This document shows positions 1 through 64,000 of a stretch of DNA of 64,000 nt, one piece after another. Location of the stretch: the NCBI GenBank assembly GCA_002633005.1, contig NMRA01000569.1, forward strand, positions 186,001 to 250,000, read 5' to 3'. Within the stretch, counting starts at the first letter, position 1; each line of letters starts with the position of its first letter. Under the pieces are notes generated by a model. That model saw nothing but the letters and a program-made list of their open reading frames with translations. It did no database searches and was not told the origin of the DNA. The DNA is from Phoronis australis (lineage: Eukaryota; Animalia; Phoronida). A program made the position numbers and the translations under genes.

Positions 1-70
1 TGGTTAAGAAATAACCTTTGCTGGTGAAAAAGTGAGCTTTGTTGTTGACAATTTGAGCCCAATTTTGTAC

Positions 71-3000
71 CTCCATAGCATCAGCATTACTCTCCATTAA
101 TTCTCCCTTCTGTAGACTCGGGTCCTGCTTCTTCCTAGTCACAGCCACAATTCTGGTCACCTTACTGCCACCAGCAACACCACCACCACCAACACCACCA
201 TTAGGATGGTTAGATGTGCCATGGTCTTTCTCTTTCAGATGTTTCACTTCTTCACTCACATTCTACAACAACAAAAGTCAAAATTACACACAGGTCTTAA
301 TTACTAAACACAATTACTGTTCATTCATTTCATCATCAAACTTCACATTATAGTCAATTGCCCATAGGGTATATTGATAATAAAAATCTAATTAAATGAA
401 CACACACTGTCACCTCATTCCTTTTTATTGTGCACAGTGACCCAACATGTAACTCATACTAAATGCATACAGACAGCCCTCAATACTTCATGAAGCGAAA
501 TCTACTTTCACTACGTGGCCGCAAACAAGCTGGCTCAGAACTTAACTTTTACAGCCAATTTTTTAGAACTTCATTTTCTAGTGCCAATTAAATATTGAGG
601 ATACATGTAACATAAGGAGCAATCACTAAAACGCAGTAAAATTGTAACTTGTAGGTGGACTGTAATAAAACTTTCAGGATAAGATGCACGTTCATTGTTT
701 TTCTGGATTTCAAAATTACAACACCATTCATACCTTAAGACTGATACTCGTCAGTTACACAGCATTCAAGATTTCAGGTGAAAAACACGTACCGTATTAA
801 CTAAGGGTTTAGGTTCAAATACATAATCCTGCTGGGTACAGAAAACACTCCATCTCGTCTGTGACACATCAAAAACTCAGATTCCAAATCAGAATGGTTT
901 TGAACATCAATTAATTAAACAACGGCAATGTACACTTTAGGCGCCGTTGTATCAATTGCAATTTCAAATGAAATTTCTTTAAAAAATGGAAAAATTGACT
1001 TTTGTTCATAATATGGTGGTTAAATTGTCACCTCCAATGAAACTTAAGATTAACTATGCCAAGGATGTACAAGTAGCCAACTAATCGATCAGCGTGTTTA
1101 GCAATGACTAAGTCACTGAAAGGCACTCGGCAGTGAAAGAGTTAATTAAGATTGTCATTTACATAGAAAGCCATGAGAGCTGTCTAAATGGGTCACAAGT
1201 TCAGATTAGCCATGCTTTAGAGTTGTAATCACTCACACATCAGTCATGCTGATGCAAATTGCGGCATTTGCTTAGGTTTATGCTCATGGATAATTGCAAG
1301 CTCCGAAAATTGAGTGGGCTTGTAAACACTTGCAAAGTATTTGATAACCTAGAACAAGAATCATGTTCATTAGTGATTAATCAATAAAGTTGGCATCTAT
1401 TTTTCAAGGCAGCTTTGCACTAAAAAGATATAAAGAGGTCAGTTTGATAGCATGTGGATGTATGTATCAGTAAGTGAGTTGAGCTTATGGCCACTGATGT
1501 GGGATTACACACGAGAATAATTATACAAAAATTAGGATTTGGGATTATACTGAGATAAGGGGAAGGTAAACCCGGATGAATGCAGAAAACCAACAATAAA
1601 TATCTACTACGAGACCTGCATAAATGCATCGAGAGGGTCAACCTCATCCCCATCCTCAGTTTTTGTGTCAGATTTCAATGGTGGATCATCATCATCGTCA
1701 TCGTCTTCAAGATTCCATGTTTTAGTTGGCGGTGCTATGACAATGGGTAACTGTTCTTTTTGTTTGTTCTTCTCAGCCCTCCACTTCTCAATTCTCTCTC
1801 GTCGTTTCTGCATCTCTTCCTCCAACATTTTCTGCTCAGCTTCCTGGGAAAAGAGAAAATGGTGACTATCAAAAATCTCCCTAGTTGTTAAATGAACACA
1901 AAAAGGCACCCAGAGCTTTATGAATGTATTGCTCTTATAACACATAATATCCATTGGTGTAACACAAACAGGATTTTACTTTCCTTACCAACAAGAACAT
2001 TGAGACCACCAGTGACTCAAGAGAACACTTCACAGTTTATTGGAGATGTCCAACAATAAAAAATTGCAAATTCAAAAATGTCACATGTACATATTGCCTC
2101 AAATTTGAGTTGGTAGCGTAAATAGAATCCTATTACAATAAGGAATATCACGAGACCTATATTTAGAGAATAAAGGGCCTAAGTTCTGTTTTTAGCCAGC
2201 TAAACAGGGCAAAATGAAACCTTTTTTCTAAATAGTGAAACATTTTCCATCCTCTTCTAAAAATATTCTATTCAATTTTCTAAAAACATGCCATTGTATT
2301 TGTTCTTTGACAGTTCATACCAATTCACTAACGAAGAAACAGGTTTCGGATAAGGCATGTTATGATACTTATCTGATCAGTTACAACACAGCAGTCAGTG
2401 ACAAATGACCATACTAAAACAGGGTAGAGTTTAGTTACGCTAGCATCTCGCTAAAATCTAGCCAAAATCATGTGTTCCCATTTAAAATACACAGCAATAT
2501 CTTACATAATCTTGCGAAGTCTTGCTTTTTAGGAAGATCCTACTAGTATTACTTAACTCTACCCAGGTTGAAATGTCTTAAATTTCATAGATAACCAGCT
2601 CTGAATGCTAAAATACTGCTATGCCAGCTGCCTGTATTAGAGTTCACGTCACAGAGTTAAACAATGTCCTTTAAATGTACATGAGTTAAACTAGCTTATT
2701 TGACTGACATGTAGGATGATATCATATATATTGCCTAATAAGAACATTGTATAGTTTGTCAGGTACAAAACAGCAAAACATGAATGACTTATTTAAACCA
2801 AGAAATGATATAACCTCCAATAAACATTATTTTCTAGCAAAATGGAGCAAAATCTATTCCAATTTGACAGAAATGATAAGTGGCTCAGGCTTAATAAAAT
2901 CAAACTCAAGAACATTCTGCCTGTTCAGTCTCATCTGATGAATACAACCGTCAGGGAGGACTATGGGATTGGGTTTATGTGGGATCTTATTGACAAGTCT

Positions 3001-6000
3001 GTCTAAAAATGTTAAAATTGTGGCACTTCTAAAATTCTGGAAGATAGCCTGTAAAAATATCAGCCCTAAAGCCTAACCATGGAAGCGAACATGCTCATTC
3101 AAGGCATGAAATCTGCACTCCACGAAGCGGAAATTAAAGGACTGTTCATAGAAATGTTCGAACGTATTCTCAATGAAGCCTGTCTTCACTTAACCGAAGG
3201 GTTCAAGGACATGCTACAAAAACAACAGGACGGAATTGACAGTCTGAATAGAAAGGTGAGCGAACTGCAGGAGAGTTTAGACAATAGCGAGCAATATTCT
3301 AGAGAGAGAGAACACTGATGAGCTAGTCATAAACATAGCCAAGAAGTTGGAAGTTGACCTGCCCATAACTGAATTGGACCGCACCCACAGGTTGGGTGCT
3401 TTTAAGAAAGACGCCAAGGGCAAACCGAGACCGATCATCGCTAAGTTTATTAGCAATCGTAAACAAACAGAATTTCTGAAAATCATCGATTGCAGTTAAA
3501 CAGGCAAACCAAGGGCGTGCCTCGTGCGAAAAATATTCATCAATGAAAATCTCACAGAAGAAAGCTACTATTTTTGCAGAATGACGTAGAATAGTCAAAC
3601 TGGGAAACACCAAGTCCGCATATGTGAGAGACGGGAAGATCTTCATCAAGAAGAATGATTGTTATAAAGAACTGAAGAGAGTGGAACAAGTTAACGAGTT
3701 CGTGGAAGGTCTAGAAGAGTCAACGCCAGACATCAACGTAAAAACGGGTTTTGAATTGTGAGTAAAATGACTTATGAAATAATGTACATATGTTGGCAGC
3801 GTGTGGTTATTTAAGTGAAGTTAGTTTTCAGATTGTGTCGAATTGGGTTAATATTTTAGGCTGCATATGAGGATTTAAAAACTTTGATTTGTATTAAATG
3901 TATTTGTGCAGAAAATTTGTTACATCGTTATTTGATATCAGTACATGTACATGTATTTCACATTAATTTGGTGTTTCAGTTTGTCTACTCCGCTATGTTA
4001 ATCTGGTGGCACTTTTTAAGTTGTTGTTTCTATTTGAATCCTATCCTTCAGCTAATTATCTCTTGCAATGATGAGCTTTAAATTTATTCCATTTCTTCTT
4101 TGTGCCAGTGCTGAATATCTGCTCCATGGTAACTACATTGGGAGTCGTATCAATGGCTTCTGCTGCAAGAGCAACGCAGAGTGTTGAAATGCGCCCACAA
4201 TTGCAGCGCATACGGTATCCTTCTAGGGTTGTTTATTGGTACCATAAAGTGGCCAGTAGAGGGCATATAATATGTAGTATGTTGTACTTTGCAAAATGGA
4301 AAGGCATGGTCATTGTCTCCTCAATAGGCTAGGGGCAAAATGTGAGTGATCTTCATAATACAAGCACATCCTATGCTTAAAGCACCACAGAAACAGAATT
4401 AAAAACAAATTTACCAACATACGAGATTAGCACAGCATTAGAATGCCAGAAACAAATTTCTACTCGGAACTTTTCCTTCATAGTCACGAAGTAACACAAA
4501 GTATACACCTGAAGACCTATGAAAATACAGAGGTCAATGTAAAATACTAAAATTGCCACTAGAGACATACCGGTATCCAGAATCATCCTAAAGTCGTCAT
4601 CGTCCGTTGTCAATATCACATAAATATACTTGCTAAATTTAGTAAAGATCCTACAAACGGTTTAGGAGATACAGCCATGGGCGCAAAAAAACTGCCACTA
4701 AGAGGCGCCACAGTAATCAAAGNTAACATAATATAAATACACTTATTAAATTTCGTGAAGATCCTGCGAACGGTTTAGGAGATACAGCCACAGGCGCAAA
4801 AAAACAAAACTGCCACTAGGAGGCGCCACAGTAGTCCAAATCGTCTGAAAATCGTCAACCGTCCTCTACATAGTAAGCATATACATGCCAATTTTCACAA
4901 TCATCCTTCGAGCGGTTTGGTTGATAGAGGGGTGGACGCACAAAAACAGACTTGAAAACACTAAAAATGGCCACTAGGTGGCGCAAACTATGTCGAATCC
5001 ATCTGAAAACGGGAGGATAGCGTCATCTCACTAATAGGTGCCTAAATACCAAATTTCATGAAAATTCGTTCATGACTTTTGAAGATACAACGGTAAGCGT
5101 AAAAAATTAAAATTGCCACTAGGGAGCACACCGGTATTCGGATCCGTCCGAAAGTTCGCACATGCCGTCCCATTCATAAATGGAACATATGTGCCAAATT
5201 TCATGAACATATGTCAAAGGGTTTTGGAGATAGAGCAGCGGACGCCGGACGGACACCGCCCGTACGGACGGACGGACGGAGATGACGGCATAATGCGTCC
5301 ACATATAAATATGTGGGCACATAAAAATGCAGTGTTCATTCAGAGTGCTTCTATTGTTCATCATTCAGCTTGCCATTCCATGGGGTGTACATTTATAACT
5401 ACAGTTACCATTCAAATATTCAGGGCATTAGCAGCATAGGATGACTATTGATGCAGGCTGCCTTCTCAGATTCAGTGCTCCTGCGTCTCTGTTGTAACAG
5501 TGAGTGCTGTTACAGCTCACTCATTTAGTGCTTGTTTTTCTTATTTGTCTTCATCCATTGTGTTTCTTCTCTTGTGTATGTTTTTATGTTCAAGACTGTG
5601 CAAACATTTACATTATGTGCAGAAAAATTAATCAATCCAAATGAAAATGTTAAATGTTTAATGTCACTGAGAGCAATACTTGTAGTCCACAAATTAACGT
5701 TACACAAGTATGGAAATTGAAATACTTTCTGTAAGCTGTCATGATTCCGGGAAAAGATTTCGTGTTCTGAAGTAAGATAAGTCATACAATATTTATTGTC
5801 TTCAAGATACTGATTTTGTCAGGGCTTTAGACCATCAAGTCTAATTACAGTGGGGTTTTCTTGTTTTTTAGTTCATTCAAGAGCAATGCAAGAGGAGTTG
5901 AAATAATGCTGAGTAATAATTTTGAACATCAATACACAGTTGGAGAAGTGGCAAAAGTGGAAATCATATATACTTGATATAATGATGGAGGGAGAGAATT

Positions 6001-9000
6001 ATGCTTCTAAACTTGTACGGTCCAAATGAGGACAAACCTGACTTTTTTCAAACCTTTTTTTAAGAAACTGAGGTGGGTAATGAAAAAATATTGCATGTGG
6101 GGATTTCAATCTTGTTTTGGACCAGTCTAAAGACACGCATTACTATAAGCAATGCAATAATCCAAATGCTAGTGAAAAATAAAAAGAACAAAAACAAATG
6201 TAGGACCTTGTAAATCCATTTCGGGAATTCCATCTGACTTTAAACCGTTATACACGGAGACGCAAAAATCCAGTAAAGCAGGGGAGACTGGACTTTTTCT
6301 TACTTTCAAAAAATTTATTTCACTGTGTGTGTGAAATTAACATAACAAACAGTTACAGATCAGATCATTCAGGTGTGCTACCAAGTCTTAAAAGAAATCT
6401 TAAGAGGGAAAGGCCTTTGGAAATTCAAAAATTCCCTGATCAGTGACTTGGAATATACTGAAGATTAAAGAAAAAATTACTGAGCTATAACGTCAGTATG
6501 CTGTTCCAGTTTACAATTATCAAATGATTGATATAATTTCTAACAATGAAATTCAATTCCTAATTAATAACCAATTTTTCTTAGACGTCTTGTTTATGAA
6601 AATCCGTAACACCACCATGAACTACTCAATAAGAAAATTAAAGAAGAAAAAATACATCAATTATGAAAGTAATTTAGAAGAAGCCATTAATAGGCTAAAA
6701 AGCAAAGACAACCTGATTGAAGATGAAGATCAAACTGGATTGGAAGTAGAGAACGCCCAACCAAATATTTTTGCAACTTAGAATTAACAAACTTTTTTTA
6801 GTAAGTTGATATATATACAATAGAAACTGAAGATGGAGAAACTATAACGGATCAAAAGAAAATTTTATGTGATACAATAAATTTTTATAAAAACTTATAC
6901 TCTTCAAGATTGGGGCTGAAGATAAACAATTCTAAGACAAAAGTAGAGTGGATTGGAAGTAGAAAATTCTCTCAAGAAGTGTTTCACCGCACGCGTTGGA
7001 AACTAAAATGGGGTGACGTTGATTTTAAGCTTCTGGGTATTAACTTCATGTCCAAAGATAACTTTGATACAAAAATAATGGAAATGAAGAATCTGATCAA
7101 CATATGGTGTCGTAGAAAGCTGACTATCTTTGGAAAGGTTACAGTATTAAAAACACTTGTGCTTCCAAAAATTATACATCTGCTAACATTGCTTCTGAGT
7201 CCAATGATATTACTTTTGGCAATATTTGTAAAGAACAGACAATTGTGAACATAGCCTGTTACGTCGCCGGCGTCAGTGTTCAGCGATTGTTGCCGGGACA
7301 TTTATACGTAAATGAACTGTTGTGTTTGCCAGGTGCATTCAAATGTTTGACCTGGGTGCGGCAGTCAAGTCAGCCGCAACACGGTGTTGACATGTTGAGA
7401 AGCTGTTCAGAGAAAGTGGAACGTTTGTGTCGACAGTGAAGACTTGAGACATTCAGCGGACAAAGTGGTGACCGCAAGATGATGGTGTTAAAAGTCGGAT
7501 GCTGAAAGGAAGACACTGACCACAAGTGACTGTGCACGAACTGTGTGAAATGATAAGCTGGACTCTGACTCAGTGATATTAGTTTGGGTGCCACACGAGA
7601 GTGGTCGACCCAGTTATGAAACTTATTAGTGATTGTGTGTAAAATGTTCGTTTAATGTTGAAGCTTCATTAAATATTGTTTCTGTTAAACTTGTTGTCTT
7701 CTACTGAATTGTCTCATTAAAGTCACGTCGTGACAATATTAAACTTTGTTTCTTAAATTCAATTGGGATGGTAAACCTGATAAAATAAAAAGAGAAGTAC
7801 CCATAATCCACAGACTGAAGATGGTGAAGTGAAGACGATTGATCTCAGAAAATTTAAGATGTCTTTAACAATCTCATGGATTAAAAGATTCTTTTTAATA
7901 AAATCTCTACGAACGTATTTGTTGCAAAAAGATATCGGGCTTACTAGAGATGGAATACTGAGCTATGGAGACTATAGGTTAACTAGATTAGATAACTGTA
8001 ACTCTTTTTGGAAAGAATGCTTCCAGTAGTGGAGCTTTTTAGTTCACAAACTATTTCGGGACGTGAAGATGCAGCGTCAATCAATAAGTGGGCCCACAGT
8101 AGTATTATGATGGAATACAGCCCTTGTATTTATGAGTCCTTCGTTAAAAAAGGTATATTTGTGAATGATTTTTTAGACTGGAATGGTAACTTTTACACCT
8201 TTGACAGTTTCCAAATGATTCACCAGATTAATGTCAGCTTTCTCAAATTTTACTTAATTGTTAGTACAATGAAACGTTTTCCAAAAATTTGACTCTAAAA
8301 AGGGTATATGCACCACTTTTAACTTTTTCTCCAATACAATTTTGACGCAAAAGGGATGTCGGAATTCTTACAATATTCTGTGCAAAAATGACAAAACACC
8401 ATCGGCACAAAAGAAATTCGAAGTATTGGGATTTTCACTGTCAGAGAAGATGCGGAACTTCTACATAAATGTACGACTGACACAAAATTACTTTTCTTTC
8501 AGTTCCACTTGCTGCATAGAATTTTACCTACTAATTATTGTTAAATAAGATTAGATTTGTGGACTCAAATGCTTGTACTTTTTGTAATACTTTCCCCAAG
8601 ACTTTAGAACATTTATTCTTTGAATGTGAATTTGATAATTCTTTCTGGCATGACATACGTCTCTGGTTAATGACTGCAATGCAAGTAAATTTTGAAATAG
8701 ACAATACCACCATTATATTTGGTCTTCAAAGTGAACAGAAGAGAATGTTGAACGGGTTCCACATACTAACTAAAATTTTCAGTTTTAAAATGAAATTTGC
8801 TAACGTTAAACCAAATGTAATGTCTTAAAAATTTTTTGAGAGTGTGTTTTAATGTAGCAGTCAGTGCTCCTTCAAACACTCAGAACTTTAATGATACAAA
8901 CAAATGGAAGGATTTGAAATGTGTTTTTGAAATATGAAGGGAACCAGATAATTGACAAAATGCCAGAACAGAAATTAATTGAATGCATATAACTTGGAAG

Positions 9001-12000
9001 TAAAAATCAAATGTTTATTCGCTTTTCCTTTTTTCGGTACAGTTCTGTACGTTGTTGTGTTGTGTATATTTGTACACGTGCCAGCTTTTGCAAATGTAAA
9101 AAAAAATGTCAAACCGCAAAATCTCTCGTTATGGACATGTGGCAACATTGGACTGGTGTGAATACGCCACAGTACAACAGGTGTAATATGATCGCTTGGT
9201 GACTGCAAAGAATTAAAAACTGCAGCAAAATTCCCCTCCCTTCACGCAAATCACAGGAGAAATCTGATTGCTGTCCACAAAGTTCTCTATTGCCACTTTG
9301 AAATAAAGCATCATTTTTCACCATGTATATTGGAAAACAACTATTCCATAGCACATACCTAGTGATGCAAGACTCTCACCTTAATAACACCTTCACCAAT
9401 CTTAGTCATGCTACAGTTATACAGTACATACCTTGTCAAGCACACCCTCTTTCACTTTTATTGCACCTTCACCAATCTTAGTCATGCTACAGTTATACAG
9501 TACATACCTTGTCAAGCACACCCTCTTTCACTTTTATCGCACCTTCACCAATCTTGATTTCTGGACTTTTACTCTTTGACTTAGATCTCTTGTTTTTCGT
9601 TTCTGCGTCTCGAGTTTTGCGAACATCTTTGTCTTTATCTCTTGGGCTTCTACTTCTAGATCTCCTAATGTTGGTGTTTGGTCAAGGAAACAACACAGAC
9701 TTATTAAAGCAGTTGCCAATCATGTTCTGGTGTTAGAAACATCAGCTACGTTCTTCAAAGGGGTGACTGCACTTTCAAAGCAACATTGACGCATTCTTAT
9801 CCTTTTTTTGAATTGAATTTGGTTGCAATAGAAAGCCTGGAATTGCCAACGGACATGCTCTCTTTGCAACTGAAACTAACCCAACTTGGCAAGAAACTTA
9901 ACGTTGGCCTGGTGCAATGTAATAAAGGGTTGTCAGTTAACACTGGACAGGAGCAAGGTAATAAAGGGTTGTCGGTTAATATTGGCTTGGTGCAAGGTAA
10001 TAAAGGGTTGTCAGTTAATATTGGCTTGGTGCAAGGTAATAAAGGGTTGTCAGTTAATATTGGCTTGGTGCAAGGTAATAAAGGGTTGTCAGTTAATATT
10101 GGCTTGGTGCAAGGTAATAAAGGGTTGTCAGTTCTCAACCCCAAAAATCATTTTTAAGCTGATTGAGGACCTATAGCAGACCCACTTCATAATGGGAGGT
10201 GGTCTAAACCAAGTTGATTTCTTTCAGACAGAATGGTTTTCAGGCCTCTTAAAGCTGCGCTTTACTATCTTTAGCTGTTAAAGATGGATTCTTAACCAAA
10301 GCACCTTGGAATTTAAAAACATTACATTCATCCAATCTTGAATTGTTGCTGAATGCGCTGGCAACTCAATTCATGGTAAATGCACCATTTCAAATTTGCA
10401 AAAAATGTGGGGACACTGAAATAGCTTTTCCGCTACAACCATCTCAAAAACGGCACCTTTAGCAAAAATGTAAAAACTACATGGCTTACTGAAAAATCAA
10501 CTTTAATTAACCATCAAAATCCCTTTGAAACAGATTTATTTTGAAATACCATGTTTGTTTTATGTCTTAACAGCTTTAATTATGTTTCCCAATTTACCAT
10601 CTTTTCTACGTCAGCACAGGTAAGCGTAGTACCTCAAATTACAACATTTTGGCTTCCACACAACAAGTTACACCTTTGACTTTTTTGTTTTATTTTGGTG
10701 CCCATCATGTTCTATGGAATAAGAAGAAAATTTTGGGGTCACCAAGTTTATTTTTGACGTATTTTAGCTCAAACAGCATCAGAATGACAATTTGAACTTC
10801 TCCAAAATCATGACTACCAACTTGCATTTCACTAGCTAGGGATTATGTTGTGTTGTAGAGATTGTGAACTAAGATAAATTGATGGGAAAAATGTGAAAAT
10901 TTTCATCTATACTAAACTGAAAACCATTGTTACAACAAAGTCACACCTAATGTCTACACTTGGGTTTGACTATTGTTTAGTATGACGTCAATGTTAAATT
11001 TGATGTCCTGTGCTAAACAACAAAAAATGAATGCAAATCTCAAATTAAATAATCTCATCTGATACATGAAATAAAAAATCTTTTTCAAATTTTTATATGT
11101 TATTTAATGTTGCAAATGACTCCTTTACGGCATTTTGGTAGACTGTTTTGAACCTCCATCAGCCTATTCTTGAGTCATCGACAGTTTCTATGTTCTTACA
11201 GGCGACGGAAATAGAATCCTGTCACACTAAGGAATATTATGTGACTGATTTTAAGATAGTAAAAAGCCTAACCTGCCATTCATTTTTTAGCCAGCTAAAC
11301 AGGGTGAAATGCACCTATAAGTGTATAACAAACTAGATTTTAATGCTTGCGAAATTGAATTTGATAACCTTCATATGTTATGCAGCGTTAACACCATAAG
11401 AAAAGTTGCTCAAAGTGATATTTCTTCACACCATAAATTTACAAAATAAAATGCAAATGCCCTCAAAAGGCCATCCATCACAAGACATTCACAAACTCAG
11501 TGTTGAATACATCTACAATCAACAAGTCCATTCTGTTGACCAAAAAGTGATTTATTCAACCACAAGCTGATCTTCATGGCATTCAAAAGCATAATCCCAA
11601 ATCATACTTTTAAATAATTTATCATACCTTCTGTCTTTCCGTAATCTGTCTCTGTCTCGAGATCTTGACCTGTCCTTATCCCGGATTCTTTCACGCGACC
11701 TATCTCTCCGTCGTTCACGTGACCTTGATCTCCGCAGCCTCTCACGACTTCTGGACCTACGTCTTTCCCTACTTTTGGAACGCCGCGACCTACGTGGACT
11801 ACGAGATCTACTGCGAGACTTTGACCTTTTTCTGTATGACCTAAAAATGGTGATGTAAGAAATGCTTGCAGTACAATTATTAATTGGTATTGAGGTCTCA
11901 ACATGAAGTTAAAAACTATGGCGTCAGCAAAGAAAAGTTGACCGATGAACATATGGTATACATTAAACACATGGTTTTCTTGTTGATCTCTTTACGGTAC

Positions 12001-15000
12001 AGTCTACTTTTGCCATAGTCTCACAAGACTGGACATTACCAAATACAATCAAGACACATAAGATACTTCAACAAGACGAAAGGTCAACATGCACCCACTG
12101 AGTACACTGCATACAGCATAGATACAGAGCAACGATAATAAACTTAGTAAAAGCCTCCTAAGTTCAAAGCAAGTCAATAATGCTCTCCTCAATTGGGACA
12201 CATCTGTCACCTTTCACAAGGATTCTTTGGCACATTTGGAGGATTGGGCAGTAGACGACAAAGGACACAAAAATGAAAGCACTCCGAGGAGCGACACTCG
12301 GTGAAATCAAATGACAGTTTAAAGGTGAGGTTGAGGATGAAACTGAGATCATCAACATTCAACAACCATGACCCAGGCCTTCATGCAGCGTATGTCCTCG
12401 GCGTCCAAATGGACGCCCTAGCACTAATCTGGATGCCCTGGCAAGGACACCCAATGTATCATTTGGACGCTCACTGTAAATAGGAACCTTTCAAGTTTGG
12501 ACTGCACATTGTAATGAATACTAGGAAGCCTCTGAAGGCTCACAGTGGGGGCTATTTTTTCATAGCAGGAAGAAATATACAATGTATATATACAAAGTAT
12601 GTGCATTGTTGCTAATTTGACACTTGATTGATAGCATTGTAAAAGTCTTGGTCCACTGGTATCGATGTTTTGGCCAAGATCTTTCAAATTTACTCCCGGC
12701 CAGCCCGGCAGATTGGAGAATGGTCACAAAAGATTACTACGTGGTAAAGTGGTTTCACAGTCAACAAACAAAGACGTCAAAATTGACTTACAGTACAATC
12801 AGGGACTCATCCAGTGGCCACCCTGGCTGTCATTTGGATGGTCAGCCAGTTTTAAAAAATGACGGCTAGGATGGCATGGTCAAAATTAACATAAAAAGAA
12901 GGCCTGTTTCAAGACAACCTCGGTGAAAACGATGGCTAAACAAAAAAGTTTAACATTTCTGATTAATAAATTTTATTGAAACCTAAAATCTGTTGTTTTA
13001 GTTCGATAAATAATTATTCAGATATAACTCGAGACTATTGCCGTCTATTTTTGCCACAAATATTACAAATATTACAAATACTGGTAGCCATGTTTTAGGG
13101 GAATACCTCCCCGCTGTTCAGTGACGTCTTTTCGGTGTCCTAAATTCTGGAATTTTTACTTTAATGCACTGTAGAAGACGCTTACAATACAATGTCCCAG
13201 GCGACCACTGACTATTCCAAAGAGTGAATAAAATGCTCGGAAAAACAAGTGGATATTGTAAAAATACACTTGTACTCGTGAGTGCTGAATGGAGTTCCAA
13301 GGCTTTTTTGGTCATCACCTTTTACGAGGTCAAATCCGAGAATGAGAGTACAAGTGCAAATATTCCATCACTCCTATTTTCGAGTGGAGACTTTCGCCTG
13401 TGTCAAGGGTTGGTAGGCCTAAGTAGTGAATTTGTTGAGGACATACTTTCTCTTGTTCACTGTAGACTACTAAATTGTAATAGTGTGGGTAACGAAACAT
13501 AGACAAACACATGTACTTCAAGATACTTCTTCATATCCTTTTGAATACAACTTCATTGTTTTCTCATAAGTTTAAATTATCTTGCTCAGGTGCAATAAAG
13601 TAATACACACATCTGTTCTTTTGAGAACTTCAAGTTACACTTAGTTCTGAAGTCATGCTGTGAACTATCTGTCTAACATACACCTCTACACAGATCTCAA
13701 TCTTTTTGCAGTCTGGTGACAATGCACACATCCTGAATGGAGCAAACCTTTTCATGTTTGTTTAGTTTCCTTCTTTGCTGTCATTCGAACAAGAAAGAAA
13801 CATGCAAACAGTGGGCTAAATTCCAAGGAAAATATCCCTTTTTTATGTGAATTCCAATTTTTTTCCCTGAACGGGAGGGGGGTTCCTCCCTTTTGAACCT
13901 CCCATTCACCAGGAGATATGACCTCATAACACCTGCAGCACGCAGTGTTAAAAATGGTGAATTACTGATTTTGGTAACTGAACGAGGGAACGAGGGACTG
14001 CTTGAAGAAAAAGTTTGATAACAGGAGTATTTGTTCGAGTTGGAAGGAATTAAATACATCGACGGCCTCCTAAGGTGTTCCTCTATGCGCAGTGTTCTCC
14101 ATAACACAAATTTTGAACTCGACTAGAATTACAAAATTTATTATGTTCGAATGTCCATACTATGAGGAGTTCCTGTTTTAAGTCTTAGAATAATGCATAA
14201 CTGGTACCAAAAAGGCGAAATGTCTTTATCTCCCAAAACTTTAAACTTGTTGCATCAGTTTTCAAACTCGATGTAATGAAGCCAAACTTGTCGTGGCAAA
14301 ATTCAAACTCGACACAGTGACGAGTCAAAACAGGTTGTGGAGAACACCGATCCGCAAAAGGTAATTTATTACGTGACTCTGATGTTTAAGTCAGTGTGAG
14401 GCATAATTGGTCAAAAACCTTCCAGCCTATGAAGCGCCTATAGGAGCTACACTGTCTCTACTGGCTGTGCCAGTAGACAGTGGTCACAGTCTATATGAAT
14501 CATTATCTCTTTTATGACCCACAACGCGTGACTGGACAAAGCCTTTTCAAATTAGTGTAAGTAAGCCAATAGAGTGTGAAACCCGGGAGGTCTGTCGAGC
14601 TGTCCTTTGTTCAGTTCCCCAAATCGGCAACTGGCCAGTTTTAACACTGCACGCAGCAGGTGGTATGGCGTCATATCCCCTAGTGTGTGCTATGTAAAAA
14701 TGGCCATCAGTTTCCGATTTTAGGAACTGAATGAAGGACTACTCCAAGAAAAAGTTTGACAACGTGAGTATTTGTCACAGCATCCTAAGGTGTTTTAATA
14801 TGTAGTAATAGCCAAGATTACCCGACCCGGGAACTGAACCAGCAACCCCCATAAAATCGGCAAGAATGCTAACCATTCAGCTAATAGGCAATTGCCCATT
14901 AGTGAGTAGCTATTACTACAGAGGCACATCTAAAACACAGGCGTCCTCAGCTTCTGATCGTCCCCAATACACTACATATATTACTACAAGGTAGGACACT

Positions 15001-15567
15001 CCCGACTAGAAATTCCACGGGTGCTTCACTTCAGCCGTCCATAGCAAACATAAAACTCAATAAATTTACACAAAACAGGGGTTCAACAAACCATGAAGAA
15101 TTGTTCTTTCTCCCAATACAATTCTTCATGGTTTGTTGAACCCTTGTTTTGTGTAAATTTATTGAGTTTTATGTTTGCTATGGACGGCTGAAGTGAAGCA
15201 CCCGTGGAATTTCTAGTCAGGAGTGTCCAACCTTGTAGTATTATATGTAGTGTATTGGGGACGATCAGAAGCTGAGGACGCCTGTGATCTAAAACAAATC
15301 TGTGAAGCATAATTCGCCGAAAAGCTTCTAGCGTACAAGGGTCCTATGGGGCCATCACTGCCTCTACTGCTAAGTAGAGACAGTGACAGTGGAACTATCA
15401 AAAGTTACTAGTACTAGTTGGCTACTTAGCACTTTAAGTTTAAGTATCCCTGACCCTGCCCCTGGCCTGGGCCTGGGCCAGGCAGCCTACGCTACATCGT
15501 ACATGTGTATATCTTCGTGCTATGACACATTACACATAGCATGTACATACCTTCCTTCACGTGGCAT
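71..15567 (-). CDS. DDX46: DEAD-box RNA helicase DDX46/Prp5, 5' portion (gene continues beyond the left edge)
   Basis: Exons 15567-15551 (MPREGR), 11840-11628 (RS domain), 9664-9508, 1843-1616 (EEEMQKRRERIEKWR...WNLEDDDDDD...DPLDAFMQ), 262-71 (...KGELMESNADAME). GT-AG introns with consistent phases; motifs match the DDX46 N-terminus. Confidence 0.93.
3079..3760 (+). pseudogene. Decayed LINE ORF1-like sequence (coiled coil + RRM-type)
   Basis: Frameshifted pieces: coiled coil (IDSLNRKVSELQESLDNSEQYSR), then ELDRTHRLG..KPRPIIAKF, IFINENLT, RDGKIFIK, typical of L1-type ORF1p in invertebrate LINEs. Confidence 0.7.
4540..5326 (+). mobile_element. Helentron-associated (HINE/DINE-like) non-autonomous element
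   Basis: Diverged internal repeats (aaaattgccactaggnggcgc), (GACG)n microsatellite, terminal stem-loop ccacatat-aa-atatgtgg then ATAAAAA. Inverted copies of the end at ~22441-22477 and ~23087. Confidence 0.65.
5830..8940 (+). mobile_element. Degenerate Tx1/L1-clade non-LTR retrotransposon ORF2 in a DDX46 intron
   Basis: Endonuclease motifs (GDFNLVLD ~6100, RLDFFL ~6285, YRSDHS ~6355); RT C-terminus (GLKINNSKT, WCRRKLTIFGKVTVLKTLVLPK); zinc knuckle CTFC..TLEHLFFEC ~8570. Many stops and a deletion of the RT core. Confidence 0.85.
7227..7735. mobile_element. Solo LTR inserted into the LINE
   Basis: Starts TGTAAAG, ends GTGACA, flanked by 5-bp TSD ATATT (7222-7226 and 7736-7740); LINE homology resumes after it. 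Confidence 0.8.
9905..10132. repeat. 39-bp minisatellite, ~6 copies
   Basis: Unit taataaagggttgtcagttaatattggcttggtgcaagg. Confidence 0.95.
14936..15286. mobile_element. Fold-back MITE, 351 bp, near-perfect palindrome with 8-bp TSD
   Basis: Arms of ~167 bp (cacaggcgtcctcagcttctgatcgtcccc...); TSD ATCTAAAA at 14928-14935 and 15287-15294; orphan copy of the terminus at 16119-16153. Confidence 0.88.
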
Positions 15568-15942
15568 GATGTTCGTTAACGCTCGATTCTTGTTATTATC
15601 TTTCCACTGTGATGGTCCAAAATATTATTTTACCTCCCCGGCCTTGCACAAAATACGAAATACCTACGACTTTTGAAAAATGGCCCCCTTTGTCTGCTGT
15701 CAGAAAGAGGTCAAGAAGTCGTGCAAAGCAAATAAGAATATCCTAAAATCCAACCCATTTTTGTTATATTACGTGAAGAGTACTGTTTCTATGTTTTTTG
15801 TTTCACAAAAAATTCAATATAAGCACAAATTATAGAATTTAATACAAACGCAAAAACTACACTGTCGCAAATAACTGACACTTCTCGGCAAAACTTCTGC
15901 GGCGTGGTGTTCGAGTTGTGCACGATTTTCTGTTTTTTTTAA
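15568..15942. promoter_or_regulatory. Putative bidirectional promoter for DDX46 and GAR1, including GAR1 exon 1
   Basis: DDX46 ATG at 15567 (-) and strong donor aa|gtaagt at 15942/15943 (+) are ~375 bp apart; CpG-richer than flanks. Confidence 0.65.
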
Positions 15943-18900
15943 GTAAGTAAACATTGACTAAAGTGATAGACAACTCTTGAATATTAATATATTGTCAACA
16001 GCGAAGTTTCTTGGGACTGGATGGATGTAGCGGTTCCTAATGTAGAGAATCGGTTTCATCCACTGAAATTGGCTGAAGTAACGACCTGTCCTGTGCCTGT
16101 GGTTCTTGCACTTCTACACACAGGCGTCCTCAGCTTCTGATCGTCCCCAATACAACACTATATAAGAGGGGAAGTTCGGGTAAATTCGGACAAAACCTCC
16201 TAGTTCGACTTTCTTACCCTACTGAAGGTTTATGTGTCAGCTAATAACATTTAGACAGTAATGGGATCTTTGCAAATCATTTGAGAAACCAACCAATGAG
16301 ATTCTTCGTTACTAGTTCACTTCCAATGCCTTCGAATTTCAAGAGTAATAACAATGGTCAAAATCGAGGAAATTCGGACACAGGTTTGGAAAATCGGACA
16401 GTGTGTCGGGGAAATTCGGGCCAGCAAATTCTGAATAGGTAAAACTCGGACAAAATATATAAAAGCTCGATTTTCATGTGTGTTGCTAATTATTGTCATT
16501 ACTAATTATGGGATTCACTATGCTATCAAATTTGTGCAATCACATGAACCCCAAACTTTATAAAAAATAACATTTCAACTTTGGCACATCACTGACCTCT
16601 CGGGGTCAAAGGTCAACTCCTGGATATCATGGTGCCGTACGTCCGTCACAAAAAAGTGTTGAAAAGTTTAGTCATGTTAAAAGTTTTTAATCAAAATTAA
16701 AATAATTTCAGATTCTCTTATAACTTGTTTCTCAATACTATTGACCAAAATTTTGGATCCCAGGGATTATTCGTTTAGTCAGAAATTGCGGGACAGATAT
16801 GCAGCAAAGTTGTCCGTCCGTCAAGTACGTCCGTCACACCCATGAAATTGCAATTTTTCAGCCAATAAAAATAACCTTAGGTCATATTTTTACTTTCTAA
16901 ACTTGCATAAGATAAAATGTATGTCACACCTAAAAACCTTAAAACAATAAAATATTACAAAGGCAGCTTTAAAATTAAGTGAAGTTGTTACAGATTTTAA
17001 GTAAATGCATTGAATTTTTTCAATTTCAAAAGCATTTGCAGAAAAGTTATAGTTTACAATGTCATCTAGTTATTCTTAGTAGAATTCAACTTATTAAAAT
17101 CAAACAGTTGGACCACATTATAAAATGTAAATAAAACAAAATGTTAATTTAGTGAACTTATTGTTTTTTCTGTTGGTACCCCGTGTTAGTAAGAAGTGCT
17201 TAGCTTTTGGGAAATTCAAGATGCAAAAATATTCATACAAAAGAAATCCTAAGGTGCTCTAGAGTATATGCAAAGAACAAGAGACCTAAAGAAATACATG
17301 TCAAGTTCCTATAGCACTGGAATCAACATGTTATTTCTGCTCCGACCTGCTATGCTTTGTTTTGTGTTGAAAAAGCCGATACTGGGAATTTTCTAGCAGT
17401 AGGAATCTGTCACCTACTTTATTGAGCATTTTTGTCACACCCTCACTGGCCGTAGGCACTCTTTTTGTGTTTTTCAGTGTAGTGGGTCATTGAGTGGCTT
17501 GTATGAAATTATTTCATAGCAAATGATTACATTGTCTCATCTAACATATTTTTGATCCTTCAATATTTTTAAGAAGTAGACTAATTTTTTTCTGCTAAGC
17601 TTCGAGGAGATTAAACCGGCATTTAGAAAGGATAGAGGAAATTGTTGGGAGACCACGGGAAGAACAGACGCACCTGGGAGAAGAATAAACATCTGTTGGA
17701 ATATTCTCTGAAACTGAAAAAATGCCACCGTGGATCAAGAAATTCATAATTGTACTTGGGCGAGTTGTAATTAAAAAAAAAATTAATTAAAATGTATTTT
17801 TATGACAGTGATTAATAATGGTTTAAACTTTATTTCACATTTTATATTTTTACTCTCATGTTAACTTATTAGTTTTTAATTAGTGTTCTATTTAACGCTT
17901 AAAAACAGATTTTCCTGATAACTAACAGCTGTCAAATACAAAATGATTATCATCACTCTCAATCCAACCGATAATGCTTACCCTCTTCAAAAGAATGTGA
18001 AGATTTTAGGTAATTGTTTTATATCTTTATTCAAATGTATTGAAAAGTTAAAATCCTAAAGTATTTTCCTAGTATAGCCCTACCTGTGATGATTTCGTGC
18101 AAAAGGTCAATCGGTTCATTTTAATAAAAAACATTGAATTTGTAGCAAAAGACCAATATAGCTTAAATACTGCAAAAGTTTAAATCATTCTGAATTGATA
18201 TCTTAGTCACAACAAACAATTTAATTCTAGAAATTCAGAGCGTACGTCCGTCAGGTATGTCCGTCACACTAACTAAACTTATATCGAGCTGTCTGACAAA
18301 AATTTCATAGAAGATATCAATCAAAAAATTAGCGTGTTTTACTTTGCAAACATTCCATTAAATCATCATTTAAAACATAAAATTTAACTTAATGCAACTC
18401 GCAGAAAATTCCGTTAAAAAGGTTTTTAAAAATAAAATTCAAATTCTCTGCATACGACCGTCACACCCCTTTAAAGGCAATTTTCTCAGTCAGATTAAAA
18501 GATAGGGGAAATGTTGATACATGCTTTAAAAGCTATCAATGAGACCTATCAATTGATGTATTAATTATTTCCCTAGGATGAATATTTTTTTCCCAGTTGA
18601 TCAAAGTGTTCTCTGATTGTATGTCCTTCTCTAATGGAATTGTCCTCTAGTCTTATTCATAGTAGGCATGTAACCCATCGTCTGACTATTACAAGGGCTA
18701 CAATAGTCCCCATTACTTTCTGTACTCATCCTGGTATTTTAAACAGGCGGTAGCCGAAATACGGTCACCAAGTTTAGTAGGTTTCGGCACTGGTTGGATA
18801 AATCAGTTCCCGATTTTGAGACCAGACAATCACTGAATAACAACCTTGGCGTTGTTATTCACTCAGTGACAGTGAATGAAACTAGTTCTCAAAATCAGGG

Positions 18901-21900
18901 ACTGCTATATCTGACCAGTGTCGGGGTTTACACCTCGTCAAAAATAAGTTCATTTAAAATTATTTATCAAGTTCTTCAATGGTTTTTTCTGTCATTGCGC
19001 ATATCTCTGATCACAGGTTTCACGTTTAATCAACTTGTGACAAGTCTCGTCACTATATGTTGCGGTTCTCAAGATTTAGCGCCTGTCTTACGACAGTGGA
19101 TTGGTTTGATTGGCTACTTTAAGTTTCTGGCCTTCTGTTAGTAGCTAATCAAAGCAATCCACAGTCGTAAGAATGGTGCTATGATCTCGAGAACCACGAC
19201 ACGTGACAAGATTGAACTTGTCGGAAGGTGATTCAACATGGAGTGAATGAGGGTTACGGACCTTTTTGTCTCTCATGAAGAGTAAATGAAAAGGTGGGTG
19301 GAAGTAAGCGTCTGTGTCTTCAATGAAGCATATGTATGGGTATAAGATGATAATCACAAAGTATTTCAAATGACGTCACTTAAGTTAGGCAAGGACAAAC
19401 ACAAGACTGAGCGAAGTGCATGACACTTGAAAAAAAATAGTATGGAATTGTAAGATTTGTGTCCTTTGGAGTTTTTATTCATCAGCAGGCATGATTTCAC
19501 ATAACTTCCTCAAAATGGTATCCAGGGAGAGAAACTCGTTCGAACCATGACAGATTTTCATGGATATGTTTAAATTATGTTGACTAAATTGTCTCCAGAG
19601 TCATGTTATATGTTTAAAACTCCATGTGTATATATGCATGTTTCATACGATTTTATTTGCTGTATTTTGAGATTAGTAACTTAATGGGGGTGTACCTTTG
19701 CCCTTGTATGCCTGTGGCAGTACCAAGCAATGTAATTGCCTAGTTCTTACTAGTTACATAGAATCACATCTGTTGACGAATAAAAGGTCTAAGGGACACA
19801 AATTCCACCTGATATCTTTCTGGTTAAAAATGTTGAATTGAACAGAATAGCGGGTTAAGATATGTTTGCGTGAACCTCGACTGTTTTTCATGGATATGTA
19901 CAATCGTGTTGACTACCATAAATTGTGTCCAGATTCATGGTATGTGTTAATTGTAACTTGATCAATGTGTATATAGGCGTGCTTCATTGGATGTTAATGG
20001 CTGTATGTTGAAAGGAGTAACCTCAGTGGTTGACGTTAACACTAACTCGCCAAATGTGACCAAACAAAATGTGAGGTCGCCTAAACTGACGTCTGAAATT
20101 GTTCCATTCTCCGTATTAACTACACATGCCTTCCACTTCTCCTCATAAATGTAGGATATTTAACTCGATTCATCCTGCCAACGGAGAACGCAGATGATCG
20201 GATACACTGGAGGGTGGCATGTGTTTCATGGTCTGACCGTGCTCGATTTGTGCTGAACAGTACTGACTTCCGTCTGCTTACTTGTAATTTAAGCATGCGT
20301 TTGATGTGTCCTGACTGCTGAGGATAGCAAATGCGCTGATTTCACAAAATAAATATAAAAATTGTGAACCATAGGTATCAAATCTAGGAAATATGTTATT
20401 AATTTAAGTTAGGAAGTTACAATGAATTGTAACAAATTTCAGGGGAATCTCTGTAGCTACTTATAATTTTTTCCAGGTCGCCAAACACAATCTGAGGTCC
20501 GCAGGTTGCCAAATCGAGCACTGAAGTTTTGATGGCAGTATATTATCACCTGTGAACACCGCATACATATACTTGTTGATTTATATATCATGGAGAATAG
20601 TATTCATTTGAAATCTGTCTCTCAAATGTAAAATTTTGTTGTAACTCTGGTGTTTCTACCTTTCAGTGGGTGGTCGAGGTCGGGGCTTCAGCCCCAGGGG
20701 AGGTGGTCGAGGAGGATTTGGTCGAGGAGGTAAGGGACTTTGAGGTTATGACGTGGAGTAGTAAGGACCCTGCAAAACTGTTCAAATTTGGCTTACTTAG
20801 GAACATCGTGTCTCAGATTGTTATGAAACTTAGATACTATATTTTCTGCACTGTTCTCCATAATATCTGTTGGGTCCATATTGGCTTGAGGGCTATCAAA
20901 AATAGGACTTGTGTGTTTTTTATGAAAAATTCCTGAAGTTGTTCTATAAAATGAAATGGAGTGATAATTAAGAAATTAACAACGTTTTTGCGATTTCACC
21001 TTGAACATTTAATATATTGAATGAAATTAGGTTGTGTTGTTGATACCATTATTTTGTTCTGAATGTACCTTTCACTTTATGGTAAATTTTACTAAAAAAA
21101 CATGGTCACGTGATCCACCTAATGGCAGTTTGGTACAGAGTCATAACTCAAATTTTATAGGTTTTCTATTTTCTAACAGTTTGTTGTTACATAAGAACAG
21201 GCCCTACAAATTGACATGTCATGGTATATCCATTGTATTCACTGATTTTGGTCATAAACCGTAATCGGACCTCATCTGAAAATGGAACAACTTGAAACCA
21301 ACTTTATTGCAACATGTATTTTGAAAGTGTTTCTTCTTGAAATTATCTTTTCTGTTGAGGTGAAGAGAGTCTATGTCAATTTATAGACAAATGCTCTTGT
21401 GGCAATTTCAAAATATTAGGTTGTCCATGCTATGTTTGTCAGCTTAGGATCTACATAAAGTTTAGTATTATGTTTTTGCCATGAATAGAAAGGCTCTAAG
21501 TAATACTGCTCCCCCTCGTGTTTCTTGAGGCTTCAAGAATCTTGATGAAGTTAGGTGGCTATGTTTCTATTTTCTTCATCTAGTTCTCTACCCTTCCCAA
21601 ACTTTAGAAATTTCTTCATGAAACATGTAGTTATGTATGTAATTTGGGGGGGAGGAGCACACACCATTTGTAGGTGAAATGTGATGCTTTTCACCATTGA
21701 CTTTATATGGTATTTACAGGAGGTTTCAGAGGTGGCAGAGGTGGTGGAGGCCGGTTTGACAAATATGCAGATCAGGGACCACCAGAGGAAGTGATGGGTA
21801 AGCACTGTAGCTCACTCTTGTTTCACACCTGTCCATATACCTGGTTTACAATAATATCAGATTCACTGTATTCTGTTGTCCTTGACACGGGGCTTGGAAT

Positions 21901-24900
21901 TTTCCGCGGAAACGCGGATTTCCGCTTTTTTCAAATGTGCTGTCCGCTTTTTTTATAATATTTCCGCGTAAAAAAAAATTGGATTTGATATAAAATTTCC
22001 GCGGCAAATTCCTTTCTTACCGCGGCGTCGCAGACGACATTCACCTCGAAAAGCGGAAGTTGCTCTTTATGTTTCTGAGGAACGTAAATTGTCAACATTG
22101 CACCTGGGGCACCTGGGACAGCGTGGTGGGATTTTCAATGGCGTCTAGTGTTATCGTTAAGCGCGGCGACAAATACTACTGCTCTGCAGCCAAAAATGTG
22201 TGGGGTTGGGAGTGGACGGGCGAGCTAAGAGCTAAAAGGACGCAGACGCAAGGTACTGATGGTGGTAACGTTTTTTTTTTTTTTAGTCTTCCCGATTTTT
22301 TTTGTCGAGGAAAGGTTCACATCCACCATTTCCAAGGCATGATTTGGGCCGTAAAAGTTTTCGCGTTTTTTGTCATTGGTCATTCCAAGCCCTGTTGACA
22401 ACTTGTTGTGTTTGAAGAAAGCTTTGTCTCAAAGAGTATTTTTTATGCGCCCACATATTTATATGTGGACGCATTATTTGTAGTGTTAGTAGTTGAAAAA
22501 TAGTTTGATAATGACTTTGTTCGTTAATAGTGAAAGACGGGGAAATTCAAGTAATGTCCTGAAAACAAGTCGTGTGAAGTTAAGTACCAGGCTAAAAATT
22601 TATGTTTTTTTCAGAGGTTGGCTCTTATGTTCACCCATCGGAGGATGATTTGGTTTGCAAGTGCACTCTAGAAAAAGTTCCACATTTCAATGCACCGATA
22701 TACCTGGAAAATAAACAACAGATAGGAAAAATAGACGAGATCTTCGGACCCATCAGAGACTTTGTATCCTTTCATTATTAATTTTGTGTTATACAAAAGC
22801 TTGATAGTTACTTTGTAACATTCACGTTGAATAAGAATATTTCATTTTCTGCATAATTGTGATACCCTTGTGGTCTAAATCAGATTTTATGACCATCATA
22901 ATGGTCAGTGGTCTTATTTTTATAATTTTGTTTTCTTAACACAGATCAGTATTTTTCAGTAAAGTTGTCAGATAATGTGAAAGCATCATCATTTTCCAAA
23001 AGTCAGAAAGTAAGTTTATTATGAAGGCCAACAAGTTTGAATGTCGACACTCACTGTGCGTATTCACAGGCTTGTGTGTAGTTCAGTTTTTATGCGCCCA
23101 CATATTTATATCTGTCCGTCATCTCTGTCTTTGCGTCCGCAGCTGTATCTCCTAAGCCTCTTACAGGATCTTGATAAGATTTGGCAGACTTGTTTCTATG
23201 AAGCTGACGACAGATGACAACGAATTTCAGACGGATACGACTACCAGTGTTTCCCCTATTGGCAATTGTAGTTTTTTACGTTTACCTCTGTATCTTCAAA
23301 GGTCCTCAGCGGATTTTCATGAAGTTTGGCACTTAGGTATCAGAATTGGTTAAATGCACGACACTTTTCATTGTTCACAGTCTTTATTCCATTACGCTCG
23401 TACTTTCGGAACAAAACTCTACTCTCAACTGAACATAGATAAAGTAACTGACCTAGCGACATAATTAAAAGACACACGATATTTCAAAACATACTTGTTT
23501 CATTCTCAAATGAAGATAAAATGACGCAGTAATGCCACCACAGAGCATAAGCTGATGACACACACAGTGGGACACGGCGAGTTTGAAATACTGCAAAGAA
23601 GGACTAATGAAGGGGAGGTAACAGGAAAGTCGCGCAAACAAGTGTAACGTGCAGCGCGACCCTGTTTGCTACATGTGCCTCAGTTACCTAGGTCCTAGAT
23701 GGATCTTCATGGAATTTAGTATACATGTATTGCAGTTAAGGAAAGTACACCTTACATTGCAATTTAGGTATTCTTTGTGTGTGGCTCTATATCTACCAGC
23801 TTCCTTCATAGATTTTCATGAAATTGGACAAACACATGTATCAAGGAGACCAGAGTACTTTCTTTGTTTCAGACAAGTTTGACGTATACTGCACTGCCTA
23901 GGATTCTTTTTCATTATTTGTTATGTGATGCTATTCAACAGAAACATACTGTTTGCACTTAAGTCGTGGGGACATTTCAATGCTTTGTGTTTGTCTTGTT
24001 CACATTGTGTGAATATTGCCATTTTTGAAAAAATCCATGAAAAGTGGACAATTACCTTAAGATGGACATTTATTTGCAATTAAAAAGAAATAAAATTGGT
24101 GTCATTGTATACTATGTTTCATAATTTTGGCTTCCCATGTCAGTTTTGCATCATGCATAAAATCTTTTAGTTCTTTTATTTTGTTCGTTGTTCTACTCTT
24201 AATAAGTTGGTCTTTATAAAACATACACAACACATGCAAGGTTTTCATTGGCATTCTTCATTCTAATGTTGCTCAACTTTCCATTCTCGTGTTTTCAGTT
24301 TTTCATTGACCCTATGAAGTTATTACCACTACAGAGGTTTTTGCCAGGTGGCCAGACTCGAGGTGGTAGAGGTCGAGGTATGGTGGTTCACCTATACTTT
24401 ATTGTGTCGCATATTATTCAGTGACACGAAAAGGTGACACAAATATGCATTTCTGTTCAAGCAGTATTACATTGACTAATATTCTTTGGGACCTTGGCCT
24501 GCGACCACGAAACTTGACTCGTGATTTGAGTGCAAAACTGACCGATCGCATCTCGTGATGTTGAAAAAATTATTTGAAGCGTGGCACACGGTTCATGAAA
24601 TTTCGAGTAAAATTTAGTGGTCCTGCCCCTTTGCGTTCCTCTCTGGATTTAAGAGTTCAACTGCCATTTCCTTCTCAGTGTGAGCGGAACCTCAAAATAA
24701 GGATACTTAAAATGTTCAACTCCTGTGGAAAAAGTTTTTGAGTACAAGCAGTTGCATGTCAGAGTTAAACACAAGTGTGAACATTACATACAATTTACTA
24801 TTTAGAAGTAATTAAGGCTGTATTGAAACTGCTGCCTTTCTAGTTTGGCACACAACTTTTTTGATGACAACATTAATTCAGACCAGTCCTGTGTACAATC

Positions 24901-25428
24901 AAGACTGCAGTGGAGTATTCTGCCTGCTAGATTTGCATATTTTTTTAGAAAATTGCAGATTTTAGCCGAGAGGTGTGATGCGTAAAAGCAGGCATATGAC
25001 ACTGTCCATATGATTTCATTTTATTGAAGATCTGGAGTGATTCTTAAGATAATACTCTCGGGCCAGCAATTGATGGTAGAACTTTACCACCATTAGCAAG
25101 TTCAAAGCAGATTTTCACACTAGCCTTGAGTACGGTGTACTGATTTTAATCTTATGTTTCCCCAGCGGAACATATTCTCTCAGATGTGCTGCTACTAACG
25201 TTTGATGTTCTAGGTCGTGGTGGTGATAGAGGTCGTGGGGGTCGTGGCGGAGGAAGAGGCGGTGGGAGAGGAGGCTTCAGAGGTGGAAGTCGTGGTGGAT
25301 CCAGGGGTGGACGAGGTGGCTTTGGCGGACGAGGGGGTTTCGGTGGTAGAGGAGGATTCAGGGGCAGCCCAAGAGGTGGCGGAGGGTTCAACAGAGGTGG
25401 TGGAAACACAAGGAAAACATTTGATTAG
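15942..25428 (+). CDS. GAR1: H/ACA ribonucleoprotein complex subunit 1 (GAR1)
   Basis: Exons 20667-20729, 21720-21797, 22615-22763 ([38 protein letters not shown]), 22950-23009 (YFSVKLS), 24299-24377 ([15 protein letters not shown]), 25214-25428 (RGG tail, TAG). Gar1 core flanked by GAR/RGG repeats. The A of the ATG is inferred to come from an upstream exon ending at 15942. Confidence 0.95.
16620..18650. mobile_element. Probable non-autonomous DNA transposon remnant in GAR1 intron 1
   Basis: Subterminal-type motif (tac)gtccgtcacac recurs at ~16638, 16826, 18242 and 18455 around an AT-rich interior; boundaries uncertain. Confidence 0.35.
21888..22394 (+). mobile_element. MITE with C(A/G)GGGCTTGGAAT TIRs and 6-bp TSD, copy 1
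   Basis: TIRs cggggcttggaat / attccaagccctg; TSD TTGACA; homologous to 38534-39029. Confidence 0.85.
22764..22949 (+). other. U12-type (minor spliceosome) GT-AG intron of GAR1
   Basis: 5' site GTATCCTTT; branch site TTTCTTAAC at 22932-22940 about 10 nt before the AG; no polypyrimidine tract; boundaries fixed by the protein (IRDF|YFSV). Confidence 0.92.
23087..23360 (-). mobile_element. Truncated inverted copy of the HINE-like family in a GAR1 intron
   Basis: tttatgcgcccacatatttata and tccgtcatctc match the reverse complement of 5275-5326. Confidence 0.6.
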
Positions 25429-27209
25429 AAAACTTATCAACTTTCTGTTTACATACATTATTCAAAAGGTTGTACAAGATGTGGAGTTCAGTCTACTCAG
25501 TTTTGTGCCACGGACTTAGCAATACAGATACAAGGATGGAACAATAACTTGTGAAGTGTACTTTTATTTCGGTAGTGTAAAATGTACATATATGTAAGTG
25601 GTGTGTATATTAAAATTAAACACATTTTAAAGTACATTACATCATTGTCTCCACTTGCATTTACTCACTTATTTTCATAAAATTTTAACAACAAAAAATA
25701 TATCGTGAAATTGGATGAGAGCCTCAGGTTTAACTGAATTTGAACAATTGTCATACAATTGTAAGATTGCCAAAATGGCATGATAGACTGCAACAGGTCT
25801 ATTCTAGTTAATGACTAATATTCTTACATTAGTTTTTACAGAGATAGGGTGTGAATCATTAAAACTGCAACACGTTTCAAAAACCCACACTATCAGAACA
25901 ATTTTAAGACAGATGCACTGTGGGAAATGGGAATCCTGTGCACTCTGGCCTTGCGGGAAGTGTGGCCATGGAATGATGAGGGTATATGCAATCAACTTGT
26001 TCATTAAAACATACTGGGAGAAAAAGCACCTGAACACTTACAGGGATGCTGGTAATAGTGAAGAATGAATGCGCCGTTTTGAAAGTGGCTGTAAGCAGAC
26101 CAATCAACCTCACATTTCAACTGCCATTGAAACTGCATTAATTAAACAGTAGACATGATTTGTGAGTCTTGTTACTGTTCTGCACTTTTTGATGGAAGCT
26201 TGGTGGTTGGTTTTACAACTTGAGTTAAAGCTCTAGATATGACTTGAGTTGTTTGGAATGGCTTGTAGGTTGAGTTAGAACACTAAAAGGCATTCTGATC
26301 AACAGGAAGACATCTTGCTATCGTACAGTTAACTAAAACAGTGTTCCCCTTTATCTGGAAGAATATGTCCGATAACAACTCCAATCTTCCCCAGTTCTTC
26401 ACTAATAACAAAACGTGGAGAAGTATTGTTGGTGGTAGACATTTTCACATTATACTTGGGTCGATATCAAAATTGGTTTTTGAAGATGCATTAACAGCTA
26501 TAATTCAAGAGAAGTCCCCATATGATGAGCAAGAACAGTTAGGACATATCAATTCCTCCTAATCTCAAAGGTGAATGCTGTCAAAATGGAACCCCAAATT
26601 TCTGCATTTCAAAACAACACAGTTATTGAGTTAAAACACAATTAAATCTGCATGTACTAAGGAATAAGCCCATTCTAATTGAAAGCTACATCACCAGTTT
26701 CTGTACATGCTGTTCTGCTACACAGTGAGCAGATGAGCAGACTCGACTAAACACACAAGTACAAAAGTGTAAGAAAATCTGACTAATATTTTTCATTGTG
26801 ACTATATCTAAAGCTGCACAACATCACAACCATATCGTTCAAGGCCTACCTGATGCTAAATAACAGTGTTTTCATAACTTAAATCATAAGCACCAGATGT
26901 CCTAGAATGTTACGACATACATTGCTCTGTATGTCTCCAAGTCATACCCTCTTTCCCGTCTAAAAATACACCCACATGTTCATGTAATGCTAAAAAATCT
27001 CTTCAAAGCTACATGTAAAAGGTAGTTATCAGAACACTTGCTAGTAACTTTCCCAAAACTCTTCAACCAAAGGCATAGAGTAATTATGAATGGAATGTTA
27101 GGCAAGGAGGCAGTTCCTAAATATGCACGTCACCTGCACAGGTTTCGTCACTTTCCAATTGCAGTGTGCTGTGCACATTTGTTGAAAATTAAACTGGCAT
27201 TTACTCCGT

Positions 27210-30200
27210 TCACATCTGGGATTTAAGCAACTCCTGCTGTAACAAGACAACACGGTTCACTGCTTTATCTGTGGCCTCTTGCTGCTGGTTCAGTCGTTTA
27301 GCCATATCACTGAGCCGACTTTTGTACTGAGTCTTTAGCTGACTCATCTGCCACCTTAAATCCCTGACCATCTCTTGAAGTTCTGGTACATTGTCTGGTA
27401 GCTCATCACCCTTGTCCTCCTCATCAGACCCTGGGTCATTAGGAGACACTTCCTCCACAAGCCCTGACCTGTTAGCACGTCTCGCACCACTATTCAAGGA
27501 CTGTGACCTCCGAGGAGGAGGAATCGGCGCAGGACGCCAAGGCACTGGCTTTGGTCGGAGCATAACATTGTCATTGGGGTCACCCAGGCCTGAATCTATT
27601 GACATGACACTGTCACTGGCAGGAAGCAAGAGTGGCTGTGGCTCACTGGAAGTAGTGCTCTCTTCAGACTGGTCACTGGCATCACTCATCGTAGCCTCAT
27701 TCTGGTCATCTTTAACTTCTAACGATACCTCATTCTGGTCATCTTTAACTTCTAACGATACCTCATTCTGGTCATCTTTAACTTCTAATGATACCTCAGA
27801 AGAAAAGGAAAAATCAAGATCTTCCAGCTCCTTGACTGATGAAGGAACTCCGGGGGCAGACCCTTCGATTCCATTTTCATTGGATGCATTTGACCGATTC
27901 GAATTTAAACGAAGCAAATCTCCAGTGCGTATAGAGTTACCTGAGTAATAGTCCATTTTAAAGAGACTCTTGTGATATCTGATGAGGGCCAGAGTTAGAT
28001 GCTGTGTTAAGTTCTGTGTTCCCATCATTGACTCAGGGCTATCCTCCTCTGATCGGATGATGTTTGGGCCAAAGATTAAAGCTAAATTTTCCATTGTCAT
28101 TTTGTTAACCTCACTACTTTGGCTCACAATGTCCAGAAACTGGGACATGTAGTGTAGCAGTGTGTAGTTGTGAACTGGCATCTTTTTGCTGTTCAAAATC
28201 TCATCTAACTTTTCCAAACCTTTTTCCACATTTCCATAGCGGAAACTAGTTGCAATGCTTAGGAAATCTTCATACAAAGAAAAGGGAATAATGGGCTCGG
28301 GTAGTTTCCTTAGGTACATTTTCAACATGGACGCAGCAGTATGAATGTCGATAGTTTCTAAAGTAAACTTGGGACGTTCACCACAGTCGTATTTGTTCCG
28401 CAGTTCATTCATCAATGATTCACGTCCAGGCAATCTGAAAAATTATTTATGACACTTCATTATACACAAGTGAAAATTAATTGACTTTGATATTGAGTTT
28501 CCAAAATACAGATATTTTTTCCATTGAAAGTACAGTAATATCTCCTTCCCAAAAAATCAATTGAAGGAATAACATTTCCAAGTTTTTGAGGTGATATTTT
28601 TTAGAACAAGTAAGTTACTTAAATCTTATTCTTGTACTGGTAATTTACCCAAGAAAAAATTTCTTGAGGAGAGAGTAAATAAACTTTGGGTTTTTGAAAA
28701 TAACTATTACTGAATAGCTAACCACATCTTGGTCACAAGACAATCCCACACAAAAACGACACCCTTTTCCAAGCTATATTTGAGCTACATATTAAAACAA
28801 AGTAATGAACCTGAATATTCCAACCGTCTCCAGTCCATGTTTCTTGATGAATTCAGCACACTCCTCCACCACCTGGGGTACCCTTTGTCCGCGGTTATGG
28901 TGGATTTCATACTTCATTGTGTCTCGTAAGCTCTGCCCAAAAATACCTAATTTATATAAAATAATTCAATTAAAGTAATTATATGACCTGGAACCTCAGA
29001 GAAATGTACAACCTTTAAACACTCCAGATCTCCAACAAACAGATATAACCCATAATGTTCAACACATAACACAGAAAGCTAGAAATTTGTCAAAGGAAGG
29101 CATTCTAATTATCTGTTGCAAGAGAACTCAACTAAAACATGAAAAGGCAACAGCAGCCCCCTCTATGTTTCTGTGTCGTAAGAAATACTTGAATGTTTCA
29201 CAAATATTGATTTGACATCTTTCCATTAACCCTTTGAAGATAAATTCAGTGCAATTCAAAACATCCCAATCATATCATTTAAGTTACAGAGGTGCTAGAT
29301 GAATTACTTTGTTGTATAATTTTCCTTATCAAAGTAATAGTTTTATAACCTATATCACACCTGTGATGCCTAACTTCAGTTTGACGACCATGTGAAATAT
29401 GTCTTATTTGATGGCTATTTTCATTATTTACAAATAACATTATTGTAAAAAACTTCCCTCTAAAATGCAAAAAAAAAATGAGCCCACAAACTGAGTCCTC
29501 AATTAAGCATATTGAAACTTGGTAGAAATGGGTAAAATATAAAACAAATGATTGGAGAGAATGGCACAGCACATACGTTTCCTCAGAAAAGCACACCACT
29601 ATCTAATGTCCTGTGTCCAAATTAAAACAGTTTTATAATGAGTAAGTCACAATAAAAATGATCAGTCAAAAATGACAAAAAAGACAACTGATCAACAGCT
29701 GCTGTTATCCAGGAATTTTCTTATAAGTTAAGTTAGCCTACAGCAAGTGAGCCAACACAAAACAAAAACCAAGTATTGTTTCCTTCCAGTTTCACTTTCA
29801 CTGATCTACGTTTGACACAATTATAACAGGAATCTAACCTCCGCCCACATGTGCATACATGACACGTCGCAAAGCTGTCACCCATTCTTGCCTCTCTTCC
29901 TTAGAACTTGCCCAGATAGGATATGTGTCGTGAGATGTTGTCATCCGAGATCCATCACCTATGCAAGCACAAAAGTACGCAAATTCTTATTAATTTTTTG
30001 TTAAATATGACATTTCTGCTCCAAACTAATTGTGATTTGTTATAATCAAGATCTCAAACTAGATGCTTCTGGCTACGATCAAGGCTAGAAGTTCCCATAA
30101 ATATAAAAACAGACACAAACAGTAAGCGCAACACCAATAAATTCTGGTTAATCAATCACAGCTCCAACCATTACAAGGAGCCAAGGGTAACAGATGACCT

Positions 30201-33200
30201 CTGTGACCCTGTCTATGTTATCTACATTTAGCACCCTGTCATTACTCGTGCTGGAAGTGCAACTGAACTGTTATTATTTCATTAAACCCTGTTTCCTTGT
30301 AATGATCAAAGCTGTGATGAAGATCCGGAATCATATTGATGTTTTTTTACTGTTTGTGTCTGTGTTTAAAAGTATTGTCATTCAGACAGTTACAACATAA
30401 CCTAGATCACATTTAGAAATGTCTTACTCAAATCGTGAGTGTTACAAATATTAGTTGGGAGCTGAAATCATGTTCTTTTACACGAAACTTGCCTCAAGGA
30501 AGGAATGCTACGTCTGCCATTGTGACACAACTTGGACCCACAAACAGGAATAGAAATGCAGTCACATCACATTTTCCAAACTATTTTTTCCAAGTCAGGT
30601 AACCACAGGGGCAATTTAGCACTTGAAATTTTAACAAAATTGTGTTTGGATTAATCAGTCCAGTTATAACGACAACACCCACTGCGTGCTCACAGGGAAT
30701 TCACAAAGATTACAACTGACAAGGTCCATGGGCACATTAGGCAAATTGTACGCTAACAGGACTTGCACGAAAGTGGACGAGAAAGCGTGAACTGTTTACC
30801 CCCAGAGTATTCTTCAGCTTATCAAAGGTTTGGTGGTGCTGTCATGGATCAAAGTGAGCTAGTTGTTATTCACAAGCTTGGCTGAACATATTGGATGAGA
30901 TAATTGCAGTCGTAAACCAACACGCCTGTTAAGCGTACAAGCCAAAAAAATGAACAATAACTAATGCAAACAACCAAATTTGAAAAGTAAATACTGGAAA
31001 GTAGGAGTCTTTGACTTTTTAAAATTGGTGCATTGCATAATAAGATATATTAGTGGCTAAGCCACAAGCATTAATTTGTGAACTGATTAGGACGGGTTAG
31101 TCACAGTTTAGTAGCTTAGGTTCGCTTAACCATTAGGTAACAAAACCTCAAATGTTAGCGTAGGAGTTGTCTCATGCAGGTAATAACTTTCAAAGTGCCT
31201 GGTAATTTACAACACTATGAAAATCTGGCCTATTTATTATTACAGTTGTTTTTAACTTTGGCATTTTAATTTCATTCGACTGTGTCCAAAACGTCAAAAT
31301 GACGTCCTACTAAACAAGCTTTCTTGAACACATAATTCCCTTTGATTTTATGGCCTTAATAAAAAACACTGTGAGGCCAGACAGATCTCACGTCAGGCAT
31401 CACTTGATGTTAAAGATGACCCAGGCTCATGGCAGTAAGGATGGCACAAAAAGACAACATTACAGGTTTCACATTAAAATCACATAATGAAAAAATATAT
31501 ACAATTTACAATTGTTCGGTACTTTATCTCTCATTTGACATCTTCAGGGCAGATCCATAAAGGGTGGAGAAACATCATATAGGTAAGAACTTGATCTCCT
31601 ACACACAATGAAAATACATTGTGCCAATGAGTATTTTCCTCACTTTGTGCGAGTAACCCACATAAAGCTATGATTCTGAGCTACAGTTCACTTGAGGATG
31701 ACACCTCAGCTAGCAGCTTCTCTACACCTGCCTTTCCATATATCATATTGCGTTCTAAACTCAGGAAGCTATATCGTCCAAAAAAGTAAAGAATCGGCGT
31801 GCGTTCAGTAACGCTAGGACTTAGCTAAAATCTAGCTAAAGTCACGTGTTCTCACTTAAAATACACAGCAATATCTCATGTAAACTCGCAAAGTCTTGCT
31901 TTTTAGCGAGGTCCTAGTGTTACTGAACAGGAGGCTGGTATTGAGTGTTGAGGTTTTTGTCTTTTCAGTCTTCAAGCATTCCTAAGAACTGAGGAGACAC
32001 TAATGAAGATTCTGTGTGTCCACTCCAACAAACAAGAATTTATCAAGCGACAGAGTGTACATGACAATAATGTTAGATTGACTATCATCTGCGTGACATT
32101 TAGAATTCAAATGTTTCAACATGTTATGTCTATAACTGTTCGTCATGAGTTGTGAAGATGATTAACCTTTGAACTTTTAACACCGACTAATGTAGTCACA
32201 CAAGATAATGAGAATGGAATAACCAGCTATTGTTATCAACTAAATTCTAAATTCAAAATCTGCAGTATTTTATAATACACTGGTAAGACTGACTATCAAA
32301 TGTGAGTGTGCATACATGTTTCAACACTAGCTAGTAAGTGGTGCAAATAAAGCTTGTAAAGATTGTTAACATGTTAATGAAAGAAGGTAATGTGCAGACA
32401 GAGAAGAGGTAAATGCAAAGTGCCATTGATAAGGGTGACTTTTTCATGACCAGGCTACACCTTGTGGTCATGCAATAAGAAGATTGAGGGGTAGCTACAA
32501 ATGACCAGGCTGTGCCTTGCGGTCATTCAAGAAGTAGACTAAGGGGTAGCTGCATATGGACCAGGCTGTACTTTGTGGTCAAGCAGTAACCATCAGGCCT
32601 TCATGCAGCGTACATCCAAATGGATGCCCTAGCACTAATCTGGCTGCCCTGGCAAGGACGCCCGATATATCATTCGGATGCCCACAGTCAATCAGAATTT
32701 ATCCCTGTGGACACCCACATTGTAAGATTAGTAGGACTCCCAATTAATCTGAAAAAGAGAAGTTGGCCCTTTCAACTCGGAAAGAAACATACAGTGTATA
32801 TAAAATTTTGCAATGTTCAAACTATTTAAGTAGACCTGTCAATGGTTAGCACCCATTTGGTTGCCAGGGTGTCTCTGCTTTCAGTGGTCTTCAATCTCAC
32901 TGTAATTCAGTACTTTATACAGGGACACCAACCTTGGTTAACTCCAAACTGGTGTTTCGGAGCTGTAGTCTCACGTTTTTCATCTTTTTTTAAAAACATC
33001 AAAAGTGAAATAAATGTCATTATTTTGATAGTACGATGTGCCACAAGAATGTCCCCATTTATAATGTTTGAGTTTGCGGCCGTTTCATGCTTTTCTATGC
33101 ACGGCTTAATATGGAGCAGCAGTGATACCTGTTGCCAAAATGTAAATCACGCATCATCTGAGCATTTTTCTTGTGTTGGTAACAGCAGCTTCGATGACTC

Positions 33201-36200
33201 ATTGTACAGAATATGAAGCTAGTTAAGATATGATCAACTTTATAATAGCAATTTGACTCGAGATCAACCAAAAACAATGCACTCTTCGTTCAACCAATAT
33301 CTGTATTGTCTGTAATACCTGTTTGGTAAGCTGTTTGACTGTTCTCGTAAATATAAACATAAAAGTCTTGTTCCACACATTTTTTTTAATAAAAAAGCTC
33401 ACTACAAAGGAACTGTTTTTGTAAACTTAGAAGTAAAAGTCTTTTTCAACGCATTTTTTGTAAAAAAACCTCACTGTGTGGGGGGGGGTTACTGGTGAAT
33501 GGTGGTAGGGAGTGAGGGTAATGCGTCGTTGGAATCATGAACGGCACGCCCTGGAATATTGGGAACCCCATTTTGGACACCCTATTTTTGAAATCCTGTA
33601 TAAAGCCCTGGTAAGCATACCAAGTACATTAAAACCTAATCACCTAATTCATCTATGAATTGGAGACCAAATTCATCTATGAATTGGAGACCAGCTGATA
33701 ACCATCCCTAACTAACCAAAACCCCACTCAGAACACAGATCTCATCAAAACAATTGTTTGAAGCCCACACAGTTTAAGGATAAATTGAACAGGTCAACAT
33801 CAAGATGAAATTTAATTAAGTTTGCAGATGCAAACCTAGTTGCTGAAGTAATCAGTTAACTCCATTGGCTAAGAATATTCTTGGGCATGCTCCAGCATGC
33901 ATTGCAAACTTAGAATTTATAAAGATAAAAATTAACTCCCAGTCAATTACTGGAATGTTGCAAATAGACGAGCACAATGTTATACATCGATTTAAATCAA
34001 ATGGAAGATCAAAAACAAGAAAAACAGTTAACTTGGTTAGAATTGACAAACCCATTAGAATAAACTTTTTTAATAAGTTTGATTTTCAACCCACATTTAA
34101 CAACAGGTGATCACAAAATAACTATTTGATAGTTTGCACATTATTGAACAGATGGCTGCCCAACCCTGCCCACTTTCTCTGTGTACAATTAATCTGAGAT
34201 CTTCAACAGAAGGCCTTCACATAGGCAAATTGTATTACTTAGTAAACAAAACTTTGCAATAAGAGTAAAACTTTCACCACAGTTATTAGCAATAATCATG
34301 ATCAATTTTGGAAATTGTGGTCATTACAACAATTACAAAAAGTTTAAAAATGACAAATATGGAAACTGCAGTAACCCATGAAAATTTCCAAAGGTAGTTG
34401 TTCCACAATAGTAATGATTTTTGATAAAAATGGTGCCTTGCATAAATCTAGGGGGACACTTGGTTTTCAGACCAAGGGTCACAAACAGTCAACAAGCGAA
34501 GTGAAAGGAAATCATCGCTCATTGTTTTGTCTCCGATTTTTAAATGTAGTTCTTAACAGAATCCAAGGGCCTGGTTTTAACAACTTTGATCAAGAGGAGA
34601 ATGCTTCGCCCTGGGTATGTACAATAAAAAGGGATGACAAACATGCGTAGAAACAAGTCCTCCTTCATTATTAAAACCCCATTGACTGTACAAATAGAGA
34701 GTAGAAGTTAACCGTATTAACAGTAGCCTTACTTTTGCTTTTGAACAGATTTTATCCATAGAAACACCATGACCTATAATAATAATTCCCAACAGTCTTT
34801 TGAATTGAACGAAAAGATTCTGGTGAACAATAGAACAAAATTTTCTGCAGTCCCTTATTCGTGTAATTAATCAACAAATTTATTACGGGATTTCCACTGA
34901 AGTTAACATCCTAAGGTACATACACAGCCTAGATTCAGCCGAGGTGAAGACTTCACACAAAAGGCAAACAGTGTCTTTTGATTTAAAAAAGTCAATATCT
35001 GTTTCAGTACACTGATTTGATTTTGAATCACTGGGAAAAGTAATTTATAGCTTAAATACTGAAGTTGGAAACCGGCAAACTCACAGAAGAACCTGTCCAA
35101 AATGTCACTAAAGGGTGCTACAACATTCAAACCTGTTCAGCCATGCACTTCCCAGGAGCGACATATCTGCCAGAGTGGGTTGGCCAAAAGAGAAGTGAAG
35201 GTCAAAAACTTGAAAAAACAATGAAAATAGTCACTAAGTGGTATGCATTAAGTCAAATCCATCGGAATATGGTTAATAGAAACCTATTTGTCAAATTTCA
35301 TGAAAATCTGTTCAGGAACTCTGAAGATACAAAGGAAAACATTATTGAAAAGGGCAATCTTAAGTGATTCGGCAGACATTTGCTCAGTTCATCAATTCTT
35401 AAATTCAGACATTCCATTTTTCACTTTCTACTGCTGCCCACCATGCGGTCAGGTGGCCAGGACTTTCACATCCCCACATACCGGGTTTCCTTATTTTGGT
35501 AAGCTCATTTCTCAGGTCACATTTGGCGAGTTGACATATGCTAAGCATTCAGCCACGACAAAAATTGTGAGAGCAAGTGTGGTGACAAGTTTCACTACAA
35601 AAAGACATAAAGGGCTTAAACTTAGCTCAAAAATAATAAATTTCCAAAATGTCTCCACAGTTGATACTATACAGGTTAGAACCAAGCAAGAACGATGACG
35701 CACAGATCACACCATAATACAGCCCATCCAAGGATGGGTGTATTAAAATGTGTCCCAGCTGATGCACCCATAAAGTCAACGCAGCCTCAGGTGAACACTG
35801 TTAAAGGTGACATAAACCAGTCCTCTGATTATTAAGGAAACTAGATACTTAATTGAGGAAACTAACTATTATGAAACTGGTCTGAACTTGGATTAGGGAT
35901 TTTTGAGATTGGAGAGAAATATCAGTTGGTTAGTGCCTAAGACAATATTCAGTGCCTAAAATGATAAGGTGTGTCTTGTAAAGTTAATGAGTCTGGTCTC
36001 AAGTAATAATGAACTATAAATTCTCCCAAACCTAGAAATCCCCTTTTACAAGATGCAGCATTTGTAACTGAATTTTTAAGACAAAGTACAATAATTCTCA
36101 TATTTAACTTGCTGATTTCATTCTGCACACTCAATATCATTTGTAAAAATATAATATTTTGTCCCTCACCTTCTTTGCACGAGGATATTTGGTGTGAATT

Positions 36201-38284
36201 TCTTGTCACCCTGAATTTGCACACAATCATGCAGTTTTGAACTTGGGGGAAGTATCAACGCATAGCCGAGTTTTCAATTCTTTGTGTTAATAAGGTATAA
36301 CACTGTATAATTCCCACTTAATTCATTTATTCATACCAGATATCTCACGTTATTGTCTTCTGTTACTAAAGTACGTTTATACAACAAAAGTTGACACGAA
36401 TCAGTTGACATGGAACGAGATGATCGGGCACAAGTATTTGAGTAAACAGAACTGACACGGAGCACATTGACACCATGGTCACAACTTTTGTCACCCGTTC
36501 TTGACAAGTTGCATGCGATCCTCTTGCTCCTTGTCAACTATACATCTAAATGCAAATATGGGGCAAGGCGAAAGGGATCATCACTATTGCGCTTGCAAAA
36601 AAATGCTCATGTATAAATATAGGTGATCATTTTCGCGTAATTTCTATGATTTGCCTGTCAGCTGTTTAGTGGCTTATGTTTTAACATTAACCAGAGAATT
36701 GTCAGAATATTACATTCAGTTAACAGTCAAGACTGTGTTCAATTCAAATGCTTGGTTATGTAAGGTCTACAGATAAAAACTTTAATCAGCTTATCAAAAA
36801 ATTCATTGAAGCAAAATTCAATGTTACGAATTACATATAACAATAACAATAATGAACTGTGACTACCGCAATTCGCAGGAGCACTTCACATTCTTGCCAA
36901 CAACTTTTGCCTGTCACCGTTTCTGAGTTGCGTGTGCAAACGAATGCTTCAAACTGATCATTACCTTGTGTCATGTCAGTTGGGCCGTGTCAAAACAGGA
37001 CTTTAGAGTCATATCGTCAAAAGAGCATTTAAACACTAACGGGGAAAAGTTCTCTTGTACTAGAACAGGATAAACTAACTAAACTTTATTAATGTTCATT
37101 GGATCATGTTGGCAACATGTAAGCCCCACTTCATTCAATCTACACATAGGCAGTAGGCAATGCTTGGTTACTCCATTAAGCAGATCTGCCCCATTCACCA
37201 AGGCGTCAAATCTACCGCTTTACCAGTAATTTATGCATTTGCAACACTTGACGGCCTAACATTAGTCTGTAAATTAATCACGCCCAATTACCATTAGAGA
37301 ACAGAGATAGAACTTTCCCCTAACCCAAAACATTCCTCTCTTAGAAAGCACAGGCACTTTTCCCTAAGGTGAATGAAGAGATTTGAGGACAGCCATACGT
37401 AAGAAGGCAAATCCAATATCTGACGAACATTCACACATGAAAATGTGCTCAGACCGTGGATCTGTTTAATGATTAGCCAGCATGCAAACACTGAACAGGT
37501 AAGGAACTGGGTAAGGAACTAGGTGAAGAATAGGTTGAGTTGAGATCAATTCCATAAGGGTAAGTAGCCTAAATCAAAAGTTACTTCATCACAACTTTAT
37601 CAAAAAGTTAAGGTTGTTACAGCTTTATGGTTGGGAGGTTGTTCCACTACAACTAATTCCCTTTGCATCTACTTGAATTGTAATAATAAAAAACAAAAAA
37701 TTCTGCCAACATAAATTAAAATTCATATAAGGCCAAAAAAGCAAAGAACTTGTCTTCTGGTTGTTGCCTCATTTTCACACCTGAACTCATGAACCACACC
37801 AAAACAGAGGCCCGAATCAATTTCAGTCAAGGTCTAGTGTTTTTTTGAAAAGCTACACATGGCACGTATGCAAGAGTAAGCAAGGTTTGAAAGGCCACGA
37901 TTTGACAAGCAATGAATAAAAAACAAATCCTGCATCATTTTTGCTCCTCTGCGGTAGATTCTCTTTTTTGAAAAAAGAAGACCAGAACCAAAATGCTTTT
38001 GTGGCCTAATCATTATTTTACCACCACATACCAGCAACAATTTCAAACATGTATTTTCCAGGATCATCACGGTTGAAGGGATGTTCTTCAATCTTATTGC
38101 CTGAAAGAGGAATACATCCCAAAGACTTTGTTTCCTCTTCATCCTTGTAATAAAATAACAGATCTCCTCTTATTACAAACCAACGCCTTTGCCAGTTTTT
38201 AACAACGCCACCTTGTTTTTTCAGCCAACCAGATTTTACTGCTGGTTGAATTACTGGCGAATCATCTCTGCGTTTGGTAGTCAT
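27210..38284 (-). CDS. ARHGAP24: Rho GTPase-activating protein of the ARHGAP22/24/25 (FilGAP) family: PH + RhoGAP + C-terminal coiled coil
   Basis: Exons 38284-38032 (KSGWLKKQGGVVKNWQRRWF, PH domain), 29958-29839 (EERQEWVTALRR), 28946-28811 (IFGQSL...GIFR), 28434-27210 (LPG...LKMYLRKLPEPIIP...NKMTMENLALIFGPNI, coiled coil). Symbol is family-level. Confidence 0.9.
31806..31926. repeat. Short dispersed MITE-like repeat, second copy at ~2433-2553
   Basis: agtaacgctag...ctagtgttact inverted ends; interior aaaatacacagcaatatct...agtcttgctttttag shared between copies. Confidence 0.7.
32447..32580. repeat. ~55-bp tandem repeat, 2.5 copies, followed by a dispersed repeat shared with 12375-12470
   Basis: gaccaggct..ccttg(t/c)ggtcat units; caggccttcatgcagcgta...ccctagcactaatctgg at 32594 and 12375. 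Confidence 0.7.
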
Positions 38285-38533
38285 ATCTCTGAAACAGAAA
38301 CAATTTATTTAGAAAAAATTCTGTTAAAATGTACGTTTTTATAGCTTGGTAACAAGAGAGTCACTGCTGAACATTCTAACGCGGGTACCTCACTGGCCTA
38401 ATCTAGTAGCTGTTTAAATATGAGAATCAATGAAAGTAAATCTAAACCATGTCACTTGCCACTTAAAGTGAACTGGAAACTGTTTTTTCAATGATGCTTA
38501 TCTTTTGATAAAAGGACTTTGCTCTCCAAACAA

Positions 38534-39029
38534 CAGGGCTTGGAATAACCCATGACAAAAAAAACAGAAATTTTTTCATGCGCGCACCCAGCCTTGAAAA
38601 AAGGGGGGCTCGAAATTTTGTCGATGTGGACCTTTTGCCGACAAAACGTCAGGAATAAAAAAAGTACCACCTCCACAAGCGTGCGACTGCGTCTTTTTAG
38701 CTAGTCTGTCCACTCCCAACTCCACACATTTTTGGCAGCAGAGTCGTAGTATTTGTCACCACGATTTACAATCTCACGAGATGCCATTGAAGAAAACCAC
38801 GCTATCCCAGGTGCCCCAGCAATGATGACAATTTACATTCCTCCGAAACATAAAGAGCAACTTCTGCTTTTCAAGGTGAAAGTCATCGGCAACGCCGCGG
38901 TAAGAAAGAAATTTGCCACGTAAATTTTATATCAAATCCGATTTTTTAAGCAGAAATATAATAAAATACGCGGACAGAACATTTGAAAAAAGCGGAAATC
39001 CATGTTTCCGCGGAAAATTTCAAGCCCTG
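38534..39029 (-). mobile_element. MITE with CAGGGCTTG TIRs and 6-bp TSD, copy 2
   Basis: Inverted homolog of 21888-22394; TSD AAACAA at 38528-38533 and 39030-39035. Confidence 0.85.
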
Positions 39030-39849
39030 AAACAAGTAGTACAATTTAAGGTCTACTGCTACACAGCTTGTCTTTGTCCTCACTCAAATAAGAAGGAGTT
39101 TCAGGGCTAGGGAAGTACTGACAAATTTGCTACTGTTTGAGACCATGCTCGGTACATAAATTTATGAGGTTTGACAAACCAATTTGTTAAGCATGATCTC
39201 AAGCAAGTCAATTCTTTCCAAGCACACATTTAATGTAAGTACTAAAAAAAAGCAATTTGAGAACAAGTGGTGTAAATCTAAAATTTATAGCAGCATATAC
39301 ACTCATCTACAACTAAAAATTATGACAATAGTCAATCTGATTTCAAAACATCCTTCTTTAAATTTTGTTTTAGGGTCAAAGATACTTGGTCACAAGTCAA
39401 AAAACTTGTCAAAGAATTTCGCAAATTGCATTATTCTCTCACTTACAAAATACAACATTTCATGCTGTGATTTTCATTAACATGTTATTCATCTGCATAG
39501 AAAGTATTTATTACTTTGCTCTAGAGAAACATATACAGGATTTTAAACGTGCTAACAAATTTGCTATGAAATTTTCGAGGGCTCGTTTTTAATAAGAGTG
39601 TTGAAAACAGGTCATTTTTCAGGTTATAAATTTTGAATAAATCCAGAAACATGCTAGATTTCAAAAACTCAAATGGCAAGTCAAAATCTACCACTTGAGA
39701 CTGTTTCATGACTTTCTGGTGAAACTGGTATATTGTTTTGCTCACCCTGGACCGGACAGCCATCCTATTCAAGTATTTTGCGAATGTTGCTTGGTTCTCA
39801 AAACACAACACAGCAGTAAACAGGGATAGCTAACAAAGTTATAACTTAC

Positions 39850-40283
39850 AAACCTGCATTAACAAACTCAAAGTAACATTAAGCAATGGTTGCACTGACA
39901 TCAACCACGTTAATCAATGAAGACGAAACTAGTGAAATAATAAATCAACAGCCTGCAAGTGAGAAGTCAAGCAAACTAATTTATAAAGTCTACTTATACT
40001 TCCGTCTGATCTCATGGGGCCTCAAAACTGATGACGTCATATGTATTAATTCAACAGAAAAACTCTTTTTTTCTCTAATAATTCCAAAAATTGTTCTAAA
40101 ATATGATTTTCTTTCAAATTATGACACAAATATTTATTTTTGTGCAAATTTACAATCTTTCTTGTGTAAAGACAATGGCTTTGAGAGTATAAGCTTGTGC
40201 ACAGAAGTTGATGACGGTTTTACTTCCTGTTCTAGCCGATGACTAAACTCCTGAAACGTCAATCTTGGCTCTGAGTGAATATC
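39850..40283. promoter_or_regulatory. Putative bidirectional promoter for ARHGAP and JNK with non-coding first exons
   Basis: Outward-facing gtaagt donors at ~39849 (-) and 40284 (+); CRE palindrome TGACGTCA at 40032-40039; ETS-like ACTTCC at ~39998 and ~40222. Confidence 0.5.
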
Positions 40284-42261
40284 GTAAGTTATTTGACAAT
40301 AGTTGTAAAATTTATTCTTTGAGATACTTAGTTACATTTTGTGTTCTGTGAGATACACGAAAAGTGAATTATGTCGTTGATAGAACGAGAAATACAATAT
40401 TTATAGTTATATAAAACAGGCCGAGTGTGGACTGTGGTGGTCGTATTCTGAAGTCAAGAACAAGAATTGAAGGATTCGCCATTCCTCCGCTTGAATATTT
40501 ATTGAGCTTGTATCTTTCTGCCTCTTTCTTGATTTCAATCTTTTGTCAATTTCGTCGTTTAAGACTGCAATTTCCTTTGTTTTAATGTGCCAAACTGAAA
40601 GTTCAAAACGCACTTCAAAGGGGGATTTCCAAGTCATTATCAAAACAGTGAATCAGCGCTCTATTGATGAGGTTATGATGATTGACACATTGTAGATTTT
40701 CAAACATACAAATGTTTGGTTTGTGGTTACACGGCATTTGCCAACTATTTTTGAGATCTCAATTTTGCGGTCTAAAAACGGGCATAAACTAATTGTTTTA
40801 TCTGCTATGGTAGACTTACAATAAAGTTGTGTTTTTGCTTAAAAATCGGTTGTGAGCAAGTCAGCTGTTTTAATTCAGTGGGCCATAATATAACCACATG
40901 TTTAGAACCAGTTATCTTGTTTTCACAACAGCTGAGCTGATCGTTTCGCTGTATTATGACCCCAGTAATATTACTCACCCAACTGAATTAGCCTTATGTT
41001 GAAATTTCTAGAAAAAGCTTGGTGAATAATTGGAGTGGGCCAGTGAGCTGATAAACTTGCAGTTTATGAATGATACCAAGCTGTGCAGCCATGCAGACAT
41101 TTATATATGCAAACATTATTCAGTAGAAATTAATACTGCTATTAAATGCAATGTTGATTTGACTATATATTCACTATGACAATTTTTTGTTAAATAACAT
41201 GCTTTTCAGTGAATGAGCATTTTGGTATTAGGAAACAACCATTTAGATGTAAATTGCGGGGTGGGGTACTGCCTTAGTGGAATCTGCATTGCTTTCTTTT
41301 CTTCCATTTTCTAAAAACCAAAGTGATGTCAATGACCAGTACTCATATGTAGGTGAATAGCTGAAGAGGTCAAATTCCAGTAGCCTAGAGCTTAATTTTC
41401 AGGTTTTCATGTGCATAATTTACCTGGGTCAAATTTGGGCATAAATGTTCTGAAATTTTCAACATATATCTGGCAACATAGAGTACAAATACGGTAGTAT
41501 GCAACAATCTATAAATCGGTCACCAATGAGTTGAGACGATAGGTCAGTAATTACCTTAAGAAGTTTCATATCAGCTGACATAAAAGTTTTGGCATGTGCT
41601 TCTCCAGTGTTGCTTTTTTACTGGAATTTTCTTACAGAGCATTCCTCGGCATTGATTTTGAACAGACGTGATATTTTGACTTCAAAAATTCCAATTTTTA
41701 AAAACAGTGAAGCATCATGATATGGTCACAAGAAATTTTATGAAAAAGCCACGTATTACTTTGTATTAGCAGGAGTGTTTAAGATGTCAAAAGATTTTAA
41801 TTCTGCAGATTTTAACTAGCGTAACATGTCTACTGAAGAAGCCAAGTACATTTGAAGAAAACAACATCTATCTGAAACACTAAAATCATCTGCCTATCCA
41901 CTACCAACAGGCATTTAGGATATTTTGTGTTGTGGCGTTTTTCATGCATTAAAATTGACTGGTTTAACTTAATGTACTAGCCAAAGTGTTGTGTGCAAGG
42001 GATTTTTTGAATTGCTCAGAATAATACGAAGACTTGATTTTATTGCTAAAAATCGTTTTATCCTAACCAAATAAATTCTAGTATGACTTAGACATTAGTT
42101 CCAGAATATAAAATATTTTTTAAGATAAACTACTGTTAGCAAATTGCACTTCGCATTTCTGGTCACATCTTTTATGCTAATGAAAACCGTACATACTGAA
42201 TAGGAACAGAATCAAAAACTTTTGATCTTCTACTCAAACTCTAACTGGATAATGCATGAGT

Positions 42262-42690
42262 AAAATGTCTTGTATCTATGTAGCATACTATCTTGATATT
42301 GAAATGTCCTGTGTCTATGATGTTCATTATCTTGATATTGAAATGTCTTGTAATGTTCAGCATCTTGATATTGAAATGTCTTGTATCTATGATGCTCACT
42401 ATCTTGATATTGAAATGTCTTGTATCTATGATGTTCAGTATCTTGATATTGAAATGTCTTGTATCTATGTAGCTCACTATCTTGATATTGAAATGTCTTG
42501 TATGTATGTAGCTCACTATCTTGATATTGAAATGTCTTGTATCTATGATGTTCAGTATCTTGATATTAAAATGTCTTGTATCTATGTAGCTCACTATCTT
42601 GATATTGAAATGTCCTGTGTCTATGATGTTCATTATCTTGATATTGAAATGTCTTGTATCTATGATGCTCACTATCTTGATATTGAAATT
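42262..42690. repeat. 39-bp minisatellite, ~11 copies
   Basis: Unit tatcttgatattgaaatgtcttgtatctatg(at/ta)g(t/c)tca; explains the repetitive ORFs on both strands. Confidence 0.95.
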
Positions 42691-42958
42691 TTATGTCAAA
42701 ATGTCATGTTAGTTTCAAAGTCTATTCATAGAATGCACCCATTTGAGGGAGTGTCGTGCTTGAGTGTCATTGAGTTAAAGTATGTGTCAATGTTAAAAAA
42801 TGCTTCAATGTAGCCTACGTTTTCATAGCATCTGATCACAAATTTGTTTTATTTCAGTTTATGAACCGCAAATCTGGTATCAACTGGCATTTGTAGACAG
42901 CCTGGTTTCTTGCATATGATATTCAACTGTTTCTACTATGGATTTGTGACTGCTGTGA

Positions 42959-49815
<6,857 letters not shown>

Positions 49816-50903
49816 TAATACATAGGTTTAGTGTGCTGAGATAATACATAAGGTAAGTGTGTTAGGATAATACGTAGGGTAAGTAAGTTGAGCAGACATG
49901 GCAATAAGATGAAGTTAGAGGCACTTAATTTCCTAAAATGTCTTATCTTCAAAGTTTACACGTGATTGGTGTTAATACAATGCAGCTCAGTTTCCTCAGC
50001 GTCTTCTTGTTCATGGTTATTAAAACTTAAATGCTGCTAAGAATGAGAAGCTTATTTTAGGATAAACGGTATGTGTTTTGAGTTCTTTTAAACGAGTGTT
50101 TGTCTTCATCGGTAAAACCCATTTGTGTCAGTAACTTTGATTTGAACTGCAAAGAAATGCCTGTGGTAGTCATACAGATAGATTATTAGAGGTGTATTTG
50201 TGGAGGATTTGTCCACAATAAATGCACCAGTTTTTTATTTTGGTCCTTCTGTTTGGTTGTGAAACATCATTGGGAGCACAGAGATCAATCGAAAATTGTG
50301 AAAAACGGTGTTTATTTGAATTGAAATGCGGTAAGCCATTCAGACCTGTCAGTACTCGGGTAACATCTTAAGTTGCATAGCAAGTAATATACGTGAAAAT
50401 GACGCTGCCAAAAAATCAGCAGAAAATGCTAAGGTGATTTATAGGTCCTGCAAATTGACCCATAGATTTGGGCCCCTGTGGGTCAATAGAGCCATAGCTA
50501 CATTTTGCAATAGGGTATGTAAGCTGTATTTGACAGTTGGCTCTGTATGCTGTGGGAAGTGTTTTCTTTTTGACTGTAAATGTTCACAGATGNTAAAAAT
50601 TGGACAATATTCTTTATTTCTTTTTCTTTGGTGTCAATATTATAGTGGCAGTTGCACATGTTGTTGAAGTTTGTGACAGACATTAAATTGCCAGTTAGTT
50701 TATATCATTCAGATGTTAAATTGAAATGTTATGTTTTCCGTATAATATGCTGGTTGAAGATAGGGTTAACCTCTTATGGGCTGCTCTGGGTCAACTGACA
50801 AAACACATTTAATTGGTTTGTAAGTCTTTTAAGTTATCACAAGAAGCCGATCAAATGTCTTTGTCAAATGAATTGGGTAACTGGGCAACCTGTCAGTTTT
50901 CAC

Positions 50904-51331
50904 TTAAGGTTATGTAGCGCCCTAAAAAAGTTCAAAAATAGCTGTTGAGATGTAACTTTCAAATACTATGCATTATGGACTGGTCTCCAAAGGAATGCTA
51001 GGAATTGGTTTTAAAATGTTTCACTTTTGCACAAGGAGTTGTCAAAAATAGGACTTCTATGGTTTTCATGAAAGAAATTCAAAACTCTCAAAAATAGGAC
51101 TTTCATGGTTTTCATGAAAAAAATTCAAAACTCGCATCAAACAAAATTGAAATGATAAGTGAGGAAACAGCAACAATCTTTTTGAGATTTCATTTTGAGC
51201 AGTTATATCAAATGAAATTTTAACGTGTTATTGATATCGTTATTTTGGTTTCGATGTACCTTTCTTTTCTTTTAAGCTTTAAGTAAAAGTACAATACACA
51301 GATTTGTGGATAAGGCCCTACATAATCTGAA
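50904..51331. mobile_element. TTAA-flanked non-autonomous DNA transposon (Kolobok-like), copy 2
   Basis: ttaaggttatgtag ... ctacataatctgaa termini; shares tattgatatcgtt(a/g)ttttg with copy 1. Confidence 0.5.
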
Positions 51332-52856
51332 GTGGAGGCTTTGTTAACCCATTATTTCTTGTTGTTTAATGGGTAATTACTGAGTGATCACACTGTGTGT
51401 CCATTTTAGGATCATGCAGAACTATTTTGGTATTATTAGTATTTCTTTTTGTTCATTGGACAGCTCTGACAGTCTTTGCAGTCTGAGTAACATTTCATGA
51501 CATTGCAGCCATTTGTTTTCAGTTAAATTTAAATTTTGTAATTGTGTCATTTGTATAGATGTGGCGGCAGTAACTGCATTGTAAATTGAAAAACATCACT
51601 AATTTCAATAGAGTTGGCAAAATAATTATGAAATAAACGAGCAACTAAAAATTACCAGGTGCTGATAATGAAACTATGGAAATTTCCACGAACCAAGAGA
51701 TTGGTGATTCATAGGAGGTAAACGATTGAGTAAACTGAAAATTGTCACAGTTTGCTTTTGTTTGTTTTCATTGATTGTGTTACCCATAGTGTTTGTGTGC
51801 TGGTTGTTTGAATCTAGGACATTGCTTACTGAACATTCACAAATTACATTGTATTGAAAAATCACCTTTTCTGTAGATAACCTCAAGCACTAACTTTAAT
51901 TACTAACATCTAATAGATATAACCATTACAGGCTTGTTTGACATGTCTAGGTAGTTCATTTTCAAGTTATTTTAATCTTGTTTTCACATAACAGTTGGTA
52001 CCCTGATGCTTTTACTAAAAGCTGCATTTTTAGTGCTGTGCTGTGTTGCCGAATCATTTCATATTATTTATGCATGGATATTGTCAAGTCTGGAGAAACT
52101 TTTTACAAAGATTTTGAACAGTTTGATTGTTAGTTAATACGTCAAATAATTTTGCTGATAAAAAACATTCTAAAAAGTTAATGTTCTGGGTATTTTACCA
52201 ATAAGTGTTTAACTTTCTGCTCCACCAGGTGGTAGAATATGAACACGAATACCAAAATGTTGCCAAACAAGGTATTCTGAAACATTTTAATCCAGTATAA
52301 TACAAATATAATGAGAAAATTATAAATTATTAAATATAGTAAAGGCATATCGTATAAAATGAACAGTCATTTGCAGACTTGTTTATTTTTGTGACATCGC
52401 ACAAGGCAAGAACAAACTATGCTTTAATGGATTTTTGTTTACATTTTGATTTAATTTGAAATTTGTAATAAAAATTAGTTGAGTTTGAGTGTTTAAGTAT
52501 TAGTTTATGCAGTTAGCGGTTTTATTTACTCTCAGTAGATTACATGGATTCATACACCAAGTGACACCAACATTTGGTTTTAAACCCCAGTTCTGATAAA
52601 CACTACCTGAACGGCATAGTTCAATCTGTCAAAGTTGTTTGATCCGTCACTCGTGTTTGATACCGAATTGTAAAGTACAATGTGGTGGTTTATGTTCATT
52701 ATGAATTTACTGTATTGATTATTCGGAATGCTTTATTTCACATTGTTATTTTTGGGCCTTTTTTCGTGTCTTAAAGCAGTTATAAGCCTGCATTCCTTCA
52801 AAGAAACTAACTTTTGACTTAGATCAGTGCAAAGAACTTTCTGTTTTTGTTCGAGA

Positions 52857-53092
52857 GCAACTTGTGGAGCCAATCTTGACCAACTTGTAGAGCCGGTCTT
52901 AACCAACTTGTGGAGCCAGTCTTGACCAACTTTTGAAGCCGGTCTTGACCAACTTGTGGAGCCAGTCTTGACCAACTTGTGGAGCCGGTCTTGACCAACT
53001 TGTAGAGCCGATCTTGACCAACTTGTGGAGCCGATTTTGACCAACTTGTGGAGCCGATCTTGATCAACTTATAGAGCCGGTCTTGACCAACT
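52857..53092. repeat. 23-bp minisatellite, ~10 copies
   Basis: Unit ccaacttgtggagccggtcttga. Confidence 0.95.
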
Positions 53093-53360
53093 AATAGAGT
53101 CAGCTCTTGAACAATAACCATCTACCAGTTCTTTACAAGCCCAGAACACATGTATTTTGACTAAGGAACAATTTGAGACCAAGTTTATGATGGTAACTGG
53201 TCTAAATCAAAAGTTGGTTTTTGTGACGCCAGGCAGGTTTAGAGGCACTTATAAGTTTTTATTTTTGTTTGTTGTATGTTATGAATAATGTCAAGAATGA
53301 AGTTCTCTCGGAGTCTTTCAAGGGTTGCTAAAAGCTACTTTTTATTTTCCATGTTAACAG

Positions 53361-53404
53361 ACAGTATGGGTGGACCTGCTGCCAAGCCAAGTGGTCGTCG
53401 ATGA
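53361..53404 (+). CDS. JNK: Probable terminal coding exon of JNK (DSMGGPAAKPSGRR*) followed by 3' UTR
   Basis: Acceptor ttttccatgttaacag, phase-1 start, stop at 53402-53404, AATAAA near 53953. A possible penultimate exon lies at ~52229-52271 (VVEYEHEYQNVAKQ, phase-1 donor). Weak homology. Confidence 0.45.
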
Positions 53405-55912
53405 TGAGAATGCCTCTCACTAACCCATTATTCCTGCATGTGAAACGTGGACAACCTGATACAACTGCGGTCCCAACTGACAGCTCTTGCTGCATGCAGT
53501 TTTAACTCGAGATTTTCCTGTAAAAATAGGAGGCTATTTCTGTATTTGTCTCGGATAGCACTGCCGTTTTAGTGGGTGTTACCAGGGAAAGTAAAACATT
53601 TGATTTTCCCTGTTGTGACTGTGAAGTAGGTAGAAACCTCAACCACATGACCAAAATGTCTTTGAATAGTTAGTTTGGATTTTCTGTGTTCAATTCTCGT
53701 CAAATGTGGTCATAAGACCAGCCTTCGTGTTGTGCAAAAGCACAGCCTCATTACAGCCAACACCGTTCACGTAACCATGTGCAGCACCTGTACTTTTAAG
53801 AGTATTCTATCATTGTTGTGATCATTGTAAAGAGTTAGTCATACACCTGTAGTTTTTGAAAATATTTTGTTCGTGAAAACAGAACCTACCTCGGCCAAAA
53901 CATCTAGTTACTATTGAAATACTTCTAGAGTAACTTTTCAGCTACTTCTGTTAATAAAAACCTTTTTTATTCTGAACTGGACATACTCTTAATTTGAATC
54001 ATTTGGTTTAATGTATAGTTATTGGTTTTAAAGTTTAACTTTTTCATTCAAAATTTTAATTTTAACCAAAAACGTGTCTATGCAATGACAGTTTATCATG
54101 ATAAAATTCCTATTGCTGTTTGAAGATTTTGTTAACCCAGCGAGTTACTGGCATCTGGTTATTTGAGTGTTACTTTGGTTTGATGCAACATGTAATTTCT
54201 GTTTGCTTTGTTTTATGTATATATTGTAAAGTTATTGTGTAAAGTACATGAAAAAGCTTTGTTAGAAAATTAAATCTATATAATGCCAAACATGAAGTCC
54301 TTTAAAATGGCCCATTGCAAAGATTCTTTGCTTCTGGCTGGACTTAGTCAAGACATGCTAATGCTGTGTGCAAAGCTTAACCTGAGCCATTATGTAGGTT
54401 GGTAATGTAGGTTGGTAATGGGTTTTTTGATTTTGCTTTGGTCGATACAGCTCACGCCAAAAATTACTGACAAAATATAATTTCCGTCAGACCGGTCATT
54501 TTAGGTGATGTGATGAATTATGCTTGCACTCATCTGTCATGACGGGGTGTTCCGGGTCATAGTGTCAGAGTATTAATGGCACGCATTGCAAACACAAAAG
54601 AAGACGCAGAGGTGCATTACGATCATCAATGCGGATAATTCTGCATGAACGTCTTCAGCCAATCACAATTATACAGACACAATCTTAAACTTTATGTCAT
54701 GGCATGTATGCATTTGGTGACTCAATTTCTTGACTTAACACAGTAGCCATCTTACATAAGTCACAACAGGAAAATATTAATGGCTTCCTGATCACAGCAA
54801 AATAGTTTTAGTGTCATTTGAATCTTTGGTGCTAATGCCAGTTGCAGTATCATGGCAGTTTCTCTTGCACTAGGTTTACACTAGTGGTGTAAACACCAGC
54901 ACTTCTTAGCCACAGAAACAAACTGTCAGCGTAGGGGTTTATTTACGCCAGTAGTTTTTGTTTCCTCAAAACAAGAGTTGCCATTAAGCAAAATTCTGAT
55001 GTTGAAGCATATCCACTCTACCATAAACTGATAGAATGCGACAATTATCAAAACCTGGCTAGAAAAGTGCAAGTGAAAACATATCCAGCAAAGCGCTGGC
55101 AAAAGTGTCGCCAGTAAGTGTTTACATAACTGGCGTAGTCGTTACTAGCAAAAGTGCTCTTAAAAACACTGTTTTAGTCATTTTGTGACCGGGGTTTCAC
55201 GAACATAAACATATTGGTATCATGATCATAGAATAAGTTAAAATGGGTTCTAGACGTTTTTGGCAGTATAAACAAGAACAGTTCATGTTTTCAAAACACC
55301 AACAAGTTAATTCCATTGAATTTGCTTTATTTGACTTTTAAACACAAGTGGAAGCTTGAATGTCATTTTCAGAAACTGAAATTTTGCACACATAAGATTT
55401 GTTTGTAAACTGATGTCAATAATTTTGCAGTAATTTGTGGAACATGTGCATAACACAAAGACATAGATATGGAGAGAAGACGTGATTTCAAAATGACTCA
55501 AAATACACACTGGGGAAGAAAGAGTGCAAGTTGAGGATAGTTTCTCCATTCTCTAAGCACTGCTTAAATATCCCTTACACAGCAACAGTAACATAAACTG
55601 ACTGGAAGACTTCAACAACCAACTGAATGCAATAAATCATTACACCATAAAAACATAATGCGCAATGCAAGTAAACACTCCCGACCTGTGGTTAAAAATA
55701 ATTACTGACCCTCAGTCACTGATCACGAGTGCTCTCAAATGAATCCAACAAAAGCATTAATAAAAGCTAAACATGATGTATGGTGGTACAGCTTGAGGAC
55801 ATGTAACCATTGACAAGTCTTTAATATCTGCTGTGGATCACACAGATGACCATTTTTAAAAGACACCTCAACCTTAACTACCACAGCACGAATATTTTTA
55901 TGTTAACAGATG

Positions 55913-58900
55913 TTAAAACACTCTGTGTGCACACTGTAGGATGCAGTTAATAACTTGGTCATGATACTTTCTCGTTGGTGAGCCAATGTCCAGGCAGATA
56001 TCAACGTGTCCACAACCAGGAAGGACTTTGAAATCTATTGGCTGTTCTGGAAGATTCCTATGAACTGTGTCCACAAAGAGCGTGCTGGAGGTTATTGGCA
56101 CTATGCTGTCATTGGTTCCATGGAGCAACACGATGTGGGGAAGGCTGCAATTAGAACAACACACGCTATTTTGTCTTATGCCCAAGTAAACTTTCAATTT
56201 CAAAGCTTCAAATTGCTCGTTTGGTCAACCTAAAAGAAAGGCAATGTGCATTTTATTACCTTTAACGCAGAACATCAGTGTAAAAATCAAAACAAATCGT
56301 TTTTTTATTGACAGAAATTTGCTTAGAAACAGGAGCACATCCAGGATTTTGAGTTAAGGGGGGGCAGGTCAGAGTATTAGCCAGGATTTTGCCCATTAGA
56401 CATTCGCACTCCCCGAAGTGCCAAATGGAATATGGGAGAATTTTATGGGGGCCATGGCCCCCCACCTAAATCTGCCTCTGAGAAATTCTTCAACATTTAC
56501 TAAGTCACCACAGCAAAAACCCACCTCCTACTCATCAGGAAGCACCACGGCTAGTTTTGTTTGAAACTCATTTTGGGTGTCTGTGTCAATGTTTAACATT
56601 AGTTTATGCTTCAAAAGGCAACAAACTAGGCCACAGAACCTAAACATGGTAGCAAAAGGATAAAACAGGCTTTGCAGGTGTTCATTTACTGCTGCAAGGG
56701 ATAATGTTTCTTTTGTAATCACATAACACAATATTTTTCACTCGTAAGAAAAATCATTTCCAAATTCAACATGCACTGAGTACAGTAACTTCAGAGAATA
56801 AACCGGTATTTGGTATGTCTTGTTTTTACATAGAATTACTTGTCAAACAAAAATGCACATCCAGTTATTAAGTTCATGTCGCAATCTTACCAAGAGTTGC
56901 TTGGCAAATCTTGAACAATTTGAACAGGTGAGAACCTGTGGAAGTGCTCCGGACCGTATGAGCACCGGCCCAGGGCTTTGATGTCTTCAATGCCTTGCTC
57001 GTAATAATAGTGGTATTGCTCACCCACGTCATAAACACCTGCAATACCTAACAAAAGCAAAACACAAACGTACACAACAACAAAACTTAACACAAATATG
57101 GGCATCTCAAAGGGCCAGCGTTACAGGGTAGACTAATGGCCAAGGATGAGGCTAACACTGTCATGGCAACACCATCGGACAATGGTCGATTTTCAGTAAC
57201 ATACTGTACCAGTGCCTGACAAGAATTGGTTTTTGCTCGATCCTTTGTGTACTGTAGATTGTCAATTGAGAACAAATTTGAATTGACAAGAGTACAGTAC
57301 AGAGAGTAGACACAGGGTACTCCTCTAAAATATGCACGACACTGGCCTGTTGACATTATGTGCCCGCACAACTTCCAGGTAACGGTTACCTTGCATTTCT
57401 AGGTAGGTCTTGCACAGTGATGGTAGGTGAATAGCGATTAAAGCATGTTGGTCCATGCATGGCTCTGGACATACCAGAGAGATCCTCCACACACCGCATA
57501 TACTCGTGCTGGTAATGCTGACCAATATTATACACTCCTGCAAGACCTTCGAATGGACACCAACAAGTTAGGGCTGCTAGCACAAAACTTTAAAATAAAC
57601 GGTATGTTATAGGTTTGAGTATGCTTGAGATGTTTTCAACAGTGGCCAGGTATCCAATAGAAATCAACAAAAGAAGCAGTGGCAAGGTCAGATAAAGGTC
57701 AATTTGGTCCTCACGCAAGTCTTCACAAACACATACCTATCATTAATCATGCTTTCACAAACTGCTTACAAGAATACCCAACCAGATTACTCTTAATGTG
57801 GGTAATTGGTAGATGCCCAGATTATATAACTATTAAGAAAAAGGACAACAATATCCGCTAAATTCTAAATATTTAAAAACATAATAAATCACAGTACATA
57901 CTTAAGAAAAAACAACAATGAACTCTACTGCAAAAAATACTAAATAAAAGAAATGATTAATTTCATCATCCATCCCTACCTATGACAGCACGAATAGACT
58001 GCATCATACAAGCCACATGTGAGCGTGGTCTGTAGTCAGACACTGACTCGGTGGTCTCCCCATTTTCTTCTGCCTCCTTTCCACCATTGAGTTCAACCAC
58101 TTGGACACTGCTACCACTACTGTCAGACAACAGTGGCTGCTGATTACCACTACTGGTTGGCTCCATATTATCACCGGTCGGTTGGGTGATAACATTCAGA
58201 GGAGCTGGAGCTGTGATGACATTAAACCCCTGCAGACTGGCACCAAGACTTGCTTCCAATAATTCGTTATTAAGGCTCTGTGTATTCTGACTTTCACTCA
58301 ACACCACNTACTTCTAGTGTTTGACACTTACCTTTATTGTATTTGATGATTTGATTGTAACAAGGGCTGGAGGCCTAGTTATTGAATAAATATATATATA
58401 TATATGTATACCTATTATTAATCATGCTTTCACAAACTGCTTACAAGAATATCCAACCAGATTACTCTTAATGTGGGTAATTGGTAGACGCCCAGATCAT
58501 ATAACTATTAAGAAAAAGGACAACAATATCCGCTAAATTCTAAATATTTAAAAACAAAATAAACCACAGTACAAACTTAAGAAAAAACAACAATGAACTC
58601 TACTTCAAAAAATACTAAATAAAAGAAATGATTAATTTCATCATCCATCCCTACCTATGACAGCACGAATAGACTGCATCATACAAGCCACATGTGAGCG
58701 TGGTCTGTAGTCAGACACTGACTCGGTGGTCTCCCCATGTTCTTCTGCCTCCTTTCCACCATTGAGTTCAACCACTTGGACACTGCTACCACTACTGTCA
58801 GACAACAGTGGCTGCTGATTACCACTACTGGTTGGCTCCATATTATCACCGGTCGGTTGGGTGATAACATTCAGAGGAGCTGGAGCTGTGATGACATTAA

Positions 58901-61900
58901 ACCCCTGCAGACTGGCACCAAGACTTGCTTCCAATAATTCGTTATTAAGGCTCTGTGTATTCTGACTTTCACTCAACACCACAAAGGATTCTGAACCAGA
59001 CCCATGGCGTCCAGCGTCATTGGCATTGCCGCCCTCATAGTGATGTTCATCAAAAACAAAGGGGTCGCTAAGGTGGGGTGACACTGACTTGGGAGTATGT
59101 CTAGGAGTGACTGATCTTGGAGTCACCCGGCGCAGGAATACATCATGGAGTTCAGCGGGTAACTGTTTGTACAACTCCAACACAGCCATGATGCATAGGT
59201 GGGCCCCAGCAGAGTGGCCTATCAACATGATATGATCCTGAAGTAGAAATGTGGATAACAATGCCAAAGTACATAATTATATTTGTATTCAATAACGACT
59301 GCAACACAATTTAACATTTTTATTCATTTTTCAAACTATCATTAGTTCATTAAATATCAAGCTTTCTAAATCAGAATACTACAGCAAGGATTCAGTATCT
59401 TCAGCATGAAAACATAAAATACTCCTATGACAACACATTTCAATACTTAGTTTTAGTCGAACTTCAACATTTTCCAGGCAAATAAAAATTTACAATAAAG
59501 TTACAAAAAGCAACACCATTGTTGCTATCCAAGGGTGTATCATGATACTGAGGAGATATAGGTGACAATGACTGACAAAGTTTTGTCCATTCATCATGTA
59601 TTAACCATTTAGTATTATCTTCATAGTTATTTCAAACCTTATTTAGTGGCCTCCATTCTAAATCGTATATCAAAAAACCAGGCTTTGTCAACTAGCAACT
59701 AGTAAAAGTATATAAAATTATTTTCTGAAAGAAAAAAGATCAGGGATTACAAAAAATATGTTATAAATTTTGTGCCATTATTTTTATTACATTACCACTT
59801 TTTAAGTCAAAAATTCATTTTTAAGAAAGGTACATTCATACCAAAATAACCCCTCACACGATTTTAATGAGACCTTTTTTAAATGAAAACTTCACCAGTT
59901 ACCTCAAAAAACAGGAATTTTTGATTGGACTTTAGTTTGGTTCCAATGGCAAATCAACTCTTACAACGTAATGTACTTTAGTAAAAATAGCAGTCGTATT
60001 TGTCTTTCAACATTCACTCACAATGGCAACTGAATTTGCAGTGCATAATTAATTTAATTATCGCTAAAACATTTCATTTTCTGGTCATCTCCAGTCAGAG
60101 CAGGCTCAACTGTTGACCTACTTAAAAGTACGTCAACGGTTCATTGTTATACACACTATGAGCCAGGAGACTGATAAGAAACCATGTACAATATGGACAA
60201 CAGAAATCGGGTCTGTGGTTAAAGCTTATCATGAGCATGAGATCGAAACAGCGAAATGTCAAAATACCTGAATTAAGGAATTTGGGTGAGGATTTATATC
60301 TTTTCACAACTTGCTGTGTTTGTGAACACAAAGTCACAGAGGCATGCAGAAACTCGGAGCATTCGTTCTCAACAGTCGTATGCATAAAGACGAACATCTC
60401 CCTCAAGCATCAAAACTAGGTTTTGTTTTCATTTTCCCCGGCATCTTTCTAGCATATGTAAACCTTGTTGACTCAATATTATGGTGAGTGACAGCCCTTT
60501 AACCCTTGACCTCGGATAAGTTGTAAACAAATTTCCATGCGGTTGTGGGGTTCCAAGGTGGCTCTTCTAAAAAACGGCCAATTTTTGCAAAGAAGGTTTG
60601 AGATATCCTTAATACCCATGTGTAACCAAGATAAAGCAATCACTACAAGGCATACTTCTATAAGTTATTGCAGAGAACCATGTCGTGTCCAATGAAGTGG
60701 AATTTTTGTTAGAAAACCTACCCCCTTTCCTCCATACTGATCAATATTGTCATGTATCCAAGCTACACAGTCCACTACATCCTGTATCATGTCATCCACA
60801 TAGCCCTGTGATGATAAAAACACAACTTTCGCAAATGTGTTCAAATGACATAGCAAGGAAATAAGAAATAGAAAGCAATGTTAAGCATTGAAATGGTTAT
60901 TAGTATCATTAAAAGGGCCACTAGGTGGCGCACAATACGTCAGAGCTTTCTGAAAATGGAAAGTTGTAGTCATCTCGTTAACAGAAAAAAATATTTCCCG
61001 AATTTCATGAAAACCTATCAAGGATCTCCAAAGCTAGAGACAAACAAACAAACAAAATCATATTGAACAGCTTATTATTTAAAATGGCTTATTCTTATTA
61101 AAATGACATAGGCCTCGCTTTTGAGGTCCGAAATTCAATTTTTTGCCTATGTCATTTTAATAAGAATAAGTCATTTTAAATAATAAGCTGTTTTTGCCTT
61201 TACTAAGGAGTCGCACTGGTAGTCAGATCCGTCCACAAGAAGACATCATATGCTCTGAAGTTCATACGAATAAATTTGCCAAACTTTGCAAAGATCCTAC
61301 AACAGGTTTATACAGCAGCAGCAGATGTAACAAAAGATGTCAATAGGAGGCACCACTAGTCCGAAAATCAATGTCAGTCATGCTCAGAAGAAACACATCT
61401 GCCAATTTTCATAACGATCCCAGAGCAGTTTGACGAATACGGAGACAGACGACAGAAATAAGACTGACTCAAAAATAATAAAAAATACCACAAGGTGGCC
61501 CACAATCAGTCAAATCTATCAAAAAATTGAAAGTTGCTATTATATCAATAACAGAAACCTATTTACCAAAAAATATGAAAAACCGTAGAGGTACTCTAAA
61601 GACAAAGGCAAACATTAAAAACTAAAATTGCCACAAGGGGCACATCAGTGGTCACATTATCCAAAAGTTGTCGTCCATATAAAAAAATAATTGCTGGCGG
61701 TCTCGTACACGTAGTACCAGATGTGCGCAGGCCGCGCATGTGGGCCAATTGCACTGATCACCTAAAACTATTTTTGTGCTTTATTAATATATTGTTAAAA
61801 CTGAGCTGAGGAGCTAGAAACCTGACTCAAGGGTTTAGCAGTGCGGCCCAGTGGGACTCGAACCCACGACCTCAAGTAAAGAAGGCGGGCACCTATCACA

Positions 61901-63965
61901 CTAGTCCACACTGCCTCCTCACATCCATAGGAAATGCTCTATTTTACAAAGATCGTGCATAGTGTTCAGGAGATACAGCTGTGGACACAAAAATTGTCAA
62001 TAGGAGGTGCTACAGCAGTCTGGCCCACCCAAAAATCAACAAGCAGCTGACATTTGTAGTCTTATCAGGAACATGTGTACCAATTTCTATAATAATCCCT
62101 CAAGTGGTTTGGCAGATGGAAAGACAGATGCTAAAAATGTGCCATGACTAAGAGACTTGTACAAAACATTTGTCACAGAACAAGACAACATTAAGACATG
62201 TTGCCAAGTTAGTTGTTCATGCAGACACTGAGAAAAATGTTTCTAGATGATACAATTGGTCTAGCTAATCTGTTGTTACTTTGCAATGTGGGCCTGTGTA
62301 CTATAAATAAACATCATATAATCTCAATTAAACTAATATAAATTAACTAAAATCAAAATCTCAGTGTCTCAGTGTAATCAAAATATAATCTATATCAAAC
62401 ATAAATAGAACTTACTTTTGGATAAATAGAATAATTTGGACAAGCCACGACTGCATTCAGCCTATCAGCAAGCTGACAGCATACAGATGAATAAATACTT
62501 TTGTCCCCCGAAGACCATCCTCCACCATACACAAACACGACCACAGGGCAGGCACCATTGTTTGCACCAGACGATGTTGGGAAGTAAAGGTCTAAGTTAT
62601 TATTACTGCTTCCAAAGGAAACATCCTGAAATAAAATGGACATGTTTAATAAAGTATAACGCACAATCAAATTACAATTTTTAAAGACAGCTAGGTTACA
62701 TTTCAAACTTTGTCAGCAAAAAACAGTAATTCAGGTAGACTATACAAGAAATCTAGCTTGACTGTGAATGTATTAACTTGCCATGCTTGAAACCATGAAC
62801 AAAAATTACATAAAATGTCACACCAAAAACATGATTAACCAAGACAAGGTTGAAGTAAGAATTGAAATATTTGCACCATACAAGTCTATTAATGTTAAGT
62901 AACATCAGCAGTGACTCTTTGAAAACTACAACTACACATTTATAACCCTTAATCTTTTATGAACAATTTCATCAGGATGTTGGTTCAATAAATATTAACA
63001 TTTCCATCCACATAATTCAAAAATCAAAACAAAAATTACCAGAAATTTTCAGCCTCTTAAGACTCCAGTTGAATGGCCCCTAGATGTCGCTAAGCATTGC
63101 ACAGGGCTGTACAGACAGCTGTGATGGAAAGCACCACTGTCTCTGTTCCATGGATTTCCTCGACATGAAATCCAGACTGCCTCCTCATTAGACTCGGAGT
63201 CAATAATGATGGTGCCCGACCAATTTATAACATGGTTCAGTTGTAATGCATGGTCTGTAATGGCAGATCTGTGAACCTGTGTGAGGCATTTTTTTCAGAT
63301 ATATCTTGTAAAGGATTTATTGGACCACATGTTGGCTTTTTTACATTGATCATATATGGCTTTAGATTCCTGGTTTCCAAGCATTGACAACATGTACCAG
63401 GAAAGAATCCCAGATAAAAGTCCACAAATTCGCCATCACAGACAACGTGTTACAACAGAACCACATTGTAAATAGTTGGGCACCTCTCTCAATGATGGTC
63501 TAATGATTTTTCTCCATGTATCAAAGTCTGGATTTCACTTTAGATAAATCCAATGAACAGAGACAGGGTGCTTTCCATCTCAGTCTATTCAGCCCAGCTG
63601 TGCTACACTCAGCGATACCTACCAGCAATTATACAAACTTTAGTTTTAGGAAGCTGAACATTATTTTGGTTTAGATTTATTGAAACTTTTTACAATTAAT
63701 CACTAACCTTGATTAGCCTGTTTTCTCCAGCAGTATAATATAAGTATTTTGCTCTCAAAAAGAAACTTGTATATTTTAAGTACAGTAATTGTTTCAAAAC
63801 ATGCCAGTTGACTGCATAAACTTTCTTGGGATCTAATGCTCTTCTGTACTTCTTTTCCTCAATTGGCCAACCATACAGGAAGTTACAGAGTATGGCCACA
63901 GCATACGGTAACACCACTGTAGTCGACAGCGCAATCACCGCACCACGGTAAACCGTGCTTGTCAT
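55913..63965 (-). CDS. Isoprenylcysteine alpha-carbonyl methylesterase (ICME/PCME)-like alpha/beta-hydrolase
   Basis: Exons 63965-63708 (N-terminal hydrophobic helix), 62625-62416 (VVVFVYGGGWSSGDK...PNYSIYP), 60805-60722, 59237-58655 (LIGHSAGAHL nucleophile elbow), 57546-57390 or 57047-56891 (G-[LI]-AGVY), 56144-55913 (LLHGTNDSIVP...GCGH). Ser-Asp-His triad motifs of the HSL-like family. Confidence 0.88.
56891..57047 (-). CDS. Alternative exon B (157 nt) of the ICME-like hydrolase
   Basis: AG/GT flanked, phase 1 to 2; encodes GIAGVYDVGEQYHYYYEQGIEDIKALGRCSYGPEHFHRFSPVQIVQDLPSNS. Confidence 0.78.
57390..57546 (-). CDS. Alternative exon A (157 nt) of the ICME-like hydrolase
   Basis: AG/GT flanked, phase 1 to 2; encodes GLAGVYNIGQHYQHEYMRCVEDLSGMSRAMHGPTCFNRYSPTITVQDLPRNA. 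Confidence 0.8.
57738..58307 (-). repeat. Near-identical duplicate of ~58410-58982 (exon 3' half plus intron) abutting an N; probable allelic/assembly duplication
   Basis: Only a few SNPs (e.g. EENG vs EEHG); the copy stops exactly at the n at 58308 and has no splice acceptor. Confidence 0.85.
61066..61192. repeat. Hairpin with ~48-bp inverted arms
   Basis: aacagcttattatttaaaatggcttattcttattaaaatgacataggc and its reverse complement (1 mismatch). Confidence 0.85.
61790..61918 (-). mobile_element. tRNA-derived SINE head
   Basis: Reverse strand ggcagtgtggactagtgtgatagg...ggttcgagtcccac carries A and B boxes but no clean cloverleaf. Similar degenerate heads at ~14820-14885 (-) and ~45348-45425 (+). 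Confidence 0.6.
63085..63617. repeat. Degenerate inverted-repeat (MITE-like) element
   Basis: gatggaaagcacc..tgtctctgttc..tggattt..tgaaatccagact (~63124-63178) is inverted at ~63526-63580. Confidence 0.6.
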
Positions 63966-64000
63966 ATTTGGAAATGGACTGCAAAAATAAATAGAAGAAA

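What the first reader, a model, noticed from the sequence alone, without database searches (positions are those of the whole stretch)
56891..57546. Tandem homologous 157-nt exons: candidate mutually exclusive splicing in an ICME-like hydrolase
Seen: two exons of identical length (157 nt) and phase (1 to 2), both with intact AG/GT and open frames. They encode alignable but diverged peptides (GLAGVYNIGQHYQHEYMRCVEDL... vs GIAGVYDVGEQYHYYYEQGIEDI...). Since 157 is not divisible by 3, including both or neither frameshifts the last exon carrying the catalytic Asp/His. Known: the segment after the xGVY strand forms cap/substrate-binding elements in HSL-family hydrolases. Inference: an old, selectively retained switch giving two enzymes with different substrate pockets. 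I know of no description of this for the family.
Basis: partly seen in the sequence, partly recalled or inferred. Interest (0 to 1): 0.75.

Follow-up and report, generated by a model that had tools for sequence, protein, structure and literature searches.

The report
Duplicated exon swaps an enzyme's lid
An animal hydrolase gene splices in one or the other of two old duplicate exons, and the commoner copy has replaced the residues nearly all relatives keep, so the two proteins likely differ in what they bind or cut.

Summary
Two 157-nt exons (A 57546-57390, B 57047-56891, minus strand) sit in one ICME-like (BD-FAE/HSL-type) alpha/beta hydrolase gene. Three RNA-seq runs show E4-A 18, E4-B 30, A-E6 7 and B-E6 41 junction reads. 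No A-B or skip joint is listed. Either exon gives a 507-aa protein with the Ser-Asp-His triad; both or neither truncates it. Five genomic loci of other animals carry the same exon, one copy seen in each; only two span both flanking introns. Synonymous sites between A and B are saturated, so the duplication is old but probably lineage-restricted. New point: A keeps all 10 near-invariant family positions, while B, the major isoform, replaces 6, yet diverges no faster elsewhere (20 versus 21 of 41). The exon maps to the predicted lid segment between strands beta6 and beta7. A downstream intron element is predicted to mask B's acceptor (-28.7 kcal/mol; 1 of 1000 shuffles). Substrate change, tissue switching and the RNA pairing are untested. 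Some A transcripts may retain the next intron. Verdict: a new, read-supported member of a known splicing class, with an unusually drastic swap.

The parts
63708..63965 (-). Exon 1 (coding part): start codon and hydrophobic N-terminal helix
   Evidence: joint 63707/62624, 13/10/24 reads; hydropathy 2.2 over 19 aa from residue 9
62416..62625 (-). Exon 2: oxyanion-hole-type GGG motif, BD-FAE match
   Evidence: (BD-FAE 28.5 bits, cut-off 26.8, on the ORF holding the exon)
60722..60805 (-). Exon 3
58655..59237 (-). Exon 4: nucleophile motif GHSAG (Ser193) and a long Ser/Glu-rich insert
57733..58307 (.). Second copy of the 3' half of exon 4 and the following intron start; probable haplotype overlap at the N (58308), not a real duplication
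   Evidence: 575 nt, 98.4% to 58408-58982; site 58064: copy-1 letter in 34 of 34, 19 of 19 and 18 of 32 exonic reads
57390..57546 (-). Exon 5A, 157 nt, residues 380-430; keeps the family signature His389, Glu393, Arg396, Ser402, Met404; minor isoform
57248..57301 (-). Predicted 18-bp hairpin in the 342-nt A-B intron; role unknown
   Evidence: -17.0 kcal/mol; best of 177 windows, z -4.1; the whole intron is not unusually stable (z 0.18)
56891..57047 (-). Exon 5B, 157 nt; the same positions read Gln389, Tyr393, Gln396, Lys402, Leu404; major isoform
56666..56689 (-). Candidate docking element in the B-E6 intron, complementary to B's 3' splice site and first bases (57031-57049), more weakly to A's (57534-57548)
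55913..56144 (-). Exon 6 (coding part): catalytic Asp443 and His477, stop codon; unspliced 3' UTR continues to at least 55400

Best explanation
Exons 5A and 5B are two old copies of one 157-nt exon that are each spliced between the same flanking exons, giving two 507-residue hydrolases with the same catalytic triad and likely different lids and substrate preferences. Shown: both exons join E4 and E6 in RNA reads; A keeps and B replaces the family's signature residues. Inferred: the exon encodes the helical insertion between beta6 and beta7 that covers the active site. Ile386, His389, Glu393 and Arg396 (i, i+3, i+7, i+10) would lie on one helix face, so B would present Val/Gln/Tyr/Gln plus Lys402 in place of a His-Glu-Arg set. 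A would keep the ancestral activity, which freed B to change. Inferred for the splice choice: B's U-rich acceptor wins by default. When the intron element at 56666-56689 pairs over B's acceptor, A is used instead. Both-in transcripts would be removed by nonsense-mediated decay.
For: Junction reads for all four joints and none listed for A-B or E4-E6. Frames and stops. pS saturated with pN 0.36 between A and B, and pN 0.33-0.38 between B and six other-species copies. Of 15 columns at least 70% conserved in 122 family segments, A keeps 14 and B 8. At the 10 columns of at least 90%, B changes 6 and A 0 (Fisher p 0.011); at the other 41, B changes 20, A 21 and 16 orthologues 14-26. Family HMM built without A and B: A 75.7 bits, B 46.3, single-copy animal relatives 79-90. 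AlphaFold2 model of the Lingula homologue (pTM 0.77): strand 377-383, then helices 389-398, 407-410, 422-426, then strand 437-443; best folds are HSL-like esterases. In the HSL esterase LgEstI, residues 207-216, which lie between Ser159 and Asp256, wall the substrate channel and mutants change activity (PMC9901739, passages); that this is the same segment is my inference from position. B acceptor duplex -28.7 kcal/mol, 1 of 1000 shuffles, top-ranked among all 30-nt windows from 57980 to 56891; four other acceptors of this gene and four single-copy relatives show nothing similar (6-93 of 100 shuffles). T content before the acceptor: B 0.62, A 0.38.
Against: A's share is 18 of 48 at the 5' joints but 7 of 48 at the 3' joints (p 0.019), and runs X2 and X4 have depth 1.3-8.5 in the A-B intron (X3 none). 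Some A transcripts may therefore keep that intron, which stops translation at once. Up to 2 A-B reads per run would not be listed. B exceeds A in all three runs, so no switch between conditions is seen. The docking element was found first and tested afterwards (18 site-by-intron comparisons), its pairing with A is not above chance (628 of 1000 shuffles), and it has no conservation test. No second copy was found in any relative. Two other animal proteins (Helobdella P0039, P0066) lose Glu and Arg of the signature, so it can decay without a known duplication.
Confidence: 0.55

Rival explanations
1. B is an off-switch or non-catalytic form: it folds and keeps the triad but cannot bind the family substrate, so splicing sets how much active enzyme (isoform A) the cell makes.
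For: B replaces five residues kept in 94-99% of 122 family segments, mostly non-conservatively. Precedents exist where one exon of a pair loses binding residues: ACTN1, ACTN4, ACAN (PMC9741552 section 10); CRMP, CG42249 (PMC7954323 section 9).
Against: B keeps frame, length and the structural residues Gly3, Tyr5, Gly18, Glu20, Gly31, Phe35, Ser39, Pro40 over saturated synonymous distance, and is the major product. Simple skipping would already give an inactive protein, so keeping a folded lid suggests it is used.
Confidence: 0.2
2. The pair is tolerated redundancy rather than a switch: after duplication one copy drifted at the signature because the other covered it, and the A:B ratio is just a fixed result of splice-site strength.
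For: Similar ratio in all three runs. P0039 and P0066 lose Glu and Arg too. Exon A has a rare Gly-to-Cys change (2 of 122) and two amino-acid polymorphisms against one silent one among the listed read differences. No relative with both copies was found.
Against: B is no more diverged than single-copy orthologues at the 41 variable positions (20 versus 14-26), and both copies have stayed intact for long enough to saturate synonymous sites. Free drift over that time would have erased one frame.
Confidence: 0.2
3. The pair is an artefact or a dead exon: an assembly duplication, a pseudo-exon, or a piece of a neighbouring paralogue.
For: The same locus does hold a probable assembly duplication at 57733-58982.
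Against: A and B differ at 74 of 157 nt, far beyond allelic difference; both are read and both join E4 and E6 in all three raw runs; one contig joins E4-B-E6.
Confidence: 0.03

Closest known systems
Tandem duplicated exon substitutions (homologous mutually exclusive exons) in enzymes, e.g. PKM, KHK, ACOX1, PFKP
   Same: Two homologous internal exons of equal length used one at a time, changing a region near a functional site while keeping the fold (PMC7954323 abstract and section 9; PMC9741552 abstract and section 10).
   Different: [quoted passage not shown] Here one copy replaces 6 of 10 near-invariant positions and is the major form. The pair was not found in other animals tested.
ACTN1/ACTN4, ACAN, Drosophila CRMP and CG42249 exon pairs
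   Same: One exon of the pair has lost binding or catalytic-site residues.
   Different: There the lost ligand or site is known or predicted; here the role of the His-Glu-Arg-Ser-Met set is unknown and the triad lies outside the exon.
Docking-site/selector splicing (Dscam exon 4, 9, 17; 14-3-3 zeta, Mhc, MRP1; srp; ATE1)
   Same: An element in the intron downstream of the cluster is complementary to duplicated sequence in the cluster, as in the model of PMC6071210 (passages). srp and ATE1 papers were seen as search listings only (one search gave no useful passage).
   Different: The complementary arm here is the 3' splice site and exon start itself, so it would mask rather than bring sites together; only the pairing with B is above chance; single-copy relatives show no such pairing.
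Plant ICME / ICME-like and fish si:dkey-193c22.1 (Pfam BD-FAE, Abhydrolase_3)
   Same: GXSXG serine, Asp and His triad, GG oxyanion motif, hydrophobic N-terminal segment (PMC3017835 passages). Nearest named protein is Lingula ICMEL2, with weak tree support (SH-aLRT 81).
   Different: Prenylcysteine methylesterase activity is reported for Arabidopsis ICME only, in what I read; the animal names are annotation by similarity. This gene has a long Ser/Glu-rich insert shared with mollusc, annelid and brachiopod homologues and absent in the fish proteins.

Membership tests
Homologous mutually exclusive exons | Tandem, homologous, same length and phase | tested here: met
   157 nt each, phase 1 to 2, 22 of 51 residues identical, no gaps
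Homologous mutually exclusive exons | Each exon spliced to the same upstream and downstream exons | tested here: met
   All four joints in each of three raw RNA runs
Homologous mutually exclusive exons | Never both, never neither | tested here: inconclusive
   No A-B or E4-E6 joint listed against 96 reads for the four expected joints, but the list starts at 3 reads in a run, and the A-B intron has reads in 2 of 3 runs
Homologous mutually exclusive exons | Pair conserved in related species | tested here: inconclusive
   One copy seen in 5 of 5 intron-bearing loci of more distant animals; L002 and L005 span both introns, L003 and L004 the downstream one, L007 the upstream one. No close relative's genome was available.
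Homologous mutually exclusive exons | Regulated by tissue or stage | not testable with these tools
   Three runs of one study, tissue not given; B exceeds A in all
Docking-site/selector mechanism | One element complementary to several competing partners | tested here: inconclusive
   B: 1 of 1000 shuffles; A: 628 of 1000. The joint test (0 of 100) is driven by B and by A-B homology.
Docking-site/selector mechanism | Conserved pairing with compensatory changes | not testable with these tools
   No second genome with both exons
Steric or U2/U12 exclusion | Very short intron, distant branch point, or mixed spliceosome sites | tested here: not met
   A-B intron 342 nt with 16 AG dinucleotides before the acceptor; both donors are GTAA-type, not the U12 donor (U12 motif recalled)
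ICME-like BD-FAE/HSL-type alpha/beta hydrolase | GXSXG serine, Asp, His triad and GG oxyanion motif | tested here: met
   Gly120 motif, Ser193, Asp443, His477 in both isoforms; the matching Ser, Asp, His are invariant in 36 aligned homologues
ICME-like BD-FAE/HSL-type alpha/beta hydrolase | Profile match | tested here: met
   Exon 2 ORF passes the BD-FAE cut-off; homologue P0027 gives BD-FAE 80.7 bits and falls with si:dkey-193c22.1 and ICME clusters
ICME-like BD-FAE/HSL-type alpha/beta hydrolase | His-x3-Glu-x2-Arg...Ser-x-Met signature after beta6 (defined here from 122 segments): isoform A | tested here: met
   10 of 10 near-invariant columns kept
ICME-like BD-FAE/HSL-type alpha/beta hydrolase | The same signature: isoform B | tested here: not met
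   4 of 10 kept; only 2 of 122 family segments keep as few of the 15 columns at 70%
Isoprenylcysteine methylesterase (activity) | Hydrolyses prenylcysteine methyl esters | not testable with these tools
   No assay; the name is by similarity

The most novel reading that the evidence does not exclude
A lineage of spiralian animals evolved a second enzyme inside one gene: exon B rebuilt the lid of an orphan ICME-like hydrolase for a new substrate and became the main form, while a single intron element that masks B's splice acceptor lets the ancestral enzyme still be made. The A/B pair would then be a natural swap that identifies the substrate-determining residues of the whole animal family.
Probability: 0.3. 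Interest if true: 0.72.

Novelty: new member of a known kind. Interest (0 to 1): 0.52.

Why it matters
The animal ICME-like hydrolases have no tested function in the papers I could search. This gene supplies two natural versions that differ only in one 51-residue segment, one with and one without the family's invariant residues, on an identical catalytic core. Comparing them is a direct way to learn what that signature does and what the family cuts. It also adds a read-supported case in which the commoner exon of a duplicated pair is the one that lost conserved residues, against the usual conservative pattern, and a testable candidate for splice choice by acceptor masking outside insects and vertebrates.

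Tried and rejected
No whole genome is held for this window, so paralogues elsewhere in the genome and repeat status of the hairpin and docking element could not be checked. Word-index protein searches with exon B and exon 1 found nothing (weak evidence by the tool's own note). The Atlas gave no usable hit for exon 1. No indexed holder was on record as RNA; the raw-read runs came in by species label. The metagenome scan used patterns that require Arg, Ser and Met of the signature, so it could not find B-type exons alone; 9 of 108 pattern matches were confirmed, of which L001 and L006 are intronless mRNA-like, L008 a distant intronless homologue and L009 a 12-residue match, all left out of the copy count. 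A second candidate pairing (57811-57823 with 57095-57107) scored 2 of 200 shuffles but was picked after the fact, so I do not count it. The docking element is not part of a longer inverted copy of exon B. Steric and U12 models rejected. dN/dS could not be computed because dS is saturated. The careful tree did not finish; the quick tree was used. The VIA structural alignment could not be run: machine busy. No isoform-specific structure was modelled. Three look-ups of earlier findings returned nothing. Literature searches for this case: searches gave 0 papers; one search gave 13 (plant or fungal by title), one search gave 7 (plant by title), one search gave 1 (a proteomics table row), one search listed 14 of 16, none on this family's splicing by title. 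Subscription papers are mostly outside this library; no supplements were read.

Full report
Observation. The two exons are as described: A at 57546-57390 and B at 57047-56891 on the minus strand, 157 nt each, AG/GT, phase 1 to 2, open. They align without gaps at 22 of 51 residues and 83 of 157 nt, with 26, 38 and 16 of 51 identities at codon positions 1, 2 and 3. The gene has coding exons at 63965-63708, 62625-62416, 60805-60722, 59237-58655, then A or B, then 56144-55913. Either choice gives 507 residues with Ser193, Asp443 and His477. Both exons in stops at 57031 inside B (436 residues, 138 nt upstream of the last junction); neither stops at 56103 in the last exon (392 residues). By general knowledge of nonsense-mediated decay the first would be a target and the second would not.

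RNA evidence. Three stranded raw RNA runs under the same species label (one study; about 18-19 in 100 of each run read) show E4-A 4/8/6, E4-B 8/10/12, A-E6 2/4/1 and B-E6 9/16/16 reads. No A-B or E4-E6 joint is listed; a joint is listed only from 3 reads in a run. A contig from a second study joins E4-B-E6. The three upstream introns are supported by 8-27 reads per run. So both exons belong to this gene and both are used, with B the major form. Against strict exclusivity: A's share is 18 of 48 at the 5' joints but 7 of 48 at the 3' joints (Fisher p 0.019), and the A-B intron has depth 1.3-8.5 in X2 and X4 and none in X3, while the first 300 nt of the B-E6 intron is almost empty. Some A transcripts may keep the A-B intron, which gives a stop one codon after A, or these are splicing intermediates.

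Assembly note. A 575-nt block is present twice (58408-58982 and 57733-58307, 98.4%) around the N at 58308. The second copy starts mid-exon. At 58064 exonic reads carry the first copy's letter in 34 of 34, 19 of 19 and 18 of 32 cases, so both letters occur in the RNA of one run, as alleles would. I read it as two haplotypes joined by the assembler; the true E4-A intron is then 433 nt.

Family. The exon 2 ORF passes the BD-FAE cut-off. Homologues are fish si:dkey-193c22.1 / ICME-like proteins and Lingula, Lottia, Biomphalaria and Helobdella proteins. A quick tree of 29 rows puts the gene among the brachiopod, annelid and mollusc proteins (96), next to Lingula with weak support (81). Plant ICME papers describe the same triad and motifs (PMC3017835, passages). 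I found no functional study of the animal proteins.

Age and spread. Five intron-bearing loci of other animals have this exon at exactly 157 nt with the same AG and GT boundaries. An HMM from 122 family segments, which scores B at 46 bits, finds no second copy in them. Only L002 and L005 span both flanking introns; L003 and L004 span the downstream one and L007 the upstream one; L002 and L003 encode the same segment. Ten further cluster members checked showed no alternative version (nine hold the segment). Synonymous sites between A and B are saturated (pS 0.83, pN 0.36). The duplication is therefore old in sequence terms but was not seen outside this lineage; close relatives could not be tested.

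Asymmetry. Of 15 columns at least 70% conserved among the 122 segments (A and B excluded), A keeps 14 and B 8; only 2 of 122 keep as few. His10, Glu14, Arg17, Ser23 and Met25 of the segment (94-99% conserved) become Gln, Tyr, Gln, Lys and Leu in B. At the 10 columns of at least 90%, B changes 6 and A none (p 0.011); at the other 41, B differs from the orthologue majority at 20, A at 21 and 16 orthologues at 14-26. The pooled orthologue figure (3 of 160) is biased low, because 11 of those rows helped define the columns and the five locus rows were found by patterns holding some of these residues; the A-versus-B test is not affected. B is thus not decaying generally; it has lost constraint, or been selected, at the signature in particular. 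Helobdella P0039 and unnamed P0066 also lose Glu and Arg, so such loss is rare but not unique.

Structure. An AlphaFold2 model of the Lingula homologue (36 sequences, pTM 0.77) places the segment between the strand ending at 383 and the strand starting at 437, as three helices at high confidence. Foldseek's best matches are HSL-like esterases (TM about 0.7 by target). In the profile alignment to kynurenine formamidase 4e11 the GVYD motif matches but part of the signature helix faces a gap, so the signature looks family-specific. In LgEstI the residues between nucleophile and acid wall the substrate channel (PMC9901739, passages). That the exon lines the pocket here is inference; no contacts were measured.

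How exclusivity may be set. Steric and U12 models fail: the intron is 342 nt with 16 upstream AGs and ordinary donors. B's acceptor is more U-rich than A's. An element at 56666-56689 is predicted to pair across B's acceptor and first bases at -28.7 kcal/mol (1 of 1000 shuffles; top window between 57980 and 56891). Four other acceptors of the gene and four single-copy relatives show no such pairing. The same element matches A's start in register but not above chance (628 of 1000). It was noticed first in a repeat scan and 18 site-by-intron pairs were examined, so the corrected probability is a few percent. My reading: B by default, A when B's acceptor is masked, decay of both-in forms as a filter. 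This resembles docking-site models (PMC6071210, passages) but is untested.

Comparison and verdict. Homologous exclusive exons near functional sites are a described class (PMC7954323 abstract and section 9; PMC9741552 abstract and section 10). Most keep their binding residues; a few lose them in one copy. This case belongs to that class and to its rarer drastic end. I found no description for this family in six searches of an open-access library. Confidence that both exons are alternatively used in one gene is about 0.95; that they give enzymes of different specificity about 0.55; that the docking element controls the choice about 0.3. New member of a known kind; interest 0.52.

Noticed in passing
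window 57733-58307 and 58408-58982: 575-nt near-identical block on both sides of the N at 58308; probable haplotype overlap that inflates intron 4 by 675 nt.
   Followed up: partly
window 58655-59170 (exon 4): Long Ser/Glu-rich low-complexity insert after the nucleophile helix, also in mollusc, annelid and brachiopod homologues, absent in the fish proteins; low confidence in the homologue model.
   Followed up: partly
P0039 (Helobdella) and P0066: Both lose the Glu and Arg of the exon-5 signature and group together in the tree (94); possibly a separate change of specificity in that annelid branch.
   Followed up: no
window 57248-57301: Strong local hairpin in the A-B intron (z -4.1, best of 177 windows); could be regulatory or a transposon remnant.
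   Followed up: partly
window 57811-57823 and 57095-57107: A 13-nt inverted pair that would loop out exon A. Two of the differences between the duplicated copies fall in one arm and keep pairing as G-U; a read variant at 57098 falls on the mismatch. Chosen after the fact, not counted as evidence.
   Followed up: partly
window 56339-56462 and about 61720-61920: Short intronic stretches hit by many reads from elsewhere on both strands: dispersed repeats; the second looks tRNA-derived by eye.
   Followed up: no
window 38308-27213, minus strand: Neighbouring gene with PH and RhoGAP domains.
   Followed up: partly
window 20600-25430, plus strand: Gly/Arg-rich exons at both ends of a gene that looks like GAR1 (name recalled, not tested).
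   Followed up: no
window 11908-1610, minus strand: Arg/Ser-rich exons resembling the start of the DEAD-box splicing helicase DDX46 (name recalled; the one piece scanned had no Pfam hit) with a LINE-like fragment at about 6500-8800 on the other strand (zf-RVT just under its cut-off).
   Followed up: no
window 14936-15286 and 45638-45999; 9898-10133, 42263-42689, 52855-53114: Two palindromes of about 350 nt (95% and 88%) and three tandem arrays.
   Followed up: no
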